From positions 21,514 through 85,513 of the forward strand of contig DATIHX010000003.1 in assembly GCA_035480235.1 (NCBI GenBank): DNA of 64,000 bases, read 5' to 3'. The notes below the pieces were generated by a model, which did no database searches, was not told the origin of the DNA, and was given only the letters and a program-made list of their open reading frames with translations. How positions within the stretch are numbered: position 1 is the stretch's first letter; the number at the start of each line of letters is the position of its first letter. Both the position numbers and the translations under genes were made by a program. The DNA comes from Candidatus Saccharimonadales bacterium. Lineage in GTDB: Bacteria; Patescibacteriota; UBA1384; 2-12-FULL-50-11. Positions 1 to 64,000 of this stretch are shown piece by piece.

Positions 1-1215
1 CTCCTCAATCAGTTTTTCGCCTTTCCGAAGGCCCATTACCCGAACTTCTACATCTTGAGTCGGCAACAGGTTCTTGGAGCGAATTAGGCAGAGGGCGACT
101 TCGTAAATATTAATGAGCTCGCCCATATTCAGTACGTGAATCGAATCGGTTTCGCCAGTCGCGGTGCTCTCGATCACTAGTTGAGCTGCCTCGCGAATCG
201 ACATGAAGAAGCGCTCCATTTTTCGGTGGGTGATGGTGACGTAGCGGTGAAGAATAATCTGGCGCTCAAACAACGGCAAAACTGAGCCGTTAGAATTAAT
301 AACGTTACCGAAACGGACGACGTTAAATTTTACTTTGGCTTTATCGAGCGAGTTAATGTAATACTCGCAGAGCTTCTTGGTGGCGCCCATCACACTGGTC
401 GGATTAACTACTTTATCGGTGGAGATAAAGGTTTGGAGCAGGATATTGTTCTTAATGGCCGCGTCGATCGCCCGTTTGGTACCGATGACGTTGTTATGGA
501 CCGACTCGTCGATATTGTCCTGCATCAAATGAACGTGTTTATAGGCGGCGGCGTGAAATACAATGTCCGGTTTGATGGTTTTAAATAGGTGGTCAAGCTT
601 ATCGTCATTTAAAATACTGCCAATAATGAGGTCGCAACGATCACGCTGACCGCGCTCTTTGAGCTGCTGCTCCAGCATAAAAATCAGATACTCCGAGTTG
701 TCGTAAACAACGACTTTTTTCACCTCCAAATCGACCAGCTGCCGAACGATCTCCGAACCGATCGACCCGGCCCCACCCGTCACAAAAACCGTTTTGTCTC
801 GGTAATAGCGCTTCAGCCGATCAACGTTGTTCCGAACGAACGGTCGGCCTAAAAAATCTTCTGGTTGGATGTCTTTCACTTCTTCGTAGCGGACCAAGCT
901 TTTACTGATAACCCGCTGGCTCCGGGGAACAATCCGGATCGGCAGGCGGTTGGTGAGATTGGCCAAAAGAATCGTCCGAATTAGTTTGCCGTCGGCTGAC
1001 GGGACAGCGATAACGATTTCGTCAACAGCGTACTTGTTAACCACTTTTTGGCAATCGCTGATTTTCCCCAAAATTGGTAATTTCGCCTCTTTAATATTGT
1101 CGTCTAAAAAGCCGATCACCTGATACGACCGGTAATTCTTGGCGATATCTCGGCTTAATAGCTGGCCAGCGTCACCCGCCCCAATAATTAAAATGCTTTT
1201 TTCAATTCTCGCCAT
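1..1215 (-). CDS. Polysaccharide biosynthesis protein, CapD/PglF-like NDP-sugar 4,6-dehydratase (C-terminus cut by window edge)
   Basis: Own translation of the minus strand from ATG (1215..1213): MARIEKSILIIGAGDAGQ..., second Rossmann motif VFVTGGAGSIGSE, AAAYKHV motif. The frame stays open to position 1. ATGA overlap with the next gene. Confidence 0.75.
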   Translation of the reverse strand, partial: MARIEKSILIIGAGDAGQLLSRDIAKNYRSYQVIGFLDDNIKEAKLPILGKISDCQKVVNKYAVDEIVIAVPSADGKLIRTILLANLTNRLPIRIVPRSQRVISKSLVRYEEVKDIQPEDFLGRPFVRNNVDRLKRYYRDKTVFVTGGAGSIGSEIVRQLVDLEVKKVVVYDNSEYLIFMLEQQLKERGQRDRCDLIIGSILNDDKLDHLFKTIKPDIVFHAAAYKHVHLMQDNIDESVHNNVIGTKRAIDAAIKNNILLQTFISTDKVVNPTSVMGATKKLCEYYINSLDKAKVKFNVVRFGNVINSNGSVLPLFERQIILHRYVTITHRKMERFFMSIREAAQLVIESTATGETDSIHVLNMGELINIYEVALCLIRSKNLLPTQDVEVRVMGLRKGEKLIEE

Positions 1216-2084
1216 CAGCTGGCCTCTTTCTGGTATCTTTTGAGAGTTATTTTCAGGCCGTCCTCAAGGGTGGTGAAGTGGTGGTAATGATAAACCTTTT
1301 GAAGCTGGTGATTGGAAATAAACACCAGCTCTGGCTCACCCGGTTTGACGGTTGAGAGGACGTGGGGAATTAGTCGACCACTGACCTGCTCCAGGCGCTC
1401 GAGAACCTCGAGCAGCGAGTAGCTTTGGCCAGTGGCAACGTTAACGATGCCGCTCGATTTCTTATCGTTGGCCACTGTTAAGACCGCCCCAACAACGTCG
1501 TCAATTAGGATATAATCGCGTTTCGACCGGCCGTTACTATTCAAGGTAATTGGGGTCGAGTCCGCTTGAGCGAGCCGATTCATGAGCAGGCCGATAAAGC
1601 CTCTGTTCTTACTAGAGCCGTAAACATTGGTCAAACGGAAGATTACCAGGCGTTCGGCGGGAATGGCCTCACCAAGTAACGTTTCGGCGTCACGTTTAAA
1701 AGTTGAGTAAGTGCCGATCGGTCTGATGGCTGAAGTTTCAGTAGCCGGTTTCGATGACTCGCCGTAAACATGCACCGAGGAAAAATAAAAGACTTTTTGT
1801 TGGCCGGTTTGGAGAGTTTTAGTCAGGCGCTGGAGCGTCTTTTTCTCGGTCTCCGCGTCAAAATTTGGGCCAGTTTGGCCGATGAGAATGAAGACCTTCT
1901 CGGCTTGCTTCAGTAAGTCGTCAGGGCAATCGTCGGGGCCGAGGGTGGCCGTAACGTAGGTTACGCCCGATTCCTCACCACCTCGGTCGCTACTAATAAC
2001 CGTTACTGTTTCACCGCGCCGAACCAACTCTTTGGCTAGCGCCGTGCCAATAAAACCAGTGCCGCCAATCAATAAGTTTTTCAT
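1215..2084 (-). CDS. NAD-dependent sugar epimerase/dehydratase (SDR family)
   Basis: N-terminal Rossmann motif MKNLLIGGTGFIGTALA. 289 aa. Sits in the glycan cluster. Confidence 0.8.
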   Translation of the reverse strand: MKNLLIGGTGFIGTALAKELVRRGETVTVISSDRGGEESGVTYVTATLGPDDCPDDLLKQAEKVFILIGQTGPNFDAETEKKTLQRLTKTLQTGQQKVFYFSSVHVYGESSKPATETSAIRPIGTYSTFKRDAETLLGEAIPAERLVIFRLTNVYGSSKNRGFIGLLMNRLAQADSTPITLNSNGRSKRDYILIDDVVGAVLTVANDKKSSGIVNVATGQSYSLLEVLERLEQVSGRLIPHVLSTVKPGEPELVFISNHQLQKVYHYHHFTTLEDGLKITLKRYQKEAS

Positions 2085-2087
2085 TTC

Positions 2088-2471
2088 TTACTTAACCTTT
2101 TTTGTTCGGCGGCGTAATTGACTCTTGACGCGTCCTTGCTTACTGAGCGCCGGATCTTTAAGAGCAAACTGGCGGACAATTTCGTGCATCCGCTTTTCAA
2201 TTCGATCGGCTTTGACGTAAACCCGGTAGAGGACAAAATAAACAAAAACCAACGCGATCCCCAGAAAACTACCGACCCCGAGTCGCCGTTGCCCCAAGAC
2301 TGCCGTAATTACTTCTGGGTAAAAAGCGATAATAATAACCGCCAGCCAGGTGACGCTCCAAAAAAGAAACATCACGAACGTCTCCTGCCGCTGCCGATAA
2401 GCCAAGTAACTTTTAATAATCACCAGTAACGTCAGAGCCAACGCTAGAAATTTAATAATCGTCAATAACAT
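2088..2471 (-). CDS. Small 3-4 TM membrane protein, DUF2304-like, partner of the adjacent GT2
   Basis: 127 aa, hydrophobic N-terminal two thirds and a basic tail. Start/stop abuts the GT2 gene at 2471. This arrangement is typical for DUF2304. Confidence 0.6.
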   Translation of the reverse strand: MLLTIIKFLALALTLLVIIKSYLAYRQRQETFVMFLFWSVTWLAVIIIAFYPEVITAVLGQRRLGVGSFLGIALVFVYFVLYRVYVKADRIEKRMHEIVRQFALKDPALSKQGRVKSQLRRRTKKVK

Positions 2472-3157
2472 CAGCCGGTTACCGCCCGATAAAATAATCG
2501 CAAGAAAATGTTGAGACCGTTCAGCGGGTTTTGACCTTGGCGACCGTCAAAATAAATCGTTTTAATTGGTACTTCACTGATCAGCAAACCATGGCGTTTA
2601 GCACCAATAATCATCTCCGAACAAAATTCGTAACCGGTCATGTTAAACTCATCAATAACTGAGAGCATCCGTTCGCCGATCAGCCGAAAGCCTGATTGGG
2701 AGTCGGAAACCTGTTTACCGCTGAAGGTAAACGTGATGCCGTTCATAATTTTGTTGCCGTACCACTTCAGAGCTGGCATCGTTTCGATGGTTTGCGAGAG
2801 AAAGCGGCTGCCTATAATTAAATCGGCCTTGTCTCGAAAATGGGCGTCAACAAGGGCGTGGATATCGTCGGGATCGTGTTGGCCGTCACCGTCCAGCGTC
2901 ACCACCAAGGCATTACCTAGTTGTCGAGCCGCCTTGATGCCAGTTAAAACGGCCCCGCCTTGGCCAATATTAATTCGGTGGCTCAAGACCAGCGCGCCCG
3001 CTTTTTTCGCTCGAGCGGCAGTTCGGTCGATTGAAGCGTCGTTGATCACTATTCGATTGATCGTACTAATCCCGTCAATCCGCCGAGGGATGCCATCAAT
3101 AACATCGCCGATAGTTTTTTCTTCATTGTGAGCTGGGACGACAACAGCCAAACGCAT
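2471..3157 (-). CDS. Glycosyltransferase family 2 (polyprenyl-phosphate sugar synthase-like)
   Basis: VVVPAHNEE...INDASIDRT...TLDGDGQHDP (DXD-type motif). 228 aa. Confidence 0.85.
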   Translation of the reverse strand: MRLAVVVPAHNEEKTIGDVIDGIPRRIDGISTINRIVINDASIDRTAARAKKAGALVLSHRINIGQGGAVLTGIKAARQLGNALVVTLDGDGQHDPDDIHALVDAHFRDKADLIIGSRFLSQTIETMPALKWYGNKIMNGITFTFSGKQVSDSQSGFRLIGERMLSVIDEFNMTGYEFCSEMIIGAKRHGLLISEVPIKTIYFDGRQGQNPLNGLNIFLRLFYRAVTG

Positions 3158-3225
3158 GAGTGAAAAGTACCATAAACCGAACCAAGAAGAAAGGCCGGAC
3201 CGGTCAGCTCGATTCGGCTTGATGC

Positions 3226-4362
3226 TTAGGTGCTCTTGGGCAGGGGCTGAAAGGCTGATAACGCCACAATCAAAAAGAAAATAATCGACAGGTCGTTTTT
3301 CCAGTAGGGGGTGTCGACGAGGCCGTGGACGATGATGACAACCAGCGCCCCGACGAGCGCCGGCTGGCGGGTTTTAATTTGCTCGTAGAAGAGCGCGCCG
3401 ATTAGCCAAATCAGGCCAACAAAACCAAGTAAGCCACTAGAAAGCCAAGTCGCCAGGTAAAAATTATGCGGCTCGGGGACGCTCCACTCGATTGGATTGG
3501 CGAAAGCCAAGCCGATCCGGGCACCGTAGTAACTTTGGAAAACGCCGGGGCCGATGCCGGTCAGGATGTGGTCGTGAACGGCCGTCCGGGCGATAGTCCA
3601 AATTTGCGCCCGGCCGCCGAGGCGAACCCCAAAAAGCTGGCTGGCCCAATTGGTCAGAATTGGGGTGAGGCTAACTAAGCTAAAAACGCCGAGGGCCCCG
3701 GCCAGGCTACCTGTTAGTATTTTCTCCTGGCGGGTCGTCTGCAGTCGCCCTACAAACCAGTAAACCGCCAGACCGATCGCCAAGGCGCTCAGGCCGCCGA
3801 ACGATTTCGTTAAACCAATCGCCACCACAATCACTAACAGACCGAGCCGTTCAAACCAGCTTCGGCGACCAGGCAGAACCAAAAAGAAGACCGGCACCAG
3901 CCACATCGCCGCCGCGTTGGGTGAGTTGAAAAAGCTGCTTAAGCGAGTCAGGTGCCAGAATTCCTGGCCGATCCCGACTAATGCGACCACGACTGCCGTC
4001 ACGAGCAAGCTTTTTTCAAGAATTGGCCGAGCTTTAGAGGACTTAGCCACTAATTGAATCGTTAGAAACCCAAACAAGGCCGGGAAAAATACCCAGCTTT
4101 TGAGGCCGCCGAAAGCCACCGAACCAGCGCTGACGGTGGAGATGAGCGCGCCGAGCACAAAAACCAATACTGGTAAAAGCACCGTCAGTTTCGGCCAAGA
4201 CACCTGGAGTTGGCCTCGAATTACTAGCGTTAGCCAACATAGCGCCCCAGCGATAATAAAGAGCTCCGGCAAATAAAACGGAACGCCCATCAGCGTCAGC
4301 CGGGTCATGTACAGCGGGGTGCTGGCAAGCGCCCCGGCCAGAAAAATTGTGACTAGTTCCAT
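3226..4362 (-). CDS. O-antigen ligase/polymerase-like polytopic membrane protein
   Basis: 378 aa and about 10 TM segments. Wzy_C-like loop after LTKSFGGLSALAIG. Confidence 0.55.
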   Translation of the reverse strand: MELVTIFLAGALASTPLYMTRLTLMGVPFYLPELFIIAGALCWLTLVIRGQLQVSWPKLTVLLPVLVFVLGALISTVSAGSVAFGGLKSWVFFPALFGFLTIQLVAKSSKARPILEKSLLVTAVVVALVGIGQEFWHLTRLSSFFNSPNAAAMWLVPVFFLVLPGRRSWFERLGLLVIVVAIGLTKSFGGLSALAIGLAVYWFVGRLQTTRQEKILTGSLAGALGVFSLVSLTPILTNWASQLFGVRLGGRAQIWTIARTAVHDHILTGIGPGVFQSYYGARIGLAFANPIEWSVPEPHNFYLATWLSSGLLGFVGLIWLIGALFYEQIKTRQPALVGALVVIIVHGLVDTPYWKNDLSIIFFLIVALSAFQPLPKST

Positions 4363-5666
4363 CAGTTCACCTCGGTGGGAGCAGTGAAACTAACTAAAAT
4401 TCCCGCAAAAAGCAGCCAGTAAATCAGTAGCTGGGGGTAGAGCAGCGAGTTCACAAAGGTGGCGTCGATCCCCAGCGCCAACAGCCCGAAGCCAAAACCG
4501 GCTCGCCAGGCCAAATTCGGGTCGGCGAGAGCTTTTCTGCTAACGAGCAAGCTGCGCCGCAACAATTGCCAGGCAAAAACAAGGAAAACCCCCAGACCGA
4601 TAAGGCCCGTTGTCGCCCAAATATCGAGCAAGCTGCTATCCGAGGCCTGAGCGGCGCCGCTGGCGGCGTCGCCCGCTTTCCGGCCACCGGTTTGGACACT
4701 GGCTGGTCCGAAATTGTTATAGCCAACTCCGTAAAACGGCGAACTTTTAATCACCGCGATAGCCCGTTTCCAGGATAGAATTCGTTGAGCGCCGGTATCT
4801 TGGTCGCCCGAAACTAAGCTAACAATTTTCTTCCCATTTTTATCGGTGATTGTTTCCACTTTGGTGGAAGTAAAGATGCTAATAAACCGGCTACCGGCTC
4901 GGCCCGGCAAAAACATTACCACCGCGAAGATGGCGGCAATGAGGAGCCCGATTTTCCAGTTTTTCCGTAGCCCTAATAAAACCATAGCGATGCCAACGCT
5001 AATGACGCCGCTCCGGGAGAAAGTTAGATAGAGAGCTACCAGTAGAATGAGCCCGAGAGGGTAGTACCACTTCCGCTGATTTTGGCCGCCAAAAAGGATT
5101 TCGGCCGTGGCGCCGATCAACCCTAACCCAAGGTAGATTGCTACAAAGTTCGGATCGTAAAAAGTGGAAAGCAGCCGACCGACGTGGGGATCCCAGCCGA
5201 AAGTAGTCATAAACCGAAAATCGCCAAAAAGCCCGAGCTGAACAAAGCCCAGTACAGCCACGATGACCGCCGACCAGACAAAATACCGCTTCCAAGTGGT
5301 TGGGTCGAGCCGCCGGCCCCAACTCCGGGCCACCCAATAGAGCATTAAGTAGCCTTCGAGGCGCAGTAGATAACCGAAGCCCGTCAGCAGATCGTGGTGG
5401 GTAAACCGGCCGAAATTCAGCAAAAAAGTGATCGGCAGAATAATTTGGAAGGCTAAAAAGAGTTTATCAGCCAGCTGAAGCTGAGCGGTTGGTAGTTTTC
5501 GGGTAATCAGCCAGCGGTAAGCGCTCATTACTAGCCAGCCGATAGTAACGCCTGCCATGACGATATCGGCGGCCCGAAGAGCCAGGTCACTGCCCGGCCG
5601 GATCGGTAGCCGGAAAATTTGGCCGATAACAATCGCCAAGAGCAACCCAATATACGTCAACGTCAT
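4362..5666 (-). CDS. O-antigen ligase/polymerase family membrane protein
   Basis: 434 aa, polytopic. LTFSRSGVISVGIAMVLL motif followed by an extracytoplasmic loop. Shares its boundary nucleotide (4362) with the downstream paralog. Confidence 0.6.
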   Translation of the reverse strand: MTLTYIGLLLAIVIGQIFRLPIRPGSDLALRAADIVMAGVTIGWLVMSAYRWLITRKLPTAQLQLADKLFLAFQIILPITFLLNFGRFTHHDLLTGFGYLLRLEGYLMLYWVARSWGRRLDPTTWKRYFVWSAVIVAVLGFVQLGLFGDFRFMTTFGWDPHVGRLLSTFYDPNFVAIYLGLGLIGATAEILFGGQNQRKWYYPLGLILLVALYLTFSRSGVISVGIAMVLLGLRKNWKIGLLIAAIFAVVMFLPGRAGSRFISIFTSTKVETITDKNGKKIVSLVSGDQDTGAQRILSWKRAIAVIKSSPFYGVGYNNFGPASVQTGGRKAGDAASGAAQASDSSLLDIWATTGLIGLGVFLVFAWQLLRRSLLVSRKALADPNLAWRAGFGFGLLALGIDATFVNSLLYPQLLIYWLLFAGILVSFTAPTEVN

Positions 5667-5676
5667 CTGGTTTAGT

Positions 5677-6765
5677 TTAGGCGATTTCCGCTAAGAGCGC
5701 TAGATAAGCTCGGGCGGCTTTGTCCCAAGAAAAGGCCGGCAATTTGGCCTGACCGGCGGCGGAGAGAGCCTGGCGTTGAGCGCCGTTGGTTAGTAAAACT
5801 TCTAGTCCTCTTCTGAGAGCGCTGACCGAGTAGGGATCGGCCAGCCAAGTTGCCCCCGCCCCGATCTCGGCGGTCGCTGCCACATTGGCCGTTAAAACCG
5901 GTTTATGCCAGTAAAAACCCTCTAAAACCGGGTAGCCGACGCCTTCGTAGAGCGACGGGTAGGCGATGAAGAGAGCTTGGCGGTACAAGGTGGCGAGCGT
6001 GGCGTCGTCCACCCGTCCGACGAACCGAACGCCGGCCGGCGGTTTGGCCAGCCAACGAGCCAGCTCAGCGTCCGGCCAGCCAACCTTGCCGGCGATCACT
6101 AGTTGGTGGCCTTTTTGTAACTCCGGCGGAAGTTGCTGGTAAGCGGTAATTAGCCGGCTGATATTTTTCCGGGGCTCAATCGTGCCGACAAACAAAATGA
6201 AATCCGACCGCAAGCCAAGAGTATTAAGTAGCTGCTTTTGGCGATCAGGGCCGGGCAACTGTTCGCGACTAACAAGGCTGGCGATACCCGGCGAGATGAC
6301 CCGAACCTTACCACCAACAGCGGGCAAAAGCTCGAGCAAATCTTTCTTGATGCTCTCGGTCTGAACGGTAATCGCTGCCGAGCGCTTCATCGCCCTTTTC
6401 AACAACAGCCGCTCGCTGACAACGGTTTTCCAAGGCAGCTTAACCGGCACTTTGTAGATTACTAAATCGTGTAACGTCGTTAACGTCGGGCGATTACTCA
6501 GCAGGGTGGTCAGGTAGCTGCTGGGAGAAAATAAAACGTCTTCTGGCAAGTGGCGAAAAACCCTCACCCGATCAAACCGCGACCGAAACGGTTGAAAACG
6601 CCAATTGTCCGGCCAACTCTCCCCAGCCAGCGGCTGGTAGCCGTAGACCACAAACTGCTGATCCTTGAAGGAACGCCAGGCCGCTAGCACGCTCCGTAGA
6701 TAAACAGCTTTACCGGCCGCGTCGTTTAAAACCGCGCCGTCAACGGCGATCTTTAGACTTCTCAC
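5677..6765 (-). CDS. Glycosyltransferase family 1 (GT4-type, GT-B fold)
   Basis: C-terminal EGVGYPVLEGF motif (the E-x7-E region of GT4 enzymes). 362 aa. Confidence 0.85.
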   Translation of the reverse strand: MRSLKIAVDGAVLNDAAGKAVYLRSVLAAWRSFKDQQFVVYGYQPLAGESWPDNWRFQPFRSRFDRVRVFRHLPEDVLFSPSSYLTTLLSNRPTLTTLHDLVIYKVPVKLPWKTVVSERLLLKRAMKRSAAITVQTESIKKDLLELLPAVGGKVRVISPGIASLVSREQLPGPDRQKQLLNTLGLRSDFILFVGTIEPRKNISRLITAYQQLPPELQKGHQLVIAGKVGWPDAELARWLAKPPAGVRFVGRVDDATLATLYRQALFIAYPSLYEGVGYPVLEGFYWHKPVLTANVAATAEIGAGATWLADPYSVSALRRGLEVLLTNGAQRQALSAAGQAKLPAFSWDKAARAYLALLAEIA

Positions 6766-8378
6766 GGCATCAGTCCTTTTGACCGGCCAACTACCCGAAA
6801 GATATAAACCTCTTCTTGCGGGCTAATATCATCGGTTAATAATTCCAGCGTCTCCGAGCCTTTATAGGTTTCGAGGTTGCTCAAGTTGTTGACGTCGCTG
6901 GTTGGCTGATCAAGCCGGTACTGAAAGTAAACGTACTGCGCCCGGGGAAAAATCCGGGGGATTTCAGTCGGATCGGTAATTTTCAGTTCGTCTTCGGCTG
7001 GGTAGCCAACTAATACCTTCTGATTGTTGAGAAATAACGGCAAATAAATGTCGCCGGGGAAGCTCAGGATGGTTGAGCCAGCCGGTAGGTTAGCGTTCAT
7101 CCAATTAACCACTGCCCGGTCGCCGGCCAGATGATAGACCAGCGGGTTCGGCCGAACCGCTTCGCCGACCCGGGCAAAGAGCGTTAACCAACCGGTCGCA
7201 AAACTCAGAACGATAATCGTGGCGAGTAAAAATCGCGGCAATCGGCGGCTTTGGCAGAAATCAGTGACTGCCTGGATGAAAACCCCGGCGAGTAACGTCA
7301 GCGGGATCGCCAAATCACGCATTAGCCGTGACGGAAAACCCAGATGAGGGTTCCGGGAACCGAGCGCCAAAACCGTCAGCCAAACTAACAGCAGGAGGCT
7401 GACGCGGCCGCGCGGCGAATCGCTTTTTTGCAAGAAATAACCGATCGCCACCGCCAGCCCGCCCAGCCCTAAGTAAACCAAGGACTCACCGAGGGCGTTC
7501 GGGTAGGCGGTAATGTCGAATATTTGATTGGGATCGGCAACTTGGCCGATCAGATGAATAAACGGCCAGCGCCAGTTAATAGCCATAAACATCCGGGCTA
7601 AACTGGCCGCCGAAGTCTCGGTATGGTTAAGGAATAGGCCGCCAATAATCACTGCCGCCGCGTAGGCGCCCAGGCCAATTAATACCAGCTGCCACCAGCG
7701 CCAACCGCGCCGATGTAAAGTAAGTACAAGCTGAATGATTAAGTAAATCGCTAAGAGCGCCACGGCAAAAAGAAACGTTAAATGATGGCTGTAGAGTAAA
7801 ACCAACAAGCTGATCAGCAGCAGGCCGACCGCCCAGCCCTTTCGGCTCGAACCAGAAACGTTTTCTACCGCCATGAGGACTAGCGGCAAAACGGTCGCGC
7901 CGGCCAACACATCCGGGAAGCCGCCGTCGTACAACGTTTGCAGTGGCTGACGAGAAAAAAAGCTAAATAGTATCAGGGCGGTAATCCCGGCCGCCCAACC
8001 GAAGTATTTTTTATTGAAATAATAAAGCGTGACGCCGCCGCTCACTAACAGTAGTGGTCCCAGCCAAGCCATCACCGTGATGCTGCGAGCGTGGGTAATC
8101 AGGGCCAAGCCAGCAATCATCAAATGCCAGACGATATGATAGGTGAACGCTGAACGCCAGTGGCCGGCCAAGATTGAGGTGACGATAATATTATGGTTAA
8201 TCCCGTCGCCGCCGGGAGGGACTTGGTAGCGGTAGATGAGTTGGTTAGCGTAGCTAAAAAGTACCAAGAGACCGAACAGGCTATAGGTAATAATCTTCCT
8301 AATTTTAGCCGGCTTACCGGCTTCGAGGGCGGGAGCGGGCGGGTAAGCAGCGATCGGCAGCGGTGAGGGGAGTTCCAT
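6762..8378 (-). CDS. Large polytopic membrane protein with a C-terminal soluble domain (possible GT-C-type glycosyltransferase)
   Basis: 538 aa, at least 10 hydrophobic segments followed by a roughly 130-aa hydrophilic tail. 4-nt overlap with the GT1 gene. No motif I can name confidently. Confidence 0.45.
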   Translation of the reverse strand: MELPSPLPIAAYPPAPALEAGKPAKIRKIITYSLFGLLVLFSYANQLIYRYQVPPGGDGINHNIIVTSILAGHWRSAFTYHIVWHLMIAGLALITHARSITVMAWLGPLLLVSGGVTLYYFNKKYFGWAAGITALILFSFFSRQPLQTLYDGGFPDVLAGATVLPLVLMAVENVSGSSRKGWAVGLLLISLLVLLYSHHLTFLFAVALLAIYLIIQLVLTLHRRGWRWWQLVLIGLGAYAAAVIIGGLFLNHTETSAASLARMFMAINWRWPFIHLIGQVADPNQIFDITAYPNALGESLVYLGLGGLAVAIGYFLQKSDSPRGRVSLLLLVWLTVLALGSRNPHLGFPSRLMRDLAIPLTLLAGVFIQAVTDFCQSRRLPRFLLATIIVLSFATGWLTLFARVGEAVRPNPLVYHLAGDRAVVNWMNANLPAGSTILSFPGDIYLPLFLNNQKVLVGYPAEDELKITDPTEIPRIFPRAQYVYFQYRLDQPTSDVNNLSNLETYKGSETLELLTDDISPQEEVYIFRVVGRSKGLMP

Positions 8379-8431
8379 GTCTCTCTAGTTTACCGAGGTG
8401 TTCGCGGCCCGTAAACTCGGCGATCGGTCGC

Positions 8432-9439
8432 TTAAGCTAGCTTGGCGCTCCAGCGGCGTTTCTGGGTGATAAGCGAGCGGGCGACAAAGGGCAGCAGCAG
8501 CGTCAGCCAATAGAAAAGCCGAGTCGTTCGGTCGGCCCGACCGCTCCGGATCATAGCTCGATAGATCATTTTCGCTTCGGAGTATCGCCCAACCGAGACG
8601 AAGTAATTGGCGAGACGTTTCCGAAATAAAGTGCGTTCAGTCGCAAAAGCCTCTTTTTCCTCGGCCGTCAGATTCGGCGAAGTGGCGTAGCGCTCAAACA
8701 CGATCTCGGTGTCGCGGCTCGCCCCGACAATCCCGTCTGGACGGTTGGAGATGCTGCTCGGCAGCAGCCGATGATAAACGGTCGGCGTCGACTCGGCCAA
8801 AATATTGTAACGGCCGCTGGCGATCACCCGCAGCGTCAATTCTTTATCGTCGGCGGCGACCAAGCTTTCGTCGATTGGGCCAAACGTGTCGATGACCGCC
8901 CGACGCACGAGCATACACGACGAAGTTAAGAAAAGTGTCCCGGCTAGAGCCAGCTGCCGGAGTTCGGCTTGACCATATTGACTGGCGATCGGCCGATAGG
9001 TTTCGGTTTCATTCGACTGACCAGTTCGGACAACGTAGCCGTTCGAGCCAACCAATCCGATTTTTGGATCGGAGTTAATTAGCTGGACGAGGCGCTCGAG
9101 GTGATCCGGCGTCCACCAGTCGTCGTGATCCATAAAGGCGATCAGCTCGCCGCGACTCCGTTTGATGCCAACGTTCTTACCGACCGATGGTTTGCCGGCG
9201 GCTTTCTCTGGCCGAAAGTAGTCGATCTTGGCCGGGTGACGCTCGGCGAAGTCTTGCGCAATCATTGCACTACCATCGGTGGAGTGGTCGTCGATAATAT
9301 ACAATCGCCAATCGGTGAACGTTTGAGCCAGAATCGAGTTAACCGTTTCCTTGATATACGGCGCGGCGTTGTAGAGCGGAATGATGACGGAGACGGTTTC
9401 GGAGACGGCCATTGGTATAGAGTAGCAGCCCCGAGCCAA
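8432..9439 (-). CDS. Glycosyltransferase family 2
   Basis: VSVIIPLYNAAPYI...IIDDHSTDGS...AFMDHDDWW. An alternative ATG at 9412 is equally possible. Confidence 0.85.
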   Translation of the reverse strand: MARGCYSIPMAVSETVSVIIPLYNAAPYIKETVNSILAQTFTDWRLYIIDDHSTDGSAMIAQDFAERHPAKIDYFRPEKAAGKPSVGKNVGIKRSRGELIAFMDHDDWWTPDHLERLVQLINSDPKIGLVGSNGYVVRTGQSNETETYRPIASQYGQAELRQLALAGTLFLTSSCMLVRRAVIDTFGPIDESLVAADDKELTLRVIASGRYNILAESTPTVYHRLLPSSISNRPDGIVGASRDTEIVFERYATSPNLTAEEKEAFATERTLFRKRLANYFVSVGRYSEAKMIYRAMIRSGRADRTTRLFYWLTLLLPFVARSLITQKRRWSAKLA

Positions 9440-9525
9440 CGCTGAAACTTCTACTGGTTCAATTTATCCAGTAAACTAGCCTTAGATGTATTATTTATTT
9501 ACATTCACTTACTACGTTTCGTGAA

Positions 9526-11022
9526 ATGGATACCAACCGACGGATCGCTTTGAGTAGCGCCGTCCAAATCACCGGCAAGTTTCTGGCCTATGCTGTTTCA
9601 ACGGTCTTACTGATCGTCCTCTCTACTCACTTGGGCACCAGCGGCATCGGGCAATATACCACTATTACCACCTTTGTGAGCTTCTTCGTGACCATCGCCG
9701 ATTTTGGCTTGAGCGCTGTTTTGGTCCGGGAAATCGCCCAAAACCCCGACCGGAAAGAAACGCTGACCGCCCAGTTTATGGGCCTGCGCGTCGCCTACAG
9801 TTTGTTAATCCTCGCCCTAGCACCGCTGGCCAGCTCGCTGATTCCCCAGTACCGCGGCCTGATTACCGAAGGCGTCGTTATCGCAGCGCTGGCCCAGTTT
9901 ATTTTGCTGGTTAATCAAATTTTCGTCAGCGTCCTGCAGACCCGTCTCCGGCTGGATAAGGCGACGTATGCCGATATCACTAACCGCCTCGTCACCTTAG
10001 TTTTTACCGTGGTGGCAGCCAGCTTCTTCCACACCGTCGGCGGCTTTTTAATCGCCGCGCTTTGGGCCACCACCATCGGTTCACTGGTTAACACCGGTCT
10101 TTGCTACGCCTGGGCCAAAAAACATTGGCGGATTCGCTTATCACTGGCCTACCAAGAATGGCCGGCCGTTTTTTTGGTGATTCTGCCGCTGGGCATTTTC
10201 AACACGATCGGCCAGATTTACTTTAAAGTTGACACGATTATTTTGTCACTTTTAAAAAGTAGCCATGATGTGGGAATTTACGGCTACGCCTATAATATCT
10301 TTGCCGTCATCTTCACCATCCCTACTCTTTTTATCGGCGTCGTGTTGCCGAAATTCAGCCAGCTCTGGAAAGAAGATCGGGAGGGCTTGGTGGTTTTTGC
10401 CCAAAAAGTTTTCAGCGTTGTATCGCTGATTATCTTCCCGCTGACGGCGATCATTTTTGTGTTGGCGCCGTTCTTAACCGTTATTTTGGCCCGGCAAAGC
10501 CCAGCCGACGGCATCATCGCCGGCCGGGTTTTAATTATTCTTTGCGCCTCGCTGATTCCGTACGCCTTTCAAGATTTTTTCCAAGCGATTCTGTTCGTTT
10601 CTAACTCGCAAGTTGGCCTGATTAAAAACCTGGTTGTCGCCAGTATCGTTAACTTAGGCCTGAACTTTCTCTTGATCCCGCGCTACGGCTACATGGCGGC
10701 CGCGACCGTGACCTTAATTTCCGAAATAATCATGCTCTACCTGACGGTCCGGTTAAGCAAGCGGGTAATCCAGCTCCGTTTGCGATTTAATAACTACGGT
10801 GCGATTCTGACGGCGACCGTGGCCGCGGCGGTGCTCCTGAAGGTTGGAATGGTTTTAACCGGGCTCGGCATCGACCATTTCGCCAGCCTTCCCCTCTGGC
10901 GCCAGGTGGTAACGGCTGGTAGCCTTGGCTTGATCGGCGTGCTTATCTACGTTGGCATCCTCCTACTGCCAGGCAAGCGCTCGCCGCTGCGAGAACTGGT
11001 AGAATCTATTCAAAGCCGATGA
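9526..11022 (+). CDS. Wzx-like polysaccharide flippase (MOP superfamily)
   Basis: 498 aa and about 14 TM segments. Sits in the glycan-cluster context and overlaps the next GT2 gene by 4 nt. Confidence 0.75.
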   Translation: MDTNRRIALSSAVQITGKFLAYAVSTVLLIVLSTHLGTSGIGQYTTITTFVSFFVTIADFGLSAVLVREIAQNPDRKETLTAQFMGLRVAYSLLILALAPLASSLIPQYRGLITEGVVIAALAQFILLVNQIFVSVLQTRLRLDKATYADITNRLVTLVFTVVAASFFHTVGGFLIAALWATTIGSLVNTGLCYAWAKKHWRIRLSLAYQEWPAVFLVILPLGIFNTIGQIYFKVDTIILSLLKSSHDVGIYGYAYNIFAVIFTIPTLFIGVVLPKFSQLWKEDREGLVVFAQKVFSVVSLIIFPLTAIIFVLAPFLTVILARQSPADGIIAGRVLIILCASLIPYAFQDFFQAILFVSNSQVGLIKNLVVASIVNLGLNFLLIPRYGYMAAATVTLISEIIMLYLTVRLSKRVIQLRLRFNNYGAILTATVAAAVLLKVGMVLTGLGIDHFASLPLWRQVVTAGSLGLIGVLIYVGILLLPGKRSPLRELVESIQSR

Positions 11023-11753
11023 CAACTAAACCAACCCTGTCGGTCGCGATCATCGCCTCCAACGAAGAGAAGAATTTGGCCCGCTCGTTGCCAGCGCTTA
11101 ATTTTGCCGATGAAATAGTGGTGATCGAAAACGACTCAACCGATCAAACAGTGACGGTCGCTAAAAACCACCAGGCTAAAGTTTTCAGCGAGCCTTGGCA
11201 CGGTTACGCCACCCAGCGCAACCTTTCAATCGAACGCACCACCGGCGACTGGATCTTAATTCTCGACGCCGACGAGGTAATTAGTCCAGCGCTGGCCGCC
11301 GAGATTACGGCCGCCATTCAAACCGATCAGTTCGACGGCTTTGAACTACCGTACAAGAACTTCATCGCCGGCCAGGCGTTGCAGCACGGCGGCTGGTCGC
11401 CTGATTATCATCTTCGTCTGGTCCGGCGCTCGTTCGCCCATATTAAAGACAAGGCGATCCACGAGGAGATTGTGGGCGTTACCCGAGTGGGCCGCCTGAA
11501 AAACCCGGTCCTTCATTACACCTATCATTCGCTAGCCGACTGGGTGGCCAAAGCTAATCGCTACACCGAACTCGAGGCGCCGAAAAAACCTTTCTCTTTG
11601 GCCCGGCTGCTCTTCAAACCACTGGCCAGTTTTTTGCGCAGCTATATTTGGTGGTCCGGTTGGCGCGACGGTACGCTCGGCCTGATCGCCTCAGGGATGG
11701 GCGCGTATTACGTTTTCCTGACTGAAGCCAAACGCTGGCTGGCTAAGCATTAG
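11019..11753 (+). CDS. Glycosyltransferase family 2
   Basis: LSVAIIASNEEKNL...IENDSTDQT...ILDADE motifs. 244 aa. Confidence 0.85.
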   Translation: MTTKPTLSVAIIASNEEKNLARSLPALNFADEIVVIENDSTDQTVTVAKNHQAKVFSEPWHGYATQRNLSIERTTGDWILILDADEVISPALAAEITAAIQTDQFDGFELPYKNFIAGQALQHGGWSPDYHLRLVRRSFAHIKDKAIHEEIVGVTRVGRLKNPVLHYTYHSLADWVAKANRYTELEAPKKPFSLARLLFKPLASFLRSYIWWSGWRDGTLGLIASGMGAYYVFLTEAKRWLAKH

Positions 11754-11762
11754 AGTCCTGGC

Positions 11763-13037
11763 TTAAGCCGAGCGGGCTCGCCAGCGCTTGTACCACTGCC
11801 GGCCGAAGTAGGCGGCAAAAGTGACAAGAGCAGCAAAAGCGAGAATAACCAGCGTCAGAAAGCCGATAAATTTGTGGTAAGCGGCCGGGTTTTTGAACGT
11901 CGCCCCGGCGACTTTGACCGAGACGTCCGGTTTGGGGGCGTCGGCCGCGGTAATAATTTTCGCCGTCCCGCCGCTCGCGACCGACAGTTCGACATTGGCA
12001 ACGGTGCTGGGGGCGGTAGCCGTTTTGTCTTTGGTGGCCAGCGCGGTGACCTTATAGAAGCCGGTTGGGATCGGTTGATCAAAAATCACGCTCCAGCTCC
12101 CGTCGGCGGCGATTGGGCTAGTTAATTTTTGCTCGGCCGGGATGGCAGCAGCGGGCGTTAAGGTGAGGATAACGGTGAAATCGGTTAGCCCGGTTGAAGA
12201 GCCACCAATACTAAAACCGCCCAGCGTCCCAGCGGTCAGGTTAGTCTTGAAGCTCGCCAGCTTTTTAACGGTGGTAATCTTTGGGGCTTTGAGGCCGGCG
12301 TCAACGGCAGCAGTCGTCGTGATCTTGAAATGGGTTACCGGCCCCCAGCCGTCGTTGTTGTGACCCTTGATGTGGAAATAATAAACGCCGAGATTCAGGT
12401 TGGGGTAGCTGGCCGTTAGCGCCGTGGTCGTCACAGTTTCGGCCGGGTTAGTGTCGGCCACTTGGTCAAAGGCGACGGCGTAACCGGTGGCGCCGTTGGT
12501 TGGGGCAGTCCAGCTAAACGTCGCAGTCGTCACACCGTAAGCCTGGTTTTGGTCGGGGTTAGTGCTGGAAGTCACCGTCACCGCCCCCGGCACGGTTGGC
12601 GCCCGGTTAACCGTAACGTTCAACGTCCCGCCGCTGGCCGGGATCGAGCTCTCGTTGGACAGCAGCGCGTTACTGACGGTAATTTTGCCGCTGCCCTGAG
12701 CGGTCCCCTTAACCGTTAAGGTGGCGATCGTCAGCGACAATACGGTTTTATTACCGGCCAGCGCCCCGTTGAAGGTTTTATTCGCCCCGGGCGTGCCGAT
12801 CCAAATTAGAGAGGTGTCGTAGCTGACGCCGGTCACGCTGAGGTTACCTGAGACGCCGATCGTCCCGGAGAAAGCGTTAAAGGTCGCACCAGCAGCCACA
12901 ATCTTGACGCTTATAGTCGAACCAGCCGTCACACTTCCCCCGCCGCTCGGGGCGATACTGGCGCCGGCCAAGGCCGCCACCGGCAAAAGGCTGGCTAGCA
13001 CTAGCCCAATCACCGCCAAAAATTTTAGTTTCTTCAT
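11763..13037 (-). CDS. Cell-surface protein: signal peptide, cohesin-like beta domain, FN3-like domain, C-terminal TM anchor
   Basis: Starts MKKLKFLAVIGLVLASLLPVAALA. The N-terminal domain ...GSTISVKIVAAGATFNAFSGTIGVSG...LTIATLTVKGTAQGSGKITVSNA resembles cohesin-type modules. The YYFHIKGHNNDGWGP module follows. A C-terminal hydrophobic helix is followed by a basic tail. Confidence 0.55.
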   Translation of the reverse strand: MKKLKFLAVIGLVLASLLPVAALAGASIAPSGGGSVTAGSTISVKIVAAGATFNAFSGTIGVSGNLSVTGVSYDTSLIWIGTPGANKTFNGALAGNKTVLSLTIATLTVKGTAQGSGKITVSNALLSNESSIPASGGTLNVTVNRAPTVPGAVTVTSSTNPDQNQAYGVTTATFSWTAPTNGATGYAVAFDQVADTNPAETVTTTALTASYPNLNLGVYYFHIKGHNNDGWGPVTHFKITTTAAVDAGLKAPKITTVKKLASFKTNLTAGTLGGFSIGGSSTGLTDFTVILTLTPAAAIPAEQKLTSPIAADGSWSVIFDQPIPTGFYKVTALATKDKTATAPSTVANVELSVASGGTAKIITAADAPKPDVSVKVAGATFKNPAAYHKFIGFLTLVILAFAALVTFAAYFGRQWYKRWRARSA

Positions 13038-13043
13038 CCTGTT

Positions 13044-14207
13044 TTAACTCCCCCAATACTTAGCGAAAATCGAGAGGTCAACCAGATTAACGACGTTGTC
13101 GGTTTCGGGGTTAAAGTTGCTCATCGGGTCACCGGCGTTATTTTGTTGCCAGTTCTTGGCAAAAATCGAGAGGTCAACAACATTAACGCTACCATCTCCA
13201 TTAATATCGCCTAATTTGTGGCGATTTAAAATGATTTGCTTGCTGGCGACGGTCGAGCCGCTGACTTTATAGGCCAGGCTGAGGTCGTTATTGCCGACGT
13301 TCAGCCCTCGATTGCTGATCGTCCACGAAGTGGTGCCGGTGTCGGCGATCAGGCTTGAACCCAAGAAAACTTGGCTGTCGCTCGACTTACTGCCGCTTAA
13401 ACTAACCGAGGCGCTGTAGGTTGGGCCGTTAATGGTGGCGATATCGTTATAGGTGATCACCGCGTCCGGCGTGTAGCCAAAGAATGAATTGAAAATATTG
13501 TAGAAACTCTGATTGCCGGAAATGTGCGGCGTGTAGGCGTACATCACTTTGGTCGGGACGTTAGCGCAAGTGATGCTTTGACCGTCGACGGTAATCGTCA
13601 AACTGGTGCCGACGTAACGGGTGTAAAGGTTGGAAAACTGGTGGGTGGCGTAGGCGATCTGTTGGCCGACGCCGCCGTAATCAATAGCGTTTTGGCGGAT
13701 ACCGGGGTCCGAGCAGCCGCTACCGGAGTTGTAACAGGCGTTAAAACTGTCCGGGTAGCCGTAACCCATCGCCCAGGCGTCGGCCGGGCTGCCCAGAATG
13801 TTCGTTGTCACCGCCGAGCTCTCTTTCTGCAGCGTCGCCAAAATCAGTTGCGGGTTGATGCCGTACTGTTGGGTTTTATTGTAAATCAGTTGCGCTACCG
13901 TCAAGCCGTAAAAGTTTTGCCGGGGATTGCCGGTGTAGGCTTGTTCCACGCTGACGTGGCCGTAAGTGTGTTGGCCGGTCGGGTAGGGGACATCGATAAA
14001 CTGGGGGATGGTGTAGTTGGCGTAGCCGCTGCCCTTCGAGCTTAAGAAGTTGGCGATGTCTCCGGCCGACAAGCTGGCGCTATTGAAGAAAACCGAATTC
14101 GAGATGATATTGCTGGATGAAAAAGCCGCCGCTGGCGTAATCGGACCGATCACCGCAGCGATCAAGCTGACGAGAGCTACCACAAAAAAGCCAAATTTTC
14201 GGCGCAT
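13044..14207 (-). CDS. Secreted putative peptidoglycan hydrolase with C-terminal dockerin repeats
   Basis: Signal peptide. N-terminal region ...LILATLQKESSAV... is lysozyme/transglycosylase-like. The C-terminus has GDINGDGSVNVVDLSIFAKNW plus NLVDLSIFAKYW, an EF-hand-like dockerin duplication. The matching DNA direct repeat is 13063..13082 / 13159..13178 (19/20 identical). Confidence 0.6.
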   Translation of the reverse strand: MRRKFGFFVVALVSLIAAVIGPITPAAAFSSSNIISNSVFFNSASLSAGDIANFLSSKGSGYANYTIPQFIDVPYPTGQHTYGHVSVEQAYTGNPRQNFYGLTVAQLIYNKTQQYGINPQLILATLQKESSAVTTNILGSPADAWAMGYGYPDSFNACYNSGSGCSDPGIRQNAIDYGGVGQQIAYATHQFSNLYTRYVGTSLTITVDGQSITCANVPTKVMYAYTPHISGNQSFYNIFNSFFGYTPDAVITYNDIATINGPTYSASVSLSGSKSSDSQVFLGSSLIADTGTTSWTISNRGLNVGNNDLSLAYKVSGSTVASKQIILNRHKLGDINGDGSVNVVDLSIFAKNWQQNNAGDPMSNFNPETDNVVNLVDLSIFAKYWGS

Positions 14208-14257
14208 TAGTTTTATCCTAGCGGGGCCGCCGGTTTCTTCAAGGGTAAATATGCTAG

Positions 14258-14737
14258 TTAAAGGTGGAGCAACCGGCTCAAGCGGTCGCCGAGTGGCTCG
14301 CCTTTATGGCTATGGTACGGCAGCTGGCTGCCGAGAAAGGCCAACGCCTGGGGAGCTGAGTGATTGGGAATAACAAATGAAATCGCCGGCGATAAATTGA
14401 GCCGCTCTAAATAAAGAGTCGTTTTATCGGCTTGCTCGGCCACCCAAAAGGCCCGGAGTTGGTGATAGCCGAAGAATCGATCGCCCCAGGTGACGCCTTT
14501 GGTGGTAAGTTTAATCGTCCGGGCACCGGGCGTCAGATTGCCGATCCGGATTATCGCCACGCCGACCGCCACGATCACTACGGCCAAAAGATATTGCCCA
14601 AAGACTAGGGCTAACACTAAAAACCCGGCCAACATCAGCCCCATCCCCAGATACCAAAACTGGTTTTTCGGGTGATGATGCCAATCTTTGGCGGTGAATT
14701 CCAGGCTGACTTTGGCGTGTTTTGGCTGATGCGGCAT
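14258..14737 (-). CDS. Hypothetical membrane protein (2 TM plus a small soluble domain)
   Basis: 159-aa ORF with two adjacent hydrophobic helices. No family recognised. Confidence 0.5.
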   Translation of the reverse strand: MPHQPKHAKVSLEFTAKDWHHHPKNQFWYLGMGLMLAGFLVLALVFGQYLLAVVIVAVGVAIIRIGNLTPGARTIKLTTKGVTWGDRFFGYHQLRAFWVAEQADKTTLYLERLNLSPAISFVIPNHSAPQALAFLGSQLPYHSHKGEPLGDRLSRLLHL

Positions 14738-14772
14738 TGATTTTTAGCATAGCAGAAAAGTCAAGTTCGTCG

Positions 14773-14859
14773 CGGAAGGGCAGGGATTCGAACCCTGGGT
14801 ACCCTTACGGGTACAACACATTAGCAGTGTGCTCCATTCGGCCGCTCTGGCACCCTTCC
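14773..14859 (-). tRNA. tRNA-Ser (anticodon GCT)
   Basis: Reverse complement is GGAAGGG...CTGCTAA loop...long variable arm GTACCC-GTAA-GGGTAC...T-arm CAGGGTTCGAATCCCTG...CCCTTCC-G. No encoded CCA. Confidence 0.9.
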
Positions 14860-14921
14860 AAGCTAAATAGTTCCCTTGAATTATACCTCATCGCCTCGGT
14901 TGAAAACAGCCGCCAAACCCC

Positions 14922-14950
14922 TTGACTTTTCAGGCGTCATCTGGTATAGT
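14922..14950 (+). promoter_or_regulatory. Sigma-70-type promoter (TTGACT, 17-nt spacer, TATAGT)
   Basis: TTGACT at 14922..14927, TATAGT at 14945..14950. SD AGAAGGAGG lies at 14981..14989, upstream of the ATG at 14999. Confidence 0.6.
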
Positions 14951-14998
14951 AACCGCAACACTTCAGGGCATCAAAAACCCAGAAGGAGGCACGTTCAC

Positions 14999-15694
14999 AT
15001 GAAAAAAATTACCATTCTCCTTTTCGTCGTTTTGTCGGCCGCTGCCTTGGCGCAGAACGTCGACAAGTTCACCGACCAACTCCCGGTTCACCCGATCTCG
15101 CCGGCTCGCCCGGTGGAGATTGGTATCCGCGATAATGGCTGGGCCCGCTGCGGCGCACCGTTCTCGGATACAACCGTTGAACTGCTGCTCGGTGAGATGG
15201 CCCAGGACAATCACGTCCAGCTGGGCGCCTCGATGGCCTGGTTACTGGCCGAATGTCAGAAACGCGACCAACTCTCCGGCAATCGGTGGGTTAACCAAAA
15301 CTCGCCACGTCTCAAAGAAGGCACGCTTCAAGCGGCTCAAATCGGCTGGGAGATCGTTACTGGCGGCTCCGCCGATTCGCATCGCGACAGTACCAGCATC
15401 TCGATCGGCGGCATCAGTGTCCGTGGTGATGCCGAATCCGGCACCGCCTCAGCCCATATCGCCGTCTATATGATCGACCTGACCACTGGCACCACGCTGG
15501 CTATCGCCGTTGGCCGAAGTACCCACTCTTCTACCAATATTGGCGACGTTCACAGCTGGTTCCAGCGAGCCAATGTTGCGATTGATTGGTCACGGTATAA
15601 CGCCGACCCCGCCTATCGCCGGGGCATGTTGGCCATCGCCGACGCCATCGAGAACCTTCGACCTAAGTTGTCGAAGCTCCTGGCTCGTATCTAA
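14999..15694 (+). CDS. Secreted hypothetical protein (signal peptide MKKITILLFVVLSAAALAQ)
   Basis: ATG with a strong SD. The longer 14876 start in the ORF track runs through the promoter. The gene has its own promoter and terminator. Confidence 0.65.
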   Translation: MKKITILLFVVLSAAALAQNVDKFTDQLPVHPISPARPVEIGIRDNGWARCGAPFSDTTVELLLGEMAQDNHVQLGASMAWLLAECQKRDQLSGNRWVNQNSPRLKEGTLQAAQIGWEIVTGGSADSHRDSTSISIGGISVRGDAESGTASAHIAVYMIDLTTGTTLAIAVGRSTHSSTNIGDVHSWFQRANVAIDWSRYNADPAYRRGMLAIADAIENLRPKLSKLLARI

Positions 15695-15708
15695 CGCTCA
15701 AGTAGCGT

Positions 15709-15737
15709 GCCCCCGTCCACAACGGGGGCTTTTTTAT
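15709..15737 (+). terminator. Rho-independent terminator
   Basis: CCCCCG (15710..15715), 7-nt loop, CGGGGG (15723..15728), then CTTTTTTATT. Confidence 0.75.
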
Positions 15738-15941
15738 TCGATTGTCGAAGTATTATTTGACTCATTGAGCGATTTATCGTTTACTAAAATCCTCGTACAT
15801 TAGATTAAAAAAGCAAAGACTGCCTAGTGTTGGTTCCGAACCGAAGCTTGAATTTATTCGAGCCAAGAAGTAGAAAACTGGCGCTGGGCTTCTTTGTTAC
15901 CCTGGATTTTTCGGGAATAATTAAGTAGAATTATTAGGTTT

Positions 15942-16029
15942 GGAAGGGTCGCATAGTGGGCCGGTTGCGAATTAGCAATCGGCGGGAAGTAAGCAACTTC
16001 CCAGGGGCCACGCCGACGCACATTTTTTT
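15942..16029 (+). pseudogene. tRNA-Ser-derived fragment / tRNA-like element (no T-arm, no 3' acceptor strand)
   Basis: The first 18 nt, GGAAGGGTCGCATAGTGG, are identical to the 5' end of the tRNA-Ser 112 nt downstream. Next come GCCGGTT...AATCGGC and the hairpin GGGAAGT-AAGCA-ACTTCCC (15984..16002), ending in a T7 run. Confidence 0.45.
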
Positions 16030-16053
16030 GATCGAGACTTTGTCGAGAAATAT

Positions 16054-16143
16054 GGAAGGGTCGCATAGTGGCCTAGTGCGCCGGTTTCGAAAACCGGTTG
16101 GCCCGCAAGGGTCTCGTGGGTTCGACTCCCACCCCTTCCGCCA
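16054..16143 (+). tRNA. tRNA-Ser (anticodon CGA), CCA encoded
   Basis: GGAAGGG...anticodon arm CCGGT-TTCGAAA-ACCGG...long variable arm...GTGGGTTCGACTCCCAC...CCCTTCC-G-CCA. Confidence 0.9.
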
Positions 16144-16271
16144 AAGAAAATGCCCAGGTATACCTGGGCTTGGTGTGGCATTTAGTTCCGCTGTCCAGGG
16201 GCGCCCCACCGGGCGTCGAGGGTATTGTAACCGACTAAAGCCCGCCGGGCTAATTCCGCTACAATGGGGCT

Positions 16272-17795
16272 ATGCCGCAAGACTTACGCAGCGTCGTTCA
16301 GCGCTACGATCGGGCTCAAGAAGAAGAGCAAACGGCGACTTTTGCCGCTCAAAAGGGCCTAAATTATGTAAATTTGGTTAACTACCCGTTTACAGCTGAT
16401 ATCTTAGGCCTGATTCCTGAAGCCACGGCCAGACAGTATCAAATTGCCGCGTTTATGCGGTTAGGCAATGTTGTTCGCGTCGCCTCGACGGATCCAACTC
16501 GGCCCGAGCTAGCAGCGGTGATGAACGAAGTGGGCCAAACTAATAACGTCACCTTCGAACCGCTGGTTTGTTCGTTAACGTCACTCGAATACGCCTTGTC
16601 ACGTTATCCGGTTTTGCTGAAGCCAGCACCAACGGTTGCCGCCTCCACCCAGGCCGAAACTGCCGCCCGGACTTTTGACGAACGACTAGCCACCCTGCAA
16701 GGGTTGAAGGCGGCGATCGAGCAAGTGTCGACCACCGAGCTCTTGGACACGATCGTGGCTGGCGGCTTGGCAATGAACGCCTCGGATGTTCACCTCGAAC
16801 CGATGTTGAACGGCGTGGAGATTCGCTTTCGGATTGATGGCAAACTCCTACCAATCGTCGAAATCCCCGAGAAAAACTACAAATATTTACTGGCCCGAAT
16901 TAAAACGGCCGCAAAAATAAAACTCGATGTCACGGCCGCCGCCGGTGACGGCCGCATGAGCATGACCATTGGCGGCGCGCCACTGGACATCAGGGTTAAT
17001 GCCATTCCCAGCGCTTACGGCCAAACGATCGAGATGCGGCTCCTCACCGCCACTAGTTTTATGACGCTCGACCAATTGGGTTTTAACGAAGAAATTAAGG
17101 CCGCGATTCTCCAAGCCATCCAAAAGCCCCAGGGACTGCTGCTTTTCACCGGCCCGACCGGCTCGGGCAAAACCACCAGCCTCTACGCCGTCTTACAGCT
17201 CTTGAACACTTCGGAGCGAAAAATTATTACCATCGAAGACCCGATCGAGTATAAAATTGCCGGGCTCGAGCAAGTGCAGGTGGAGCCAGCCAGCGGCTTT
17301 GATTTTGCCCAAGCCCTGCGAGCAGTGCTCCGCCAAGACCCGAACATTATCATGGTTGGGGAGATTCGCGACAAAGAAACGGCCGAGATCGCCGTTGACG
17401 CCGCCCTAACCGGCCACCTAGTGCTCTCCACCCTTCACACTAATTCCGCCGCCGCTTCGTTCTCCCGGCTCTTACAAATGGGGGTACCGAAATATCTGTT
17501 GGCCGACGCCATCGCTTTAATTGTCGCTCAACGCTTGGTGCGCAAACTCTGTGATAGCTGCGCCGGTAAAGGCTGCGAGCTCTGCCACCAGACCGGCTTC
17601 CGCGGCCGAGTGTTAATCGCTGAAGATTATTTGCCCGACGCCAAAACGATTGAACTAATCCGCCGCGAAGCGACGGTCAGCGAGTTCGAAACCCAGTTCC
17701 GTGATTCTGGCAACCAAACGCTTTTACAAGACGGGCTGAACAAAGCTGCTTCTGGCATCACCACCGAAACGGAAGTTCGGTCAGTGGTCGGTTAG
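16272..17795 (+). CDS. pilB: GspE/PilB-family secretion/pilus assembly ATPase
   Basis: N-terminal GSPII_E_N-like region, Walker A GPTGSGKTT, IMVGEIRD, His box LVLSTLHTN, tetracysteine CDSCAGKGCELCHQTGFRGR. Confidence 0.85.
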   Translation: MPQDLRSVVQRYDRAQEEEQTATFAAQKGLNYVNLVNYPFTADILGLIPEATARQYQIAAFMRLGNVVRVASTDPTRPELAAVMNEVGQTNNVTFEPLVCSLTSLEYALSRYPVLLKPAPTVAASTQAETAARTFDERLATLQGLKAAIEQVSTTELLDTIVAGGLAMNASDVHLEPMLNGVEIRFRIDGKLLPIVEIPEKNYKYLLARIKTAAKIKLDVTAAAGDGRMSMTIGGAPLDIRVNAIPSAYGQTIEMRLLTATSFMTLDQLGFNEEIKAAILQAIQKPQGLLLFTGPTGSGKTTSLYAVLQLLNTSERKIITIEDPIEYKIAGLEQVQVEPASGFDFAQALRAVLRQDPNIIMVGEIRDKETAEIAVDAALTGHLVLSTLHTNSAAASFSRLLQMGVPKYLLADAIALIVAQRLVRKLCDSCAGKGCELCHQTGFRGRVLIAEDYLPDAKTIELIRREATVSEFETQFRDSGNQTLLQDGLNKAASGITTETEVRSVVG

Positions 17796-17804
17796 AACCC
17801 GGCT

Positions 17805-18161
17805 TTAAGAACCCGGGATCAGTGAGGTACCGACGTAGCGCAGAATAACGTAGGCCACCAGAATAACGATAATACCGATGATGGCGTTAATAATGCCGGT
17901 CCGGGCCTTGGTGGCTTTCTCGGCGTCGCCGCCAGCAGTGATGTATTGGAAGCCAGCGATCAACAGATAAATAAAGGCCGTTAAAGCCGCGATGGTTAAG
18001 AGGATGCCGATAATTGTCCCCACTAGAGTGTTCAGGTTAGTAGTTTTGAGCGGATTCAAAAAGTTGAACTGATCGAGATTGAAGTTGCTGCCGTTGGAAT
18101 TAACCACACCGCCTGTACCAATCTGCGCGTGCGCTCTGCCAATAAAGTTGATGAGATTCAT
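17805..18161 (-). CDS. TrbC/VirB2-like (T4SS pilin family) small membrane protein, paralog a
   Basis: 118 aa with two TM helices flanking YITAGGDAEKATKARTGIINAIIG. SD GGAGGG lies upstream. Confidence 0.7.
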   Translation of the reverse strand: MNLINFIGRAHAQIGTGGVVNSNGSNFNLDQFNFLNPLKTTNLNTLVGTIIGILLTIAALTAFIYLLIAGFQYITAGGDAEKATKARTGIINAIIGIIVILVAYVILRYVGTSLIPGS

Positions 18162-18236
18162 TTAATTATTCCGCCCTCCAAATTTGATTACTTACTTATA
18201 TTGAAAACTATTAGGTTGTTCTGTCAAGCCCTATCG

Positions 18237-18788
18237 TCAATTCGGCAAGCTGGCGCCGCCCTGCAATATCGTGTTGACGATGCTAATGATGGTGTAGGCC
18301 AGTGCCGCTAAAACCAAACCAATAATTGCTTGGGTGATGACTTTTTTGGCTTGGGTGGCCTTGCTGTCGTCGCCGAAAGCAGTGATATAAATAAACGCGC
18401 CGTAGAGCAAGTAAAAGAAGGCCACAACGCTAACAATCAACGCCAAAAAGCTCGTATAGAAACTGATACCGGCGCCCAAACAACTAAAATCGGCGTTTTG
18501 AGCGGCGTCGGCGCTGCGCAAAAACGGCGGCAACAGGCCGTCGGCTTTAAAGACTTCGGCCGGGTTAAATTTGCCGTCGCAAGTAGCGGCCGTCCCGGCT
18601 GGGGTGGTGGAGGTTGAGTTGGTTGTCGCCGGCGCAGCTGGGGCTTTGGTCGAGCTATTACTAGATGTGCCCGACGAGCCGTTTAAAAGTGGGTTATCTT
18701 TAAGGGCGCCCAGATCGGCCCGAGCCGCCATCGGCAATGCTAAAAATACTATCACCGCCAAACTCACGATAAGGTCTTTAATCTTCAT
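18237..18788 (-). CDS. TrbC/VirB2-like pilin paralog b with a Ser/Thr-rich N-terminal extension
   Basis: Signal peptide, S/T/A-rich linker and Cys pair, then YITAFGDDSKATQAKKVITQAIIG between two TM helices. ATGA overlap with the upstream gene. Confidence 0.65.
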   Translation of the reverse strand: MKIKDLIVSLAVIVFLALPMAARADLGALKDNPLLNGSSGTSSNSSTKAPAAPATTNSTSTTPAGTAATCDGKFNPAEVFKADGLLPPFLRSADAAQNADFSCLGAGISFYTSFLALIVSVVAFFYLLYGAFIYITAFGDDSKATQAKKVITQAIIGLVLAALAYTIISIVNTILQGGASLPN

Positions 18789-19756
18789 GGGATAACAAAT
18801 TTTATTTCGAGCGTTGAGCCGTCGCTGCCCGTAAAGGTCACCGTCGCCGACTGGCCGGGCTTACCGCCGCCCAAATATTGGATATTGACGCCTTGCGGTT
18901 CACTGTAGTTATCGGCTGAGAAAATTAGCGTCGTGTCGCTGAGACGCAGGGCGAGACTGCCGGCGATACTAGCTCTTACGGTCACCGTGCCAGTTGGTTG
19001 GTTGTTGAGGGTGACGCCGTACGGGTGGTTGAAACTTTCAGCTCGGTTGGTAATGGTGACGGTGTCGCGGCTGGCGGTATTGTCGGGGTCGGCGATCGAC
19101 AAGCCGTATTTGGCGTCGGCTGGTGCCGTCGGGGCGGTGGTATCAGCTGAGGTGACCAGCGTGCCGTCACTTCGGTAACCGGTGAGCAAACCGTCGGAAT
19201 CGACGCAGCCTTGAGGCGTCTCGGAAACGCAAGGGTTATAGTAGCTACCGTCAGGATTTTGGGTGCCGATTTTTGGGTTGGTGGCTTTAGTATTGCCGTT
19301 GCCGGCTTGAGAACTAGCGCTAGTGCCGGAATTGGAAGTTGTGCCAGCCGTCGAAGCGACCTTCGTTACCCAACCGACGATCGCGTAGGACAAGAGGGCA
19401 ACCACCACCCCAATCAGCGTGTAAAGGATGCTTTTGCGGGCTTTTTCGGCTTTGGCGGCGTCGCCACCGGCGGTGATATACATCATCCCCGCCCAAATCA
19501 GGGCGATAAAAGCGGTTAAGGCTAGAGCGATAAAAATGTCTTTAATTATGGTGACAAAGAGTTGATCAAGCGCGATTGGGTTATTGGGCAGCGTCGGCAC
19601 CGGCTGAACGCCACTGGTCGGCGAGGGAGCTGAGTTGGTTGCCCCACTAACGCCGTTGACTACGCCGCTGCCGACATTGGCTTGGGCTAGAGCGGTCGTG
19701 GCTAGCGTCAGGGCGGCTACTAACGCCACGAAAGCCAGGGTGAGTTTCTTCATCAT
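18785..19756 (-). CDS. TrbC/VirB2-like pilin paralog c fused to a roughly 190-aa C-terminal extracellular domain
   Basis: Signal peptide, pilin core YITAGGDAAKAEKARKSILYTLIG, then an S/T-rich linker and a beta-rich domain (...TVTVRASIAGSLALRLSD...TVTFTGSDGSTLEIKFVIP). Confidence 0.65.
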   Translation of the reverse strand: MMKKLTLAFVALVAALTLATTALAQANVGSGVVNGVSGATNSAPSPTSGVQPVPTLPNNPIALDQLFVTIIKDIFIALALTAFIALIWAGMMYITAGGDAAKAEKARKSILYTLIGVVVALLSYAIVGWVTKVASTAGTTSNSGTSASSQAGNGNTKATNPKIGTQNPDGSYYNPCVSETPQGCVDSDGLLTGYRSDGTLVTSADTTAPTAPADAKYGLSIADPDNTASRDTVTITNRAESFNHPYGVTLNNQPTGTVTVRASIAGSLALRLSDTTLIFSADNYSEPQGVNIQYLGGGKPGQSATVTFTGSDGSTLEIKFVIP

Positions 19757-20079
19757 TGGATTTGAAAGAGCGGTAATAAAACTTTAACTAAAACCAGCAG
19801 CGCGAAACCGATCACCGCGCCGACGATGGTGTCTTTGGCGTCTTTAACTTTGCCGTCATCACCACCGGCCGAGAGGTACTTAAAAGCGCCCCACAACACC
19901 ATGAGGATGGCAAGAGCAAAGGCGATGTTGATGGCTTCGCCGAACAGGGCGACTAAATACGCCGAGAAAGAGCCAAAGCAATGAGTGCCGTGAAGTGCTA
20001 GGCCAACGTAAAACTGTTTATCGGTACAACCAGTTGCGGTGTTTTGAGCGAAGACGGTTGGCACTAATAATTGCCACAT
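19753..20079 (-). CDS. TrbC/VirB2-like pilin paralog d
   Basis: 108 aa. YLSAGGDDGKVKDAKDTIVGAVIG between two hydrophobic helices. Start and stop are coupled to both neighbours. Confidence 0.65.
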   Translation of the reverse strand: MWQLLVPTVFAQNTATGCTDKQFYVGLALHGTHCFGSFSAYLVALFGEAINIAFALAILMVLWGAFKYLSAGGDDGKVKDAKDTIVGAVIGFALLVLVKVLLPLFQIQ

Positions 20080-21449
20080 TACTGACCGCTTAAAAATTGG
20101 GTTTTGAAACGGGCAGCAGCGCTGTCCACGGCGGTTTGAGCCGACTGGCCAGAGTTAATCACTAAATTGATCGTATCTTGTAACACTTGGCTAGTGAACT
20201 GCCATTCCGGGTTGGTAAGCTGTTGAACGGTCGCCAACTCCGGGTAGAAGACTTGATTCTTGGCGATAGCGGCTTGAGCGAGGCTGGTACCGAGCTCGGT
20301 GGTGCCTCGGCTAGCTGCCACGGTCAGCCGACCGGTTTGGTTAATGTAGTCGGCCTGGACATCGATGCCCATCAGAAAACCTAAGTAGTTCCAGGCTAAA
20401 CTGGGGCGCGGACTATTTTTTGCCACCAGGTGGCTCCAGGTTACCCCGTAATCGACGCGGTCGATGCCGGGCGTCACCTTCGGCTGAACTAACGGCGCCA
20501 CCCCGATGGTGAAACTGGGGTTTTTATTGACTATTTGCTGGAGAGTTGAGGAATATCCGATCAAGGCGTCGGTTTTTTGGTTCAAGAAAGCGGTCACGGG
20601 GTCGCCGAGGTTAGTTGTCCAAGAAAAGTTCGAGGCGCCGGGCGTGGCGAAGCTGGTGTAAAAACTCAGCGCCTCGATGGCCGGCAGGCTGGTAAGGCCG
20701 GCGTTAACCTTCGGCAAATTAAAGGCAACGCTCTGGTTATCGCTGCTTAAAATGCTAGTAACGCCGTTTTGGACCAGAAAGGCGCCGAGCACATCGCTCG
20801 GGTTAGCGGTATTGGCGGTCGTCCCCAGCGCCAGCGCTGAACGGCTAACAATGCCGTTTTTACTCTGGCTGAAAATAGCGATTTGGTTTTTCAAATCGTC
20901 CCAAGTGGTCGGGAATTTTTGCGACAAAGCCAGCTGGGCGCCACTGAGGCTACTTTGCCACTCGGCTAGGAGGGTTGTGTTGTAGATGATCGCCAGATCG
21001 TCACCGAAGAGCGGCACGCCGTAGAGTTGTTTGTTGAAGGTATTTAAATCGACGACGGCCGGGATGATGGTTTGTTTGGCGGCCTTAACCGCGTCGGTTT
21101 GGCCGGTGACGATGGCCGGCTGGCTTTTGTCGGCGTGCTTGGGCAACCAGTCGCTGCGCACCAACCAGATGTCCGGACCCGTGCCGTTAGCAATCGCGTT
21201 GACCACTTGGGCTTCGTAATCTTTGGCGTCGGTCGCTTGAACGTATTTAAAATCGAGCGTCACCGTTGGGTTAGCGGCCAGCCAGGCTTGGCTAATTTTT
21301 TGGTAAACCTGGCCCTCGTCGAACGGCGACCAAATAGTGAGGGTTGCCTTGGTTGGCGCTACGGTTTTATTGCGACCCAGCAGCAGCACAACCGCCACTA
21401 TAATAATCACCACGCCTGCACCAATACCAATCCAAACCCCTCGCTTCAT
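20079..21449 (-). CDS. Extracellular solute-binding protein (ABC sugar-binding family 1-like), N-terminal TM anchor
   Basis: 456 aa. KATLTIWSPFDEGQVY...GTGPDIWLVRSDWLPK pattern. First gene of the pilin operon. No permease or ATPase genes are adjacent. Confidence 0.7.
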   Translation of the reverse strand: MKRGVWIGIGAGVVIIIVAVVLLLGRNKTVAPTKATLTIWSPFDEGQVYQKISQAWLAANPTVTLDFKYVQATDAKDYEAQVVNAIANGTGPDIWLVRSDWLPKHADKSQPAIVTGQTDAVKAAKQTIIPAVVDLNTFNKQLYGVPLFGDDLAIIYNTTLLAEWQSSLSGAQLALSQKFPTTWDDLKNQIAIFSQSKNGIVSRSALALGTTANTANPSDVLGAFLVQNGVTSILSSDNQSVAFNLPKVNAGLTSLPAIEALSFYTSFATPGASNFSWTTNLGDPVTAFLNQKTDALIGYSSTLQQIVNKNPSFTIGVAPLVQPKVTPGIDRVDYGVTWSHLVAKNSPRPSLAWNYLGFLMGIDVQADYINQTGRLTVAASRGTTELGTSLAQAAIAKNQVFYPELATVQQLTNPEWQFTSQVLQDTINLVINSGQSAQTAVDSAAARFKTQFLSGQ

Positions 21450-21546
21450 GTAAGAATAGCGTCTCGCACTTTGGCTTTTACTTCAAGCCTCTTGATCTTA
21501 GAAGGCCGCTCGCGTACACTTCAGATAACAAAAGGAGTACCTTATC

Positions 21547-21894
21547 ATGATTGATATTGAGGTTCTGCGTCAGCAGATTGCAGAAGAGACTGTGGCACTC
21601 ACCACTAAAAAGGAGTTGCTCTCGACCAGAATCTTGCGTCAGATTCCGCCGCGGTTGCAGCCGCTTTTCCGAAATCATCCGAGTATCTTGAACGACCTGC
21701 TCGTCCATGGCTCCGGTAGTAGCTTTATCGGGATACAGACCCGCCAAAAGTGCGGCTATAAAACTTTTGATGGCCTATACCGAGCCGTTAAGAAGATGGT
21801 GCCAACCGTCTTCGGTGCCAAGGCTAAAGTACTTGGCCACCAGTGGCTAACAGGAAAAGATCGGATGTACTTGGCGATTTCGGTGGAGGAATAG
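21547..21894 (+). CDS. Hypothetical protein
   Basis: ATG preceded by AAAAGGAG and followed by a strong terminator. No family recognised. Confidence 0.55.
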   Translation: MIDIEVLRQQIAEETVALTTKKELLSTRILRQIPPRLQPLFRNHPSILNDLLVHGSGSSFIGIQTRQKCGYKTFDGLYRAVKKMVPTVFGAKAKVLGHQWLTGKDRMYLAISVEE

Positions 21895-21926
21895 TGGCAA
21901 CGCCGGCGTTTTCGAAGTAACAATCC

Positions 21927-21954
21927 GCCGCCAAGGTTTCTTGGCGGCTTTTTT
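21927..21954. terminator. Bidirectional rho-independent terminator between convergent genes
   Basis: GCCGCCAAG (21927..21935), GTTT loop, CTTGGCGGC (21940..21948), then TTTTTT. Lies between 21547..21894 (+) and hsp20 (-). Confidence 0.8.
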
Positions 21955-21955
21955 C

Positions 21956-22336
21956 TTACTCCACCGCCACTTTCAAAACGCGGGTTTTGGTTTTTTCTTG
22001 CTTCGGAATCCGGATCGTGAGGATGCCGTTACGCAAAGAGGCGTCGGCTTTAGCGGCGTCAACCGAGACTGGCAAAATATAGCTGCGCATAAACGAGCCC
22101 CAGTAACACTCTTGCACAAAGTAGCCGGAGCGATCCATTTCGGCTTCGTTGCGACGGGTGCCTTTCACGGTGACGACTTCGTCGGTAATGGAAATCTCTA
22201 AGTCTTCCACGCTCACCCCGGCGATCGGGGCCTTAATAATGACGTTCTCGTCGTCTTGGTAGGCATCGATGGCCAACTGGCCTTCTTCTTCCTCGTCCAA
22301 CCACTCTTGTGTTTGTAGCTCTTCTTTTTTCGCCAT
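21956..22336 (-). CDS. Hsp20/alpha-crystallin small heat-shock protein
   Basis: 126 aa. ...VIIKAPIAGVSVEDLEISITDEVVTVKGTR...ASLRNGILTIRIPK. Confidence 0.85.
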   Translation of the reverse strand: MAKKEELQTQEWLDEEEEGQLAIDAYQDDENVIIKAPIAGVSVEDLEISITDEVVTVKGTRRNEAEMDRSGYFVQECYWGSFMRSYILPVSVDAAKADASLRNGILTIRIPKQEKTKTRVLKVAVE

Positions 22337-22348
22337 AGTGGTTCTATT

Positions 22349-23071
22349 ATGAGCCTCGGATTAAAAGCCGTCAATGTAATGTTGCAAACTCTTACTAAAC
22401 TATTGTTTCCGGCCCAGTGCGCCGGCTGCCGCCTTGAAGGCGATTGGCTCTGCGCTAGTTGCCGAGCGGGGTTGAATGCCACGCCCGCCGAGCGCTGCCG
22501 GGTTTGTGGCAAGGGCCAATTTGGGGGAACCGGTTTGTGCGCGGCTTGCCGAACCAGTACTGGTTTGGAAGGCATTGTTTCGCTGTTTGAGTATCACGAA
22601 CCGGCCGTCGCCCGCTTGATCAAGAACGCTAAGTACCAAAACCAGGCCGACGCTTTGCGGTTTTTCACTGAGACTTACCGGACAAAATTAATGCGAGCGC
22701 TGCCCGATGAAAATTGGGTTTTTAGTTTTGCGCCCTTGAGTCGCGCCCGCTTCGCCGAACGCGGTTTTAACCAGGCCGAGCTGATCGCCCGGATCGTCGC
22801 CGGTAAAGATTTTCCGGTTCGAAGTTTATTCAAAAAAGTTACCGCCACCAGTCATCAGGCTGATTTAGACGGCCAAGAGCGGCGGGCCAACCTCAAAAAA
22901 GCTTTTGTTCTTACTTCAACCCCGCCCTTCGACCAAGCTCAGGGTAAACCAGCGAAATTGGTCATCTGTGACGACGTCATTACCACCGGAACAACTCTTG
23001 GGCGCTTAGCTAAACTGGCTAAGAAAAAAGGCGCCGCAGAAGTTTGGGGAGTCACACTAGCGCACAGCTAA
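22349..23071 (+). CDS. comF: ComF-family phosphoribosyltransferase-like competence protein
   Basis: N-terminal CxxC...CxxC zinc motifs (CAGC, CASC, CRVC, CAAC). C-terminal PRT motif LVICDDVITTGTT. Confidence 0.8.
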   Translation: MSLGLKAVNVMLQTLTKLLFPAQCAGCRLEGDWLCASCRAGLNATPAERCRVCGKGQFGGTGLCAACRTSTGLEGIVSLFEYHEPAVARLIKNAKYQNQADALRFFTETYRTKLMRALPDENWVFSFAPLSRARFAERGFNQAELIARIVAGKDFPVRSLFKKVTATSHQADLDGQERRANLKKAFVLTSTPPFDQAQGKPAKLVICDDVITTGTTLGRLAKLAKKKGAAEVWGVTLAHS

Positions 23072-23124
23072 ACCCTTCAATTTATTGCCAAATAAAGGTA
23101 GAATTGTTGGGTATTGCGTGCTTG

Positions 23125-23207
23125 GGAGGGTTGGCAGAATGGTTAATGCACCAGTCTTGAAAACTGGCGGGCGAAAGCCCTTGTAGGTTCGAGCCCTACA
23201 CCCTCCG
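23125..23207 (+). tRNA. tRNA-Ser (anticodon TGA)
   Basis: GGAGGGT...CCAGT-CTTGAAA-ACTGG...variable arm GGGC-GAAA-GCCC...GTAGGTTCGAGCCCTAC...ACCCTCC-G. Confidence 0.85.
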
Positions 23208-23220
23208 CAATTATTAATAG

Positions 23221-23249
23221 TTGACACGGTTGCCCCTACCGTCAATAAT
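23221..23249 (+). promoter_or_regulatory. Sigma-70-type promoter (TTGACA, 17-nt spacer, AATAAT), probably giving a leaderless transcript
   Basis: TTGACA at 23221..23226, -10 at 23244..23249. The ATG at 23256 follows 6 nt later with no SD. Confidence 0.55.
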
Positions 23250-23255
23250 TAAGTT

Positions 23256-23624
23256 ATGAGGACAACCCAAAGAAAGGGAGATATCGCAGTCTCTCAAGCA
23301 ATTGCCACATTCACAAAGTTGGGTCACGATGTTTCACTCCCTATGACTGAATCGGCCGCCTATGATCTTATTGTGGATGTTGGAGGAAAGCTTCAACGAC
23401 TTCAAGTGAGATATACTAGCGCGAACGAGGTTGACCTAAGGAGGGTTCATTCTAACTCTAAAGGTTACGTTGTTAAGAAAACTAAGCCTCAAGCCTATGA
23501 TTGGCTCTACATCCTAAAGAATACTGGGGAGGAATATTTAATCACCAGCTGCCTAATAGGTCGGCGATCAATTGTTCCCAACCCTATAAATCTACTAAAT
23601 AAAGAGGTAAAATTAGTCAGTTAG
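23256..23624 (+). CDS. Small PD-(D/E)XK endonuclease-like protein (group-I-intron-associated endonuclease family-like)
   Basis: 122 aa. RKGDIAVSQAIATFTKLGHDVSLPM...YDLIVD...RLQVRY pattern matches my recollection of this family. The last motif has R where K is usual. Confidence 0.55.
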   Translation: MRTTQRKGDIAVSQAIATFTKLGHDVSLPMTESAAYDLIVDVGGKLQRLQVRYTSANEVDLRRVHSNSKGYVVKKTKPQAYDWLYILKNTGEEYLITSCLIGRRSIVPNPINLLNKEVKLVS

Positions 23625-23627
23625 TGC

Positions 23628-23700
23628 GCGCCCGTAGCTCAGCGGATAGAGCGTTCGGTTGCGGTCCGAAAGGTCGCTGGTTCGATTCCAGCCGGGCGCA
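23628..23700 (+). tRNA. tRNA-Arg (anticodon GCG)
   Basis: GCGCCCG-TA-GCTCAGCGGATAGAGC-G-TTCGG-TTGCGGT-CCGAA...GCTGGTTCGATTCCAGC-CGGGCGC-A. Confidence 0.85.
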
Positions 23701-23722
23701 CGAAGTGGTTTGATTTTTATTA

Positions 23723-23814
23723 GCGCCCGTAGCTCAGTGGATCAAATCAGGTTTTTGTCCCCTGCGCCACTGGCACTCAGCCAGTTATTGTTTGCCTACG
23801 CTAGTGTAGGCCTC
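23723..23814 (+). pseudogene. Truncated tRNA-Arg 5' copy (23 nt) plus a unique tail
   Basis: Starts GCGCCCGTAGCTCAGTGGATCAA, then hairpin GGA(T)CAAA-TCAGGTT-TTTGTCC. No T-arm or 3' acceptor strand. Further hairpins: ACTGGC/GCCAGT and CCTAC/GTAGG. Confidence 0.5.
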
Positions 23815-23896
23815 GCGCCCGTAGCTCAGTGGATCAAGTTGGTAATCCTTGTCCCCTTCGCTCCGTTCGCTGCATTGTTCGCTTCGCTCACAATTT
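23815..23896 (+). pseudogene. Truncated tRNA-Arg 5' copy (23 nt) plus a unique tail
   Basis: Starts GCGCCCGTAGCTCAGTGGATCAA, then hairpin GGA(T)CAAG-TTGGTAATC-CTTGTCC, which carries a compensatory change relative to the previous copy. The tail contains four TTCGCT motifs. Confidence 0.5.
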
Positions 23897-23969
23897 GCGC
23901 CCGTAGCTCAGTGGATAGAGTATTGGTTTCCGGAACCAAGGGTCGGTGGTTCGAGTCCACCCGGGCGCA
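23897..23969 (+). tRNA. tRNA-Arg (anticodon CCG)
   Basis: GCGCCCG-TA-GCTCAGTGGATAGAGT-A-TTGGT-TTCCGGA-ACCAA...GGTGGTTCGAGTCCACC-CGGGCGC-A. Confidence 0.9.
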
Positions 23970-24125
23970 CAAAAAGAGAATCTCTAACCTGATCCCATTT
24001 CGCGAAGCAATAGCGGAGCGAATGTAAATGTAAAATACATTTCTCATGTGAGAGGGCCCGTAGAGTTAGTTTTCCTAAACGTCGTTATCGGCGCAAATAA
24101 CATAGCGTGCGCGCAACAAAATTTG

Positions 24126-24156
24126 ACAAAAAAGAAGTCCCGCTGGAAGCGGGACT
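24126..24156 (-). terminator. Rho-independent terminator of the small minus-strand gene
   Basis: AGTCCCGC (24136..24143) pairs with GCGGGACT (24149..24156). On the minus strand it is followed by CTTCTTTTTTGT. Confidence 0.7.
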
Positions 24157-24177
24157 CTGCGAGCGATCGGATACGGG

Positions 24178-24411
24178 CTAAGTTTCGGGGTTGGACTTCA
24201 GCAAACCAAAGATCGATTCATAGCCTTCTTTGATCAGAATGGCGCGGATCTGGTCCCTGACCTCTGGGTTTTGGGTGGCCTGTCGTAGCTCCTCTTTCGC
24301 TTCAGGTGTTAGTCCGCATCCGGATTCGTACGCAACGATAATCGCCAACACCCACTCCTCGGCCGTTAATGATTCCGGGTCAACCGGTCCATCACTGGAC
24401 ATTTTGTTCAC
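24178..24411 (-). CDS. Hypothetical small acidic protein (77 aa)
   Basis: The ORF has a terminator immediately downstream. No family recognised. Confidence 0.45.
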   Translation of the reverse strand: MNKMSSDGPVDPESLTAEEWVLAIIVAYESGCGLTPEAKEELRQATQNPEVRDQIRAILIKEGYESIFGLLKSNPET

Positions 24412-24636
24412 CTACCTTGTGAAGATCACTCACACACGATAACAGAGATCGTTTGCACATTCAATGGGCTGGGTAGTAGTCAGGCTTCTCGCAAAGTTGC
24501 TGGATCGACACTGCGGCGTTTCGTCCGCCGAATTTCGGCCTCCATGAGCTGAACCCGTTCTTCATCACCCAGTTTCGCGAACGAAACGTTTCCGTCGCGT
24601 AACAGAGTGCGGATGTGGTCAACCCACGTGCACGAA

Positions 24637-25401
24637 TTAGCCGTTTTTCTTCGATCGAACGGTGACGGCCGCAGTGGCCGCTTTCGACTTGAAGGTCTTA
24701 GCCACGTAAACCTGTTGGGCGAGCGAGAAGAGGCTAGTCATCAGGTAGTAGAGGGCGATACCGGCTGGCAAGGCCCGAACAAAGAAAAAGATCATCACCG
24801 GAAAGAGATACATCATCTGCTTGTTCATCGCGGCCATCGGATCGCCAGCCGCACCGGTGGTTGGATTTAACTGCTGGATATGACGAGTTTGGAAGAATTG
24901 GGCGACCGCTGCGACGGCTGGCAGAATCCAAAAACGATCAGGCTTAAAGAGGTTAATACCGAGGAAAACTGGGTTAACCGGCAACACGTGCGGCGTGAAA
25001 TGGTAGAGCAATTCAGCCGGAAAAGCTTGTTTGGTAATCACAAAGAACAGGTGGTAGAGAATCACCAAAATCGGTAATTGAATGAGGAGCGGCAGGCAGC
25101 CGGAGAGCGGATTGACGCCGTTTTCCTTGTAAAAGGCCATTTGGGCCTGGGCTTGAGCCTGTTTGTCGTCCTTGTATTTCTCCTGGATTTTTTTCAATTC
25201 CGGCGCGTGCTGGCGCAGTTGCAACGGCGCCTGTAAGGCTTTAACGGAAGTGTGCCAGAGTAGCAACCGAACAATTAGGGTGACGCCGATAATCCCCCAG
25301 CCGATTGAATGACCTGGAATTAACCAGGCAAAAAAGATCAATAAGTTGAATAAGGGCTTGTAAAGAATGACCTTAAAGAAAGCTTTGATGGCGGTCCACA
25401 T
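24637..25401 (-). CDS. yidC: Membrane protein insertase YidC (short form)
   Basis: 254 aa. ...LQAPLQLRQHAPELKKIQEKYKDDKQAQAQAQMAFYKENGVNPLSGCLPLLIQLPI... Synteny with yidD, rnpA and rpmH. Confidence 0.9.
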   Translation of the reverse strand: MWTAIKAFFKVILYKPLFNLLIFFAWLIPGHSIGWGIIGVTLIVRLLLWHTSVKALQAPLQLRQHAPELKKIQEKYKDDKQAQAQAQMAFYKENGVNPLSGCLPLLIQLPILVILYHLFFVITKQAFPAELLYHFTPHVLPVNPVFLGINLFKPDRFWILPAVAAVAQFFQTRHIQQLNPTTGAAGDPMAAMNKQMMYLFPVMIFFFVRALPAGIALYYLMTSLFSLAQQVYVAKTFKSKAATAAVTVRSKKNG

Positions 25402-25563
25402 TAGCTCAATCCTCCGGATTGAGAAATCCTAAATACTAAACTCGAAGCGCTAGACAAGCTCAAAATTCTAATTCCCCAATGTTTTAAACATTCGGATTTG
25501 GGTAATTGGGATTTGTTTCGGATTTCGAGCTTAGGACTTAGGGTTTCCCGCATCTTTTTTATC
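25402..25563. repeat. Imperfectly palindromic intergenic element, copy B (arms around the central palindrome AATGTTT-T-AAACATT)
   Basis: Central palindrome at 25478..25492. Left arm 25422..25450 matches the reverse complement of 30323..30348 at about 22/24 positions. Right arm 25496..25547 is homologous to the reverse complement of 30233..30278. Confidence 0.65.
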
Positions 25564-25809
25564 TTACCTTTTCTCTGGTACTGGGTCAAAGCCGCCGGGG
25601 TAGCCGGGATGGCAACGGCCGACCCGCTTTATCCCCAGCCCAAAGCCATTGAGCACTCCGAATCGCTCGATAGCTTGCTTGGTGTATTCCGAACAGCTCG
25701 GGGTATATCGGCAGGCGCCCAGCGGATAAAAAACTCGCAACCACCCGTGGTCGGGCGAAAGGGTTTTCTGGTAAAGGCTGATTAGGAAGATTGCTGCTTT
25801 TTTTGCCAC
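25564..25809 (-). CDS. yidD: Membrane protein insertion efficiency factor YidD
   Basis: 81 aa. ...LISLYQKTLSP...CRYTPSCSEYTKQAIERFG...GIKRVGRCHP. Confidence 0.9.
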   Translation of the reverse strand: MAKKAAIFLISLYQKTLSPDHGWLRVFYPLGACRYTPSCSEYTKQAIERFGVLNGFGLGIKRVGRCHPGYPGGFDPVPEKR

Positions 25810-26111
25810 GTTTCGATCCCTTGTTGATACTGGCTAAATTCGGCCGAGCGTAGAACTAAGAGCACGACATCAAGCGGCGTCTGGAAGTTTTCGGCCACCG
25901 GCCGCAGGAGCTCGGCGATTTGGCGGCGGATCTTGTTGCGCTCGACGGCTTTTTTACTAACTTTTTTGGAAACGACTACCCCGAAACGGGCGGTTTCAGC
26001 CTCGCCCGGAACGCTAAAAACCAAAAGCGGCCCACACAGCGCTTTATTATGACCCGCTAAAACTCGTTGAAAATCGCGATCTTTTTTGAGGCGATGCTTC
26101 GCCGGCAACAT
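25782..26111 (-). CDS. rnpA: Ribonuclease P protein component
   Basis: 109 aa. MLPAKHRLKKDRDFQRV...VSKKVSKKAVERNKIRRQI. Lies downstream of rpmH. Confidence 0.85.
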   Translation of the reverse strand: MLPAKHRLKKDRDFQRVLAGHNKALCGPLLVFSVPGEAETARFGVVVSKKVSKKAVERNKIRRQIAELLRPVAENFQTPLDVVLLVLRSAEFSQYQQGIETWQKKQQSS

Positions 26112-26119
26112 TTGAGTAT

Positions 26120-26260
26120 TTAGACAACGGCCAGCTTGGCCCGGCCTTTTTTGCGCCGGCTAGCGATTTGCTTGCGGCCCTCGGGCGTCGCCATCTTCAC
26201 CAAAAAACCGTGCTTTTTGTGCCGTTTACGATTGTTGGGTTGGAACGTTCTTTTAACCAT
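26120..26260 (-). CDS. rpmH: 50S ribosomal protein L34
   Basis: Own translation (below the ORF-track size cutoff): [46 protein letters not shown]. Confidence 0.9.
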
Positions 26261-26269
26261 CTGTGCGTT

Positions 26270-26417
26270 TATTCTACAACAAATTAACAGAAGCGGCAAG
26301 CGCCAAACACCAACTGGCGAGAAGATTACTGAATTACGAAATTACTTAATTACTAAAACTGTGGATAACTTAGTGATTTAGTTATTCAAGAATTTAGTAA
26401 TTCTTAAGATTTAAGGG
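26270..26417. promoter_or_regulatory. oriC-associated region upstream of dnaA (DnaA box plus AT-rich inverted repeats)
   Basis: Perfect 9-mer TGTGGATAA at 26360..26368, flanked by AATTACTAAA (about 26347) and TTTAGTAATT (about 26392). AT-rich GAATTACGAAATTACTTAATTAC. Confidence 0.6.
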
Positions 26418-27830
26418 TTGCCCCTTGTGGAAAACTCGGCTATCTTCAAGCCGATGCCCGCAACAATCGACGAGAAAACCTGGAGCCATGTCTTAGCGGC
26501 CTTGGAACCGAGCGTCTCGCGGCCCAATTACGTCACCTGGTTGCAGCCGACGCGATTAGTGGAACTAAACGACGGCTTGGTTATTATCGCCGTCCCCAAC
26601 CCGTACGCCAAAAACTGGATCGAGAAAAACATTCTCAAGGATATCCGAAAGTTTTTAGCCACCGAAGTCGGGCCGATCGAGCACATTCAGTTAGTTGTCG
26701 CCGAAAAAGAAGAGAAGCGACCGTTGGATGAGTTACCCCTCCTGCAAAATACCGAGGATTACAGCCCCAGCGCCGTGCCAGTTGTTGACCAAGTCGACTC
26801 AGTAGCTAAGGAAAAACAATTCAATAGCCACTACACCTTTGAGACATTTATTGTTGGTAATAATAACCGCTTGGCTTTCGCCGCCAGCCAGGTGGTGGCC
26901 GAAAAACCCGGCGAGTCGTACAACCCCCTCTTTCTGTACGGCGGCGTTGGCTTGGGGAAAACCCACCTCATGCAAGCGATCGGCAACGAAATTGCCAAGC
27001 GCGACCCGAAAAAGAAAATCATCTACACTTCTTGTGAAATTTTTACCGGCGAATTTATCGAGGCGCTGCAAAACAAAACCATCAACGCTTTCAAGAAAAA
27101 GTACCGAGGGACCGACGTCTTTTTAATCGACGACATTCAATTTTTGGTTAACAAAGAGGGGACACAAGAGGAGTTTTTCCACACCTTTAATATCCTCCAC
27201 CAAGCCAACCGGCAAATTGTGATAACGAGCGACCGCACCCCGAAAGAAATTACCAAACTCGAGGATCGCCTGACTAGCCGGCTGGGTTGGGGGATGGTCG
27301 CCGACATCCAGGCCCCCAATATCGAGACCCGAACGGCGATTCTTCAAGCCAAAGCCAAAGAAAAGGGCGTCGATATCAGCCACGAGGTGCTCGATTACGT
27401 CGCTAGCGCTATTACTTCCAACGTCCGCGAGCTCGAGGGGTCATTGGTGAAGCTAATTACCACCGCCCAGATTGAAAAAGCGCCGATCACCAAAGACTAC
27501 GCCAAAAAGGTTTTGAAAGATTTAGCCTCCAGCCACAGCAGCGGCAAAAAGATTACCGGTAAGCAGCTCTTGAAAGCGGTGGCGACACATTTTGATATCG
27601 AGGTTAGTGACTTACTGGGGAAAAAGCGGCTGAAAGAGTTGGTCTATCCGCGCCACTTGGCAATGTATCTCCTTAAAGAAAACCTCCACCATTCATTCCC
27701 CCAGATCGGCGACGAGCTCAATAAAGACCACACTACGATTATGCACGGCGTCCGGAAAATTGAGGAACAACTCAAGACCAACCAACACATCGAAGCGGAC
27801 CTGCGAGCAATTGAAGGAGTAATTAATTAA
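26418..27830 (+). CDS. dnaA: Chromosomal replication initiator DnaA
   Basis: AAA+ motif GGVGLGKTHLMQAIGNE, box VII, C-terminal DNA-binding helix-turn-helix ...DHTTIMHGVRKIE. The start is uncertain: TTG 26418, GTG 26427 or ATG 26454. Confidence 0.9.
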   Translation: MPLVENSAIFKPMPATIDEKTWSHVLAALEPSVSRPNYVTWLQPTRLVELNDGLVIIAVPNPYAKNWIEKNILKDIRKFLATEVGPIEHIQLVVAEKEEKRPLDELPLLQNTEDYSPSAVPVVDQVDSVAKEKQFNSHYTFETFIVGNNNRLAFAASQVVAEKPGESYNPLFLYGGVGLGKTHLMQAIGNEIAKRDPKKKIIYTSCEIFTGEFIEALQNKTINAFKKKYRGTDVFLIDDIQFLVNKEGTQEEFFHTFNILHQANRQIVITSDRTPKEITKLEDRLTSRLGWGMVADIQAPNIETRTAILQAKAKEKGVDISHEVLDYVASAITSNVRELEGSLVKLITTAQIEKAPITKDYAKKVLKDLASSHSSGKKITGKQLLKAVATHFDIEVSDLLGKKRLKELVYPRHLAMYLLKENLHHSFPQIGDELNKDHTTIMHGVRKIEEQLKTNQHIEADLRAIEGVIN

Positions 27831-28077
27831 TGTGGATAACTTCACTATTTCTGGGGAAAACTCCTCTTGATTCGAAGGAAAAAACCCGGAATTATTCCTG
27901 GTTTACCAGGTTAAATAAATCATCCCCAATTAATTCAGAAGTTATCCACAGCTGGGCGGGTTTTTTCCACCAACCACAACAGATTACCGTCCACTTTTCC
28001 CCGCGCTCAATAGCTACTACTGTATTTCTTTACTACCTAAACTTTAATACAAACCGGAAAGGAACCACCTAATTAAG
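27831..28077. promoter_or_regulatory. dnaA-dnaN intergenic oriC candidate
   Basis: Perfect DnaA boxes TGTGGATAA (27830..27838) and TTATCCACA (27942..27950), plus an AT-rich stretch at 28020..28077. Confidence 0.6.
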
Positions 28078-29166
28078 ATGAAATTTACAACTAAGAAAAG
28101 CGACCTCTTAAAAGCCGTGAGTGTGGTAGGGCGTTTAGCAACTACCCGAGCCAGTTTACCAATTCTCCAAAATATTTATCTCGAAACTGACGGTAATTTA
28201 CTAAAATTACGCTCAACCGATCTAGAACAAACTTTAGAGATGGATATCGAGGGACGAGTTGAAGAAAATGGCGCTATTACCATCCCGGCCCGCCTCCTTA
28301 ACGACTACCTTCAAAATAACACCGACGAACAGGTGACGCTGGCCACCGACGATCTCACCACCCATATCACCTCCACTAATCATCAAGCTCGAATTAAAGG
28401 GATGGACGCTGGCGAGTACCCAACACTACCCAAAACAAAAACCGAAACAGCAATTACCCTCGACCCAATAGTTTTAACTAACGCTATTACAAAAACCCTT
28501 TTCGCAGCGGCTAGTGATGATACTCGGCCAATTCTTACTGGTCTCCTTTTTCAATTTGAAGAAAAGAATCTAACAATTGTTGGTACCGACGGCTACCGGT
28601 TGGCCACGACCCAAATTGAGTTACCAACACCCTTTAGTGGTAGTTTCATCCTACCCAAGCGTTCGCTCCAAGAAGTGATCCGGCTAATTGAAGAAGATGA
28701 GGTTGAGCTAGTTCTCACCCCTGCTCAAGCCCGCTTCACCAGTGGCCCGGTCCGCTTAATTACCAGAGTATTAGACGGGACCTTCCCGGCTTACGAAGCG
28801 ATTATCCCCAAAACAAAAAAACTCGAGATTCGGCTGCGATCCGAGAGCTTACTCCAAAGCCTAAAACTAGCTAGTTTATTCTCCCGCGACTCAGCCTATA
28901 GCACAAAACTCGAACTGGACGGCACTAAACTGCGCCTGAGCGCTATTTCAGCAACGATTGGCGAAAATACCAACGAAATTACCCTAGAAAAAGCCGTTTC
29001 AGAGAATTTAACGATTAGCGCCAACGCTCAGTATTTAATTGACGTTTTAGCGGTGTTGACCGGCGATATTATCCTCTCTTTTGTAGACGATAAGAGCCCG
29101 ATCGTGTTGACGGTGCCGGGCGAAGCTAATTATCTCTACTTGGTGATGCCGCTGCGCAATTCCTAA
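28078..29166 (+). CDS. dnaN: DNA polymerase III beta sliding clamp
   Basis: 362 aa. MKFTTKKSDLLKAVSVVGRLATTRASLPILQNIYLE... Follows dnaA. Confidence 0.9.
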   Translation: MKFTTKKSDLLKAVSVVGRLATTRASLPILQNIYLETDGNLLKLRSTDLEQTLEMDIEGRVEENGAITIPARLLNDYLQNNTDEQVTLATDDLTTHITSTNHQARIKGMDAGEYPTLPKTKTETAITLDPIVLTNAITKTLFAAASDDTRPILTGLLFQFEEKNLTIVGTDGYRLATTQIELPTPFSGSFILPKRSLQEVIRLIEEDEVELVLTPAQARFTSGPVRLITRVLDGTFPAYEAIIPKTKKLEIRLRSESLLQSLKLASLFSRDSAYSTKLELDGTKLRLSAISATIGENTNEITLEKAVSENLTISANAQYLIDVLAVLTGDIILSFVDDKSPIVLTVPGEANYLYLVMPLRNS

Positions 29167-29170
29167 CTGT

Positions 29171-30232
29171 ATGCCCTTAACGACGCTCAAATTAGAGAAC
29201 GTCCGAGCCTTTGAGCGCCAGAGTTGGGAATTTGGCCCCCGTTCGGTTATTCTTGGCGCTAACGGGGTAGGTAAAAGCACAATTATCGAAGCGATCCGCA
29301 TTCTCTCGGTGGGGAAAAGTTTCCGGACCAGTCGGTTCGACGAGCTAATTCGTTTTGAGGCGCCGTATTGTCGGATTATAGGGGAACGCTCGGAAACAGA
29401 GGGTGAAGCCAGCTCTTCGGCTTCGCTCAGAGTGCCTGCGGCAAAAGTTGAGTTTTTCTACGGCCAGCCGTTCGCCGACGCTGCCAAAGAGCGAATTTTA
29501 ACCATTAATAGCAAGCCGGCTGACTGGTTGGGGTTTATCGGCCAATTCCCCAGCGTCCTCTTTGTGCCGAGCGATATCGATTTAGTCATCGGCCCGCCGC
29601 AACTGCGCCGCCGTTACCTCGACAGTATTTTGTGGCAAGTTGACGCCGAGTTTCGCCAGAATTACTTAGATTTCTCACGGGTTTTGCGGGAGCGAGCGGC
29701 GCTGCTTTTTTTACTGAAGATCCGCCGGGCCGGACTGGATGAACTCCAACCCTGGAACGAATTAATTCAACAGCTGAGCGCGGCCATTCAAACTAAGCGG
29801 CAACAGTACATTGAGTACCTGCAAAAGCAGTTGAAGGGGCAGCTCGTGGGCGGCCAAAAAGTGGCCGTGGAGTACCAACCGAATCAAGCTGAGCTAGCCG
29901 CTGTCCAAAACCAAGAAATTCAAAGTAGCCAGAATTTGTACGGCGCTCACCGCGACGAATTGGAAATTTTGCTGGGCGACCGGTCGGCCAGGCGGTTCGC
30001 CTCGCGCGGCCAAACCCGGACGATCGTAGTGATGCTAAAAACCGTTGAGAGCCGGTTTTTAGCCTTCAAGTCCGGCCAGGCACCATTATTACTGCTCGAC
30101 GACATGTTTTCTGAATTAGACGACGAGAATAGCCGCTACCTTTTTGATAGTTTTGAACCAGACTATCAAGTAATCCTAACCTCGATTAAAACGCAACCGC
30201 TCATCAAAGATTGGCAAACCATAAAACTCTAA
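29171..30232 (+). CDS. recF: DNA replication and repair protein RecF
   Basis: Walker A GANGVGKSTIIEAI, signature and Walker B region LLLLDDMFSELD. Follows dnaN. Confidence 0.85.
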   Translation: MPLTTLKLENVRAFERQSWEFGPRSVILGANGVGKSTIIEAIRILSVGKSFRTSRFDELIRFEAPYCRIIGERSETEGEASSSASLRVPAAKVEFFYGQPFADAAKERILTINSKPADWLGFIGQFPSVLFVPSDIDLVIGPPQLRRRYLDSILWQVDAEFRQNYLDFSRVLRERAALLFLLKIRRAGLDELQPWNELIQQLSAAIQTKRQQYIEYLQKQLKGQLVGGQKVAVEYQPNQAELAAVQNQEIQSSQNLYGAHRDELEILLGDRSARRFASRGQTRTIVVMLKTVESRFLAFKSGQAPLLLLDDMFSELDDENSRYLFDSFEPDYQVILTSIKTQPLIKDWQTIKL

Positions 30233-30358
30233 ACACTAAGTTCTAAACTCTAAACAATGCTCCAATTACCAAAATTACAATGTTTAAAACATTCAAAAGT
30301 TATTTTTTTGATTTTGCTTAGAGCTTCGAATTTAGGATTTAGGATTTGTTTTTCCTAA
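30233..30358. repeat. Imperfectly palindromic intergenic element, copy A (central palindrome AATGTTT-A-AAACATT)
   Basis: Central palindrome at 30279..30293. Arms are CTAAGTTCTAAACTCTAAAC... and ...GAGCTTCGAATTTAGGATTTAGGATTTG. Inverted relative to copy B on the + strand, but in the same orientation relative to the flanking transcription. Confidence 0.65.
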
Positions 30359-30643
30359 ATGGAAAAACTTGGTGATTATTTACCAGTTCATCGCCACGGC
30401 ATGTTGGGGCGGATATTCTTGGCCAAACAACTAACCGACGCCGTTCAAGCGCTAGTCCCGGGCGAGTTAAAAGTGGTGATTCGGGCTAAAACCATTACCC
30501 TTAATTGCGCCGAACCGGCCTACGCCAAACGGCTGACGCTGGAACGGCGCAAACTCGAAGCCATCCTCACCCGACTAGCCGGCCAGGGTCATAACTTGAC
30601 GCTGAAAATTCGCACTCACGGCCCGGGAACTACTGATCGCTAA
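30359..30643 (+). CDS. DUF721/DciA-like protein
   Basis: 94 aa in the position after recF that is typical for DUF721. ...VIRAKTITLNCAEPAYAKRLTLERRKL... Confidence 0.6.
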   Translation: MEKLGDYLPVHRHGMLGRIFLAKQLTDAVQALVPGELKVVIRAKTITLNCAEPAYAKRLTLERRKLEAILTRLAGQGHNLTLKIRTHGPGTTDR

Positions 30644-31208
30644 TGAGGAGGGTGGTCTTGGGATCGGCCTGGGCGGTGGCTAAATAGGCCCGGGCGTCGG
30701 TGATCGCTTGGTTATGCTCGGCCTGGTAAGTAGTATTGTCGGTGGACGAGCTTCGGTGATAGATGGTGAGGTTAACGGCTAAAAGCGTGGTTAAGTCGGA
30801 GGAGAACTGGCCCTCGACCCGATAGGTAGCGGTGATGTGAGGGAAAAAGGCCAGCATTGGGTTTTCGGCGGCGCCGCGCGCGCCTGGTAGCTCGCTTTCC
30901 TGAACGTGAACTACTAGCTGCCGGGTAACGAGCGGCCAGATGAAAATTTGCTCATGATCTAAATCGGCTAATAAATCTTTGGGGGCGACGACTAGGCGAT
31001 GATGGCCGGCGTGAAACTTCAGGGTGACCGGCGTGGAGTGACCAGTTTTAAAGTTATCAGCGTCGCTGGTAACTGTGGCCCCGGCTTTCAGGCCGCTATC
31101 AGCGATGGCGGTCACGGTCACACTACCTGGAAAAAATAAGAAAATCAGGACAATAACGACAGCGCCGATGCCGGCCAGGAGCAGGTAGAATTTCAGTTGG
31201 TTTGTCAT
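30630..31208 (-). CDS. Membrane-anchored hypothetical protein (last gene of the T4SS-like operon)
   Basis: 192 aa with an N-terminal TM helix (FYLLLAGIGAVVIVLIFLFF). 1-nt gap to the upstream amidase gene. Confidence 0.5.
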   Translation of the reverse strand: MTNQLKFYLLLAGIGAVVIVLIFLFFPGSVTVTAIADSGLKAGATVTSDADNFKTGHSTPVTLKFHAGHHRLVVAPKDLLADLDHEQIFIWPLVTRQLVVHVQESELPGARGAAENPMLAFFPHITATYRVEGQFSSDLTTLLAVNLTIYHRSSSTDNTTYQAEHNQAITDARAYLATAQADPKTTLLISDQ

Positions 31209-31209
31209 T

Positions 31210-32343
31210 TTAGTGGAGGGCTATCACAACTTCGTTTAAAAAGCGGGTGCCGGGGTCAGAGCGGTGATTTTGGCCGGTCCGTCGGTCGGCCTCTTTATGG
31301 GAAATCACGTTGAACGGTTCCTTGGCCCCCTTATTGCTGGCCAGGATTGTCACGTTGTCTTTGCTGATATTATATTTACCCATCAAGCACTGTACCAGGT
31401 TTATGTTAGCAGTTATTTGAGCCGGCGTTTCCCACTTGTTGGAATCGGAGCTCTCAAAATCGCCTTGGTTTTCAATGCTAATTGAGGTCGCGCCACTACC
31501 ATAGTCTTGGCTGGGCTGGTTATACATGGCAGCGCCGTGGGCAATTTTATTATCAGCCTCATATTGGACGACTTGGCCGGAGTGAAAAACTTCGTACTGA
31601 ACGTCGACGTCCCGGTCGTTGTTATTAAAGTAGTTATATTCGTTATCAATACTGTTCTCATCGGCAGTGTAGTGAAGAATAATCACCTTTGGTGTGCCGG
31701 TGCCGCGGCTTTGGTAGGAAGATTTGGTGAGTATCTTGGGAGTGACGTTCGGGCAAGTCCCGGTGGGTTGCCCGCCCCCGATTATCAAAGTCACATGGGG
31801 GTTTTTCCAGCCGGCTAGAACCTGGCAATCAACAGCTATATCGACATGGTTATAGCCGGCGCCTTGTTTTGACTGAGCGAACGTATCAACAAGCCGGAAT
31901 TCAATCGGTCCATCACTGTTGTACATTTTTTCGAGTTCCGGGATGCGAACGGTAGTGCCGTATGAGTACTGTTTAAAGATGGATTCGTCGATGGCGATGG
32001 AGACGTACGGCGCCTTCTTGGCGATGAAATCAGGCAGAACTTGGACTTTACTGCCCTTCATGTCTTGAGAGCCGCCACCGGTCGGGTCGCAATTCTGACC
32101 CTGCTCATCCTCTTTCCACTTCGGCACGTAAGCAGTGGCTAAGACGTCTGTGATGGTGGTGCCGCCGCTGCCAGTGGCTTTGGCAACGGGCCCGAAATGA
32201 AGCGTGCCAATCAGGATAAACGGCAACGTCAGTGAGAAGATGAAAATCAGCAGCGCCGCAGCGACGACAAAAATAGTCCAGGAGGCGCCCCTTCGCTTCC
32301 CAAGTTTTTTGGGGAACGGCAAGCTGGAAACGGGCAACGGCAT
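31210..32343 (-). CDS. Membrane-anchored peptidoglycan hydrolase: 3D/RlpA-like domain plus N-acetylmuramoyl-L-alanine amidase (Amidase_2)
   Basis: N-terminal TM helix. ...YGTTVRIPELE...FRLVDTF...HVDIAVD resembles a 3D/double-psi barrel. The C-terminal part has VIILHYTA...SISIENQG...ISHKEADRRTGQNHRSDPG. Confidence 0.65.
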   Translation of the reverse strand: MPLPVSSLPFPKKLGKRRGASWTIFVVAAALLIFIFSLTLPFILIGTLHFGPVAKATGSGGTTITDVLATAYVPKWKEDEQGQNCDPTGGGSQDMKGSKVQVLPDFIAKKAPYVSIAIDESIFKQYSYGTTVRIPELEKMYNSDGPIEFRLVDTFAQSKQGAGYNHVDIAVDCQVLAGWKNPHVTLIIGGGQPTGTCPNVTPKILTKSSYQSRGTGTPKVIILHYTADENSIDNEYNYFNNNDRDVDVQYEVFHSGQVVQYEADNKIAHGAAMYNQPSQDYGSGATSISIENQGDFESSDSNKWETPAQITANINLVQCLMGKYNISKDNVTILASNKGAKEPFNVISHKEADRRTGQNHRSDPGTRFLNEVVIALH

Positions 32344-35300
32344 TAGAAGTAGCCTCCGAAGCTAACATAAACGTAGTCAGTTGTTTTAGTCGAGGCCTGG
32401 GTGTAACCCATCCCGACGCGAGGGTTGTTGGCTTCAGCGCTGCCAAAGCCTTCGGCGGCGCGCGGCGCGAAATACTCAACATTGGCCTGACGATAAGTCA
32501 GCACTTGGAGGGGTTTATTAAGATCGGGCACGCCGCCGCCGTAACTCAAAGTGGCGTCGAGCAATTGGCCGGTGAAGTACCGGGCCCAGCCTTCCCAAAC
32601 TTGGGCGTTAGCGTTAACGAACGGCACATTATTATCCCAATCGAACGGGTTTTGGCCGGGCGCCGGGTTGGGGCTAGGCGGGGCGGGGCCGTCAACGCCG
32701 GGCGTGTAACCGTAGCTCAAAGCGTCGCCGCCTTGGTCAAAACTGGGGATAGCGAATTGGTCGACCGGCGGCTGCGGGCACTCGTAAGAAGTACTGTTGA
32801 CACCGAAGAGGTAAATGGCGGCGGCGATGTAAAGGCCGGTCGGCCCAAGACCCAAGGCCGAGGCGATGGCGCCGGCGACGGCGGCGTTAGTGAACCCTGG
32901 CGGAGCGTGAATGGCGGCATCCACTGAGCTGAAAAATTGCTGGCAAGTGGCGCAGACCTGAAGGGCGGTGGTGATGGCCAGCAACGTTAAGCCTGCCTGG
33001 GCTTTGGACAGGGCGGCGACGTTGGCGGCGGTGTGGGCCCCAGCCAAGGCTTCGGAGGCGGCAATTACCGCCTTGCCGCTGGTGTAAAGCTGGTAGACGC
33101 TGCCCGGTGGCAAGTGGAGGGCGCTGTCGGCCCAACCGGTCAGTTTGGCGGCGGCAAAATTGGTGGCCAAGCTATTAACCGACGGGATAATCGTTACCCC
33201 AGCCGGGTTTTTGAGGCTGGCGTCGAAGTTCCAACCGTTTTGGCTGGCGTAAAAAAGCGATTTACCAATGCCGGCTGGCAGCGGCCCGATATTTAAACTG
33301 TGCGATAGCCAGCCGTCGAGGTTACTCCAGGCGCTGACAAATTGATTATCGGTCAAGATGTTTTGATTGGCTTTGGGCAAGGCAAAATAACTAACTAAGT
33401 TGCCAACATCGGCCGAGCTTAAGGGTCCGAGGGTCACGCCCGAACGAGCGATGGCGGCGCTTAAGGCGCTGGCCGAGTCTTTAGTACCAAGAAGTGTTAA
33501 GACCACTTGGGAAGGATCGATCGTGCCGTTATAAAGTTTCTCCAGCGATCCTGGCACGTAAGCCGGATTGATTTTTTTCAACAAGGTGTCCAAGTTATTA
33601 AAGGCGAAAACTTGCAAGACTTGGGCGCGCTCTTGGTCGCTGCCGGTAAACATTGCCTTGGTGAAGCCGGCCGGAATCGTTGGGTCAATCTTGCGGAGGA
33701 ATGAATCGGAAATTTTGTATTGGACAGTTTGACCGGCCTGCTTATTAAGTTCTTGACGGGCCATATCGAGGGTGGCAGGGTCAGGCTTAATACTTGAGGG
33801 GTTGCCGGACGGGTTGAGCAGTAAGTCGGCCTCTTTTTGAACGGCGATCGGGTCGCTGATGCCGAGGGTGTCGCGGAGCTCTTGGTAGGTCAGTTGGCCG
33901 TCGGCCGGTAGATAGGGGTTAATATTTTTTTGCCATTGGCTAAAAGCCAGCGCGCTCAAGCCGGTGCGGTAATCGCCAGTCAGAAACGTCTCGGCGTCTT
34001 GGGTGAATTCTTTGGGCACGCCGGTGGCTTGGACGAAGAAGTTGATCAGTGGTAAGCCTTGGACGACGAAGGCGGGGTTAGTAGGGTTAAGGGCGTCTAG
34101 GCCGGTGTTAAAGAGCCCCTTCACTTGGGTCATTAAGTTGTTGATTTGGGTATCGGTGTAACCGGGGAGCGCACCGCCGATGGCCCGGCCGAAGAGCTTT
34201 AAGCCAGCATCTAGTAGGGCGCCGGTCCGGTCTTTATCATTTTTGGCGGCAATGTATTTAGTGAAGTCGTCAACGGCGAAATTGGCGCCGGCATCGATGC
34301 TGTGACCGGTAATTTTCGTCACCAATTGCAACGCTTGGCCGGCGCCCTGGCCCGTTTTCAGATAATTCAAGAGGCTGGTGAGGTCAGTTTTTTGGTTGCC
34401 GGCGTTGCCGGCATCGGGAATATAGTCGCCGGTTAAGTTGAATTGGGACCAAATTTGGTCGAGCGTCACTTGGCCGAGGTTGGTGTCGCCGACGGTTTTA
34501 ATCAGCCCAGACCCATTTAGGGCGCCCTGCAGGTAGGACTTGATGGTTCCGGTCGGCAAACCAAGGTTAACATCCTGTTCGCTCCAAATTTGGTTGAGGG
34601 CGCCATCGGCCCAGTTGTTGGGGTTGAGATTGGTCAGCCCGAAAAGATCTTTAAATTGGTTTTGGCCGATTTGGGCTAGCAAAGTGGCGGCGCTGGTGTT
34701 ACCGGAAAAACCATTCAGACCAAAGCGCTGCAAGATCAGCGCCAAGCCGTAGTCGTTGCTGGTGCTGCCAGAAACCGAGAAATTACTACCGGTTATGCCT
34801 AGGAGTTGGGCTAGGCCATTGGCGAAAGTTTGTTGGAGCGCTGTCTCGAGTTTTGAGGGGTCGTTAATAACATTTAAGCCGGTGCCTGGCGTCCAATTCA
34901 TCGCCCGATCGATTTCGCCGCCGCCGATTTTCTTCAAGCTGTCGAAATTGCCGGTGAGCATCGACGCAATGTCGGCACCCGAAAGGGCGGTGCCGGCGTT
35001 CAAGCTAAAGAGTGAATTGAGACCACTGGCTGCCAGCGCCGCGACTTGGGTTGAGCCGGCCGTTTTCGGGTTAGCTAGGTAGGTCGCCACCTGGGTGGGG
35101 TCGGCGCCGGCGGCGGCAAAAAGTGAGTGAAGGCCGAGGTTGTTGGTTAAGTCGGTCAAACTGAGGGTGCTGTTGGGGTTAGTTAAGCTGTTAATTAGCT
35201 GTTGAGTGAGGCCGGAGAACTGTGATGGGACGGCCCCGATCACGGCTTTTTGGAAAAGGGTGACGCCGATATTCTTCAGCTCAGTTTCGGCCGTTTTTTG

Positions 35301-41888: not shown

Positions 41889-44287
41889 GCTTCTACCTTA
41901 GGCGGGGGGACGTTTTGGACATGGTCAGCCGGACCACCACCGATAGCCGGCATCTGGTACATTGCTTTTACTAAGTTGCTTTTTTCTTTTTGGTTCATAC
42001 TTTCTATCTTTTTGCCAAGGTCATCCCAATTGGTGGTGGCCGCCGAAATTGTTTGCTCATTTCCGCTGCCATCAAGGTATTTCAGTTCTTGCTTGCCTTG
42101 TTTCACTAAAACCTTTAGCAGGGACTCGATTGAGCCGTTGTAGTTTGGGTTACGGCTACTGCCCAACCAAAACTTAGCGGTATGCATAAATAGCTCAAAA
42201 TCTCTTTGTACTTTAGTGTCTAGGCCAACGGATCGGCCACTAGTAAGCTTTTGCAAGCTAATCGGGTCAATTTTGACAAAGAAGTCTTTATTTTCACGCT
42301 CAAGCTGAGTGATGGAACCGAACTTACGCATTCCTTCTGATTGACCTTCAACACCAGCGTTATAGGCGACGGCTTGCTTCTTCATCTCAGCATCAAAAAG
42401 CTTGCCAGCAACAGAGCCTGAAGCCATGGCCGCCGCCGCCGCACTAATATCAGCATATCCAGCCAAATCGCCATGAGCACCTTTTGCTTCTTGAAATTGG
42501 TCGGCGATCGTCTGTAAATCCGAGGCCGTTTCTTCTCGCAGCTCTTGGAGCGAAGCCTGAACTTGCCAGAAAGCGGGGTTATTGACTCCCAGTCGTGCCC
42601 CTTCGGTTGTTTCTAGGTCGTCAATTTCATCTAACTGCTTGCCGAGATCGTTGTAATCCTTGACTCGCTTCAACACATTAAGCCGCTCGTTGCTGTGATT
42701 ACCAACGATAATACTCTCCTCGGTTTTAAGAGCCTCAGCGTGGGCACCCTCTTCAGAGCTTTCTTTAGCGAAGGCCGCCACAATTCTATTAAGCTCTGGG
42801 TTTTTGAGATTATCGTTAGCGTCTTTTTCGCTGGCTTGAGCTAATAGCCGTAACCGCTCATCATTTTGCTTTTTGCTTTTGCGCTTTTCGGCGGTCGTTT
42901 TTTCGATGTCGCTCATATTAAGACGATTGGCTAATTCTTGGCTAAATGCCTGCGTTGAGCGGTCTGCTTTCATTAAGCCTTCGGCGTTACCGGCGATAGC
43001 CTCATCGTAGCCAAGTTGCCCCTCTCGTAATCCAGCTCGTCCTCCCCGAGCTCGCGTGCCGGCATTTTTGCGGCGGATAGCCAAGTCTTTTTCAAAGTTT
43101 TCTTTACGGAGTTTGTTCCACTCTTGAACTCGGTAAACGCCCGGAATGCGCGCTAAGGCTGCTTTGCCGGTGTTACTGGCCTGTTCGCCAGCAAACTTTT
43201 TAGCGGCGTTGAGGCCGGTGTACTTTTGGAAGCCTTTGGAAACCCTATCAATCACGGCGCCGCCCATTTTGCTTGGTAAGGTCAGGGCCATAAAGAAGAG
43301 CACGTACATTATCAGGACGCTGGCGAAACTTTGGTTGATGGCCGAGGCGTTACCGATGACCAGCATCAACCAGAAGACGGCGCTCATCGCCGGCAGAATA
43401 AACAGCCACTTAATAAATTGCTGCCACCACTGCTTAAAATATTTCTCAAAACCGGGGATACCGTAGGCGATGAAGGCTAACGGCGCCAAAATGGTTAGTA
43501 AGTAAATCGCCACCAACCGAAAATAAAAGAGAAACGATAGCCAGAGCACCAAGATTAAGGCGATCAGTACAAAAATTAGCGCCAAAATCGGCGAAGCGAT
43601 GAAACTCAAACCACCGAGCGTCCCCAGGGTTTTCAAGGTGGTAATACCCAGCCGGCCCAGGACGTCGGCAAAAAAGGCGGCAAACGAGGTGTAGCCCGCG
43701 GCGTTCCCGGCTTTCAGGCCCACGAAAAAGTACGTCGCTACCGAGCTAATATCGGCCATATACTTGACGATTAAGAAGCTAGCGTTGGCTAAAATTACCC
43801 CAATCACCAGGTTGGGCAGGGCTTTTTTGATGGTGTAGGTGTCGATATTGATGCGCAGGATGTTGCTGAAAGAAATCACCAGGAGGGCGATAATCAGCAA
43901 GATATTTATGGCGCCGCGAACTACTCGCCAAGAAATGTACACAAAGCCGTCCGGGTTGCTTAATAGCTGAACCAGCGAGCAGCCTACCTGCGAGGCGCCG
44001 GTGTTATTGGAATTGGGGCAAGTGAAGCCGGGAGCGCCGGGGCTAATTATTGGGCTGGCGCCTCCGATAACACCTGAACCAATATTGCCGCCGGTATTTG
44101 TGTCGGCACCGACACCGCTAGTCACCCCTGAACCGACGCTGCCGCCGGCGCCGCCAGTAACAACACCAGCCCCGCCCGTGACACCAGAACCAAGGCCACT
44201 ACCGGCAGAAGTTTGAGCGCGAGCAGCAGGCACTAAAATTACTAAAAGACTGACCAAAAAACCCAGGAGGATCAAAGCCTTCTTCAT
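41885..44287 (-). CDS. VirB6/TrbL-like polytopic membrane protein with a Gly-rich N-terminus and a roughly 420-aa hydrophilic C-terminal domain
   Basis: Signal peptide, GSG-rich repeats, then about 6-7 TM helices (residues roughly 110-380) and a charged coiled-coil-like tail. Its position next to virB4 and prgI supports the call. Confidence 0.6.
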   Translation of the reverse strand: MKKALILLGFLVSLLVILVPAARAQTSAGSGLGSGVTGGAGVVTGGAGGSVGSGVTSGVGADTNTGGNIGSGVIGGASPIISPGAPGFTCPNSNNTGASQVGCSLVQLLSNPDGFVYISWRVVRGAINILLIIALLVISFSNILRINIDTYTIKKALPNLVIGVILANASFLIVKYMADISSVATYFFVGLKAGNAAGYTSFAAFFADVLGRLGITTLKTLGTLGGLSFIASPILALIFVLIALILVLWLSFLFYFRLVAIYLLTILAPLAFIAYGIPGFEKYFKQWWQQFIKWLFILPAMSAVFWLMLVIGNASAINQSFASVLIMYVLFFMALTLPSKMGGAVIDRVSKGFQKYTGLNAAKKFAGEQASNTGKAALARIPGVYRVQEWNKLRKENFEKDLAIRRKNAGTRARGGRAGLREGQLGYDEAIAGNAEGLMKADRSTQAFSQELANRLNMSDIEKTTAEKRKSKKQNDERLRLLAQASEKDANDNLKNPELNRIVAAFAKESSEEGAHAEALKTEESIIVGNHSNERLNVLKRVKDYNDLGKQLDEIDDLETTEGARLGVNNPAFWQVQASLQELREETASDLQTIADQFQEAKGAHGDLAGYADISAAAAAMASGSVAGKLFDAEMKKQAVAYNAGVEGQSEGMRKFGSITQLERENKDFFVKIDPISLQKLTSGRSVGLDTKVQRDFELFMHTAKFWLGSSRNPNYNGSIESLLKVLVKQGKQELKYLDGSGNEQTISAATTNWDDLGKKIESMNQKEKSNLVKAMYQMPAIGGGPADHVQNVPPPKVEA

Positions 44288-45858
44288 GAGTGAAAATGAT
44301 TAGGCCAACGAGCAGCGAGGGTATCGGGCGGAGGGGCGTAGGAAACACCGGCCGCACTCGTTACTAGTTGCGCCGCCCAAGTAATCGCCGGCTGAAAAAT
44401 TTCAGTAAAAAGGCAGTCGATTAATTGATTAAAGGCTTTACCTAAATCGCCCTGAAAAATTAAATTAAACCCACAGGTGCCGCCGCCGTTACTAATTACC
44501 TGGTTATTAACCTTAATATTCCAATAAGCCGGCCAACCAGCCTTGCTGGCACAGCTACTAGAAAGGTTTGAAGCGGCTCCTTGATCAACAACCGAGTATT
44601 TTTTCTGAATATCTTGGACCGTCTGGCCATCGGGCTTGTCTTTTGGTGGCCCGGTGGTGTAAACACCGCCGTTTAAACAATTCTGGCTGCCATCTTTTGG
44701 TACATCGAGGACATAACCAAAAATCTCGTTGATACTGCCGGGGCCATCATTTGGAATCGCTAGCCCGCCAATATTTGATCCGCCATTACTACCATTAATA
44801 AGAATGGCGCCACCCGGATAAGTATCGTCTTTGAAGACGCCGGTATAGACGCTGGCTTGATCGGTATCGTAAATCAGGTCAAAACAGTCAAAGCTTACAC
44901 TACTACTGGTGCCGCCATTCTTAGCCGAGCAGTCGTTAACCAACAAGTAGAAGTTACTAACAATTTGCGGATTTTTTCCATTACTATCGACTTGATAGGC
45001 TTGAAATATTAACCACTTAACAGTTTTGAATGTAGCCGAGAAACTGGCCGCGACAAGCTTGAAAATTAACGGCGGGCGGCCACTGTCTTTATCGGCGGGA
45101 ACAAAGTTCTTGCCAACAGGTGCAGCGTACGGCGGGTTATTTGGCTGACTTTGATCGGGGATTACTATCCGCAAATTTTTATCGTCGCCGGTAAAAGCAT
45201 CGGTCCATTTCTTGATGTCATCGCCACTTATCGGAGCGGTACTGTTGGGCTGACCATAGTTAGTTACTGGCCGTTCCGGACCACGTGTGAGGCCAGCGAC
45301 CGGGTCTAGGTCGGTGCCGGGGCCGTTACCGTGGGCGGTTTCCCCGCTGCTGCCAAAATGGTCGTATAGGGTGATGGCGTAGCCCTTGAAACTGTTGGCT
45401 TGGCCGACAATAAAACCGTAGCCGGGCGCTGACGGGTTGCTGTAATCATAGGAAATGCTCTCGTTAGCGGCATTAGTAACGGTGATTTTGGAGCTGCCGG
45501 AAAGGGTGACGTGAGCGTTGGCGTTGTCGGTTGACGCCCCCACATTAGAAAAGCTGACGGAACTAATTCCCCAGCGATCTAAATTGCCGGCCGAACCAAC
45601 TTTGTTCAGTGAGATAGAGAGTGTAAATGAGCCTAAGTTATCGTTTTTTAATCCATTTTCGTTAGCCTCCAACCGCCCACTATAAATAATAGTGTTGTCG
45701 TCCGTACGGTTGGCAGAGGGGGTATTAATTGGGGTGAAGAAGTAATCGCCGTGGGCATAAGCTTTTTGAGCCGGCAAAAAAATCGACCAGCTAACCTGAA
45801 GAATAACGGTTAAGGCCACGACAAAACTGGCAAATCTTAGGTAGCCCCCTTTGCGCAT
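44284..45858 (-). CDS. Secreted/membrane-anchored hypothetical protein (first gene of the T4SS-like operon)
   Basis: ATG at 45858 (MRKGGYLRFASFVVALTVILQV...). The ORF track extends to a TTG at 45912. The rest is beta-rich and Cys-containing, with no recognised family. Confidence 0.5.
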   Translation of the reverse strand: MRKGGYLRFASFVVALTVILQVSWSIFLPAQKAYAHGDYFFTPINTPSANRTDDNTIIYSGRLEANENGLKNDNLGSFTLSISLNKVGSAGNLDRWGISSVSFSNVGASTDNANAHVTLSGSSKITVTNAANESISYDYSNPSAPGYGFIVGQANSFKGYAITLYDHFGSSGETAHGNGPGTDLDPVAGLTRGPERPVTNYGQPNSTAPISGDDIKKWTDAFTGDDKNLRIVIPDQSQPNNPPYAAPVGKNFVPADKDSGRPPLIFKLVAASFSATFKTVKWLIFQAYQVDSNGKNPQIVSNFYLLVNDCSAKNGGTSSSVSFDCFDLIYDTDQASVYTGVFKDDTYPGGAILINGSNGGSNIGGLAIPNDGPGSINEIFGYVLDVPKDGSQNCLNGGVYTTGPPKDKPDGQTVQDIQKKYSVVDQGAASNLSSSCASKAGWPAYWNIKVNNQVISNGGGTCGFNLIFQGDLGKAFNQLIDCLFTEIFQPAITWAAQLVTSAAGVSYAPPPDTLAARWPNHFHS

Positions 45859-46006
45859 ACTTTCAGCATACCAGTCGGCGGCGGGGTCGCAATTCCGTTC
45901 AGGTTGACGCAAAACAGCAACGATTTTTTGGCCCTAAAACTAGTGACAAATCGGTGAATTTGTGGTATGGTTGGGGCAATCCAAATTTGTCGGGAGGAAC
46001 GTTAAC

Positions 46007-46666
46007 ATGATTACTACTCAGAAGCCTCGATCAACCTTTAACGCTGTGGCAGGAGGGGCGGTAGTTGGCCTACTCATCCTTCTCGCCTTTGTGAGTATGA
46101 AGGGTACGGCCATGAGGATGGCGGCCGCCAGTCCATACGACCAACCCGAGACTAGCTCGGCACCATTGCCGGCCTCCACCGTGACGTCGGCGGGCACCAC
46201 AACAGGCGGCGCAGCAGCTCAGGTGAGCCTACCTTCCAACCTGCAATTCAGGCCAGAAGGATCAACCCTTCTCGATACCAGTGCGTGGAGTCGGGGCGTC
46301 AACATGGTCGCCTATGGTGGCACAAAGGCTCAACGAAACAACGCCTACAACCAGAATTTCGAAAGTTACTGTTTTGCTGCCGATGGAACGTTTTGGGACG
46401 AGGGCAGATACCTCGACGTCAAAACATCGGGGCAAGGCTTCTATCGAGTTGATGGAAATGTTGTTAAGCTGTTCTTCACTGAGCACTCAACGGGAGACAG
46501 CCCGGACAGCTGGACGCAATATCAGGAGACGAGACTGTATCCGCTCGGCAACGGCTTTACGGCTTTTGACCTTGGGAATACGACGTTCTGCAAGGGGATG
46601 TCGTGGAACCAGCAACATGCTTGTTACCAAAACGATCGCGGCGAGTTATTCGGTCAGACCGATTAG
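46007..46666 (+). CDS. Membrane-anchored/secreted hypothetical protein
   Basis: ATG at 46007 preceded by GGGAGG. One TM helix (AVAGGAVVGLLILLAFVSM). Terminator downstream. Confidence 0.55.
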   Translation: MITTQKPRSTFNAVAGGAVVGLLILLAFVSMKGTAMRMAAASPYDQPETSSAPLPASTVTSAGTTTGGAAAQVSLPSNLQFRPEGSTLLDTSAWSRGVNMVAYGGTKAQRNNAYNQNFESYCFAADGTFWDEGRYLDVKTSGQGFYRVDGNVVKLFFTEHSTGDSPDSWTQYQETRLYPLGNGFTAFDLGNTTFCKGMSWNQQHACYQNDRGELFGQTD

Positions 46667-46686
46667 CTCTAGTGATCATCGACCCA

Positions 46687-46716
46687 GCGGGTTGGAAATC
46701 TCCAACCCGCTTTTTT
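46687..46716 (+). terminator. Rho-independent terminator
   Basis: GCGGGTTGGA (46687..46696), AATC loop, TCCAACCCGC (46701..46710), then TTTTTT. Confidence 0.85.
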
Positions 46717-46810
46717 GATACTTTAGTTTAAGAGCAGTATGACTTGTAGGTCATAACGTGATTTGAATCGAATCGTAGCACGTCACCTATACCGTATGTG
46801 GTTTAGGCTT

Positions 46811-47200
46811 TTACCGCAGTTGCCCGAGCGGCGACGTTGGGTCGATTTTTTGGTCGAGCAGCGGATTCAGCTGTAAGGCCTTGGCTTTTAGTTCGCTGTG
46901 ATAGGCACTAGCCAGGTAGACGGCGTCAGGGTTGGTTGGGGCCAAGGCGTAAGCTTTTTCGACCACTGGCCGCACTAATTCGGGCCGGATTTTGTTGAGG
47001 CGTTTGGCCAGGCTGATCAGGCGCGGCCCGTCGGTTTGGGTGGCTAGGAACGTTTTTAAATCGGCCTGCGTGGCGGCTAAGCTTTTGGTGGTATTGGCGG
47101 CCGCTTGCGCCTGGAAGTCATTCTTTTCCCAATTCCAGAAAGCCAGTAACCCGAGAACAACAATAGCAGCCGGTAAGTAGAGCCAAAAGCGGTTACGCAT
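46811..47200 (-). CDS. Membrane-anchored hypothetical protein
   Basis: 129 aa with an N-terminal TM helix. Overlaps the valS stop by 8 nt. Confidence 0.45.
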   Translation of the reverse strand: MRNRFWLYLPAAIVVLGLLAFWNWEKNDFQAQAAANTTKSLAATQADLKTFLATQTDGPRLISLAKRLNKIRPELVRPVVEKAYALAPTNPDAVYLASAYHSELKAKALQLNPLLDQKIDPTSPLGQLR

Positions 47201-49325
47201 CGAACATCGTTTGGTTAATTTCAGTGACTAAAAACGGTGCGAAGTCGGAGAGGAGCACCAGGAGGCGCTTCAAGCTATCTTGGAGGACGGCTTCGGCTTG
47301 GGCTTTCCGGGTTTCATCGGCCGATTCCAGCAGCACCTTTTTCTCGTATTCCAACAGCTGATCGGCGAAGTCGTGCCAGAAAAATTCGTAGAGTTCCTCA
47401 AGGGCCAAGCCGAGTTTGTAGGTTTTGAAATCTTTGTGATTACTTTCTTCAAGCCTGCTTAATTTTTCCAAGAATTTTTTCTCTGTTTCATCTAGTTGTT
47501 TCGGATTTGGGATTTGGGATTTAGAATTTCCCGTTGAGGCTACGAAACGGGCGGCATTCCAAATTTTTGTCACAAAATTCCGGTATTTGAGCAATTTTGT
47601 CTCGGTATAGCGTTGCGGCAGCCCCGGGCTGTTGCCGCCGATTAAGCTCATCCGCAGGGCGTCGGAGCCGTATTTATCAATTAAAGCTAACGGATCCATC
47701 GTGTTGCCTTTGCTCTTGCTCATTTTTTTGCCTTGATCGTCCAGGATTAGGCCGTGGAAAAGTACCTCTTTGAACGGGATTTCGCCGGTTAGAGCTTGGC
47801 TCATCATGATCATTCGGGCGACCCAAAAAAAGAGAATATCTTGGCCCGTTTCGAGAAAACTCGTCGGATAGTATTCTTTCAGGTCGGGAGCAGTTTTATC
47901 CGGCCAGCCTAAAGTGGCGAGCGGCCACAAGCCGGCCGAAAACCAGGTGTCGAGCGTGTCCGGGTCTTGTTCCATCGCGCACTCGCCGCAGATCGGGCAA
48001 ACTTTTGGTTTTTCCAAAGCAACGATAAATCCTTCATTATTTTTGGGATTTGATTTTTGGGATTTGGTTTTTGCTGACCAGTTCTGGCAGTGCCAGACTG
48101 GCAGCTCGTGTCCCCACCAGAGTTGGCGCGAGATACACCAGTCATGGAGGTTGTTGAGCCAATGGAAATACACTTTCTCCACATTTTTTGGCGTGAATTT
48201 TATATCACCCAATTTAACGGCTTTCAGGGCAGCGTCTTTGAGCTCGGTCGTTTTCATGAACCACTGGGTGGAAATCAGCGGTTCGATAATGGCGCCGGAG
48301 CGCTCCGAAATCGCTACCCGGGCGTTGTAGTCGGTGACTTTTTCTACTAAACCTAATTCCTCGAGCTTTTTGACGATTGGCTCGCGGGCCTCAAGCGCCT
48401 TTAACCCAGCCCACTCGCCAGCTAAGTCGGTCAGCTTGCCGTATTTATCGATCGTTTGAACGACAGGCAGGTTGTGGCGCTGCCCGGCCTCAAAGTCGTT
48501 TTTATCGTGAGCGGGGGTAATTTTAACGGCGCCGGTGCCGAATTCTGGGTCCACAAACTCGTCAGCGATCACGGGTAACTTTTTCTTCTGACCAGTTGCC
48601 AAAACGATTTCAACTTCCTGGCCGACGTATTTTTCGTAGCGCTTATCTTTCGGGTTGACCGCAATGGCGACGTCGCCGAACTGGGTTTCCGGGCGGCTGG
48701 TGGCGACGGTCAGCGGACCGTATTTTAGCCAATACAACTTGGCTGGCCGGTCTTCGTTCAAAACCTCGTCGTCGGAGATGGCGGTTTGCAGTTTTGGGTC
48801 CCAGTTGACCAAGTATTCGCCGCGGTAAATCAGTTTTTTCTCGTACAGCTCCACAAAAGCAGTTTTAACGGCTAGCTGCGAATGCTCGTCCATCGTGAAG
48901 CGGAAATGCCCCCAGTCGGCCGAGAGGCCGAAGCGCTTCAGCGACTCTTTAACCCGTGGCAGATAATGGGCGGTCCAATCCTGAACTTCTTCAAGAAATT
49001 TCTCGCGGCCGAGTTGCGTTCGTGATAAGCCCTTTTCTTTCTGGATTTTCTTTTCCACCAACGCTTGAACGGCAATGGCGGCGTGGTCAGCGCCTGGTAC
49101 CATTAGCACTTTTTTGCCGTGCCGGCGGGCGTGGCGCGCCACGGTATCTTGCAAGCCGTAGGTTAGAGCGTGACCCAGGTGTAAATCACCCGTGACGTTC
49201 GGCGGCGGTATGATAATTGAAAACGGTTCGCCGCTGCCCTTGGGCTTAAATTCGCCAGCCTTTTCCCATTTTTGGTAAATCTCAGCTTCTTTGGTGTGAT
49301 CAAAGCGGGTAGGTATTTCGGTCAT
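47193..49325 (-). CDS. valS: Valyl-tRNA synthetase (short form, 710 aa)
   Basis: Class I motifs HLGHALTYGLQD and KMSKSKGN. Editing-domain motifs TSRPETQFGDVAIAV and GTGAVKITPAHDKNDFE. Confidence 0.85.
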   Translation of the reverse strand: MTEIPTRFDHTKEAEIYQKWEKAGEFKPKGSGEPFSIIIPPPNVTGDLHLGHALTYGLQDTVARHARRHGKKVLMVPGADHAAIAVQALVEKKIQKEKGLSRTQLGREKFLEEVQDWTAHYLPRVKESLKRFGLSADWGHFRFTMDEHSQLAVKTAFVELYEKKLIYRGEYLVNWDPKLQTAISDDEVLNEDRPAKLYWLKYGPLTVATSRPETQFGDVAIAVNPKDKRYEKYVGQEVEIVLATGQKKKLPVIADEFVDPEFGTGAVKITPAHDKNDFEAGQRHNLPVVQTIDKYGKLTDLAGEWAGLKALEAREPIVKKLEELGLVEKVTDYNARVAISERSGAIIEPLISTQWFMKTTELKDAALKAVKLGDIKFTPKNVEKVYFHWLNNLHDWCISRQLWWGHELPVWHCQNWSAKTKSQKSNPKNNEGFIVALEKPKVCPICGECAMEQDPDTLDTWFSAGLWPLATLGWPDKTAPDLKEYYPTSFLETGQDILFFWVARMIMMSQALTGEIPFKEVLFHGLILDDQGKKMSKSKGNTMDPLALIDKYGSDALRMSLIGGNSPGLPQRYTETKLLKYRNFVTKIWNAARFVASTGNSKSQIPNPKQLDETEKKFLEKLSRLEESNHKDFKTYKLGLALEELYEFFWHDFADQLLEYEKKVLLESADETRKAQAEAVLQDSLKRLLVLLSDFAPFLVTEINQTMFDA
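47504..47533. repeat. Element-arm-like tract inside valS, in frame (encodes SKSQIPNPK)
   Basis: GTTTCGGATTTGGGATTTGGGATTTAGAATTTCCCG is collinear with GTTTCGGATTTCGAGCTTAGGACTTAGGGTTTCCCG at 25516..25550. Confidence 0.75.
48040..48074. repeat. Second GGGATTT-type tract inside valS, in frame (encodes KTKSQKSNPKN)
   Basis: TTTTTGGGATTTGATTTTTGGGATTTGGTTTTTGC, located within the Cys-rich insertion WHCQ...CPICGEC. Confidence 0.65.
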
Positions 49326-49386
49326 CTAGGTTTTATTCTATCTGGTTTGGCGGTTTTTTTGAACCCACAAAAACCAGCTGAATCAA

Positions 49387-49415
49387 TTGACTTTTAGCCC
49401 GATTGCTGGTAATAT
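49387..49415 (+). promoter_or_regulatory. Sigma-70-type promoter (TTGACT, 17-nt spacer, TAATAT)
   Basis: TTGACTTTTAGCCCGATTGCTGGTAATAT. Closely resembles the promoter at 53789. Confidence 0.6.
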
Positions 49416-49422
49416 TACTCCC

Positions 49423-50052
49423 GTGAATAGTACCTCACAATCCGAAGCCGCTCTTGCTTCAGTAGAGCTCAATCGTCAATCGACTAACGATACGGAACGG
49501 TACGACAGCCGCTTTCATTCATTGGTCATACAACTTGTTCCGCCAAAACGAGAATGCTTGATGGAGGTGGTCGGCTGGTGTCTGTTTGAAGACGCGCAGC
49601 AGAATGAGATCCGACCAACGGTCGGACGACTTCTCCCTAATCCGCTTCCAATTAGCATAATGGAGTGTGGATCAAGCCTTACATTCCGGGATGAGGAGAT
49701 GCACTGGAATCGAGGGCTGGCGAAGCTTGGTAACGAGGATCAGGGAGAGATTCGGGCTGTTCAGCTATTGTTGAGCTTCCTTGAATCGCTCAAGAAAAGC
49801 CCTGGCCGGGCCCGCCCACTTTATTTGGGCGGCCAAAAGCTGAAAGTCACCTCGGTCTATCAGTTTTCCCACTACCAAGGGCATCGATGGTTTTACATTG
49901 TTGTCCCAGACTGGGAAAACGAAGACTGGGTGGACTACGTCCAAGCTTTAACGACGTTTCAAAACGAAGCACTCCTGACCCGCATCCGTGGCCTAAGTGG
50001 CCGAATGCTGACAGGGATTCGTAACGACCTAAAGCCGCCTGCCAGGCAGTAG
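49423..50052 (+). CDS. Hypothetical protein (start uncertain, possibly leaderless GTG)
   Basis: The TTG start in the ORF track is actually the -35 box. GTG at 49423 lies 7 nt after the -10. An in-frame ATG further downstream (MEVVGW...) is an alternative. Terminator downstream. Confidence 0.45.
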   Translation: MNSTSQSEAALASVELNRQSTNDTERYDSRFHSLVIQLVPPKRECLMEVVGWCLFEDAQQNEIRPTVGRLLPNPLPISIMECGSSLTFRDEEMHWNRGLAKLGNEDQGEIRAVQLLLSFLESLKKSPGRARPLYLGGQKLKVTSVYQFSHYQGHRWFYIVVPDWENEDWVDYVQALTTFQNEALLTRIRGLSGRMLTGIRNDLKPPARQ

Positions 50053-50061
50053 GCAGTGGCT

Positions 50062-50093
50062 GCCCGTTGAACTTCGGTTCGACGGGCTTTTTT
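50062..50093. terminator. Rho-independent terminator between convergent genes
   Basis: GCCCGTTGAAC (50062..50072), TTCG loop, GTTCGACGGGC (50077..50087), then TTTTTT. Confidence 0.8.
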
Positions 50094-51105
50094 ACAAACC
50101 TAGGTTTGGGTCGGCTTCGACATTCTTCCAATCGTCAGGTTGGCCGAAGCGGTGATGGAATAGGGCAGCAGCACCAACCATAGCCGCGTTGTCGGTGCAA
50201 AATTGTTTCGGAGCGACGATGAACTGGCGGCTCGGCTGGTGAAGATGAACAGCTTTTTCTAATTCTGAGCGAAGTCGGTTGTTAGCAGCGACGCCGCCGA
50301 CGAGGCAAACGGTTTTGACTTCCGGGTGTTGATCTAGGGCAGCAACGGTTTTGCGGCAGATTGTATCGGCCACGGTTTGCTCGAAACTAGCGGCGATGTC
50401 TGCCTTAATATGCTCCGGAATATGAGCTGGCTGCTGCACCACGTGGTAAGCGACAGCGGCTTTCAGGCCGGAGAATGAAAACTCCAGGTTGGTTTTTTCC
50501 GGTAAGCCGATCGGGAACTTGAAGGCTTTCGGGTCGCCGTGCTTGGCCAGCTCGGAAATTGCTGGCCCACCGGGATAACCGAGGCCGAGCAGGCGAGCGA
50601 CTTTGTCGAAGGCTTCGCCGGCGGCGTCGTCGCGGGTTCGGCCAAGGTGTTGGTAGCGGAGGTGCCGCGTCATCAAAACTAGGTCGGTGTGCTTGCCAGA
50701 AACGATCACGACCAATGCCGGCAATTCCGGAACCTCGTCGTTCAGCCAGGCCGAATACGTATGGCCTTCCAGGTGGTTGATAGCGTAAAACGGCAAGTCG
50801 CCGGCCATCGCGATAGTTTTAGCGGCCGCTACGCCAACCAGTAAACAACCGACCAGTCCCGGGCCGGCAGTGACGGCAACAGCGTCGAACTTCAGCTTTT
50901 GTTTTTGGGTCACTTCCTCCAAAACTATCGGTAAGTTCTCCGTATGAAGCCGAGCGGCCAAATTGGGAACGACGCCGCCAAAGCCTGTATGCGCCTTCAT
51001 TTGCGAGCTGACGACGTTACTAATAATTACTGGAACGCCGTTTTTTTCTTCAACGATGGCGGCCGCGGTTTCGTCGCAGGAGGTTTCAATCGCTAATATT
51101 TTCAC
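50092..51105 (-). CDS. tsaD: tRNA N6-adenosine threonylcarbamoyltransferase TsaD
   Basis: MKILAIETSCDETAAAIV...NHLEGH... 337 aa. Confidence 0.9.
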   Translation of the reverse strand: MKILAIETSCDETAAAIVEEKNGVPVIISNVVSSQMKAHTGFGGVVPNLAARLHTENLPIVLEEVTQKQKLKFDAVAVTAGPGLVGCLLVGVAAAKTIAMAGDLPFYAINHLEGHTYSAWLNDEVPELPALVVIVSGKHTDLVLMTRHLRYQHLGRTRDDAAGEAFDKVARLLGLGYPGGPAISELAKHGDPKAFKFPIGLPEKTNLEFSFSGLKAAVAYHVVQQPAHIPEHIKADIAASFEQTVADTICRKTVAALDQHPEVKTVCLVGGVAANNRLRSELEKAVHLHQPSRQFIVAPKQFCTDNAAMVGAAALFHHRFGQPDDWKNVEADPNLGL

Positions 51106-51128
51106 CCCCCTATTTTACCTGAGGTTAA

Positions 51129-51156
51129 GAAAAAGCGGGCACGTCGTTGTGCCCGC
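51129..51156 (-). terminator. Rho-independent terminator of the small Arg-rich gene
   Basis: GCGGGCAC (51135..51142) pairs with GTGCCCGC (51149..51156). A T-run follows on the minus strand. Confidence 0.75.
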
Positions 51157-51161
51157 CAGGC

Positions 51162-51398
51162 TCAGAACTCCGGGTAGTCCTCGTACCCGTCGTGTTCGAT
51201 GTCGTGCCGTAGCCGGTGTTGCTCGCGTTCGAGCTGAAGCGGACCCGGCCTTCGCCGCCGCCACGAGCCGAAGAGGCGTGGTTTCGGCTTCCTTATCTCG
51301 ATGGTGGTATTCCCCTTCATCTGCTCGCAGAGTTTGACGTTTCTCCGTGACTCCCGGCGGCTGAAGCGACGACGATCGGCTCGAGTAATGGTGGCCAT
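51162..51398 (-). CDS. Small Arg-rich hypothetical protein (78 aa)
   Basis: ATG at 51398 preceded by GGGAGA. MATITRADRRRFSRRESRRN... with an acidic C-terminus. Has its own terminator. Confidence 0.45.
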   Translation of the reverse strand: MATITRADRRRFSRRESRRNVKLCEQMKGNTTIEIRKPKPRLFGSWRRRRPGPLQLEREQHRLRHDIEHDGYEDYPEF

Positions 51399-51512
51399 AA
51401 TATTTCTCCCGAAAAGTACGCTGGTTTTTAACCAGGTGAGAATAATTATGCGATTCTCTATTGACAGTGTCAAGGCCTTTTCAGGTTGAGATGCGGTATA
51501 CTAGCAATAACG

Positions 51513-52421
51513 ATGGAGTCATTCTTTCAGACCGATGCCTGGGGCGCGTTCAAAGAGAAGCCTGGCTGGTTGCCAAAGCGCTACGACGGCTTGCTGGGTT
51601 TGTGGCGGCAACTGCCGCTGGGCCAGTCGATTCTCTACTTCCCTGAGCTGCCGGTGGACGGAAAAACAGCGACTCGCCTGAAAAAAGTGATCGCCGACCT
51701 GCCACCGAACGGCCAAACCTTCGCTCGCTTCGAGTTTTTAGGTGAATGGCAACCAGCGTTGGCCGCCGCGCTATTAAAACTCGGGCTGAAAAAGTCGTTT
51801 GAAGAGGTGCAGCCGGAGCACCGGCAGTGGGTCGACGTAGGGCCTAGTGAAGAAAAAATCCTGGAGCAAATGAAGCCGAAGGGGCGTTACAACATCCGTT
51901 TAGCCGAGAAGCATAATTTGAAGATTGAGCGGGGGACGTCGCCGGAGCTGGTTCGGCGCTTTAGCAAGCTTTACGCCAATACCGCCCAAAACCAGAAATT
52001 TGCCGGCCGCGACGAGGATTATTTTCAGGATTTGGTGAAGGTTTTGAAGGCCGAGGGGGCGGGCGAGGTGATGGTAGTCAAAAAGGGCAGCGAAGATTTG
52101 GCGGCGGGCGTTTTTCTCTATTTTGGCGGCATCAATAGCTATCTTTACGGCGGCTCGGGCGGCGACCGGAGCTTGATGGCCCCGTATTTACTGCACTGGG
52201 AGGCGATCAAAACGGCCAAAAAGAAAGGCTTGGCGATTTACGATTTGTTAGCGATCGCCCCACCCGACCAACCAAACCATCCGTACGCCAACCTCACCCG
52301 CTTCAAATCCCAATTCGGTGGCCGATCGGTTCGCTTACTCGGCTCCTGGGACTTGGTCTCGAGGCCTTTCTGGTATAGACTGTACCAGTTAGCGGAAACG
52401 CGCCGGCGAGGGAATTTATAA
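51513..52421 (+). CDS. FemAB-family peptidoglycan interpeptide-bridge aminoacyltransferase
   Basis: MESFFQTDAWGAFKE...KPKGRYNIRLAEK...FLYFGGINSYLYGGS. Start/stop is coupled to murE at 52421. Confidence 0.7.
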   Translation: MESFFQTDAWGAFKEKPGWLPKRYDGLLGLWRQLPLGQSILYFPELPVDGKTATRLKKVIADLPPNGQTFARFEFLGEWQPALAAALLKLGLKKSFEEVQPEHRQWVDVGPSEEKILEQMKPKGRYNIRLAEKHNLKIERGTSPELVRRFSKLYANTAQNQKFAGRDEDYFQDLVKVLKAEGAGEVMVVKKGSEDLAAGVFLYFGGINSYLYGGSGGDRSLMAPYLLHWEAIKTAKKKGLAIYDLLAIAPPDQPNHPYANLTRFKSQFGGRSVRLLGSWDLVSRPFWYRLYQLAETRRRGNL

Positions 52422-53788
52422 TGAAAAATTATCTCAAAAAGCTCTTCCCCCAATCCACTATTAATAAATGGCATCTTTTTAACGCTGTCCTGGCGAGTTG
52501 GCGATATGGTCAACCAGGCAAAAAACTCCGCATGATTGGCGTCACCGGCACCAACGGCAAAACCACGACCGCGCACCTGATTACCGCCGTTTTAGAAGCG
52601 GCTAGCCGGAAAGTGGGCATGACAACGACCGTCGATTTTAAGATCGGCGGCTCATTAGTTGAGAACAACCTCAAGATGACCACCGTTAACCCGTGGCTGT
52701 TACAGAAACTCTTGAAGCAAATGGTTGAGGCCGGTTGCGACGACGCGGTGATTGAAGTCACCTCAATCGCCTTGGACCAACACCGTTTATGGGGCTTGAA
52801 ATGGCACGCGGTAGTTTTCACTAACCTCACTCACGACCATTTGGATTACCACGGCAATATGACCGATTACCGGCTGGCTAAAGAAAAACTTTTTGCCAGC
52901 CGCCCAGCGCTTTCAGTGGTGAACGCCGACGACCCGGCTGGAACAAGTTTTGAAAAATACCCCGCCAACCGAACGGTTACCTACGGCGTGAGAAACAACG
53001 CCTCAGTGATGGCTAAAAAACTCTACCAACGACCTGGCGGGACAGACTTTGTGCTGCTGGTCGGCGGTCGCCAAGCTAGCCTCAGCCTGCCGCTACCGGG
53101 TGAGTTTAACGTCTACAACGCCCTGGCGGCCGCCTCGGTGGGCCTGGGCTTAGGCATTCCGCTCGAGACTGTTATTATGGGCCTGCGCTCGGTGGCTGCC
53201 GTTCCGGGGCGCATGGAAGTAGTTGACGCTGGCCAAGGCTTTACCGTGATTGTGGATTACGCCCACACGCCTGACGCGCTGCAAAAAGTCTACGAGACCG
53301 TCAAACCGACCGTTCGCGGCAAATTAATCGTTGTCTTCGGCGCCACCGGCCGCCGCGATAAAGCCAAGCGGCCGCTGATGGGGGCTTTGGCCGGTCGCTT
53401 TGCCGATTTCGCCATTTTAACCAGCGACGACTCTTACGACGAAGACCCTTATAGAATTATTGATGAAGTGGCCGCTGGCGTTCCCCGCGGCCGACCGAAA
53501 AAAGGCCGCTACAAGGTGAAACACGCGGGCGAAGAAGACGGTGACGTTAGCTTCAAATACAAAGAAACCGGCGAAGATTTGTGGTGGTGGCGGATCCCCG
53601 ACCGGCGCGAAGCCATTAGCAAAGCCCTCTCGATGGCTCGGCCGCAGGACGCCGTGTTGGTTCTCGGCAAAGGCGCTGAAAAAGTGATGGTCGTCGGTGA
53701 CCCGCACTCCTCCAAGGGCTATAAATTTATTCCCTGGTCAGATCGGGCAGTCTTGGAAGAGCTGCTGGTCAAATACCAAGTGAAGTAA
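52421..53788 (+). CDS. murE: Mur ligase, MurE-like UDP-MurNAc-tripeptide synthetase
   Basis: GVTGTNGKTTTAHLI, EVTSIALDQHR, FTNLTHDHLDYHG, DYAHTPDAL. Carries a charged C-terminal insertion (PKKGRYKVKHAGEEDGD...). Confidence 0.8.
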   Translation: MKNYLKKLFPQSTINKWHLFNAVLASWRYGQPGKKLRMIGVTGTNGKTTTAHLITAVLEAASRKVGMTTTVDFKIGGSLVENNLKMTTVNPWLLQKLLKQMVEAGCDDAVIEVTSIALDQHRLWGLKWHAVVFTNLTHDHLDYHGNMTDYRLAKEKLFASRPALSVVNADDPAGTSFEKYPANRTVTYGVRNNASVMAKKLYQRPGGTDFVLLVGGRQASLSLPLPGEFNVYNALAAASVGLGLGIPLETVIMGLRSVAAVPGRMEVVDAGQGFTVIVDYAHTPDALQKVYETVKPTVRGKLIVVFGATGRRDKAKRPLMGALAGRFADFAILTSDDSYDEDPYRIIDEVAAGVPRGRPKKGRYKVKHAGEEDGDVSFKYKETGEDLWWWRIPDRREAISKALSMARPQDAVLVLGKGAEKVMVVGDPHSSKGYKFIPWSDRAVLEELLVKYQVK

Positions 53789-53817
53789 TTGACTTTTGGA
53801 CGATTTACGGGTAATAT
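53789..53817 (+). promoter_or_regulatory. Sigma-70-type promoter (TTGACT, 17-nt spacer, TAATAT)
   Basis: TTGACTTTTGGACGATTTACGGGTAATAT. About 23/30 identity with the promoter at 49387. Confidence 0.6.
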
Positions 53818-53857
53818 TCTTTCAGCAAGCAACGGGCTTGAAGGAGAGGTGAGTGAA

Positions 53858-54115
53858 GTGAAACGAGTCAGGTTCTTTAGCACTAGTATTAGTGGTAGCG
53901 ATGCGGCTACGGAGGCAGCAGTAGAAGCCTTTAATAAGAAGGTCGACGATTGGGTCAATTCTAATCTGGAACGTGAATCCTTTAAGCTTGACCAGATCGA
54001 CTGGCAAACTCGTCCCAACGGCGGCCGCAGTTACGGCTACAACCTGACCGCCTGCGCCCATTACGTCGACGAATCCTTAGATTCGGACATCCGAACAGGT
54101 ATTCCAAGAATCTAA
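53858..54115 (+). CDS. Small hypothetical protein (about 85 aa)
   Basis: GTG at 53858, 10 nt after AAGGAGAG (53841..53848). Has its own promoter and terminator. The TTG start in the ORF track is the -35 box. Confidence 0.5.
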   Translation: MKRVRFFSTSISGSDAATEAAVEAFNKKVDDWVNSNLERESFKLDQIDWQTRPNGGRSYGYNLTACAHYVDESLDSDIRTGIPRI

Positions 54116-54134
54116 CAACTAGCTGGGACCGATA

Positions 54135-54159
54135 CCTCGCATTCACAGCGAGGTTTTTT
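54135..54159 (+). terminator. Rho-independent terminator
   Basis: CCTCGC (54135..54140), ATTCACA loop, GCGAGG (54148..54153), then TTTTTT. Confidence 0.8.
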
Positions 54160-54176
54160 CTTACCAAACCTGTTAT

Positions 54177-54256
54177 ATCCCTACTCTTGCCAGAAAGCCT
54201 AGAGTAGGGATAAGTTCTTAACAGAATGTCTTATGGTCAGCTTCTCTGTTAAGAAC
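54177..54256 (+). other. Two consecutive perfect hairpins directly upstream of polA
   Basis: ATCCCTACTCT (54177..54187) pairs with AGAGTAGGGAT (54201..54211). GTTCTTAACAG (54214..54224) pairs with CTGTTAAGAAC (54246..54256). Confidence 0.7.
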
Positions 54257-54269
54257 TATACTGGTAAAA

Positions 54270-56966
54270 ATGTCCAAGGCGATGCCAAAGATTTTACTAC
54301 TTGATTCGAACGCCCTGATTCACCGGTCGTACCACGCGTTGCCACCGCTGACCTCGCCCAAAGGCGAGCAGGTCAACGCCGTTTTTGGCTTTGCGTCATC
54401 ACTTTTAAAGGCGATCAAAGACGAAAAACCGGATTACGTGGTGGCCTGTTTTGACGTCGGTGGCGACCGCGGCACCTTCCGGAGCGAAATGTACCCCGAG
54501 TACAAAGCCCACCGAAAGGAAAGCGACGAGTCGCTCTACTCGCAAATCCCGCGGGTCAAAGAAATTGTGGAAGTGCTGAATATTCCGCTCTTTGCCCAAC
54601 AAGGTTTTGAGGCTGATGACCTGATCGGTTCGCTGGCCCAAATCGCTAAGAAAAAAGGCCTCCAAACGGTAATTGTGACCGGTGACAACGACGCGTTGCA
54701 GCTGGTGGGCGACTCGGTGACGGTTTACTCCTTGCGCCGCGGCGTCACTGACACCCTTACTTACAACCGCAACGCCGTTAAAGAAAAACTCGGCATTTAC
54801 CCCGAGCAAGTGGTGGATTACAAAGCTCTGGCTGGCGATTCCTCGGACAATATTCCTGGCGCCCCCGGCATCGGCCCGAAAACGGCGGTGGATTGGCTGA
54901 ATAAATACGAAAACCTCGACGGTGTTTACGCTCATTTAGACGAGCTCAAAGACCGGCCGAAGCAGATTCTAGCCGACAACAAAGAGCTGGTTTACCTGTC
55001 GCAGAAACTGGCGACGATCAAAAAGGATATCGATATCGACCTGGATTTGAAAGCGGCCGACGTTAGTAATTTTGACTTTGCCAAAGTTGTTACCCTGTTT
55101 CACGAACTCGATTTCAAATCGTTGCTGGCAAAATTGCCCCAAAACACCAACGGCAGCCAGGCTTCACTTTTTGATTCGCCCGACCAGAAAAACCTCGAGG
55201 AAAAGATTGTTCCCCAACTGCCGTTTGAAGCGGTGACGACCAAAGAACGCTGGTTACAGCTAAAAACACTACTACTGGAGCAAGAAAAGCTGGTGATCGA
55301 CACCGAAACCGTCGACTTTGACCAAGAACTGATCGGTGTTGGTATCGCTTGGGGGCCGAACGACGCCGCTTACCTGCCGGTGACGCCGGCCTATTCTGAG
55401 GGTTTGCCGCTTGATGATGTCCGGGCTGATCTGAACGAAATTCTCGGCGATCCCGATCGCAAAATCATTGGTCATAACATTAAATTCGACATCCACGCCT
55501 TAAACATGGCTGGTATAAGCGTAAAGAACGTTTGGTTCGACACGATGATCGCTTCGCAACTGGTTCACTCGCAATTATTTAGCCACGGCCTAGACGCCCT
55601 GGCCTTTAGCGAGCTCGGGTTCAAAAAAATCCCAACCGTTCAATTACTCGGCAAGAAATCTAATAAAATGACCAGCATCCCGCTCCAAGACTTGGCGGCC
55701 TATTGTTGCGAAGACGTGCTGATTACTTGGCGCTTGTTTGAAAAACTCTACCCCGAAACCCAGGAAAAAGACGCCAAGCGGGTGTTTTACGAAATTGAGA
55801 TGCCGCTTTTACCCGTCTTGGTCAAGATGGAAGCGCGCGGCATCGAGTTGGACGGGCCGTATTTGGAAAAGCTCGGCGTCAAACTGAAAGCCGAACTGAA
55901 GAAAATCGAGGCCAGGGTTATTAAGGCCGCCGGCCAGGAATTTAATATTGCCTCGCCAGCCCAACTCCAAAAAATCCTCTTCGAGAAACTGAATTTGCCG
56001 GTGATCGGCATTAAAAAAACCTTGAGCGGTTACTCTACCGATGCCGATTCGCTCGGGAAACTGAAAGGTAAGCACCCGATCGTGGACGACGTTATTCAAT
56101 ATCGCGAAATGGCCAAGCTCCTGAACACCTACGTGGAGACGCTACCGAAGCAAGTCGATAAAAATAGCCGGCTGCACACTTCGTATATGCAACTCGGCGC
56201 CGCCACCGGCCGGCTGGCTTCCACTAACCCAAACCTGCAAAATATCCCGATCAAAACTGAGCTGGGCAACGAAGTCCGACGAGCCTTTGTGGCACCGAAG
56301 GGCAAGGTGCTGCTGGGCGCCGACTACTCGCAAATCGAGCTGCGGATTTTGGCCCATTTATCTGAGGACCCGGACTTGATTGCCGCTTTTCATAAGGGAG
56401 ATGACTTTCACGCAGCAGTGGCCGAACAATTAAAGGTGGACCGCCGGGCGGCTAAAGCCATTAACTTCGGCATTATTTATGGCCTCGGCCCGAACGCTCT
56501 GGCTAACGATTTAGGCATCACCAATATCGAAGCCAAAGAATTTATCGACGTCTATTTCAAGAATTTCCCCGGCGTGGCCTCTTTTATAGAAAAGATGAAG
56601 CGCCAAGCCCGCGAGCAGGGTTTTGTGAGCACGATGTTCGGGCGCAAACGCTATCTGCCAGACATTCACTCGCCCAATATGATGATGCGCTCCGGCGCCG
56701 AGCGAATGGCCGTCAACATGCCGTGCCAAGGCACCGTGGCCGATTTAATGAAACTGGCGATGGTGGAGATTGACCGGCAGTTGCCGGAAGCGCTGATGCT
56801 GTTGCAGATTCACGACGAGCTATTGTTTGAAGTCGATTCCCCCGGCGTCGAAGCTCTGGCCAGCAAAATTCAGGAAATTATGAACGGCGTGGTAGAGCTA
56901 AAAGTCCCGTTACTAGTTGACGTTAAAGCCGGCCCGAATTGGGCGGATATGACCGAAATTAAGTAA
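54270..56966 (+). CDS. polA: DNA polymerase I (5'-3' exonuclease, 3'-5' exonuclease-like and polymerase domains)
   Basis: 898 aa. N-terminal ILLLDSNALIHRSYHA. Polymerase motifs DYSQIELRILAH, RRAAKAINFGIIYG and QIHDELLFE. Confidence 0.95.
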   Translation: MSKAMPKILLLDSNALIHRSYHALPPLTSPKGEQVNAVFGFASSLLKAIKDEKPDYVVACFDVGGDRGTFRSEMYPEYKAHRKESDESLYSQIPRVKEIVEVLNIPLFAQQGFEADDLIGSLAQIAKKKGLQTVIVTGDNDALQLVGDSVTVYSLRRGVTDTLTYNRNAVKEKLGIYPEQVVDYKALAGDSSDNIPGAPGIGPKTAVDWLNKYENLDGVYAHLDELKDRPKQILADNKELVYLSQKLATIKKDIDIDLDLKAADVSNFDFAKVVTLFHELDFKSLLAKLPQNTNGSQASLFDSPDQKNLEEKIVPQLPFEAVTTKERWLQLKTLLLEQEKLVIDTETVDFDQELIGVGIAWGPNDAAYLPVTPAYSEGLPLDDVRADLNEILGDPDRKIIGHNIKFDIHALNMAGISVKNVWFDTMIASQLVHSQLFSHGLDALAFSELGFKKIPTVQLLGKKSNKMTSIPLQDLAAYCCEDVLITWRLFEKLYPETQEKDAKRVFYEIEMPLLPVLVKMEARGIELDGPYLEKLGVKLKAELKKIEARVIKAAGQEFNIASPAQLQKILFEKLNLPVIGIKKTLSGYSTDADSLGKLKGKHPIVDDVIQYREMAKLLNTYVETLPKQVDKNSRLHTSYMQLGAATGRLASTNPNLQNIPIKTELGNEVRRAFVAPKGKVLLGADYSQIELRILAHLSEDPDLIAAFHKGDDFHAAVAEQLKVDRRAAKAINFGIIYGLGPNALANDLGITNIEAKEFIDVYFKNFPGVASFIEKMKRQAREQGFVSTMFGRKRYLPDIHSPNMMMRSGAERMAVNMPCQGTVADLMKLAMVEIDRQLPEALMLLQIHDELLFEVDSPGVEALASKIQEIMNGVVELKVPLLVDVKAGPNWADMTEIK

Positions 56967-57056
56967 TTTTTTACTCGACAAAAACTGGCCGGCGAAGTAC
57001 GGTAAGCCCATGCTATCTGCGAGCCAAAGCCGAGAAGTAAAAATGAGCGAAGCGAA

Positions 57057-57917
57057 ATGTTAATCTACGTTACTGGCAGCGACGCTTATCTGGCGAAACA
57101 GGCGATCGACCAATTAAAGGCCAAATATTTAGCTAAAAACGACGGCGCTGAGCTGATTGAAATTAACGCCGATGAAACGTTACCAAACTTCGCCGACTTG
57201 CAGGCGGTGCCGCTCTTTGCCACTTCGCGACTGGCGATTATTAAAAAGGTGGGCGTGCTTGATGGCGCAACGCAAGACAGTTTGGCCAGCGTTTTAGGCA
57301 GTTTGCCGCCAACCACCGTCGCCGCGGTCTGGGACCAGAAACCGCTCGCGGCTAAATCAGCGTTAGCGACAACGCTAAGCGGGGCAGCGAAAAAAATTGT
57401 CGCCGAAGCTTTAGACGAACCGGCCACCCGCCGCTGGATTCGAGCCCGCTCCCAAGAGCTCGGCCTGCAACTGGACGAGGCAGTTGTGAGTAGTTTGTTA
57501 AGCGCCGGTGGCAACGACCTCTGGTTTTTGGAAACCGAGTTACGATTCTTGGCGACGACAGCGGGTGGAAAAAACGACGACCGGCCCCGCCAAACCGCCA
57601 GACCCGACGATTATTTTGTTTACTACCGCTTGGTGCGCCAAAAAGCTTGGGCAAAAATCGGCCGGCAGTTGGCCGCGGATTTTCAGGGCGGTACGCCGTT
57701 TGAATTGCTGCTCGGCAGCCTGGCCGCCGCCGTCCGCAAAGAAGCCGTCGACCAGCCCGAGAATCGGCCGGTAGTGGAGCTGCTGGGCGATGTCGATTTC
57801 GGCACTAAAACCGGCTTGCTTGAGCCCGGCGCCGCGATCGCCCTGCTGGCCCACCGCCTTTCCAACCCGGCCGGTAACCGGGTACACTGGGAAGCGATGT
57901 GGGAGGGGTTAGTTTGA
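57057..57917 (+). CDS. holA: DNA polymerase III delta subunit-like
   Basis: 286 aa. The N-terminal MLIYVTGSDAYLAKQAIDQLKAKY... pattern is typical of short HolA proteins. Confidence 0.55.
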   Translation: MLIYVTGSDAYLAKQAIDQLKAKYLAKNDGAELIEINADETLPNFADLQAVPLFATSRLAIIKKVGVLDGATQDSLASVLGSLPPTTVAAVWDQKPLAAKSALATTLSGAAKKIVAEALDEPATRRWIRARSQELGLQLDEAVVSSLLSAGGNDLWFLETELRFLATTAGGKNDDRPRQTARPDDYFVYYRLVRQKAWAKIGRQLAADFQGGTPFELLLGSLAAAVRKEAVDQPENRPVVELLGDVDFGTKTGLLEPGAAIALLAHRLSNPAGNRVHWEAMWEGLV

Positions 57918-59407
57918 AAAAACATCAGTCGAATTGGCATGAGTTATTCTCTACTGTCCAGCTCAGTAAAAAGAGCCTGGGTTTTTTCGTCGCAGTCGCT
58001 TTGGTGGCTGGCGGGTTGTATTACCTCTGGCACTCGCCGCTTTTGGCTGAGGCGCCGATTAACCCGACGGGTACTGGAGTGGCGCCGAACGTCATCGACA
58101 TCACCCTGAAAAGCAACGGTAATTTGTATCTAGGATCGGTCAAATTGCCGGCCGAGATTTTTAAAGGCTTCAACACCTACCGCTACCGTTACCAAGTTAT
58201 CAACCAGCCCACCGATTTCATCGACCAATTAGTGGTTGACGTGACGCTGCCCCAAGCCGGCACCGAGCAAACCGTCGGCCACGCTTTGGTGAGTAATGGC
58301 GGCGCTAGCGAAGTGAACAGCCAGCTCATTAACCCGACGACGGTCGAGTTCACGGCGCTGGGGATCTCTAACCAAGCCCAATTGGCAATCGAGCTGGAAG
58401 TGCCGCAGAGCTTCGTTCAACAATCGTTTTTATTCCAGGCTCAGCAGTATCTGGCCGAGCTCCCGACCACGATTTGGCTGGGGATCTCGATTGGTTTGCC
58501 ACTCCTCACGGTTTTACTTTTGTTATTTGTGGGCCTGGGCCGGAACCGCAACGTGCCGACGCCAACCGCTCAAGCCATCGAATTACCGAGCCGCCTGCCG
58601 CCAGCGATCTTGGGGATTCTCTGGAAGGGCCGGCTGACCAGCCGCGAACTAGCAGCGACGCTCCTAGATCTGGCCAGACGGGGCCATTTGATTATTCGGC
58701 AGGTCTCGGCCGACGATTTTCGTTTTCGTCTCCTGTCGGGCGGCGATACCTTAAACGACTACGAACAGTCACTGATCGAGCAGATTTTTGGCGCTGATGC
58801 CGATAGAGCCAATACCGAAGAAATCAGCTTCGGTCTGGCCCAAGAAGTCTTCAGTAAACGGGTTTCGCAGGCCTTTTTGCTCGCTTACAAGAAAGTCAGC
58901 GATCTTGGGTATTTTTATACTAATCCGTTGGCCCTCCACCGCCGCTACCAAATCATTGGTATTCTTTTGTTTATTCTCGGGGCAGCCGGCTTCGGCGCCA
59001 ATTTGTTATTTATCACCACTGTTCGCTACAGTCTCTTCTTTTGGGTGGGGATGATGGCAGCGGCATTAGCCGTAACCTATTTGGCTAAATCGCTGCCGGT
59101 CCGGACCGTTTACGGCGACCGGGAGATCGGCCGCTGGCTGGCTTTCCGCAGCTACTTAACTGCCAAAGAGCCGATTAACTATGTCGCTCACAGCCAGGAG
59201 CAGTTTCTGGCCTACCTCCCCTACGCCGTCGTTTTGGACGTGGAACGCGAGTGGACGCGCCGCTTTTTCCACTTGCCGTTTGCTCAGCCTTCGTGGTACG
59301 TAGCGCCAAACGTTAGCACCATTGACGACTTTACGAACCAGATTTTCCCGCTTTTTGGCTACCTGTCGCACGCTTTAGCGCTGACGGCCCAACCAGCAGC
59401 GCAATAG
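57899..59407 (+). CDS. DUF2207-like membrane protein
   Basis: N-terminal TM helix, a roughly 170-aa extracytoplasmic domain, then TM plus RELAATLLDLARRGHLIIRQV and C-terminal TM helices. Confidence 0.55.
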   Translation: MGGVSLKKHQSNWHELFSTVQLSKKSLGFFVAVALVAGGLYYLWHSPLLAEAPINPTGTGVAPNVIDITLKSNGNLYLGSVKLPAEIFKGFNTYRYRYQVINQPTDFIDQLVVDVTLPQAGTEQTVGHALVSNGGASEVNSQLINPTTVEFTALGISNQAQLAIELEVPQSFVQQSFLFQAQQYLAELPTTIWLGISIGLPLLTVLLLLFVGLGRNRNVPTPTAQAIELPSRLPPAILGILWKGRLTSRELAATLLDLARRGHLIIRQVSADDFRFRLLSGGDTLNDYEQSLIEQIFGADADRANTEEISFGLAQEVFSKRVSQAFLLAYKKVSDLGYFYTNPLALHRRYQIIGILLFILGAAGFGANLLFITTVRYSLFFWVGMMAAALAVTYLAKSLPVRTVYGDREIGRWLAFRSYLTAKEPINYVAHSQEQFLAYLPYAVVLDVEREWTRRFFHLPFAQPSWYVAPNVSTIDDFTNQIFPLFGYLSHALALTAQPAAQ

Positions 59408-59467
59408 CGAAAAATTCCAAAACTCAAGCACCGAATACCAAACAAATAACAATTACTAAATCTTAAA
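59408..59467. repeat. Left flank of the four-helix-bundle gene, resembling the left arm of the intergenic element
   Basis: AAAATTCCAAAACTCAAGCACCGAATACCAAACAAATAACAATTACTAAATCTTAAAC contains CCAAAx/CTAAAT-type repeats like those at 30233..30278. Confidence 0.45.
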
Positions 59468-59812
59468 CTACTTTTCAGAACTAGTAATAATTGCCGAGAA
59501 TATTTTTATCAATTCGGTTGCTTCACGAATTAATTTGCTGGGGTCTGCTGAAGATTGACTATTACTTTCCAAGAGCTCAAGCCAGTATCGACTTTCTCGG
59601 GCCTCTTTACGAGAAATTTTCAGTCGCATAATGAAATCTTTCTTACTTAGCGACTCATTTGCTTCAATGTAATTCGCCCCAATAGAGCCTGATGAGCGAA
59701 CCAGCTGTTTACTATCCTCGTTGACCGTTGCAGATTTTGTTAGCTCATTACAGAAAATCCTCACATCTTTTGCGAACTTCATCGTGCGCTCCTCAAGGTC
59801 GTATCGTTTCAT
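59468..59812 (-). CDS. Four-helix-bundle protein (23S rRNA intervening-sequence protein family-like)
   Basis: 114 aa. MKRYDLEERTMKFAKDVRIFC...GSIGANYIEANESLSKKDFIMRLKISRKEARESRYWLELL. Confidence 0.75.
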   Translation of the reverse strand: MKRYDLEERTMKFAKDVRIFCNELTKSATVNEDSKQLVRSSGSIGANYIEANESLSKKDFIMRLKISRKEARESRYWLELLESNSQSSADPSKLIREATELIKIFSAIITSSEK

Positions 59813-59869
59813 AGGTTTGATACTCGGAATTTATGATTTGTTTGTTTTTTGTTATTTGGAGCTTGGTAT
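59813..59869. repeat. Right flank of the four-helix-bundle gene, resembling the right arm of the intergenic element
   Basis: ...GATTTGTTTGTTTTTTGTTATTTGGAGCTTGGTATTTAGTAAG. GAGCTTGGTATTTAG matches GAGCTTCGAATTTAG (30321..30335) at 12/15 positions. Confidence 0.45.
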
Positions 59870-60427
59870 TTAGTAAGTTACGTGATTAATATAACTTAGC
59901 TTGCCCAGCGGCCAGACGATAAAGCTAATTCGGCCTTGAATGTCGCTGGCTTGAACGGGGCCCCAAAGGCGGGAGTCGCTGGAACCCGGCCGGTTGTCGC
60001 CGCAGAGGAAGTATTCTTTACTGCCTAGCTTTAGGTTGGTGACTTCCTGGTACGGCGGGGCGGCAATGATCGGCCCGTAGGCGCTTTCATCAAGAATCTG
60101 GCCGTTGACGGTAATAACGCCGGCCTTAGCGCTAACGGTATCGCCGGGTAAGCCGATTACCCGTTTAATCAGCCGGGTGTGGCTGGCATCGGCCGGGAAT
60201 TTGGCGGCTACCACGTCGCCACGCTGGAGTTTTGAGGCGTTAAAGTTGACGCGTTGAACCAGCACTAGTTCGCCGGTGGCGAAATTGGGGTCCATGCTGT
60301 GGCCGTCTACCGGTAGTGGCACGCCCAAAAAGACGATCGCCATCACGGCCAGCACAATTAAAACCGCCGCCACCTTAATGAGGTTGAAGAAGTTAATTAA
60401 CCCACTCGAAAAACGTGAACCGGGCAT
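59870..60427 (-). CDS. lepB: Signal peptidase I
   Basis: VDGHSMDPNF (catalytic Ser), RGDVV, KRVIGLPGD (catalytic Lys), GDNRPGSSDSR. Confidence 0.9.
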   Translation of the reverse strand: MPGSRFSSGLINFFNLIKVAAVLIVLAVMAIVFLGVPLPVDGHSMDPNFATGELVLVQRVNFNASKLQRGDVVAAKFPADASHTRLIKRVIGLPGDTVSAKAGVITVNGQILDESAYGPIIAAPPYQEVTNLKLGSKEYFLCGDNRPGSSDSRLWGPVQASDIQGRISFIVWPLGKLSYINHVTY

Positions 60428-60436
60428 AGGTTCACG
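60409..60436 (-). terminator. Hairpin plus U-run after rpsT that contains the lepB start codon
   Basis: The minus strand reads CGTGAACC-TATGCCC-GGTTCACG-TTTTT. The lepB ATG (60427..60425) lies in the loop. Confidence 0.55.
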
Positions 60437-60463
60437 TTACGTTTTTTTAGCCCAACCGGCTAG

Positions 60464-60811
60464 TTACTTTTTGGTAGTTTTCTTAGCAGCAACCTTTTTT
60501 GGAGCGGCTTTCCCGCCCTGAGCTTGTCGAACGGGTTTAGTAGTGGCTTTAGCTTTAACGCTCTCGCCTTTGGTCGTTTTCGGTTTAATAGTGCCAACTT
60601 TTTTAGCGATCTGGCCTTTCAGGCGAGCGGCTTTGTTGGGGTGGAAGATCCCCCATTTAGCGCCTTTATCGATCATCGAGATGGCGCCAGCAGCGCTGTC
60701 GGCCGAGACATTTTTCAGCGCTTCTTTAATTACCGCCTTGCGGTGGCGGTTGACGGCGGTTTTGCGCACGGAGACGCGCCAGGATTTTTTAGCAGATTTC
60801 GAAATTGGCAT
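60464..60811 (-). CDS. rpsT: 30S ribosomal protein S20 with a Lys-rich C-terminal extension
   Basis: MPISKSAKKSWRVSVRKTAVNRHRKAVIKEALK... 115 aa, against about 87 aa typically. Confidence 0.85.
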   Translation of the reverse strand: MPISKSAKKSWRVSVRKTAVNRHRKAVIKEALKNVSADSAAGAISMIDKGAKWGIFHPNKAARLKGQIAKKVGTIKPKTTKGESVKAKATTKPVRQAQGGKAAPKKVAAKKTTKK

Positions 60812-60921
60812 TCTCCGACAAGCTTACCTGAAATTTGGAAAAGTGTAAATAACCCGCTTGTCGAATTTTCAATTATCAATAATCAATTTTCAAATAATAT
60901 CCAATGTATCAATATTCAATC

Positions 60922-60957
60922 AAAAGAAAAAGCCCGCGGCCGGTGAAGGCTGCGGGC
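60922..60957 (-). terminator. Rho-independent terminator
   Basis: GCCCGC (60932..60937) pairs with GCGGGC (60952..60957). The minus strand continues TTTTTCTTTT. Confidence 0.7.
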
Positions 60958-60965
60958 AATGAAGA

Positions 60966-61424
60966 CTAGATAAGCTGAAGGTAGTAAAGCGAAAGACCTC
61001 CAGATCCAACTGTGACGGGGGTGATGAATCGCGGCTTTTTTTCAGTCGCATCCCACTCCACGATCGCTGCGAAAGGGCTTACGGTGAATTGACCATCTTC
61101 ACCCCTCTCTAAACGTTTCTGACGGACTTCCGCCACCTCATCGATTACTCGGGCCCTTAGATAAAGTACCGTCCCAATTCGGCCTCTGTAAACAGTGTCG
61201 CCACTAGCGCAATAAACTCGTTTACCAACAAACTTCTCAATGTACGTTCTCGAGATTGCTGCTCGCTCAGCGGGTGTCTTGCCTAGCGTACCATTGCCGG
61301 ACTTAATATAGGTTATTAGCCTTCCGGCGGCGTTTTTGGTTAGGGACCGTGGCGGAACCTTGACGCCAAGTTGTCTTAGCATCTCCCACTGACCATCCGT
61401 AATCATCTGAGTCATTGATGCCAT
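60966..61424 (-). CDS. Hypothetical protein (152 aa)
   Basis: ATG at 61424 preceded by GGAGGAAGG. Terminator downstream. No family recognised. Confidence 0.55.
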   Translation of the reverse strand: MASMTQMITDGQWEMLRQLGVKVPPRSLTKNAAGRLITYIKSGNGTLGKTPAERAAISRTYIEKFVGKRVYCASGDTVYRGRIGTVLYLRARVIDEVAEVRQKRLERGEDGQFTVSPFAAIVEWDATEKKPRFITPVTVGSGGLSLYYLQLI

Positions 61425-61518
61425 TTTCCTTCCTCCTGTGAAGAACAATTACTGCCGAAACTATACCTGATTTCTTGGTTAAGGTCAAGGGGTTTTGGCC
61501 GTTTCGGAAACTTAAGCC

Positions 61519-61546
61519 TTGAAGCGAATATTTTTTTCTCTATACT
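61519..61546 (+). promoter_or_regulatory. Putative promoter (TTGAAG, 16-nt spacer, TATACT) giving a leaderless or near-leaderless mRNA
   Basis: The -10 is at 61541..61546 and the ATG at 61555. No SD lies between them. Confidence 0.5.
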
Positions 61547-61554
61547 GACTTCAG

Positions 61555-62769
61555 ATGGAATTAACGCCGAAAGCCCAAGCCGCCGAACTAATCCGCGCCT
61601 CAAACAAGGTTTTAATTCTGACCCACTCGAACCCAGACGGCGACGCCGTCGGCAGCTCGCTCGCTCTCTCGCTCGCCCTCAAAAAACTCAACAAAGAACC
61701 GGAAGTCGCCTTTTTCGGCGAAATCCCAGAAGTTGTCAGCTTCCTCCCCGCTTTCGACCAAGCTAAAACCGAACTCTCGGCTTCTAATGAAGTGGTGATC
61801 ACCATCGATACGCGCCAAACCGGCGAGGATTTACGTTTGGGCCAGAAAAAACTAGCCGATAAACATCAGCTGATGATTGTGGTCACGCCGCAAAAAGGCG
61901 TGCTGCTGCCCGAGGACGTCACCGTTACCCGTTCCCGGCCAAAGTACGACTTGGTGATTATTTTAGATACCAGCTCGGTCGAGCTGCTCGGCGATATCTA
62001 TAAAGATGTGCCGGAGCTGTTTTTCGAGACGCCGACGGTTAACATCGACCACCACGCCACTAACTCGTATTTCGGCAAAGTGAACTGGGTGGATATGACG
62101 GCTACTTCGACCGCTGAGATGATGGTCTCGCTGATCGAATCGCTCGGTCGCAGCGAAGTATTGCTCGACGCCGATATTGCCACCGCCTTACTAACCGGCT
62201 TACTGACCGATACTAACAGCTTCCAAAACCAAAATACGACGCCGAAATCCCTGACCGTGGCCGCCCAACTCGTGGCTGCCGGCGCCCGCCAGCAAGAAAT
62301 TATTGAGAAAATTTTCAAAACCAAAAAACTGGCGACGCTCAAACTTTGGGGCAAAATTCTGTCGAATCTAAAAGAAGAGCCGGAACTAAAGTTCGCTTGG
62401 ACGACCGTTGACGAAGCCGAGATGAAAGCGGCTGGGGTGGAAGATCACTCGACCGGCGGCTTTATCGATGATTTGCTCCGAACGGCCGCTGGGCTCGATT
62501 TTGTTTTACTTCTGAAAGAGAAAAACGGCGCCATTCGCGGTTCGCTGCGAGCCGTTAGCCAAGACTACAACGTTGCCGAGATCGCTCAGGTTTTTGGCGG
62601 CGGCGGGCACGTGGCGGCGGCCGGTTTTGGTGTGGAGGGAACGCTGGAGGAGAAAAAAGCCGAAATTATCGAGAAAGTGCGAGGACACGTCCGCCCCGGT
62701 CAAGCAGCTTCGGCTGAGCCAACCAAAGAAGAACCCGTCTCAATCGCCGCCTTGGCCGACGAACACTAA
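61555..62769 (+). CDS. DHH/DHHA1 phosphoesterase (NrnA-like oligoribonuclease/pAp phosphatase)
   Basis: ILTHSNPDGDAVGSSLAL, NIDHH, DTNSF, GGGHVAAAGF. 404 aa. Confidence 0.8.
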   Translation: MELTPKAQAAELIRASNKVLILTHSNPDGDAVGSSLALSLALKKLNKEPEVAFFGEIPEVVSFLPAFDQAKTELSASNEVVITIDTRQTGEDLRLGQKKLADKHQLMIVVTPQKGVLLPEDVTVTRSRPKYDLVIILDTSSVELLGDIYKDVPELFFETPTVNIDHHATNSYFGKVNWVDMTATSTAEMMVSLIESLGRSEVLLDADIATALLTGLLTDTNSFQNQNTTPKSLTVAAQLVAAGARQQEIIEKIFKTKKLATLKLWGKILSNLKEEPELKFAWTTVDEAEMKAAGVEDHSTGGFIDDLLRTAAGLDFVLLLKEKNGAIRGSLRAVSQDYNVAEIAQVFGGGGHVAAAGFGVEGTLEEKKAEIIEKVRGHVRPGQAASAEPTKEEPVSIAALADEH

Positions 62770-62774
62770 TACCT

Positions 62775-62796
62775 GTTGAAGCCGTTCAACTTTTTT
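62775..62796 (+). terminator. Rho-independent terminator
   Basis: GTTGAA-GCCG-TTCAAC followed by TTTTTT. Confidence 0.65.
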
Positions 62797-62815
62797 GCTA
62801 AGATTACGAGTATCA

Positions 62816-63181
62816 ATGCCAAAGAAAACTACTAAAGCTGCCCCGGAAGAGACGCCGGCAATCAAAAAAGAAGCCAAAGCCGAGAAGGCCACTAAACCAA
62901 CTATTAAAGCTGTTGGCCCCGGCGACAAAAAGAAGGCTGGCGCCATCAAGAAATTCCAGAACCACGCTAACGACACCGGCTCCACCGATGTCCAAGTGGC
63001 GGTTTTAACTGAGAAAATCAATCAGCTCTCGCAGCACTTGGCCGAGCACAAAAAAGATAACGACTCGCGCTCCGGTCTTTTAAAAATGATCTCCCATCGC
63101 CGCTCGCTCCTCACCTACCTCGAGAAACGTCACCCGGACCAGTACAAGAAAGTCATTGCCCAGCTCGGTCTGCGTAAGTAA
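62816..63181 (+). CDS. rpsO: 30S ribosomal protein S15 with a Lys-rich N-terminal extension
   Basis: ATG at 62816. MPKKTTKAAPEE...(about 32 extra aa)...NDTGSTDVQVAVLTEKINQLSQHLAEHKKDNDSRSGLLKMISHRRSLLTYL. Confidence 0.85.
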   Translation: MPKKTTKAAPEETPAIKKEAKAEKATKPTIKAVGPGDKKKAGAIKKFQNHANDTGSTDVQVAVLTEKINQLSQHLAEHKKDNDSRSGLLKMISHRRSLLTYLEKRHPDQYKKVIAQLGLRK

Positions 63182-63227
63182 CCATTGACGGGTGGGTGTA
63201 AAATGGGTACTATTAAGGTACTAAAAC

Positions 63228-63262
63228 GCCCTGTGAGGCCTCTGGCATTTGCAGGGCTTTTT
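63228..63262 (+). terminator. Probable terminator after rpsO
   Basis: GCCCTG (63228..63233) pairs with CAGGGC (63252..63257), followed by TTTTT. The loop is long (18 nt). Confidence 0.5.
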
Positions 63263-63281
63263 ACGTACTCTAGTGCTATTA

Positions 63282-64000
63282 ATGTCACGAGTCGCAATCT
63301 TGATTGATGGTAGTAACTTTTATTTCAAGTTAAAAGACTTGAAGCTAAACAAACAACTAAATTTTGACTTTCGCGCTTTCGGTCAATTTCTTGCCGGCTC
63401 AGATAAAATTGTCGACGCCTGCTATTACGTTGGTCGTATCAAACAAGATGGCACCAAAAGAACGGAAGAGTTGTTTGCCAGTCAGCAACGACTAATGGCA
63501 CTACTCAAAAAATCTGGCTTTCGTTACAGCCTTGGTTACCTGATGAAAAACGACGGGAAATACCATGAGAAGGGCGTAGACGTTCAAATTGCGACTGATT
63601 TGTTAGTTGCCGCCTATGAAAACCAATGCGACAAAATTATTTTAGTTTCCTCGGACACTGATTTGGCGCCAGCAATTAAAAAAGCTCGGCAAAAAGGCAA
63701 GCAGGTTGAATATATCGGTTTTTCTCATCAGCCTAGCGTGGCGATGGTCAGTTTCTGCTCGACAACTCGTCTGTTGACCGAGGAAGATGTGAGAGGGCTA
63801 ATGCTTATTACCGGAATAGTATTGGACGAAAGTTTAAAGACCGTCCCGGTCACGATAAGGGTGGTAAAAAAAGAGAAGTGGTTGGTTACTAACGCCACCA
63901 AGAGTCAATCCAACCAATGGACGGCGCTACATTTTGAGGGCAGTGAAAAAAAGGCGAAAGAGATAGTAGAGTCTTTCAGTCAGTCGCTCAAGCCCGGCCC
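63282..64000 (+). CDS. NYN-domain (LabA/DUF88-like) protein, C-terminus beyond the window
   Basis: Own translation: MSRVAILIDGSNFYFKLKD...KGVDVQIATDLLVAAYENQCDKIILVSSDTDLAPAIKKARQKGKQVEYIGF. The frame is open to position 64000. Confidence 0.75.
   Translation, partial: MSRVAILIDGSNFYFKLKDLKLNKQLNFDFRAFGQFLAGSDKIVDACYYVGRIKQDGTKRTEELFASQQRLMALLKKSGFRYSLGYLMKNDGKYHEKGVDVQIATDLLVAAYENQCDKIILVSSDTDLAPAIKKARQKGKQVEYIGFSHQPSVAMVSFCSTTRLLTEEDVRGLMLITGIVLDESLKTVPVTIRVVKKEKWLVTNATKSQSNQWTALHFEGSEKKAKEIVESFSQSLKPG

Follow-up and report, generated by a model that had tools for sequence, protein, structure and literature searches.

Conserved pairing of a solute-binding protein gene with a T4SS pilin array at a Saccharimonadales locus and across Patescibacteria

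What is a solute-binding protein (SBP) doing at the head of a pilin operon? On the minus strand of a 64-kb stretch of DNA from an ultrasmall Saccharimonadales bacterium (hereafter, the window), ORF calls chain an SBP gene and four small T4SS pilin genes (Table 1). A first-pass annotation had described five linked genes with shared or overlapping ends, and the ORFs fall exactly where it had put them. The SBP/pilin-1 junction reads TAATG, and therefore nucleotide 20079 is common to the SBP stop and the first pilin start; pilins 1 and 2 (19753-19756) and pilins 2 and 3 (18785-18788) overlap by the four nucleotides ATGA, likewise as claimed. The SBP and pilin 1 are translated as one unit, and the three minor VirB2-like pilins of the module are translationally coupled and conserved in position. 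The sole intergenic spacer within the operon lies ahead of pilin 4 and contains a TTGACA hexamer (18227-18222), despite which the promoter scan reported no consensus promoter on the operon strand. A comparable spacer also precedes the last pilin in the homologous loci L001, L002, L003, and L008.

Table 1. Features of the SBP-pilin operon and its surroundings in the window
Feature	Position	Strand	Size	Description and basis
PilB/GspE-type ATPase	16272-17795	+		PF00437, 6e-115; convergent on pilin 4
Pilin 4	17805-18161	-	118 aa	PF18895
Spacer ahead of pilin 4	18162-18236	-	75 nt	GGAGG ribosome-binding site; sequence
Pilin 3	18237-18788	-	183 aa	PF18895
Pilin 2	18785-19756	-	323 aa	Candidate adhesive minor pilin; PF18895
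Pilin 1	19753-20079	-	108 aa	SBP-associated Cys-pair subclass; PF18895
SBP, lead cistron	20079-21449	-	456 aa	Membrane-anchored, predicted CUT1/MalE-type solute-binding protein; ORF
Hsp20 small heat-shock protein	21956-22336	-		PF00011, 2e-19; conserved upstream neighbor of the SBP
dnaA	26418-27830			5 kb from the pilin array
Gram-positive-type T4SS core cluster	30630-45912	-		Far side of dnaA; Pfam
Amidase	31210-32343	-		T4SS core; Pfam
C39-like hydrolase	36758-38089	-		T4SS core; Pfam
VirB4-like ATPase (TraG P-loop)	38089-40704	-		T4SS core; Pfam
PrgI/VirB3-like protein	40664-41269	-		T4SS core; Pfam
1471-aa protein	within 30630-45912	-	1471 aa	T4SS core cluster
800-aa protein	within 30630-45912	-	800 aa	T4SS core cluster; relatives flank pilin arrays elsewhere

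Chance falls far short of explaining the arrangement. Of 73 independent GTDB species genomes, chosen solely for SBP similarity, 71 have pilin genes starting right after the SBP stop, at a median gap of 26 nt. The same order, SBP and then pilins, is found in all seven metagenome loci, down to 26% identity. The genes upstream of the SBP vary with lineage and include Hsp20, NTP_transferase (32/60), methyltransferase (14/60), and ComM-like genes (8/60); since this neighbor changes while the pilins stay, selection acts on the SBP-pilin junction. The reverse search, through 36 pilin arrays picked by the pilin-4 motif, found an SBP in just 10 (~28%), indicating that the SBP depends on the pilins and not the reverse. 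Southlakia epibionticum, in which the pilin array and T4SS are essential, encodes no PF01547/PF13416 protein, which places the SBP outside the core of the machine. Members of the SBP subfamily nearly always have pilins directly downstream, and the pairing is conserved across Patescibacteria. The first-pass view that an SBP-led pilin operon is not a standard arrangement stands with a qualification: the literature searched makes no mention of it, but within Patescibacteria it is recurrent rather than exceptional.

All four small proteins belong to the T4SS_pilin family PF18895, with scores for pilins 1 to 4 of 40.1, 30.8, 34.6, and 42.0 bits against a Pfam gathering cut-off of 26.6, as do 128 of the 129 pilin ORFs from SBP-led arrays. 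PF04956 (TrbC/VirB2) is matched by 51 of those 129 ORFs (E<=0.01; best, 5e-9) and by the S. epibionticum paralogs too. Within the window pilin 4 alone matches it (E=0.088, 13.5 bits, below the 27.9 cut-off), and hhalign found no match between the array profile and Agrobacterium VirB2. The PF18895 matches place the small proteins in the T4SS pilin family; membership of TrbC/VirB2 itself is putative for the window proteins. The motif Y(I/L)(T/S)A(G/F)GD..K...A(K/R)..I...(I/L)IG and its two flanking hydrophobic helices, also part of the earlier description, occur in all four proteins, which read as TM1, an (A/F)GGD..K loop, and TM2, preceded by leaders with putative A-x-A|Q-type ends. The paralogs are 19 to 29% identical to each other versus 49 to 78% to their positional orthologs; they are therefore old, and each is conserved.

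The individual pilins differ in build. Pilin 4 is the most conserved of the four (core identity of 66, 64, 49, and 52% to the last pilin of L001, L002, L003, and L008, respectively) and is separately initiated from its own SD (GGAGG), for which reasons it is probably the major subunit. Pilin 3 comprises a signal peptide, a Ser/Thr/Pro-rich N-terminal extension, an LLPPFLRSAD motif kept in its positional orthologs in L001 and L002, and a pilin hairpin (YITAFGD). Pilin 2 joins a Sec signal peptide and pilin hairpin through a Ser/Thr-rich linker to a C-terminal Ig-like beta-sandwich. Its AF2 model places helices at residues 63-95 and 100-139 with low confidence and folds the C-terminal ~100 aa as all-beta with pLDDT of 80 to 90; no Pfam family matches the C-terminal 192 aa, and Foldseek returns PapD/ASH/MSP-like and other Ig-like accessory domains, making pilin 2 a candidate adhesive minor pilin.

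Pilin 1 carries two cysteines, C18 and C34, N-terminal of TM1, and its core is 78% identical to the positional ortholog in L001. A Cys pair ahead of TM1 is present in 65 of 92 first pilins versus 24% elsewhere. In a held-out test, 33 of 46 first pilins scored as subclass-like, compared with none of the 151 pilins from elsewhere in the arrays and 3 of the 306 from arrays without an SBP; two of those three sit at contig edges. Judged by these sequence signatures, pilin 1 is a distinct Cys-pair subclass that almost never appears without the SBP.

The SBP itself is entered at NCBI as 'hypothetical protein VLE93_00260' of Candidatus Saccharimonadales. Alone it has no Pfam match at E<=0.1; it has 99 homologs, many with PF01547/PF13416, and the family profile matches sugar SBPs in the PDB, down to 4e-30. 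The AF2 model (pLDDT, 91.6) has oligosaccharide SBPs as its top Foldseek matches (probability 1.0, TM up to 0.70-0.80), and the predicted structure is a true CUT1/MalE-type oligosaccharide-binding fold of the type II, two-lobe kind. It is not a family-5 (OppA-like) protein, all sequence and fold matches being family-1 sugar binders. The N-terminal anchor that had been noted is present as a TM segment, MKRGVWIGIGAGVVIIIVAVVLLL, and the window SBP has no lipobox cysteine. In close homologs MKRG is likewise followed by a TM anchor, and in distant ones a lipoprotein lipobox takes its place; membrane tethering is thus conserved, though by two different means. The lipobox speaks against a class III (prepilin-like) signal on the SBP.

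Among the residues invariant in 82 family members are W101 and D150; these match R66 and E111 of E. coli MalE, both maltose contacts, in a profile alignment of ~17% identity for which the ligand positions alone of the MalE sequence were index-checked. Oligosaccharide binding in the inter-lobe cleft is thus putative. The conserved cleft fits an ordinary transport receptor equally well.

The surroundings place the operon in a T4SS setting. Hsp20 lies 506 nt from the SBP here, with an opposite-strand ORF between them, and immediately upstream of the SBP in L001, L002, L003, L006, and L008; it also occurs in the flanks of pilin arrays at 36 loci and adjoins the essential array of S. epibionticum. 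The 800-aa protein of the T4SS core cluster has phmmer matches at six other pilin-array loci. The PilB/GspE-type ATPase belongs to type IV pilus/type II secretion machinery and not to the T4SS; it is kept beside the array in 26 Saccharimonadia-type loci and is absent at SBP loci of other classes.

Does the SBP have an importer to serve? Pfam searches of the large ORFs of the window found no BPD_transp_1 and no ABC_tran above the cut-off, the lone ABC_tran match being sub-threshold and on the PilB-like ATPase, and a six-frame motif scan found neither an EAA permease motif nor an LSGGQ signature in the whole 64 kb, which is the part of the 395-kb contig covered by the importer search in this genome. 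The initial remark that no permease or ATPase gene is nearby therefore extends to the entire window. Across 90 homologous loci, no EAA-motif permease ORF was found within 7 to 9 kb of the SBP and no permease or ABC ATPase adjoins it. Ten Patescibacterium genomes of a related class list the K02027 SBP group, at the level of the orthology group and not of the pilin-linked subfamily specifically, and no K02025/K02026 permease is listed in them.

We consider the locus best explained as a Patescibacteria-type T4SS pilin module with an accessory pair, SBP and pilin 1, in which the SBP is probably a docked glycan receptor, and give this reading a probability of about one half. The SBP would serve no local ABC importer but would act on the external side of the membrane as a carbohydrate-binding receptor, docked to the pilus system, at its tip or base, by pilin 1. 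Its ligand may be an oligosaccharide common to the whole phylum, such as a cell-wall-derived glycan at the host-cell contact site, and its recognition could localize, trigger, or feed the T4SS/pilus. The first-pass interpretation is supported: the small proteins are T4SS pilins, their linkage to the SBP is conserved, and no complete importer turned up in the stretch and loci covered. Its suggestion of a receptor or tip factor is consistent with the special, SBP-linked first pilin.

The most serious alternative, though unlikely, is that the SBP is an ordinary ABC-importer receptor, passing a host-derived oligosaccharide to a distant CUT1 permease/ATPase and sharing the pilin transcript just for co-expression with host contact. 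Gram-positive bacteria often have orphan SBP genes whose permeases are encoded far away, and the fold, the profile matches to transport SBPs, and the conserved cleft residues agree with such a role. However, a permease adjoins the SBP in 0 of 90 loci, none lies in the window, and none is listed in the ten Patescibacterium genomes that have the SBP orthology group. Co-regulation alone would also leave unexplained both the 97% adjacency with varying upstream neighbors and the existence of an SBP-linked pilin subclass.

Less likely again is a repurposed fold, that is, an extracytoplasmic chaperone or assembly factor for pilin 1 or the pilin pool, with no small-molecule ligand. The SBP is translationally coupled to pilin 1, co-occurs with the pilin-1 subclass and is almost never seen apart from it, and is membrane tethered as is the pilin pool; dedicated factors are also required for the maturation of other conjugative pilins, for instance TraQ/TraX in the case of F-pilin. 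Yet the majority of pilin arrays lack an SBP, the essential S. epibionticum array among them, and a two-lobe fold with acidic/aromatic cleft residues kept over deep divergence is more typical of ligand binding than of the surface of a chaperone.

An improbable third alternative, ranking below the chaperone, makes the SBP the substrate receptor for import by the T4SS itself, with host-derived glycans or glycoconjugates entering through the VirB2-like pilus/VirB6 channel in place of an ABC permease. If true, the SBP and the Cys-pair pilin 1 would form a capture device, and an ABC permease would be unneeded. SBPs are a hallmark of importers, and no permease was seen at the loci or in the ten K02027 genomes; on the other hand, we know of no precedent for hand-over from an SBP to a T4SS, and ~70% of arrays have no SBP. 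Published proposals point in the direction of import: a role in nutrient/nucleotide acquisition has been put forward for Patescibacteria T4SSs, whose function is also called 'completely unknown', and McLean et al. hypothesized nutrient translocation.

Bindosome-like display, with the SBP carrying a prepilin-type signal and assembled by the neighboring PilB-type ATPase as in Sulfolobus, is largely refuted: the N-terminal MKRG-hydrophobic stretch superficially resembles a class III signal and the adjoining convergent gene encodes a PilB-like ATPase, but distant SBP homologs replace the anchor with a lipobox, no PilB is near the SBP-pilin loci of other classes, and the adjoining small proteins are T4SS-type and not type IV pilins.

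The docked-receptor reading can be set against known systems. The two-lobe, type II periplasmic-binding fold predicted for the SBP is that of CUT1 SBPs (E. coli MalE, Xanthomonas MalE 3UOR, Atu4361 4QRZ, and T. litoralis TMBP 1EU8), with which it also shares GPD(I/V)W and P.TW.E motifs and acidic/aromatic residues at the MalE ligand positions, and its membrane tethering follows the monoderm pattern. It differs from importer SBPs in its 15 to 21% identity to them, its near-obligate adjacency to pilins, and the lack of a permease/ATPase at the loci examined; the CUT1 importer layout of two BPD_transp_1 permeases, usually with an ABC ATPase, is absent from the 64-kb window.

Three other systems tie SBPs to secretion or pilus machinery. 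PrgZ/TraC of enterococcal conjugative plasmids are pheromone-binding SBPs, likewise encoded with a Gram-positive-type T4SS and without their own permease, but they are family-5 (OppA-like) peptide binders whose genes lie in a regulatory region and which supply the chromosomally encoded Opp permease, whereas the SBP here is of family 1 (sugar type) and heads a pilin operon. Agrobacterium ChvE, a sugar-binding SBP with a functional tie to a T4SS, signals via the sensor kinase VirA and has a second role in serving an ABC transporter; the locus here has no kinase, and its SBP is linked to pilins, not regulators. The Sulfolobus bindosome, in which sugar-binding proteins are assembled at the surface by a type IV pilus-like system, resembles this locus in tying sugar-binding-type proteins to pilus-type machinery. 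What defines the bindosome is BasEF, its ATPase/platform, together with a class III signal peptide; the SBP here has instead a TM anchor or lipobox, and T4SS-type pilins as partners.

The closest relatives of the array are those already published for Patescibacteria: the 'secreted array' (McLean 2020), SEML1_0014-0019 (Wang 2023), and those of Quinonero-Coronel 2025, defined there as 2 to 11 tandem PF18895 genes with a mean identity of ~25%, chromosomal and often near dnaA. The array here falls within this definition, having four tandem genes, 19 to 29% core identity, and dnaA 5 kb off, and it likewise consists of divergent PF18895 paralogs. Like the array here, published arrays lie near the origin, beside Hsp20/ComF, and their genomes encode an MPF-FATA-like T4SS core without relaxase; reviews treat pilus formation by such pilins as just a possibility, not demonstrated in any Patescibacterium. 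The array in the window lies ~9 to 17 kb from its T4SS core, across dnaA and not fused to the core cluster, and it is led by an SBP and a special first pilin, whereas published descriptions in the literature searched make no mention of a solute-binding protein. Since divergent pilin arrays are known in the phylum, the SBP part alone is new, and its pairing with the pilins opens a new approach to the function of the essential T4SS of Patescibacteria.

The operon is led by a membrane-anchored solute-binding protein of the CUT1/MalE type (SBP), followed by four small genes, numbered pilins 1 to 4 in operon order. The five-gene minus-strand chain of the first-pass annotation matched the ORF list and the sequence base for base, and its junctions, one nucleotide common to the SBP stop and the pilin 1 start followed by two 4-nt overlaps, read as TAATG, ATGA (pilin 1/pilin 2) and ATGA (pilin 2/pilin 3). 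The one spacer in the chain, of 75 nt, lies ahead of pilin 4 and carries a GGAGG ribosome-binding site. The three overlapped genes lack a recognisable Shine-Dalgarno site, which fits termination-reinitiation coupling. A promoter scan found no consensus promoter inside the operon; a TTGACA hexamer lies before pilin 4, but the scan gave no consensus site on that strand, so our claim for this gene is restricted to its separate ribosome-binding site. In the window, SBP and pilin 1 are fused at the translation level.

Features of the window, with coordinates relative to the window
Feature	Position	Strand	Size	Basis or remark
Two neighbouring surface proteins	11763-14207	minus		Fn3 domain (sub-threshold match) and dockerin domain
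PilB/GspE-type ATPase	16272-17795	plus		Convergent on pilin 4
Pilin 4	17805-18161	minus	118 aa	ORF list and sequence
Pilin 3	18237-18788	minus	183 aa	ORF list and sequence
Pilin 2	18785-19756	minus	323 aa	ORF list and sequence
Pilin 1	19753-20079	minus	108 aa	ORF list and sequence
SBP	20079-21449	minus	456 aa	ORF list and sequence
Small ORF	21547-21894	plus	115 aa	Good GGAG ribosome-binding site
Hsp20 small heat-shock gene	21956-22336	minus
tRNA cluster	23125-23970
tRNA-Ser (TGA)	23125
PD-(D/E)XK endonuclease ORF	23256-23624			PF11645
tRNA-Arg (GCG)	23628
tRNA-Arg (CCG)	23897
VirB4-like TraG P-loop ATPase	within 30.6-45.9 kb			T4SS core member
PrgI/VirB3-like protein	within 30.6-45.9 kb			T4SS core member
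C39-like hydrolase	within 30.6-45.9 kb			T4SS core member
Amidase	within 30.6-45.9 kb			T4SS core member
Large proteins, no Pfam match	within 30.6-45.9 kb			T4SS core cluster

The linkage of SBP to pilins, whose conservation the first-pass annotation had put up for checking, extends widely across Patescibacteria. All seven metagenome loci with SBP homologs of 26 to 56% identity have the SBP followed by 3 to 6 pilin genes. Scanning a single genome for each GTDB species yielded at least 580 relatives, and the best 80 of these carry the labels Saccharibacteria, Doudna-, Falkow-, Uhr-, Azam- and Parcubacteria, Microgenomates, and Paceibacterota. Six-frame ORFs of SBP loci were searched with a pilin HMM that Pfam afterwards confirmed. 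Among the 73 loci with 400 bp or more of downstream sequence, 71 had a same-strand pilin ORF that started no more than 700 bp from the SBP stop, with a median gap of 26 nt and arrays of 1 to 8 pilins (mode, 4). Circularity is avoided, since SBP similarity alone was used to pick these loci. Upstream, the neighbor varies by lineage, being Hsp20 in the Saccharimonadia-like group and, among same-strand genes outside it, an NTP_transferase (GalU/RmlA-type sugar-nucleotide enzyme; 32/60), a methyltransferase (14/60), or a Mg-chelatase/ComM-like ATPase (8/60; loci L022 to L089), indicating that what is conserved is the junction of SBP and pilins. The limit of the family shows in the two most distant homologs (23 to 24% identity), which lie beside VanW with no pilins. 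Four loci (L064, labeled Falkowbacteria, L072, L073, and L079) show a split layout: SBP, one pilin, a gap of ~4.5 to 5 kb, and then 6 to 7 more pilins.

In the reverse test, loci were picked by the pilin-4-type motif in metagenome contigs, and SBP was present in only 10 of the 36 pilin arrays with enough upstream sequence. The remaining arrays have no SBP elsewhere within 9 kb and no consistent substitute lead gene; their upstream genes are heterogeneous and mostly on the opposite strand. Pilins thus nearly always follow SBP while most arrays do without it, meaning that SBP depends on the pilins and not the reverse, and that it is an accessory rather than a core part.

The pilin that immediately follows SBP forms a subclass of its own. 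Of 92 first pilins, 65 have a Cys pair ahead of TM1, versus 24% of pilins in SBP-less arrays; the consensus is LVPCG...C..D, and pilin 1 of the window has its pair at C18 and C34. In a held-out test, with a pilin counted as subclass-like if the first-pilin HMM scored at least 5 bits better than the HMM of other positions, 33 of 46 first pilins qualified, compared to 0 of 151 pilins at positions 2 to 8 of these arrays and 3 of 306 from arrays without an SBP. Of the three exceptions, two sit at a contig edge, which could have cut off an SBP. With a subclass so nearly exclusive to SBP-led arrays, SBP and pilin 1 behave as a two-gene module ahead of an otherwise generic array.

The small proteins belong to the T4SS pilin family, for which the first-pass annotation had proposed an HMM search, all four passing the curated Pfam cut-off of PF18895 (T4SS_pilin). 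The link to TrbC/VirB2 is weak for single proteins (pilin 4, E = 0.088); aligning the pilin profile to Agrobacterium VirB2 with hhalign gave nothing, and a PDB search with the profile had no significant match and so did not connect it by sequence to any solved conjugative pilin. By profile comparison the link holds at the family level: among 129 pilin ORFs from SBP-led arrays, 128 match PF18895 and 51 also match PF04956 (TrbC/VirB2), the best at 5e-9. The window's paralogs are old, with a core identity of only 19 to 29% among them, while the first pilins of two other genomes share 78% and 49% identity with pilin 1 and the last pilins of four others share 49 to 66% with pilin 4. Each array position is thus represented by a conserved ortholog of its own, which favors distinct structural roles over recent duplication or antigenic variation. 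Pilin 2 ends in a predicted Ig-like beta-sandwich (pLDDT 80 to 90), the only part we trust of a model that is otherwise poor (pLDDT 58 overall) because only three homologs were found; pilin 3 has an N-terminal extension rich in Ser/Thr/Pro. Pilin 4, the most conserved and the sole pilin with its own ribosome-binding site, is on these two grounds probably the major subunit. A conserved (R/K)-x-(Y/H/F)-A|Q-type site closes the pilin leaders (window 17805 to 20079; loci L001 to L008), and those of pilins 1 and 4, at ~11 to 13 residues with little hydrophobic core, are unusual for a Sec signal peptide. In some loci (L008, 8377 to 8991; L018; L039; L060), the first ORF after SBP fuses at least two pilin domains, for example, a pilin-1 type and a pilin-2 type in one polypeptide.

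The window SBP alone has no Pfam match, and SBP_bac_1/SBP_bac_8 are common among its 99 homologs. In the PDB, a 26-member family profile matched the sugar-binding components of ABC importers at values down to 4e-30, and the AlphaFold model (pLDDT 91.6) matched oligosaccharide binders with probability 1.0, including Atu4361, Xanthomonas MalE, GacH, and sophoro-oligosaccharide and cellodextrin binders. Ten residues are invariant across 82 family members (P92, D93, W101, D150, N157, G209, Q227, F267, W277, and F288). W101 and D150 align, in an hmmsearch profile alignment, with the maltose-contacting R66 and E111 of what we take to be the E. coli MalE sequence, in which the ligand positions were the part checked by index; only N-lobe positions are usable in this mapping, and with mafft --keeplength the C-terminal half did not align. 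The alignment suggests that a carbohydrate-type site is retained. The N-terminal anchor proposed earlier is a TM anchor common to close homologs, and distant homologs have a lipoprotein lipobox instead, indicating two different means of keeping the protein tethered to the membrane's outer face.

Could SBP be an ordinary transport receptor whose permease is encoded elsewhere? Its PDB matches are of that kind. The 64-kb window encodes neither an ABC permease nor an ABC ATPase, in line with the first reading of the neighborhood, and no CUT1-type permease (EAA motif) lies within 7 to 9 kb of SBP in 90 loci. The sole ABC-ATPase-like ORFs near SBP in those loci are nine of 615 to 1096 aa, eight of them >900 aa, a size that by itself suggests UvrA-like proteins. 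An independent published table of ten Patescibacterium (ABY1) genomes has a K02027 SBP in nine, matched by orthology group, with no K02025/K02026 permease and no sugar ATPase. From the 90 loci, the window, and this table, SBP is likely an orphan without a cognate ABC importer, and we consider the transport explanation unlikely. Orphan binding proteins may be a broader theme in the phylum. Southlakia epibionticum, an experimentally studied Patescibacterium, has an essential OppA-like SBP (SEML1_0634), and its supplementary annotation tables list PF00528 once only, on an amino-acid ABC permease. SBP is named hypothetical at NCBI, and automated annotation labels its homologs "multiple sugar" or "glycerol-3-phosphate" transport SBPs, because of which at least one metabolic reconstruction inferred a sugar transporter from the SBP alone, a reading against which the gene context counts.

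Cotranslation with pilins, near-obligate adjacency, an exclusive partner pilin, an intact fold, a tether, and no local transporter together point to a receptor: SBP would act as a carbohydrate-binding receptor on the pilus system, probably docked via the Cys-loop pilin 1, would not be part of a local ABC importer, and may localise, trigger, or feed the T4SS. The first-pass annotation, which had proposed a receptor or tip factor or a coupling of nutrient capture to the pilus, is supported overall. That SBP is instead a pilin chaperone with no small ligand shares the cotranslation with pilins and has to be set beside the invariant residues and the putative carbohydrate site; we regard it as quite improbable. 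A receptor for T4SS-based import shares the likely orphan status, and is for us a long shot. A bindosome-like role has next to no standing, a class III/bindosome-type signal being ruled out by the lipobox that distant homologs carry instead.

In sequence, the SBP matches exactly "hypothetical protein VLE93_00260", which is encoded on a 395-kb contig of a Candidatus Saccharimonadales metagenome-assembled genome. The window contains the replication origin region (rnpA, yidD, yidC, and then dnaA, dnaN, recF), and Pfam places a Gram-positive-type T4SS core on the far side of dnaA. No VirB4 was found within the ±8- to 9-kb flanks of SBP-led arrays; since the window's own VirB4-like gene is ~17 kb from SBP, outside that range, this does not mean that SBP-led arrays are unlinked to a T4SS. 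The 115-aa ORF, on the opposite strand between Hsp20 and SBP and with no Pfam match, occupies a place that measures only 40 to 85 nt in homologous loci and thus looks like a lineage-specific insertion parting Hsp20 from the operon. Hsp20 lies in pilin-array flanks in 36 loci, SBP-less arrays included (loci L001 to L170), and overlaps the SBP start by 4 nt in L006; it may be a cytoplasmic holdase for hydrophobic pilins. The PilB/GspE-type ATPase, whose stop codon is ~10 nt from that of pilin 4, keeps this convergent position in 26 Saccharimonadia-type loci and not in other classes. The endonuclease ORF is wedged in the tRNA cluster, and the Fn3 and dockerin domains of the two surface proteins are the same domain types as in essential putative adhesins of S. 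epibionticum.

The pilin array itself is of a known kind, so the pilin half of the finding is not new: Patescibacteria arrays of 2 to 11 divergent VirB2-like pilins have been described (441 arrays, 383 assemblies, mean identity 25%), and McLean et al. had mentioned a "secreted array" earlier. No solute-binding protein is mentioned in the pilin-array papers, McLean et al., or the 2025 T4SS review, and no SBP-pilin link in Patescibacteria was found in the searched literature; as far as that literature shows, the conserved SBP/pilin-1 lead module is undescribed. The one Patescibacterium amenable to genetics cannot grow as an epibiont without its T4SS and pilin array, and reviews call the function of these completely unknown, an open question on which the module bears. 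A conserved-cleft binding protein tied to pilins in many lineages offers a concrete biochemical entry point, and identifying its ligand and partner would help to tell whether the system serves to recognise, to sense, or to import something of the host. In S. epibionticum, the six-gene array SEML1_0014-0019 is essential in Tn-seq and adjoins Hsp20, itself essential, and ComF, and the window array likewise adjoins Hsp20 and ComF. However, S. epibionticum lacks any PF01547/PF13416 protein, whereas an SBP heads the window array, and this absence from the laboratory model may be why the SBP has been overlooked.

Follow-up and report, generated by a model that had tools for sequence, protein, structure and literature searches.

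Structured modules that copy the 5' end of the downstream tRNA-Arg gene in Saccharimonadales, a putative mirror image of the tRNA-linked repeats of Escherichia coli

Between two intact tRNA-Arg genes in a Candidatus Saccharimonadales (Patescibacteria) metagenome-assembled genome lie two units that begin as tRNA-Arg genes and do not continue as such, which raises the question of whether they are pseudogene debris, traces of a mobile or integrating element, or conserved elements in their own right. The DNA analysed, here called the window, is 64,000 nt long and has dnaA nearby. As noted originally, the 20-mer GCGCCCGTAGCTCAGTGGAT occurs exactly at 23723, 23815 and 23897 and with one mismatch (19/20) at 23628; the expected number of occurrences is low (0 in 100 shuffles). 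ARAGORN and Rfam agree that the first and fourth copies are complete tRNA-Arg genes, with the anticodons GCG and CCG, and neither calls a tRNA at the second and third copies (Rfam even at E <= 10), which are identical to each other for 23 nt. Identity of these two copies to tRNA is confined to nt 1–20, and they do not form the complete cloverleaf that defines a tRNA. A weak fifth copy suggested at 24054 did not hold up, as only AGGGCCCGTAG matches there (10/11), no hairpin follows and the covariance model built for the units misses the position. At gathering thresholds Rfam reports no ribozyme, riboswitch, T-box, RtT or Intron_gpI in the whole window, and at E <= 10 the region 23200–24200 gives, besides the two tRNAs, chance-level matches alone (YrlA and permuted tmRNA, E = 0.25–0.9).

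The two units, U2 and U3 (Table 1), are about 85 bases each and belong to different sequence families, so that the window has one of type I and one of type II. U2 consists of tRNA nt 1–20, a first hairpin (hp1), an antisense segment, two further hairpins (hp2 and hp3) and a 3-nt tail, and U3 of tRNA nt 1–20, hp1, a pyrimidine-rich antisense segment, a terminal hairpin and TT. The hairpin described originally, GGA(T)CAAR-loop-YTTGTCC, is present in both and is in each followed by CCCT(G/T)CGC. In U2 its core, GGA(T)CAAA/TTTGTCC at 23739–23760, is lengthened by TCAG/CTG(C), and nt 12–20 of the tRNA fragment therefore constitute one arm of hp1. The second hairpin of U2 occupies the position expected of a T-arm and in the related locus L011 carries a compensatory T-A to C-G change, while hp3 keeps its stem and varies freely in its loop. 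hp2 was also flagged as terminator-like; a role as intrinsic terminator was rejected as a general feature because the T-tract is not kept in homologs. Within the antisense segment of type II units the 12-nt CCCCTTCGCTCC is invariant in 4/4. The 20-mer begins precisely at tRNA +1, and the 3' border of a unit is +1 of the intact tRNA. tRNA-Arg(GCG) is without an upstream unit in this genome and has C16 in its 5' end, where U2 and U3 have T16.

Table 1. Positions of the units, their parts and the neighbouring genes in the window.
Feature	Position	Strand	Evidence or remarks
tRNA-Ser(CGA) module: exact tRNA nt 1–18 plus 94-nt structured insert	15942–16053	+	fold z = -3.7
tRNA-Ser(CGA), directly 3' of its module	16054–16143		
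tRNA-Ser(TGA), first gene in the tRNA block	23125–23208	+	ARAGORN; Rfam
PD-(D/E)XK (PDDEXK_5) endonuclease ORF, free-standing	23256–23624	+	Pfam PF11645, E = 6e-16
tRNA-Arg(GCG), intact	23628–23701	+	ARAGORN; Rfam RF00005, 69.7 bits
AT-rich spacer, 21 nt, tRNA-Arg(GCG)/U2	23702–23722	+	sequence
Unit U2, type I, 92 nt	23723–23814	+	covariance model 65 bits; homologs L001, L011, L027, L144
U2 5' fragment, exact nt 1–20 of downstream tRNA-Arg(CCG)	23723–23742	+	
U2 hairpin hp1	23734–23765	+	minimum-free-energy fold; RNAalifold consensus; pair counts
U2 antisense segment TCCCCTGCGCCACTGGCAC	23758–23776	+	14/19 identity to reverse complement of fragment nt 1–19
U2 hairpin hp2, ACTGGC-ACTCA-GCCAGT, 17 nt	23769–23785	+	minimum-free-energy fold; RNAalifold
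U2 hairpin hp3, GCCTAC-GCTAGT-GTAGGC	23794–23811	+	minimum-free-energy fold; RNAalifold
Unit U3, type II, 82 nt	23815–23896	+	covariance model 68.9 bits; homologs L025, L026/L158, L150
U3 hp1 core GGA(T)CAAG-TTGGTAATC-CTTGTCC	23831–23854	+	fold; pair counts
U3 antisense segment TCCCCTTCGCTCCGTTCGC	23852–23870	+	13/19 identity to reverse complement of the fragment
U3 terminal hairpin ATTGT..ACAAT	23874–23894	+	
tRNA-Arg(CCG), intact; its 5' end is copied by U2 and U3	23897–23970	+	ARAGORN; Rfam, 68 bits

Absence of the units and their hairpin from relatives, which together with a lack of transcripts the original prediction would have read as plain pseudogene debris, is not what was found. Homologous units are present in at least eight other genomes, always directly 5' of an intact tRNA-Arg gene (GCG, CCG or TCG), in the loci L001, L011/L015, L025, L026/L158, L027, L144 and L150 and, as a divergent unit, in L146. 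There are one or two units per locus, between the tRNA genes of one block, and identity of YidC among the compared genomes is only 55–70%. Since the modules recur in related genomes, U2 and U3 are conserved structured elements and not random pseudogene debris. In loci fetched by synteny alone a unit was found at 6 of 11 tRNA-Arg genes, and because several relatives are without any (L142/L149, L151 and L157) the units are dispensable. In metagenomes a broad 19-mer pattern retrieved mostly normal tRNAs with a GGATCAAGAGC D-loop, the true units being L011/L015 only. Literature searches on Patescibacteria gave no earlier description of such units, the sole related paper dealing with group I introns in the anticodon loop.

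As in a tRNA pseudogene or truncated tandem copy, the length of a unit is about that of one tRNA plus spacer, the first 20 nt are tRNA, and hp2 stands at the T-arm position with a CTGG/CCAG stem as in the T-stem of tRNA-Arg(GCG). Beyond nt 20, however, tRNA models fail, and unlike the sequence of a decaying pseudogene the non-tRNA part of the units is conserved and structured across genera. Descent from decayed whole tRNA copies was considered and rejected, local alignment of the insert to the tRNA body being not significant (p = 0.12–0.85). The position of hp2 together with a 12-nt match to the anticodon arm of tRNA-Ser(CGA) gives a weak hint at tRNA descent.

Three observations go beyond the original prediction, namely an antisense copy of the 20-mer, a 20-mer that tracks the downstream tRNA and analogous modules at tRNA-Ser genes. 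With regard to tracking, the fragment matches the acceptor variant of its own downstream tRNA (GCGCTCG in L025, L146 and L150; GCGCCTG in L027), the fragment in L150 shares C16 with its own tRNA, and the unit in L026 matches the CCG tRNA (GCGCCCG) and not the GCG tRNA (GCGCTCG). The tRNA-Arg paralogs in these loci have identical T-arm and acceptor sequences, and gene conversion is therefore active among them. Tandem units and a shuffled unit order are seen across loci, and the inter-repeat distance of 57–72 nt is the same in distant genomes. Boxes resembling a -10 element lie 10–16 nt 5' of the units in L025 and L001, and in L150 the unit stands between tRNA-Ser and tRNA-Arg, 3' of a TATAAT box.

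Within the window only, hp1 is thermodynamically unremarkable (z of -1.2 for U2 and -0.3 for U3) and its covariation amounts to a single compensatory pair (CAAA/TTTG versus CAAG/CTTG), so the argument from covariation is strong only when relatives are included. The alignment of relatives' loci called for originally supports the claim that the hairpin is maintained and not decaying. In nine units from eight genomes, all of which keep hp1, 95.2% of the cells of its 7 pairs are paired and 3 of the 7 show double-sided changes, for example CAAG/CTTG, which becomes CGCG/CGCG in L144. Covariation scores 0.27, compared with 0.08 in shuffles (0/500 reach 0.27) and at most 0.14 in slid controls. The RNAalifold consensus retrieves hp1, hp2 and hp3. 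Among type I units the stems are 83–100% identical, whereas loops and linkers are saturated at 21–41%, the random level. The covariance model scores units at 53–74 bits and true tRNAs at 15–24 bits. Whole-unit fold z is -4.2 in L027, -5.3 in L144, -3.3 in copy A of L001 and -2.2 in both L150 and U2, and for the type II unit of L025 the fold is on a par with shuffled sequence (z = -0.3). The units show the compensated helices and the stems conserved above loops in independent genomes that are generally expected of a conserved structured RNA, although the compensatory changes go back to a small number of independent events in the nine sequences, which are related. Within a quasi-palindrome such changes can also arise through template-switch correction, without selection on the RNA.

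The antisense copy was found in 9/9 units. It comprises the 19 nt after the inner stem and matches the reverse complement of fragment nt 1–19 at 12–15 of 19 positions, gapless and in register, where about 5/19 would be expected by chance. The energies of the fragment–insert duplex clearly beat shuffles (p < 0.02) in only 4/13 units; in type I, pairing by the acceptor portion of the fragment faces competition from the local hp2, and no more than about half of the units have a stem-loop beginning at unit +1 as their predicted minimum-free-energy fold. When leader and tRNA are folded as a whole the first fragment pairs with the 3' strand of the tRNA, and as the ensemble frequency of this fold is only 0.003 it is uninformative.

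The same construction is found at tRNA-Ser. In the window tRNA-Ser(CGA) is preceded by a module (Table 1) whose orthologous site is empty in L158, and its insert is homologous to that at tRNA-Ser(GCT) of L158 (alignment score 56, shuffle maximum 37; fold z of the L158 module -4.9). Each insert is joined to the 18-mer of its own tRNA, with 7 differences between the two 18-mers, and for both inserts the orthologous site is empty. The promoter-proximal GTAGAATTATTAGGTTT, which in the window adjoins the tRNA-Ser(CGA) fragment, in L158 directly precedes the intact tRNA. In a control for 5' fragments, 11/31 tRNAs in Saccharimonadales loci had one compared with 0/~182 tRNAs in unrelated loci. Behind tRNA-Ser genes of relatives there are also 3' minihelix (trailer) modules that mimic the acceptor and T-stem.

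The best parallel is offered by the tRNA-linked repeats (TLRs) of E. coli. As summarised in PMC8144298 from work including Egan and Landy (1978) and Rudd (1999), TLRs share 18–19 bp with the terminal sequence of an adjacent tRNA or rRNA gene, are found within operons for tRNA or rRNA, as 1–5 per locus, and are largely of unknown function; the shared 18–19 bp lie at the 3' end of the element and correspond to the 3' end of the gene directly upstream. Some TLRs are described there as small RNAs produced by processing, and one proposal is that the repeat recruits the RNase that processes its neighbour (PMC8144298). Like TLRs the units are located inside a tRNA block beside a stable-RNA gene, one or two per locus. 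Unlike them, they copy in their 5' 20 nt the 5' end of the gene directly downstream, which makes them a mirror image, they contain in addition an antisense copy with which the repeat forms a hairpin, and they occur in Patescibacteria without sequence similarity to the E. coli elements (no RtT match in Rfam). The 3' minihelix modules behind tRNA-Ser, on the other hand, agree directly with the original definition of TLRs. These trailers also resemble the t-elements of plant mitochondria, tRNA-like stem-loops in transcripts at which cleavage by RNase P or RNase Z defines RNA ends (PMC1920247). The t-elements mimic an acceptor and T-arm beside mRNAs, whereas the Arg units have neither a T-loop nor a good 3' acceptor strand.

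The reading favoured here, about as likely as not, is that U2 and U3 are conserved, co-transcribed and structured leader modules, the 5'-end counterpart of the TLRs. A module comprises an exact copy of nt 1–20 of the tRNA-Arg gene after it, a short spacer of palindromic sequence, the degenerate antisense copy and one or two more hairpins, and would be transcribed within the tRNA operon precursor from a promoter that otherwise abuts the tRNA. The sense and antisense copies may pair into a long imperfect stem-loop beginning at or near module +1, and RNase P cleavage at the real tRNA +1 would create the module 3' end. With these two ends the hairpin would act as a structured leader or punctuation element and may be released as a small RNA, much as has been proposed for TLRs and t-elements, which would borrow the processing signals of a neighbouring stable RNA. 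Of the explanations offered originally, a tRNA-derived small RNA family comes closest to this; it is more likely, however, that the units are leader or spacer parts of the putative tRNA operon transcript than separate genes. Their function may be that of a processing or punctuation hairpin or of a small RNA. The direct-inverted-direct layout suggests that the modules arose at the tRNA gene through partial duplication and template switching. The direct repeats of 20 nt, aided by the common tRNA-Arg body, would then recombine, and in this way modules would be moved from one tRNA-Arg paralog to another, tandem stacks would be built, modules would be lost cleanly and the 20-mer would stay equal to the tRNA. 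Such recombination explains the identity of fragment and tRNA better than function does, because the proposed RNA function needs no such identity.

It is possible, though rather unlikely, that the units are instead neutral by-products of DNA rearrangement, direct and inverted partial duplications that template switching or unequal crossing-over generates at highly transcribed tRNA genes and that persist without function, concerted evolution keeping the 20-nt repeat identical and quasi-palindrome correction keeping the arms complementary. Tandem inversion duplications in Salmonella are template-switch-type events of direct-inverted-direct form. Replication template switching is documented to give inverted triplications in which one segment is likewise repeated direct-inverted-direct (ODIRA, PMC4689423); such events span kilobases and are recent and unstable, whereas the units repeat a 20-nt segment and are ancient and conserved across genera, and the comparison, an analogy, would bear on the origin of the units and not on their function. 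Besides the layout, the tandem and shuffled units, the clean empty orthologous sites that direct-repeat recombination yields, the match of fragments to the neighbouring tRNA, gene conversion among the paralogs and the several genomes without units all agree with a neutral history. Against it stand four points. First, loops and linkers have diverged to saturation while stems have not, in genomes as distant as their YidC identity indicates. Second, neutral sequence between 20-nt direct repeats should vanish fast from genomes of about 1 Mb. Third, hp2 and hp3 lie outside the palindrome and are kept nevertheless, with a compensatory pair and sense-strand G-U wobbles. Fourth, CCCCTTCGCTCC does not vary among the four type II units.

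A selfish miniature insertion element aimed at the D-loop region of tRNA genes is improbable. It would duplicate nt 1–18 or 1–20 of its target, either as a long target-site duplication or as an RNA-templated copy of the mature 5' end, and its hairpins would serve mobility and not the host. Filled and empty orthologous sites, the homologous inserts in different tRNA-Ser isoacceptors with their local 18-mer flanks, the same unit type at GCG, CCG and TCG genes and a duplication that starts precisely at the mature +1 could all be so explained, although deletion between direct repeats accounts for the empty sites equally well. The insert families, however, have no common ends or terminal inverted repeats, and neither transposase, integrase nor reverse transcriptase is associated with the units. 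No further copy of the insert was found in the 64-kb window away from a cognate tRNA, the covariance model included, and none turned up among viral, phage or plasmid records. Direct repeats do flank the insert but always start at tRNA +1, and the units do not qualify as transposons or MITEs.

Scars of site-specific recombination, proposed originally, would be remnants of attL type left by integrative elements or prophages that recombined in the 5' part of tRNA-Arg and supplied a replacement 5' end, which is very improbable here. As at an att site a partial tRNA copy stands beside an intact, restored tRNA gene, and the tRNA 5' end bounds the block of identity, as would be expected of an element that has to restore the gene; serial 5' partial tRNA-Arg copies also occur on an unrelated high-GC contig (L012/L018). 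But the fragment ends at the D-loop and is not a 3' part, and the D-loop is not among the sublocations of integration in tRNA genes reportedly listed by Williams in 2002, namely anticodon loop, T-loop and 3' end. Three pattern scans of IMG/VR gave 4, 108 and 3 matches, all ordinary tRNAs or chance and none with a tRNA 5' part plus hairpin, and a blastn search with the insert found nothing among 50,697 phage and 72,556 plasmid records, so that no attP-like copy on a mobile element was seen; nor is there an integrase beside any unit among the called genes. The content between the repeats is conserved, structured and of constant length in distant genomes. Recombination between the 20-nt repeats probably shuffles the units, which is a process distinct from such scarring.

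The original suggestion that the units are decoys or targets of the adjacent PD-(D/E)XK homing-type endonuclease is scarcely credible as a general explanation, for although this ORF is a PF11645 member and stops 3 nt ahead of tRNA-Arg(GCG), it and the units do not co-occur: tblastn against the Saccharimonadales loci gathered finds it in the window only, no other unit-bearing locus among them has a homolog, and in relatives its place is taken by a type I unit together with a tRNA-Ser trailer module. Rfam detects no group I intron, and with inserts of 57–72 nt and a free-standing ORF the arrangement is not that of a group I intron or homing unit. The ORF is a neighbour outside the module family.

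If the units are leader modules of the kind favoured above, it is tempting, though doubtful, to go further and see in them an undescribed class of 5' tRNA-linked repeat RNA, each displaying the initial 18–20 nt of the adjacent tRNA within a sense/antisense hairpin, that would be excised from the operon precursor by the enzymes of tRNA maturation, tRNA-like punctuation being a main route of transcript processing in the reduced, RNase-poor genomes of Saccharimonadales. Were this true, the released unit RNAs could have roles of their own, for example imitating 5' tRNA fragments from a genome-encoded source or serving as anti-tRNA switches tuning the maturation of tRNA-Arg and tRNA-Ser. A related possibility is that the units record a new mechanism, either RNA-templated or based on template switching, by which the mature 5' end of a tRNA is copied into its own gene. 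In practical terms, the units resemble truncated tRNA genes, which matters for annotation, and they appear to break metagenome assemblies within tRNA blocks. The 20-nt repeats may account for variable tRNA gene order and orientation between close relatives. TLRs have been known in E. coli since 1978 with essentially no accepted function, and here a mirror-image 5' version, under clear purifying constraint and with helices that covary, is found in the tiny genomes of a distant phylum. A design in which the end of a neighbouring tRNA is borrowed accordingly seems to recur and is probably useful, and the units provide a compact system for testing what such repeats do.

The 20-mer GCGCCCGTAGCTCAGTGGAT, i.e., nucleotides 1-20 of tRNA-Arg, occurs in the window as three exact copies (23723, 23815, and 23897) and one copy with a single mismatch (23628), where shuffled sequences give an expectation of 0. 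In agreement with the original prediction, the sequence match, ARAGORN and Rfam identify the two outer copies as intact tRNA-Arg genes, with anticodons GCG and CCG. As also predicted, the two middle copies, the truncated units U2 and U3, are identical over their first 23 nt and then form hairpins, GGA(T)CAAA..TTTGTCC in U2 and GGA(T)CAAG..CTTGTCC in U3. Neither contains anything tRNA-like by ARAGORN or Rfam, even at a cutoff of E<=10. U3 has an internal short repeat, TTGTYCSCTTCGCTC (23849-23889), with four TCGCT motifs, which partly overlaps its antisense segment (see below). The gene order around the locus is hsp20, comF, tRNA genes, yidC, yidD, rnpA, rpmH, and dnaA. YidC of the window shows 100% identity to a protein from an NCBI MAG labelled Candidatus Saccharimonadales. 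A fifth copy proposed at 24054 was not counted, as only 10 of 11 bases match and the covariance model of the unit misses the site; nor did a search of the window with this model give any additional unit copy. The match itself (24053-24070, AGGGCCCGTAG), to the tRNA-Arg 5' end and 83 nt 3' of tRNA-Arg(CCG), may stem from an ancient, decayed copy or from chance (local expectation roughly estimated at 1-2%).

Features of the tRNA-Arg and tRNA-Ser loci and the two families of units
Feature	Location or members	Content	Evidence
tRNA-Arg(GCG)	Window 23628-23701	Complete gene	ARAGORN + Rfam
U2	Window 23723-23814		
U3	Window 23815-23896		
tRNA-Arg(CCG)	Window 23897-23970	Complete gene	ARAGORN + Rfam
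PD-(D/E)XK (PDDEXK_5) ORF	Window 23256-23624	Free-standing; between tRNA-Ser(TGA) and tRNA-Arg(GCG), ends 3 nt before the latter	PF11645, E = 6e-16
tRNA-Ser(CGA) module	Window 15942-16143, including the tRNA at 16054	Exact copy of the tRNA's own first 18 nt and 94-nt structured insert, upstream	z = -3.7
tRNA-Ser(TGA) trailer	L011 5195-5275; L027 5092-5166; L025 ~1145-1200; L142 1599-1654; L146 between 4031 and 3945 (minus strand)		
Type I family	U2, L001 copy B, L011, L027, L144	hp1, CCCTGA.., hp2 (ACTGGC-ACTNA-GCCAGT), hp3 (GCCTAC..GTAGGC)	
Type II family	U3, L025, L026, L150	hp1, invariant CCCCTTCGCTCC, 3' tail	

A junction-spanning 21-mer scanned against 185,579 species genomes gave a single match, a Saccharibacteria MAG (locus L001) with two truncated copies upstream of tRNA-Arg(TCG), and a metagenome scan added L011/L015, with a single unit before tRNA-Arg(GCG), its other matches being mostly ordinary tRNAs. 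Further loci were obtained by synteny, via ComF and YidC homologs and irrespective of the presence of a unit. Units were found in L025, L026/L158, L027, L144, L150, and, in divergent form, L146, while L142/L149, L151, and L157 have none; the unbiased figure from these loci is a unit at 6/11 tRNA-Arg genes. Identical sequences were recovered from independent assemblies (L011 = L015, L027 = L028 = L029, L144 = L145), and the units are therefore no assembly artefact. The contigs of L142, L149, L150, L156, and L157 end inside or beside the tRNA block, which is consistent with breakage of short-read assemblies by the repeated tRNA-Arg 5' ends.

The tandem pair in the window consists of one type I and one type II unit. 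The isoacceptor does not dictate the type, as type II units precede both GCG (L025, L150) and CCG (L026, window); type I units are located before GCG, TCG or another unit. L001 copy A (2114-2210, minus strand) has the 20-mer with C16 and a 28-nt insertion followed by a GGATCAA..TTGTCC hairpin; it possibly represents a third type of unit or the result of a nested rearrangement.

Whether the hairpin is maintained, as originally claimed, could not be decided from the window, which offers one pair only and hairpins whose folds, taken singly, are not better than those of shuffled sequences (z = -1.2 for U2 and -0.3 for U3); this made relatives necessary, and the comparison of nine units supports the claim. 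The hp1 stem is paired in 95.2% of cells with double-sided changes in 3/7 pairs, including CAAG/CTTG to CGCG/CGCG in L144, and its covariation score is 0.27 compared to 0.08 in shuffles (0/500 reach 0.27) and at most 0.14 with partners slid, in a sample of nine related sequences with few independent compensatory events. In L150 the hairpin persists with its register shifted (GGATG..CATCC). For the five type I units, aligned by hand, RNAalifold recovered hp1, lengthened by TCAG/CTGA, as well as hp2 and hp3; hp2 of L011 carries a T-A to C-G change and one G-U, and hp3 of L144 one U-G pair. Stems have a mean pairwise identity of 83-100%, loops and linkers one of 21-41%, which argues that unconstrained positions are saturated and the stems held. 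For hp1, but not for hp2 or hp3, the appearance of selection could be due to quasi-palindrome correction. Whole-unit folds gave z = -4.2 (L027), -5.3 (L144), and -3.3 (L001 copy A), L025 being unremarkable (z = -0.3). With the covariance model, the nine units reach 53-74 bits, compared with 29 bits for L001 copy A and 15-24 bits for true tRNAs.

The fragment starts precisely at tRNA +1, with unrelated flanks upstream, and ends in the D-loop. It shares acceptor and D-loop variants with the next downstream tRNA: GCGCTCG (L025, L146, L150), GCGCCTG (L027), and C16 (L150). The L026 unit shares GCGCCCG with the CCG tRNA that it precedes, the GCG tRNA 30 nt upstream having GCGCTCG. Past the inner hp1 stem, 19 nt match the reverse complement of fragment positions 1-19 without gaps at 12-15/19 positions in 9/9 units (about 5/19 expected by chance), so that the layout of the locus is sense 1-20, antisense 19-1, tail, and sense tRNA. 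This identity test is stronger than the duplex-energy test, in which only 4/13 units were clearly better than shuffles. Type II units, L144 and, despite its insertion, L001 copy A are predicted to fold as a single long imperfect hairpin from fragment G1; in the remaining type I units the local hp2 is predicted to outcompete pairing of the acceptor part.

Modules with the architecture of the Arg units occur at tRNA-Ser genes. The ortholog of the window tRNA-Ser(CGA) in L158 (4337) is an intact gene with an empty site, the same promoter-proximal sequence lying directly at +1. The L158 tRNA-Ser(GCT) (2923-3184, minus strand) has a 5' insert homologous to the window Ser(CGA) insert (alignment score 56, shuffle maximum 37), in a module that carries this tRNA's own 18-mer (z = -4.9), and a second module, a 50-nt perfect acceptor/T-stem minihelix, 7 nt downstream; both are absent from the window tRNA-Ser(GCT) (14772-14859, minus strand). 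In several relatives a minihelix lies 3' of tRNA-Ser genes; its terminal part exactly copies the T-stem and acceptor 3' strands of the tRNA in question, and this copy, too, covaries with the local tRNA. The tRNA-Ser(TGA) trailer, conserved among the loci that have it but absent in the window, L026, and L144, consists of a GCCG..CGGC hairpin, a purine-rich pseudo-acceptor strand, GGATC, a variable loop, and the exact local T-stem/acceptor 3' copy. By the same criterion, a 5' fragment was found at 11/31 tRNAs in Saccharimonadales loci, a proportion inflated by three loci found via the unit itself, against 0/~182 in unrelated loci, where a single apparent match arose artefactually at the end of a locus.

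A purely neutral or selfish origin of the units is a serious alternative; some relatives have no units, so any function must be dispensable. The units match no known RNA family in Rfam. Scars of site-specific recombination, as originally suggested, are not supported: IMG/VR, phage and plasmid collections gave no attP-like copy, and no integrase is present among the neighbours of the units. That the units generally serve as decoys or targets of the adjacent endonuclease is very unlikely, as the relatives' loci compared contain no homolog of the PDDEXK_5 ORF and have a tRNA-Ser trailer module and a type I unit in its place, and no group I intron surrounds it. Two 5' partial tRNA-Arg copies on an unrelated high-GC contig (L012, 2826-2888 and 4937-4971, minus strand; also L018) extend over 38 nt, to the anticodon loop, and 24 nt and lie 2.1 kb apart, with no intact tRNA within the 5.3 kb examined. 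They look like a different phenomenon because about 24 nt of upstream flank is also duplicated.

The closest known counterpart of the units is the E. coli tRNA-linked repeat, with 22 elements at ten tRNA or rRNA operon loci, 1-5 per locus, whose 3'-terminal 18-19 bp equal the 3' end of the gene directly upstream; three are processed small RNAs, the function is mostly unknown, and recruitment of the neighbour's processing RNase has been proposed (PMC8144298). The tRNA-Ser trailers fit this definition; the Arg units correspond to it in mirror image and have an antisense arm in addition. A further parallel is with the t-elements of plant mitochondria (PMC1920247).

As to their origin, the direct-inverted-direct layout points to template switching (cf. 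PMC4689423). Tandem stacking, clean losses and the identity of each 20-mer to its tRNA would be explained by recombination between the 20-nt repeats, and so, possibly, would the rearranged tRNA order in relatives, where the comF-yidC tRNA block is inverted (L011, L144, L146) or permuted (e.g., L025: unit, Arg-GCG, Ser, Arg-CCG). Within one locus, the T-arm and acceptor sequences do not differ between Arg isoacceptor genes, an indication of gene conversion.

By analogy with tRNA-linked repeats and t-elements, U2 and U3 are read as conserved, structured leader modules, putatively co-transcribed with the tRNA. The promoter, at the position expected for the tRNA, would now lie ahead of the module, the sense/antisense hairpin would form first in the transcript, and an RNase P cut at tRNA +1 would free the leader. 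The hairpin may act as a signal for processing or punctuation, have a protective role, or form the body of a small RNA.

Follow-up and report, generated by a model that had tools for sequence, protein, structure and literature searches.

In a 64,000-nt stretch of the genome of a Candidatus Saccharimonadales bacterium (hereafter, the window), the spacer between yidD and yidC and the spacer between recF and the gene that follows it each contain a copy of one imperfectly palindromic element. With a probability that we estimate at roughly 0.7, these copies are ORF-less, MITE-like relatives of the selfish elements of intervening-sequence (IVS) type, that is, dispersed, non-coding, inverted arrays of heptads that were inserted between the genes. 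The earlier note on this DNA had reported the shared element and read it as a unit able to fold into a long hairpin; the observation was confirmed, and the interpretation is supported by the analyses presented below.

Two copies of a palindromic heptad element

The genes of the region are arranged in the order yidC and yidD (both on the minus strand), rnpA and rpmH, followed on the plus strand by dnaA, an 80-aa ORF, dnaN, recF and a 94-aa gene. The two copies of the element lie 4.8 kb apart and flank dnaA on both sides. Both are situated in intercistronic spacers and are co-oriented with transcription, this common orientation being probably a coincidence. The 94-aa gene had previously been labelled DUF721, a label that is left unconfirmed here, since neither Pfam nor NCBIfam recognises DUF721 in it. 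The features of the two loci are as follows.

24637..25401, minus strand: yidC, downstream of copy 1 (PF02096, E 2e-46)
25401..25589, minus strand: spurious 62-aa ORF spanning copy 1; the stretch is missing in the relatives L083 and L084
25405..25423, minus strand: small stem-loop CUCAAUCC-GGA-GGAUUGAG, which on the mRNA strand closely follows copy 1
25420..25552, minus strand (as set by the best alignment to copy 2): copy 1, in the yidD-yidC spacer (nhmmer E 4e-41; arm HMM 48 and 21 bits)
25478..25492, no strand assigned: central perfect palindrome of copy 1, AATGTTT-T-AAACATT (AATGTTTTAAACATT, 15 nt)
25564..25809, minus strand: yidD, upstream of copy 1 (TIGR00278, E 1e-20)
29171..30232, plus strand: recF, upstream of copy 2, identified by homology
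30222..30352, plus strand: copy 2, in the spacer between recF and the 94-aa gene (nhmmer E 7.5e-35)
30257..30358, plus strand: spurious 33-aa ORF spanning copy 2
30279..30293, no strand assigned: central perfect palindrome of copy 2, AATGTTT-A-AAACATT (AATGTTTAAAACATT, 15 nt)
30359..30643, plus strand: 94-aa gene, downstream of copy 2, its position after recF kept in all relatives

The two elements (25420-25552 and 30222-30352), each about 130 nt long, are 78% identical, which is far over the chance expectation. Aligned locally, the minus strand of copy 1 and the plus strand of copy 2 reach a score of 56, as compared to a mean of 9.5 and a maximum of 15 for 1,000 dinucleotide shuffles (z = 31). 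The copies align best in opposite genomic orientation, and the longest inverted repeat of the window connects both spacers, matching 25424-25509 to 30262-30347 over 86 ungapped nt at 78% identity. An HMM built from both copies and run on the window returned two full copies only; a search of the ~19 kb past the window ends detected no additional copy, and the count for the ~83 kb of genome searched is therefore likewise two full copies.

Both elements are imperfect palindromes of 7-nt repeats with the centre AATGTTTNAAACATT. The repeat unit, or heptad, consists of a core C-G/T-A-A-A and two variable bases, with left arms made up of NNCTAAR, CGAAAYY and CCAAAYY units and right arms of their mirror image (YTTAGNN etc.). 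Copy 1 comprises two inverted arrays of such units (NNCTAAR / CGAAAYY type) joined at the centre, and the first heptad of copy 2 contains the stop codon of recF. The same-base autocorrelation of the two sequences peaks at a lag of 7 nt (0.46 and 0.52), and the alignment of each copy with its own reverse complement scores 39 and 31, respectively, above the corresponding shuffle maxima of 28 and 25. Both copies also fold better than shuffled controls, with z-scores of -2.7 to -5.5 for RNA of either strand and of -3.3 for DNA, in agreement with the long hairpin proposed in the earlier note.

The 15-nt perfect palindromes that had been located at 25478-25492 and 30279-30293 were found there, and are the sole two matches in 64 kb with up to 2 mismatches tolerated. 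The central palindrome results from the overlap of the innermost heptads from both arms (family motif GAATGTTCAAAAC), and the half-site of the central palindrome, AATGTTYAAAAC, reappears at inner arm ends in unrelated copies. The motif described for the end of both right arms, GAGCTTCGA(A/G)TTTAG, stands for copy 2 on the plus strand and had to be reassigned in copy 1, which carries it on the minus strand, where it reads GCGCTTCGAGTTTAG. The heptad construction of the elements, together with their insertion status and the architecture that they have in common with S23p/IVS elements, extends beyond what had been noted earlier.

Open reading frames across the elements

A coding role for the 62-aa and 33-aa ORFs was considered and rejected. 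Searches of Pfam and NCBIfam with both ORFs produced no match, the antisense strand is equally open and the frame is not kept; the 62-aa ORF, which had already been suspected to be an artefact, moreover corresponds to a stretch that is absent in the closest relatives. A leader peptide translated ahead of a yidC homolog has a precedent in MifM, encoded upstream of yidC2 in Bacillus, and the two ORFs could by analogy be genes for small proteins or leader peptides whose translation is coupled to that of yidC and of the 94-aa gene, respectively. The ORF of each of the four lineage copies indeed ends at, or overlaps, the downstream start (TAATG, TAA-ATG, TAATG and ATGCCTGA). The antisense frames are nonetheless just as long, the frame differs in part between copy 2 and its orthologue in L084, no hydrophobic segment is encoded and nothing comparable is found in relatives, and the start codons of the ORFs of copy 1 and of the L086 copy are explicable as start-codon sequence duplicated at the insertion junction. 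Leader peptides are hence regarded as an extremely improbable explanation of the two spacers.

Insertion status among relatives

Relatives with the same gene order were reached via RecF homologues of 81, 79, 71, 61, 58 and 52% identity. A scan of genome contigs using DnaA as query gave a best match of 49% identity, and the central palindrome motif was present in 0 of the 80 loci retrieved. The following junctions were compared.

L083 (RecF 81%): recF-to-next-gene spacer of 17 nt; yidD-yidC spacer of 18 nt
L084 (RecF 79%): recF-to-next-gene spacer of 122 nt, containing the element; yidD-yidC spacer of 10 nt
L085 (RecF 71%): recF-to-next-gene spacer of 1 nt
L087 (RecF 58%): recF-to-next-gene spacer of 1 nt
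L089 (RecF 52%): recF and the next gene overlap

Since the genes at these positions in close relatives either overlap or are separated by 1-18 nt, the ancestral state was tight at both junctions, and sequence comparison shows both copies as insertions into junctions that were originally tight and translationally coupled. Copy 1 is private to the genome studied here. Copy 2 has an orthologue in L084 (9103-9236), in which the left arm is well conserved, the hairpin is retained (z -3.6) and the centre is not palindromic. A further copy, at a third site, separates a VirB4-like gene from a peptidase gene in L086. Candidate direct repeats can be discerned at the junctions (GCTCTAA in L084, ATGCGG/ATGTGG at copy 1 and GATGAC/GATGCC in L086), which could be due to chance, and no target-site duplication was visible across at least 60 members of the wider family described below. 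The small stem-loop that adjoins copy 1 (25405..25423) includes a GGAGGA Shine-Dalgarno sequence, 8 nt ahead of the yidC ATG, and is missing in relatives without the insertion.

The placement of the two copies, which bracket the rnpA-rpmH-dnaA-dnaN-recF cluster, raises the alternative of an origin-linked DNA site, such as a centromere-like parS, a site for SMC or a nucleoid protein, or an unwinding element. A perfect 15-bp palindrome with a centre alike in both copies would suit a dimeric DNA-binding protein. The absence of canonical parS from the window counts in favour of this alternative and is also among the reasons for which an origin or parS site was rejected. The DnaA boxes of the region (26360, 26426, 27831 and 27942) adjoin dnaA and none of them falls in the elements, the elements are missing from relatives that share the gene order, the centre of the L084 orthologue is not palindromic, and family members occur in unrelated contexts, phage contigs included. 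Taken together, these observations make an origin-linked function very improbable.

A family of inverted heptad arrays in diverse hosts

Further copies of the element, which the earlier note had suggested seeking throughout the genome and in related genomes, were found in relatives and on more than 130 metagenomic and viral contigs. A degenerate pattern (CKAARNNCKAAGNNCKAAANNCBAAACAA), derived from the four left arms known in this lineage, matched at least 120 metagenome stretches and 18 IMG/VR contigs. Members of the resulting family are stereotyped palindromes, consisting of AAATCCGAAATTCGAAGCACGAAATCCGAAACAAATTC..AATGACCAAAAT..., a variable centre and the mirror image of the arm, and occur in "CGAAA" and "CTAAA" flavours. 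The family arm HMM paired 68 complete elements of 110-258 nt, with arms in plus-then-minus arrangement, and presents a conserved C-K-A-A-A core every 7 columns, although the family set was gathered with a window-derived pattern and the arm consensus and E-values are therefore partly circular. The likeness to the window copies does, however, reach positions that the pattern does not fix, as illustrated by L096 (CCTAATTACCAAAATATAAATGTTCAAAACA, versus TCCAATTACCAAAATTACAATGTTTAAAACA in copy 2). The same order of heptad variants, AAATYCG-AAATYCG-AAGCACG-AAATCCG-AAACAA-, recurs across hosts, the contigs of which range in GC content from 0.29 to 0.71.

Family members were found between tandem genes in 27 cases, between convergent genes in 9 and between divergent genes in 3, typically filling short spacers; these gene contexts derive from crude ORF calls, and 14 elements lie inside called, possibly spurious, ORFs. 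The mean fold z-score of the family is -5.2. Clustering of 542 flanking proteins, which bear no relation to one another between loci, revealed no recurrent family that could represent an autonomous partner, and a Pfam analysis of 64 ORFs beside solo arms detected nothing recurrent, no transposase domain and no instance of PF05635 (0/64). A BLAST search with a canonical copy against cultured phages and plasmids returned no match.

The heptads could also be the outcome of local growth of simple sequence repeats (SSRs), with slippage-expanded heptamers arising at each junction, followed by inverted duplication and involving no mobile element. Heptameric SSRs are over-represented in bacterial intergenic DNA, for which slippage has been proposed as the cause (PMC4692102), and several features of the loci studied here would fit such a process: the recF stop codon lies within the first heptad of copy 2, the 17-nt spacer of L083 can be parsed as two or three heptad-like units (CTCTAAT-GCTAAGT-AATTACTAA), and (TTTGGGA)n tracts are present within coding linkers of a VirB4-like and a ValRS gene of the same genome. 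The possibility that these coding tracts are themselves insertions of the element was rejected, given that the VirB4-like tract replaces a like-sized linker found in relatives. Independent growth at each junction is, however, at odds with the 78% identity of the window copies over ~130 nt, non-periodic centre included (z = 31), with the stretches not forced by the pattern that the window copies share with unrelated metagenome copies, and with an order of heptad variants that is conserved in hosts of 29-71% GC. The conservation of heptad order and centre points to copying of whole elements rather than to local slippage, and SSR growth on its own is accordingly deemed improbable. Slippage may still add to the growth of the arms of copied elements.

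A functional RNA hairpin maintained by selection would provide a different account of the same structures. It could be processed by RNase III, stabilise 3' ends, terminate transcription in part or uncouple translation, the last of these concerning yidC and the gene that follows recF. Several observations are compatible with a role in RNA: both window copies are in transcribed spacers and co-oriented with transcription, all copies out-fold their shuffles, family members avoid divergent (promoter) spacers, the equivalent stems of rRNA IVS are cut by RNase III, and a small hairpin with the yidC Shine-Dalgarno sequence follows copy 1. The closest relatives nevertheless do without the insertion, at junctions with spacers of 1-18 nt or overlaps, and the family shows no strand bias. 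Among the 27 tandem-context elements, the sense and antisense strands were the more stable in a ratio of 14:13, and G-U wobble pairs were about as frequent as A-C mismatches (112:108). The arms can be given a polarity by their third heptad (GCA against TAT), and this polarity follows and opposes gene direction equally often (6:6). Variable positions in the two arms are complementary no more often than expected by chance, only the G/T "flavour" of the core being correlated from arm to arm.

An intrinsic terminator was rejected, as a scan of 24500-31000 calls none and neither element has a G+C-rich stem followed by a T-run; canonical G+C-rich terminators are found elsewhere in the genome, e.g. 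at 15708-15740 and 46685-46716. Searching the window and 15 canonical loci with Rfam 15 at the gathering threshold identified tRNAs only and no match to the elements, nor was any rRNA detected by Rfam in the window, and scans by E-value produced only generic hairpin noise far below threshold (plant miRNA precursor). From the absence of strand or orientation preference and the non-complementary variable positions, the symmetry seems to belong to the element as DNA and not to an RNA under selection, and an RNA hairpin maintained in this way is considered unlikely.

PF05635 genes between heptad arms

In the same window, a gene for a four-helix-bundle protein of the 23S rRNA IVP family lies between two stretches that resemble the arms of the element, as detailed below.

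59406..59467, plus strand: left arm of a probable split third copy, AAATTC-CAAAACT-CAAGCAC-CGAATAC-CAAACAA... (arm HMM E about 1, weak)
59468..59812, minus strand: 114-aa four-helix-bundle gene (PF05635 23S_rRNA_IVP / TIGR02436, E 9.7e-15 and 9e-22; PDB 2rld, E 1e-12)
59813..59880, minus strand: right (inverted) arm of the probable split third copy (arm HMM E about 4, weak)

The flanks at 59406-59880 align with the family arms and pair mutually. In a flank-duplex control the gene ranked 8 of 61, and the joined-flank fold control for this locus is confounded by local hairpins. The locus is probably a third, split copy enclosing the PF05635 gene, an assignment that is statistically weak.

Three PF05635 homologues from independent organisms (L236, L230 and L232) were looked up for comparison. 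In L236, from a Candidatus Levybacteria genome, the PF05635 gene is bounded precisely by a left arm, AAAATTCGAATACTTAAATTCGAAACCCGAAACAATACCAA, and by a right arm, ...TTTGTTTCGGATTTCGATATTCGAATTTCGGATTT, which the family arm HMM recognises with E-values of 1.7e-4 and 4e-9, respectively. L230 presents one canonical arm, the right one, beside its PF05635 gene (E 1e-5). The heptad arms of L232, A-rich and T-rich, are diverged; they pair in the joined-flank fold, a pairing left unconfirmed by the flank-duplex test (z -0.6). Judging from these sequences, the same family of arms appears to enclose a PF05635 gene in two independent metagenome loci, with both arms in L236 and one arm in L230. Among homologues on cyanobacterial plasmids, inverted tandem-heptamer arrays were detected on both sides of the gene in 8 of 12 cases, with joined-flank z-scores of -4.5 to -11.8, and heptamer arrays adjoin another 3 at one side or both. 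The units of the cyanobacterial arrays vary by locus (GTCGGAR, GTAATTC, TTCAAAA), the constant features being the period of 7 and the inverted layout. The association of heptad arrays with PF05635 is thus based on 4 metagenome loci and 12 plasmid loci, counted without a genome-wide control.

The arms that enclose PF05635 genes suggest that the two window copies relate to gene-carrying units as a MITE relates to a full-length element. No PF05635 genes were found in IMG/VR which, together with their absence from the 64 ORFs beside solo arms, indicates that the gene-carrying form is rare in this sample relative to gene-less copies.

Relation to known elements

IVS with an S23p/four-helix-bundle ORF (Leptospira, Coxiella, Brucella, Xanthomonas-type; PF05635, TIGR02436) have long terminal inverted repeats, as do the elements described here. 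In the 23S IVS of Coxiella, terminal inverted repeats form a stem whose arm contains tandem heptamers (GACAGAT) and whose loop holds an S23p ORF; the stem is cut by RNase III, and the IVS has been called a selfish element with an unknown mobility mechanism (PMC4990558). Tandem heptamers are likewise found in the present arms, and the ORF family of the IVS loop is the one that lies between the arms in L236, in the cyanobacterial plasmids and probably at 59406-59880, and beside one arm in L230. The two window copies differ from IVS in carrying no ORF, for which there is no room as their arms meet at the centre, in residing in mRNA spacers between protein genes instead of helix 25 or 45 of 23S rRNA, and in having arms (CGAAAYY / CTAAAYY) unlike those of published IVS.

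A second resemblance is to the heptamer arrays of Xanthomonas, (GGGAATC)n, and Nostoc, (GGGGAYT)n, which also repeat a 7-nt unit that is conserved in its core and variable elsewhere, occur as inverted pairs capable of forming a stem-loop or cruciform, and vary in length and presence among close relatives. The cyanobacterial STRR heptanucleotide repeats are of the same kind. Xanthomonas genomes contain 70-75 convergent pairs of GGGAATC arrays each, and the arrays, as here, are mainly intergenic, in tandem (about 65-70%) or convergent and rarely in divergent contexts, and near the upstream gene (PMC4692102). Unlike those of Xanthomonas and Nostoc, the unit described here is not G-rich and cannot form a quadruplex, and both the order of heptad variants and the non-periodic centre are conserved across very different hosts. 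In the literature searched, no paper ties heptamer arrays to PF05635 genes and IVS, and searching by sequence string recovered primers only.

Small palindromic repeats and MITEs include Correia elements, ERIC, RUP, Nezha and the Rickettsia palindromic elements. The present elements resemble MITEs in their length (110-260 bp), inverted arms, non-coding nature, dispersal in transcribed spacers and presence or absence among relatives, and also in that a larger, gene-carrying form exists. They depart from MITEs in that neither a transposase partner nor a consistent target-site duplication turned up here, that the arms are heptad arrays instead of unique terminal repeats, and that the cargo is a four-helix-bundle protein instead of a recombinase. 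REP/BIME sequences are extragenic palindromes as well; they measure 20-40 nt, have a high G+C content and are associated with a RAYT transposase gene. They share with the present elements the location in operon spacers, while their small size, G+C-richness and RAYT link are not seen here. The element is best filed as an ordinary object, a small palindromic repeat, namely the gene-less, IVS-like form of an inverted heptamer array, residing in mRNA spacers of a CPR genome.

Proposed behavior and implications

If the two copies are ORF-less relatives of IVS-type elements, they would be selfish or near-neutral passengers. Being part of the yidD-yidC and recF operons, they are expected to be transcribed with them, and the transcript would form a hairpin with arms of ~55 nt in imperfect duplex. 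By analogy with rRNA IVS, RNase III would be expected to cleave this hairpin, which would part yidD from yidC and recF from the next gene; no RNase III (rnc) gene was found in the ~83 kb of genome searched. Copy 1 may have supplied its own Shine-Dalgarno sequence to yidC, in the form of the GGAGGA of the small hairpin, and so have replaced the coupling that was lost. No transposase or other recurrent neighbour gene that could account for the spread of the elements was found.

For annotation, this means treating the two spacers as repeat insertions and removing the 62-aa and 33-aa ORFs; nothing about the elements is specific to yidC or recF. What deserves follow-up is the wider association between heptad arrays and genes for four-helix-bundle proteins. 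The PF05635 four-helix bundle, which we take to be an Avd-like fold, might be one component of a single unrecognised class of mobile or self-propagating elements, in which a pentamer of the protein would recognise the arrays, as DNA hairpin or as RNA, and favour their spread or maintenance, and the abundant gene-less palindromes, the two window copies among them, would be its non-autonomous copies. Such a class would extend over CPR bacteria, cyanobacteria and other phyla, with gene-less copies on phage contigs in addition. We advance this joint proposal tentatively and regard it as unlikely; if true, it would account both for the long-noted excess of heptamers between bacterial genes and for how rRNA intervening sequences arose. 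Heptameric intergenic repeats, rRNA IVS and the very large family of four-helix-bundle proteins are treated separately in the literature searched, and here appear as parts of one kind of unit. Should this hold, the surplus of 7-nt repeats in bacterial genomes would gain an origin that can be tested, and S23p/Avd-like proteins a candidate nucleic-acid target.

Probable replication-origin region and its surroundings

The rpmH-dnaA spacer (26300-26420), which is likely to be oriC, contains four ATTAC repeats spaced 8-9 nt apart together with three repeats of the form ATTTAG/ATTTAAG. A DnaA box matching perfectly lies at 26360, with further boxes at 26426, 27831 and 27942. The gap between dnaA and dnaN is filled by an 80-aa ORF (27830-28072) that has no match in Pfam; the gene calls of the closest relative, L083, include it too (8657-8899). 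Downstream, the 94-aa gene following recF (30359-30643) had been labelled DUF721 in the earlier note, but no Pfam or NCBIfam model matched it at E < 0.01; its place after recF is nevertheless kept in all relatives. Both L083 and L089, two different relatives of the lineage with RecF proteins 81% and 52% identical, respectively, to that of the window, are found in one NCBI assembly (GCA_034680565.1), so that this assembly behaves like that of a metagenome and not like a single genome.

The stretch that separates two tRNA-Arg genes (23628-23701 and 23897-23970) holds an identical pair of 23-nt sequences (23723-23745 and 23815-23837) that copy the 5' end of tRNA-Arg (acceptor and D arm). Neither ARAGORN nor Rfam calls a tRNA at these copies, which may be truncated tRNA fragments.

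A four-helix-bundle gene between probable heptad arms

Two diverged inverted arrays of 7-nt repeats, probably heptad arms, enclose a four-helix-bundle gene in the unit at 59406-59880:
59468-59812, minus strand, 114-aa four-helix-bundle gene (PF05635/TIGR02436)
The layout is common to 23S rRNA intervening sequences, but this unit is placed between a DUF2207 gene on one side and a signal-peptidase gene on the other. On Nostoc, Anabaena and Pseudanabaena plasmids (L246, L247, L250), a four-helix-bundle gene adjoins cas1, and in two of these cases (L246 and L247) it is wedged between cas2 and cas1 on the opposite strand.

Heptad repeats in arms and coding genes

In the survey locus L192 (5199-5400), a single arm is enlarged to an extended tandem array in which TTTCGTG and TTTCGAA heptads alternate, showing that arms are able to grow by repeat expansion. 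On sediment metagenome contigs, a second repeat, GAGATTGCCACGC..GCTCGCAATGAC, often directly adjoins heptad elements, and a related repeat appears to be translated in frame within a phage portal-like ORF.

Survey loci with the second repeat or the related in-frame repeat
L116, 2095-2130 and 3328-3365
L106, L118, L132 and L201
L225, 5855-7411

Within the window, heptamer tracts also lie in frame inside genes.

In-frame (TTTGGGA)n tracts
39930-39965
47496-47533 (79% identical to one arm of the yidD-yidC element)
48042-48072

The ValRS gene carries two such tracts and the VirB4-like gene one, encoding KSQIPNPKSQI. Insertion of the VirB4-like tract was considered and ruled out: the tract substitutes for a similar-sized linker found in relatives and is thus a product of homogenisation.

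Follow-up and report, generated by a model that had tools for sequence, protein, structure and literature searches.

An origin-proximal type IV secretion locus of the Patescibacteria with apparent ancestry in monoderm conjugation machinery

The window analyzed here covers 64 kb of a contig that is at least 395 kb long. At positions 30630-45912 it contains an operon whose sequence indicates a type IV secretion system (T4SS) of the ultra-small Patescibacteria (CPR) that is origin-proximal and vertically inherited, with ancestry in monoderm conjugation machinery. Taken as one whole, comprising this identity, an inferred mechanism and a role in epibiotic growth, this is the best explanation of the locus, and we assign it a probability of roughly 85%. 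The locus is a further example of a published system and not a new kind of system: the T4SS of Patescibacteria resembles monoderm conjugation machinery but lacks a relaxase (PMC10633639, PMC12102498), the T4SS locus of Candidatus Southlakia epibionticum ML1 (hereafter ML1) was found by Tn-seq to be essential for epibiotic growth (Wang 2023, PMC10633639), a requirement known for that organism alone, and a Patescibacteria-wide survey located the T4SS near dnaA, with relaxases absent (Quinonero-Coronel 2025, PMC12102498). The novelty that an initial annotation of this DNA had implied for the system was not upheld, since the system was already described for ML1 (PMC10633639) and Patescibacteria (PMC12102498), and its non-conjugative conclusion had likewise appeared in print, for ML1 (PMC10633639) as well as for the Patescibacteria generally (PMC12102498; review PMC12857230).

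The region consists of nine co-directional, tightly packed minus-strand open reading frames (ORFs), as the initial annotation had reported, and the junction coordinates given there proved exact on re-reading of the sequence. Neighboring genes overlap by ATGA at two junctions (44284/44287 and 41885/41888) and by a single base in TAATG at three (38089, 36758 and 32343), while a 1-nt gap separates g377 from g192 (31208/31210). Three starts were refined (g542 to ATG 45858, PrgI to ATG 41110 and VirB4 to ATG 40677), in agreement with independent gene calls on the source contig and with ribosome-binding sites. The operon encodes a VirB4 ATPase, a PrgI/VirB3 protein, a polytopic protein of predicted VirB6 fold, two cell-wall hydrolases, a giant protein of 1471 aa and three unassigned proteins:

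44284-45858, minus strand: g542, first operon gene, membrane-anchored extracellular protein, 524 aa from ATG 45858 (N-terminal hydrophobic segment; gene call)
41885-44287, minus strand: g800, extended VirB6/TrbL-like polytopic membrane protein (AlphaFold/Foldseek; homologs TrbL/TrbL_3)
41157-41888, minus strand: g243, fast-evolving protein in a conserved slot between the VirB6-like gene and PrgI
40664-41110, minus strand: PrgI/VirB3-like small membrane protein, 148 aa (Pfam PF12666, 6.8e-11)
38089-40677, minus strand: VirB4-type ATPase, 862 aa (Pfam P-loop_TraG, 7e-27; NCBIfam conju_CD1110)
36758-38089, minus strand: g443, single-pass membrane protein, papain-like peptidase at the C-terminus (Peptidase_C39_2, 9.6e-9, residues 279-393)
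32343-36758, minus strand: g1471, giant of 1471 aa with a signal peptide, an N-domain (~100-270), a predicted all-alpha region and a C-terminal region (~1230-1471)
31210-32343, minus strand: g377, membrane-anchored N-acetylmuramoyl-L-alanine amidase (Amidase_2, 4.5e-15, residues 216-365)
30630-31208, minus strand: g192, last operon gene, membrane-anchored beta-rich exported protein (N-terminal transmembrane helix)

The initial identification of VirB4 was confirmed by Pfam, by NCBIfam (conju_CD1110, 355.5 bits, cutoff 325) and by the positions of its Walker A (GAGKSY, residue 524) and Walker B (LLIIDEGW, residue 729) motifs. The same polypeptide includes an N-terminal TraC-like/TrsD-like domain (NCBIfam TrsD, 3.6e-6, residues 34-174 of the long ORF), and the precomputed domains on the 862-aa protein are PF26593 TraC-like and P-loop_TraG; in many other Patescibacteria VirB4 has ~620 aa, and in one such locus examined a separate TraC-like gene lies beside it. 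VirB4 is 25% identical to PrgJ of pCF10 (E 1e-31), its best 120 database relatives are Patescibacteria/Berkelbacteria proteins, and the nearest plasmid-encoded VirB4s, from Firmicutes and Actinobacteria, are 26-38% identical, with a top match annotated as CD1110 family. These similarities indicate kinship to the VirB4s of monoderm conjugative systems, of the CD1110 (Firmicutes conjugative-element) type. The PrgI/VirB3-like protein, also recognized initially and confirmed by its Pfam match, has two hydrophobic helices and is 39-65% identical across 17 loci; its ATG at 41110 is preceded by a strong ribosome-binding site, GGAGGGG.

The polytopic protein g800 comprises a signal/anchor, a Gly/Ser-rich linker, approximately six to seven transmembrane helices (105-340) and a helical C-terminal domain of ~450 aa, and it is predicted to have a VirB6 fold. 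With its AlphaFold model (mean pLDDT 77, ~90 in the membrane core) as the query, Foldseek returned R388 TrwI/VirB6 chains at PDB ranks 1-6 (probability 1.00, target-normalized TM-score 0.48-0.54, ~260 aligned columns). Homologs 35-51% identical to g800 carry Pfam TrbL_3 or TrbL; TrbL was matched by six of the 47 homologs (best 1.9e-5), and a precomputed TrbL_3 domain is found on most. The VirB6-like assignment of the initial annotation is thus sustained by the fold match and by the homologs, whereas g800 itself has no Pfam match at E up to 10. A profile of the 47 homologs reaches TrwI only at E 3.9, the hhalign comparison with PrgH was not significant (probability 3.9%), and tblastn against plasmids gave no match.

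Of the three proteins that had been left unplaced (g542, g243 and g192), the first, g542, has one N-terminal hydrophobic segment and no Pfam or PDB-profile match, and its homologs are fused with those of g800 into single proteins of 1117-1398 aa in six related loci (L007, L008, L009, L011, L015 and L016); the counterpart of g542 in relatives thus appears to be the N-terminal ectodomain of the VirB6-like protein. The g243 protein is probably cytoplasmic, with one weakly hydrophobic C-terminal stretch only and neither a Pfam nor a PDB match. In 12 loci its slot is occupied by a gene of 257-316 aa with 9-21% identity, carrying an HExxH motif in the sister clade versus xEQxxR in the type present in the window. 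Orthologs of g192 occupy the same slot in eight loci; its best PDB-profile match, a DUF4352 Ig-like domain, is not significant (E 0.017), and by position it is the counterpart of the ML1 PEGA-domain protein SEML1_0005 (Table S2, PMC10633639).

Murein-hydrolase-type modules had been proposed for three products, and Pfam supports two of them, Peptidase_C39_2 in g443 and Amidase_2 in g377. g443 has one strong transmembrane helix (121-139). The slot directly after virB4, which in pCF10 holds the hydrolase PrgK, contains NlpC/P60 (7), CHAP (3) or C39_2 (2) domains among 17 proteins, and the g377 slot of relatives contains SLT (5), C39_2 (3), Amidase_2 (2), Glucosaminidase (2), M23 (1) or CHAP (1), suggesting that hydrolase modules are exchanged between lineages. 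Matches of g377 to solved amidases are weak, and the 3D/DPBB domain proposed for its N-terminal half found no Pfam support, Amidase_2 being the one family matched at E up to 10; since weak matches can be lost to the HMMER filters, g377 may still be a remote relative of 3D proteins.

The third proposed module, VanY/M15 in the giant g1471, comes from a single motif only, SPHNSGQAVD (SxHxxGxAxD type) at residues 179-188 of the N-domain. All orthologs have G184 and D188, and almost all have S179, H181 and A186; 13 residues after the motif, where ExxH would provide the second His ligand, the ortholog consensus is EKRH versus EHRL in the window protein. The conserved N-domain gave no Pfam, PDB-profile or phage-endolysin match, and its AlphaFold pLDDT is below 50. 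The same model, which covers residues 1-1200, is helical from residue 270 onward (pLDDT mostly 70-89), and ~900 residues are predicted to form an all-alpha fold without a solved relative. Searches with g1471 gave no Pfam, PDB-profile or significant PDB match, in line with the initial statement that about 1000 aa of the giant carry no motif. It is nonetheless conserved at 35-40% identity over its full length in 14 loci, and its conserved C-terminal region (~1230-1471) has two Ala/Gly-rich hydrophobic helices and three conserved Cys. A phmmer search with this region against 1.84 billion proteins found no more than 35 cluster representatives, and a distant relative of 2459 aa is also encoded within a T4SS locus, suggesting that the g1471 family is rare and linked to such secretion loci.

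Apart from the operon, the window contains an array of VirB2-like pilin genes, a hallmark of the Patescibacteria version of the system that was missing from the initial annotation:

17805-20079, minus strand: four VirB2-like pilin genes of 118, 183, 323 and 108 aa (Pfam T4SS_pilin PF18895)

The four PF18895 matches (1e-10, 2e-8, 3.1e-7 and 3.9e-10) are all above the gathering score, and each pilin has two C-terminal hydrophobic helices. The array lies 10.5 kb from the operon, on the far side of dnaA; after it come Hsp20, comFC and tRNA-Ser, a block found likewise after the pilin array of ML1. The pilin genes stand outside the operon, and it is the family name and the ML1 precedent that suggest a link between the two.

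The operon is chromosomal, in the Berkelbacteria-like metagenome-assembled genome of an uncultivated bacterium, and is placed between recF-dnaN-dnaA and leuS-tsaD, with 398 bp between the end of recF and its last gene and with dnaA 2.8 kb off. The order tsaD-leuS-g129-[g542/g800]-g243 slot-PrgI-VirB4-peptidase-giant-hydrolase-g192-recF-dnaN-dnaA recurs in 18 loci, representing 18 species-level genomes, so that the synteny check proposed in the initial annotation came out in favor of a conserved nine-gene order. The housekeeping flanks, scored where the contig reaches far enough, were the same in 11-12 of the 18 related loci. Identity across related loci is 59-77% for VirB4, 58-67% for LeuRS, 47-60% for DnaN and 42-52% for RecF; VirB4 therefore matches or exceeds LeuRS in conservation and surpasses both DnaN and RecF. 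No match to relaxase, coupling-protein or integrase families was found among the ORFs of at least 120 aa scanned in the 64-kb window, a set comprising all but a few ORFs that overlap tRNA genes or larger ORFs. This agrees with the absence noted initially, which for the coupling protein and relaxase applies to 64 kb of the contig; VirD4-like genes occur in many Patescibacteria far from virB4 (2025 survey, PMC12102498). A search for att-like direct repeats flanking the operon found none.

The resemblance to the ML1 locus SEML1_0004-0019 (PMC10633639) is extensive. Both lie directly after dnaA-dnaN-recF on the opposite strand, both encode wall hydrolases, a very large exported protein, VirB4, PrgI and extended VirB6-like protein(s), both have a VirB2-like pilin array beside Hsp20, comFC and tRNA-Ser, and neither cluster includes a relaxase or coupling protein. 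The two differ in several components. VirB4 is a single 862-aa protein with a TraC-like/TrsD-like domain here, whereas ML1 has a 612-aa VirB4 and a separate 293-aa protein, SEML1_0009, suggested to be the TrsD homolog of ML1 (2025 survey, PMC12102498); a single VirB6-like gene accompanied by a separate ectodomain gene stands against two VirB6-like genes in ML1, four pilins on the other side of dnaA against six, and hydrolase modules of the Amidase_2 and C39_2 types against lysozyme-like and cysteine-protease ones. Unlike in ML1, no NTF2/VirB8-like gene was recognized at the locus. The large ML1 protein carries a DD-peptidase domain (PMC10633639); set side by side by their descriptions, the giant and the 1113-aa SEML1_0007 have peptidase-like motifs at opposite ends, and the phmmer search with the g1471 C-terminal region (35 related clusters) gave no link between them.

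The operon also has the order of prgH-prgI-prgJ-prgK in pCF10 (NC_006827), namely VirB6-like protein, VirB3/PrgI, VirB4 and cell-wall hydrolase, and shares with Gram-positive CD1110-VirB4 conjugative T4SSs (pCF10, ICEBs1, Tn916) a monoderm organization with no VirB7/9/10 outer-membrane core. Relaxase and coupling protein both lie within 12 kb of virB4 in pCF10, whereas the surroundings of the present operon hold no counterpart of the coupling ATPase PcfC or the relaxase PcfG, no accessory gene for DNA processing and no PrgB-type surface adhesin. Further differences from the Gram-positive systems are the VirB2-like pilins, which these lack, the lineage-specific extras (the giant, g542, g243 and g192), the length of the VirB6-like protein (800 aa versus 266 aa for PrgH) and a chromosomal, origin-adjacent, vertically conserved location instead of a mobile element. 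An origin-proximal T4SS of Patescibacteria is reportedly also described by McLean in 2020. With Bordetella Ptl, Brucella VirB and Helicobacter ComB the system shares a VirB4-centred, non-conjugative character and a locus without a VirD4-type ATPase or relaxase (PMC12102498, PMC12857230). These three, however, are diderm systems with VirB7-VirB10 core complexes, and their VirB4 belongs to another clade. No essential role in growth is known for any of them.

In the mechanism we propose, VirB4 would dock via VirB3/PrgI onto a VirB6 platform at the cytoplasmic membrane, and the amidase and the papain-like peptidase would open the peptidoglycan locally. The VirB2-like pilins could then be polymerized by the machine into a tube or pilus reaching the host cell, with extracellular g542, giant and g192 as the wall-spanning, host-contacting portion. 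This extracellular architecture is speculative, g542, g243, g192 and most of the giant having no assignable fold. The machine would move proteins or host-derived molecules across the contact, supporting epibiotic growth and not conjugation, a function suggested entirely by homology and analogy, the essential locus of ML1 serving as the model. The non-conjugative, host-contact reading of the initial annotation fits the dnaA-adjacent chromosomal site, the synteny in 18 genomes, the conservation of VirB4 and the lack of DNA-processing genes nearby.

The same parts could instead work for uptake, as a T4SS operating inward in the manner of Helicobacter ComB or archaeal Ced and bringing DNA, RNA or other macromolecules of the host into a cell unable to make nucleotides; we consider this rather unlikely. 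A relaxase is likewise absent from ComB and Ced, and ComB in addition operates with no coupling protein. Systems lacking the latter are covered by a review that also speculates on uptake of host molecules (PMC12857230), and a 2026 preprint describes a Patescibacteria parasite that feeds on the RNA of its host and may have T4SS pili where the two cells meet. In the window, comFC adjoins the pilin array, and VirB4 has weak NCBIfam matches to CedB (1e-7) and CedD (1e-4); these, however, are far under the cutoffs (31 and 21 versus 700 and 600 bits) and reflect the shared ATPase fold. Deletion of comEC in ML1 ended competence but not viability (PMC12857230), so the essential role is something other than classical DNA uptake; the sequence itself gives no sign of transport direction.

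A machine for pilus assembly and adhesion only, in which VirB4, VirB3 and VirB6 would extract and polymerize the VirB2-like pilins with nothing translocated, appears improbable. It would agree with the four divergent pilin genes, with the absence of a coupling protein in cis within the 64-kb window and with the R388 structure, in which VirB6 is the base for pilus building (PDB 7o3v, 8rt9). Yet Patescibacteria already have type IV pili for adhesion, through which Saccharibacteria adhere to their hosts (PMC12857230), a PilB-type ATPase gene is present in the window (16272-17795), and the conserved giant and the extended VirB6 domains would be left unexplained. Finally, an ordinary ICE or decayed remnant, with relaxase, coupling protein and integrase just outside the window, is most improbable and largely refuted by the conserved housekeeping flanks: although the core genes appear to descend from monoderm conjugation machinery and the window shows only 64 kb of the contig, recF-dnaN-dnaA and leuS-tsaD leave no room for element ends here or in relatives (VirB4 59-77%), the same gene order recurs in 18 species-level genomes, which therefore speaks against an ICE, neither an integrase (window) nor direct repeats (operon flanks) were found, operon G+C (0.49-0.57) is within or just above the range of the window, none of the nine ORFs is disrupted and the Walker motifs are retained, and relaxases occur in only 103 Patescibacteria genomes of the survey (PMC12102498).

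For the origin-proximal Patescibacteria T4SS, the present locus adds the predicted all-alpha fold of the giant, the fusion of g542 and VirB6 homologs in relatives and the apparent swapping of hydrolases between lineages. The initial view that most parts are undescribed applies to the families of the giant, g542, g243 and g192, but not to the kinds of components, which have been described (VirB1-like hydrolases, VirB2-like pilins, VirB3, VirB4, VirB6 and a large DD-peptidase protein). We tentatively suggest, as a possibility well short of an even chance, that the giant, g542 and g192, as fast-evolving extracellular proteins, assemble into a lineage-specific conduit that spans the wall, contacts the host and serves the VirB4/VirB3/VirB6 core. 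Such a conduit would replace VirB5 and VirB7-10 of diderm systems, which are missing here, and lineage divergence together with swapped hydrolases would determine the host envelopes that the cell is able to breach. It would then represent a new structural solution for a monoderm T4SS, beyond another copy of the ML1 system.

The T4SS-like operon consists of nine co-directional ORFs, all on the minus strand, extending from 30630 to 45912 in the order g542, g800, g243, PrgI, VirB4, g443, the 1471-aa giant, g377 and g192. Re-checking of the sequence reproduced exactly the junctions listed in the initial annotation. For three genes (g542, PrgI and VirB4) a start downstream of the longest-ORF start is preferable, and the refined starts agree with independent gene calls on the public contig CAZWSM010000001.1 (assembly GCA_964636455.1), where the operon products carry the annotation 'hypothetical protein'.

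Junctions and refined gene starts of the operon
44284/44287 and 41885/41888, minus strand, four-base ATGA overlaps
38089, 36758 and 32343, minus strand, one-base TAATG overlaps
31208/31210, minus strand, one-base gap between ORFs
45858, minus strand, ATG start of g542 (524 aa)
41110, minus strand, ATG start of PrgI (148 aa), preceded by a GGAGGGG ribosome-binding site
40677, minus strand, ATG start of VirB4 (862 aa)

On the upstream side, a plus-strand membrane ORF (45962-46666; 219-234 aa, without a family) diverges from the operon and is followed by a strong terminator at 46686-46711; the operon thus comprises exactly nine genes. A head-on orientation of the operon to replication was considered and dropped, as the GC-skew profile was not clean.

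Two of the core components proposed from the sequence alone were recovered directly by profile searches. The identity of VirB4 is secure: the protein matches Pfam P-loop_TraG (7e-27) and NCBIfam conju_CD1110 (355 bits, cutoff 325), and carries a Walker A motif, GAGKSY, at residue 524 and a Walker B motif, LLIIDEGW, at residue 729. About the first 250 residues match a TrsD/TraC-like module; many other Patescibacteria possess a VirB4 of ~620 aa, and in one such locus examined a separate TraC-like gene adjoins it. The PrgI/VirB3-like protein was likewise matched by Pfam (6.8e-11). For the VirB6-like g800, no family match was obtained by sequence using Pfam, an orthologue profile against solved structures, a tblastn search of 72,556 plasmids with the VirB6 core, or hhalign of the g800 family against the Gram-positive conjugation protein PrgH of pCF10 (probability 3.9%). 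The AlphaFold model of g800, built from an alignment of 47 homologues, has a confident membrane core (pLDDT about 90), and its best six PDB matches are all the TrwI/VirB6 subunit of R388 (probability 1.00; target-normalised TM-score, TMt, 0.48-0.54). Furthermore, homologues of g800 at 35-51% identity contain Pfam TrbL_3 or TrbL. On the strength of the predicted fold and these homologues, we accept g800 as an extended VirB6, in line with its first description as VirB6-like.

The neighboring g542 is most plausibly interpreted as a detachable VirB6 ectodomain. In six relatives (L007, L008, L009, L011, L015, L016), g542 and g800 are joined in one polypeptide of 1117-1398 aa, and they are separate genes in the window and in L001, L002, L003, L005, L013 and L014. 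A frameshift artefact as the origin of the split was rejected, since a signal/anchor sequence of its own is present in g800 and the split recurs in six relatives. The fission/fusion polymorphism, as seen in the gene comparisons, would tie g542 functionally to VirB6.

The murein-hydrolase modules attributed to the operon were partly corroborated by Pfam, which places an Amidase_2 domain in g377 (4.5e-15) and a Peptidase_C39_2 domain in g443 (9.6e-9), the gene directly after virB4; the 3D domain proposed for g377 found no Pfam support at E up to 10. Comparison of both hydrolase slots (31210-32343 and 36758-38089) with the equivalent slots in L001-L017 and L020, related T4SS loci in other genomes, revealed that the catalytic module differs by lineage and that the membrane-anchored N-terminal parts remain alignable.

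Catalytic modules in the two hydrolase slots of relatives (number of loci)
Slot after virB4: NlpC/P60 (7), CHAP (3), C39_2 (2)
Slot after the giant: SLT (5), C39_2 (3), Amidase_2 (2), glucosaminidase (2), M23 (1), CHAP (1)

The occurrence of varied hydrolase modules in the same slots supports reading the C39_2 domain in the window as a putative peptidoglycan peptidase, and the two slots mirror PrgK, CwlT and TraG of Gram-positive conjugation systems. For the unassigned products, searches against Pfam (E up to 10) and NCBIfam (E up to 0.1) returned nothing usable, and orthologue profiles of the giant, g800, g542, g243 and g192 gave no significant solved relative by sequence. In the g243 slot (41157-41888), a conserved HExxH motif (HELGHRxD) is present in one sub-clade (L004, L007-L009, L011, L013, L015) and reads xEQxxR in the sub-clade of the window; the slot may hold a zinc-peptidase-like protein that is active in the former lineage and has degenerated in the latter.

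Full-length conservation of the giant protein extends to 14 related loci. Its residues 270-1200 are predicted by AlphaFold to form a continuous all-alpha region (pLDDT mostly 70-89), for which a Foldseek search of the PDB with a model of 1200 residues returned only generic alpha-solenoid noise (TM-scores 0.1 or less); a BLAST self-comparison found no internal repeats. The C-terminal region is conserved and includes three conserved cysteines as well as two hydrophobic helices rich in Ala and Gly; used as a query against 1.84 billion proteins, it matched only 35 cluster representatives. The family is rare, and every member that could be inspected in context resides in a T4SS locus. These are the 14 related loci and a distant relative of 2459 aa, whose locus is arranged TrbL_3, PrgI, TraC-like, VirB4, C39_2 peptidase, PEGA protein, M23 peptidase and giant, with recF nearby. 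A VanY/M15 reading of the N-terminal domain rests on one motif, SPHNSGQAVD (residues 179-188), in which G184 and D188 are invariant among orthologues and the other residues nearly so; the second histidine motif is EKRH in the orthologue consensus and EHRL in the giant of the window. This domain gave no match to Pfam (E up to 10) or to solved-structure profiles, a comparison with phage genomes for endolysin-type M15 domains yielded nothing relevant, and its AlphaFold model is unreliable (pLDDT below 50).

The operon is embedded in housekeeping genes, with recF, dnaN and dnaA followed by rpmH-rnpA-yidD-yidC on one side, and leuS, tsaD, femAB-like and Mur ligase genes and polA on the other. A scan of ORFs of at least 120 aa within the 64 kb, excepting a handful overlapping tRNA genes or larger ORFs, returned no match to relaxase, coupling-protein or integrase families, as had been noted from the sequence; the absence of a coupling protein thus holds for the 64 kb. 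No att-like direct repeats flanking the operon were found. A search for VirB4 relatives, restricted to one genome per species, gave 18 loci, which bear the labels Berkelbacteria, Saccharibacteria or Patescibacteria (VirB4 identity 59-77%). The gene order raised for checking by the initial annotation is kept among them wherever contigs suffice: tsaD-leuS-g129-(variable spot)-g542/g800-g243 slot-PrgI-VirB4-peptidase-giant-hydrolase-g192-recF-dnaN-dnaA. The identity of VirB4 between relatives and the window equals or exceeds that of LeuRS (58-67%) and is higher than that of DnaN (47-60%) and RecF (42-52%), a degree of conservation that is unusual for a secretion ATPase and would fit an essential role. 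Faster divergence was observed for the giant (35-40%), g542 (22-33%), g192 (22-27%) and g243 (9-21%). Reading the locus as an integrative conjugative element was rejected in view of the conserved housekeeping flanks and the lack of an integrase in the scanned ORFs of the 64 kb and of flanking repeats; the locus is instead a chromosomal system that is inherited vertically and strongly constrained.

Several further features were observed around the operon. The small gene g129 (46811-47200, minus strand) encodes a 129-aa membrane-anchored protein, overlaps the leuS end by 8 nt and is conserved at the equivalent position in 12 related loci (29-46% identity; no family assignment). The spot between g129/leuS and the operon (45912-46811) is variable among relatives, and in the window it is filled by the plus-strand membrane ORF described above; in relatives, small ORFs found there were considered as pilins and rejected, being toxin-antitoxin and HTH genes (PIN, RHH; L008, L011, L015). 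Moreover, an imperfect palindrome of ~125 nt with AGGATTT-type heptamer repeats (11 motif matches, 0.11 expected) occurs in the yidD-yidC gap and in the convergent recF/g192 gap. RNA folds of the two palindromes have energies of -44.4 kcal/mol (z -5.2) and -23.7 kcal/mol (z -3.0), and in-frame repeats encode KSQIPNPK in VirB4 (residue 239, inter-domain linker) and in LeuRS (around residue 602).

AGGATTT-type heptamer repeats
25422-25552 and 30222-30352, palindromes
39919-39963, 47499-47529 and 48042-48072, further heptamer sites

Four VirB2-like pilin genes, all passing the curated threshold of Pfam T4SS_pilin (PF18895), are located across dnaA from the operon, at a distance of 10.5 kb and outside the coordinates originally considered. 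The gene of an unassigned 456-aa membrane-anchored protein adjoins the array upstream; its stop codon overlaps the first pilin gene's start, suggesting that it is probably co-transcribed with the pilins. More unassigned exported proteins are encoded near the array, and a surface polysaccharide locus is suggested at 1215-11753 by glycosyltransferases, two O-antigen-ligase-like (Wzy_C) proteins, a flippase and an epimerase.

Pilin array and neighboring genes
13044-14207, dockerin-domain protein
16272-17795, PilB-type type II/IV secretion ATPase, adjoining the pilin array
17805-20079, minus strand, four pilin genes (118, 183, 323 and 108 aa)
20079-21449, minus strand, 456-aa membrane-anchored protein
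21956-22336, Hsp20
22349-23071, comFC-like, double zinc ribbon and phosphoribosyltransferase
23125-23208, tRNA-Ser

A VirB4/VirB6/PrgI region conserved in Saccharibacteria and other CPR (Patescibacteria), accompanied by comF and an array of small secreted proteins, was described by McLean et al. 2020 (PMC7427843). In the cultivated epibiont Candidatus Southlakia epibionticum ML1, the homologous locus (SEML1_0004-0019) is essential for epibiotic growth by Tn-seq, and is Gram-positive-like in composition, with pilins and without coupling protein and relaxase (Wang et al. 2023, PMC10633639). There, dnaA, dnaN and recF are followed on the opposite strand by two exported proteins, a multi-domain lysozyme/cysteine-protease, a 1113-aa DD-peptidase-fold protein, VirB4, a 293-aa protein, PrgI, two VirB6-like proteins and an NTF2-like protein, then six pilins, Hsp20, comFC and tRNA-Ser (PMC10633639). 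The window shares with ML1 the same building blocks and the same position beside dnaA-dnaN-recF; Hsp20, comFC-like and tRNA-Ser (SEML1_0020-0022) follow the pilins exactly as in the window, and envelope functions of a type shown to be essential in ML1 are also encoded near the window pilin array (13044-17795). In contrast to ML1, dnaA separates the pilin-Hsp20-comFC-tRNA block of the window from the T4SS operon, a displacement that would imply rearrangement around the origin. A phylum survey reported a distinct VirB4 clade related to monoderm conjugation systems, dnaA proximity, pilin arrays, scarce relaxases, and many genomes with VirD4-like genes far from virB4 (Quinonero-Coronel et al. 2025, PMC12102498), and a 2025 review counts Patescibacteria T4SSs among the newest superfamily members (PMC12857230). 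The proposal that the apparatus serves host contact and not conjugation is thus sound and matches the published view, but is not new (PMC10633639, PMC12102498). The window locus is another case of the published system, with modest lineage-specific additions.

From established T4SS biology and the R388 structure, VirB4 hexamers would dock via PrgI/VirB3 on a VirB6 platform, the hydrolases would locally open the cell wall, and VirB2-like pilins would be pulled from the membrane and polymerised on VirB6 as a tube, with the giant, g542 and g192 forming or decorating the host-facing, wall-spanning part. By analogy with ML1, we infer that the machine would be needed for growth on the host, where it may export effectors, import host molecules, or mainly build an adhesive pilus.

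The published picture of the Patescibacteria T4SS is unchanged by the window locus. This system is one of few molecular handles on the way in which a very large group of mostly uncultivated, ultra-small bacteria live on other cells, and it is essential in the single species that is genetically tractable. The window shows that the origin-proximal system also reaches a Berkelbacteria-like lineage. Sequence conservation offers clues to its organization: VirB4, PrgI and the membrane domain of VirB6, whose conservation equals or surpasses that of housekeeping genes, would represent the core. The likely host-facing parts are the giant, the VirB6 ectodomain and the modules of the hydrolases, in which divergence, exchange, or fusion and splitting are seen.
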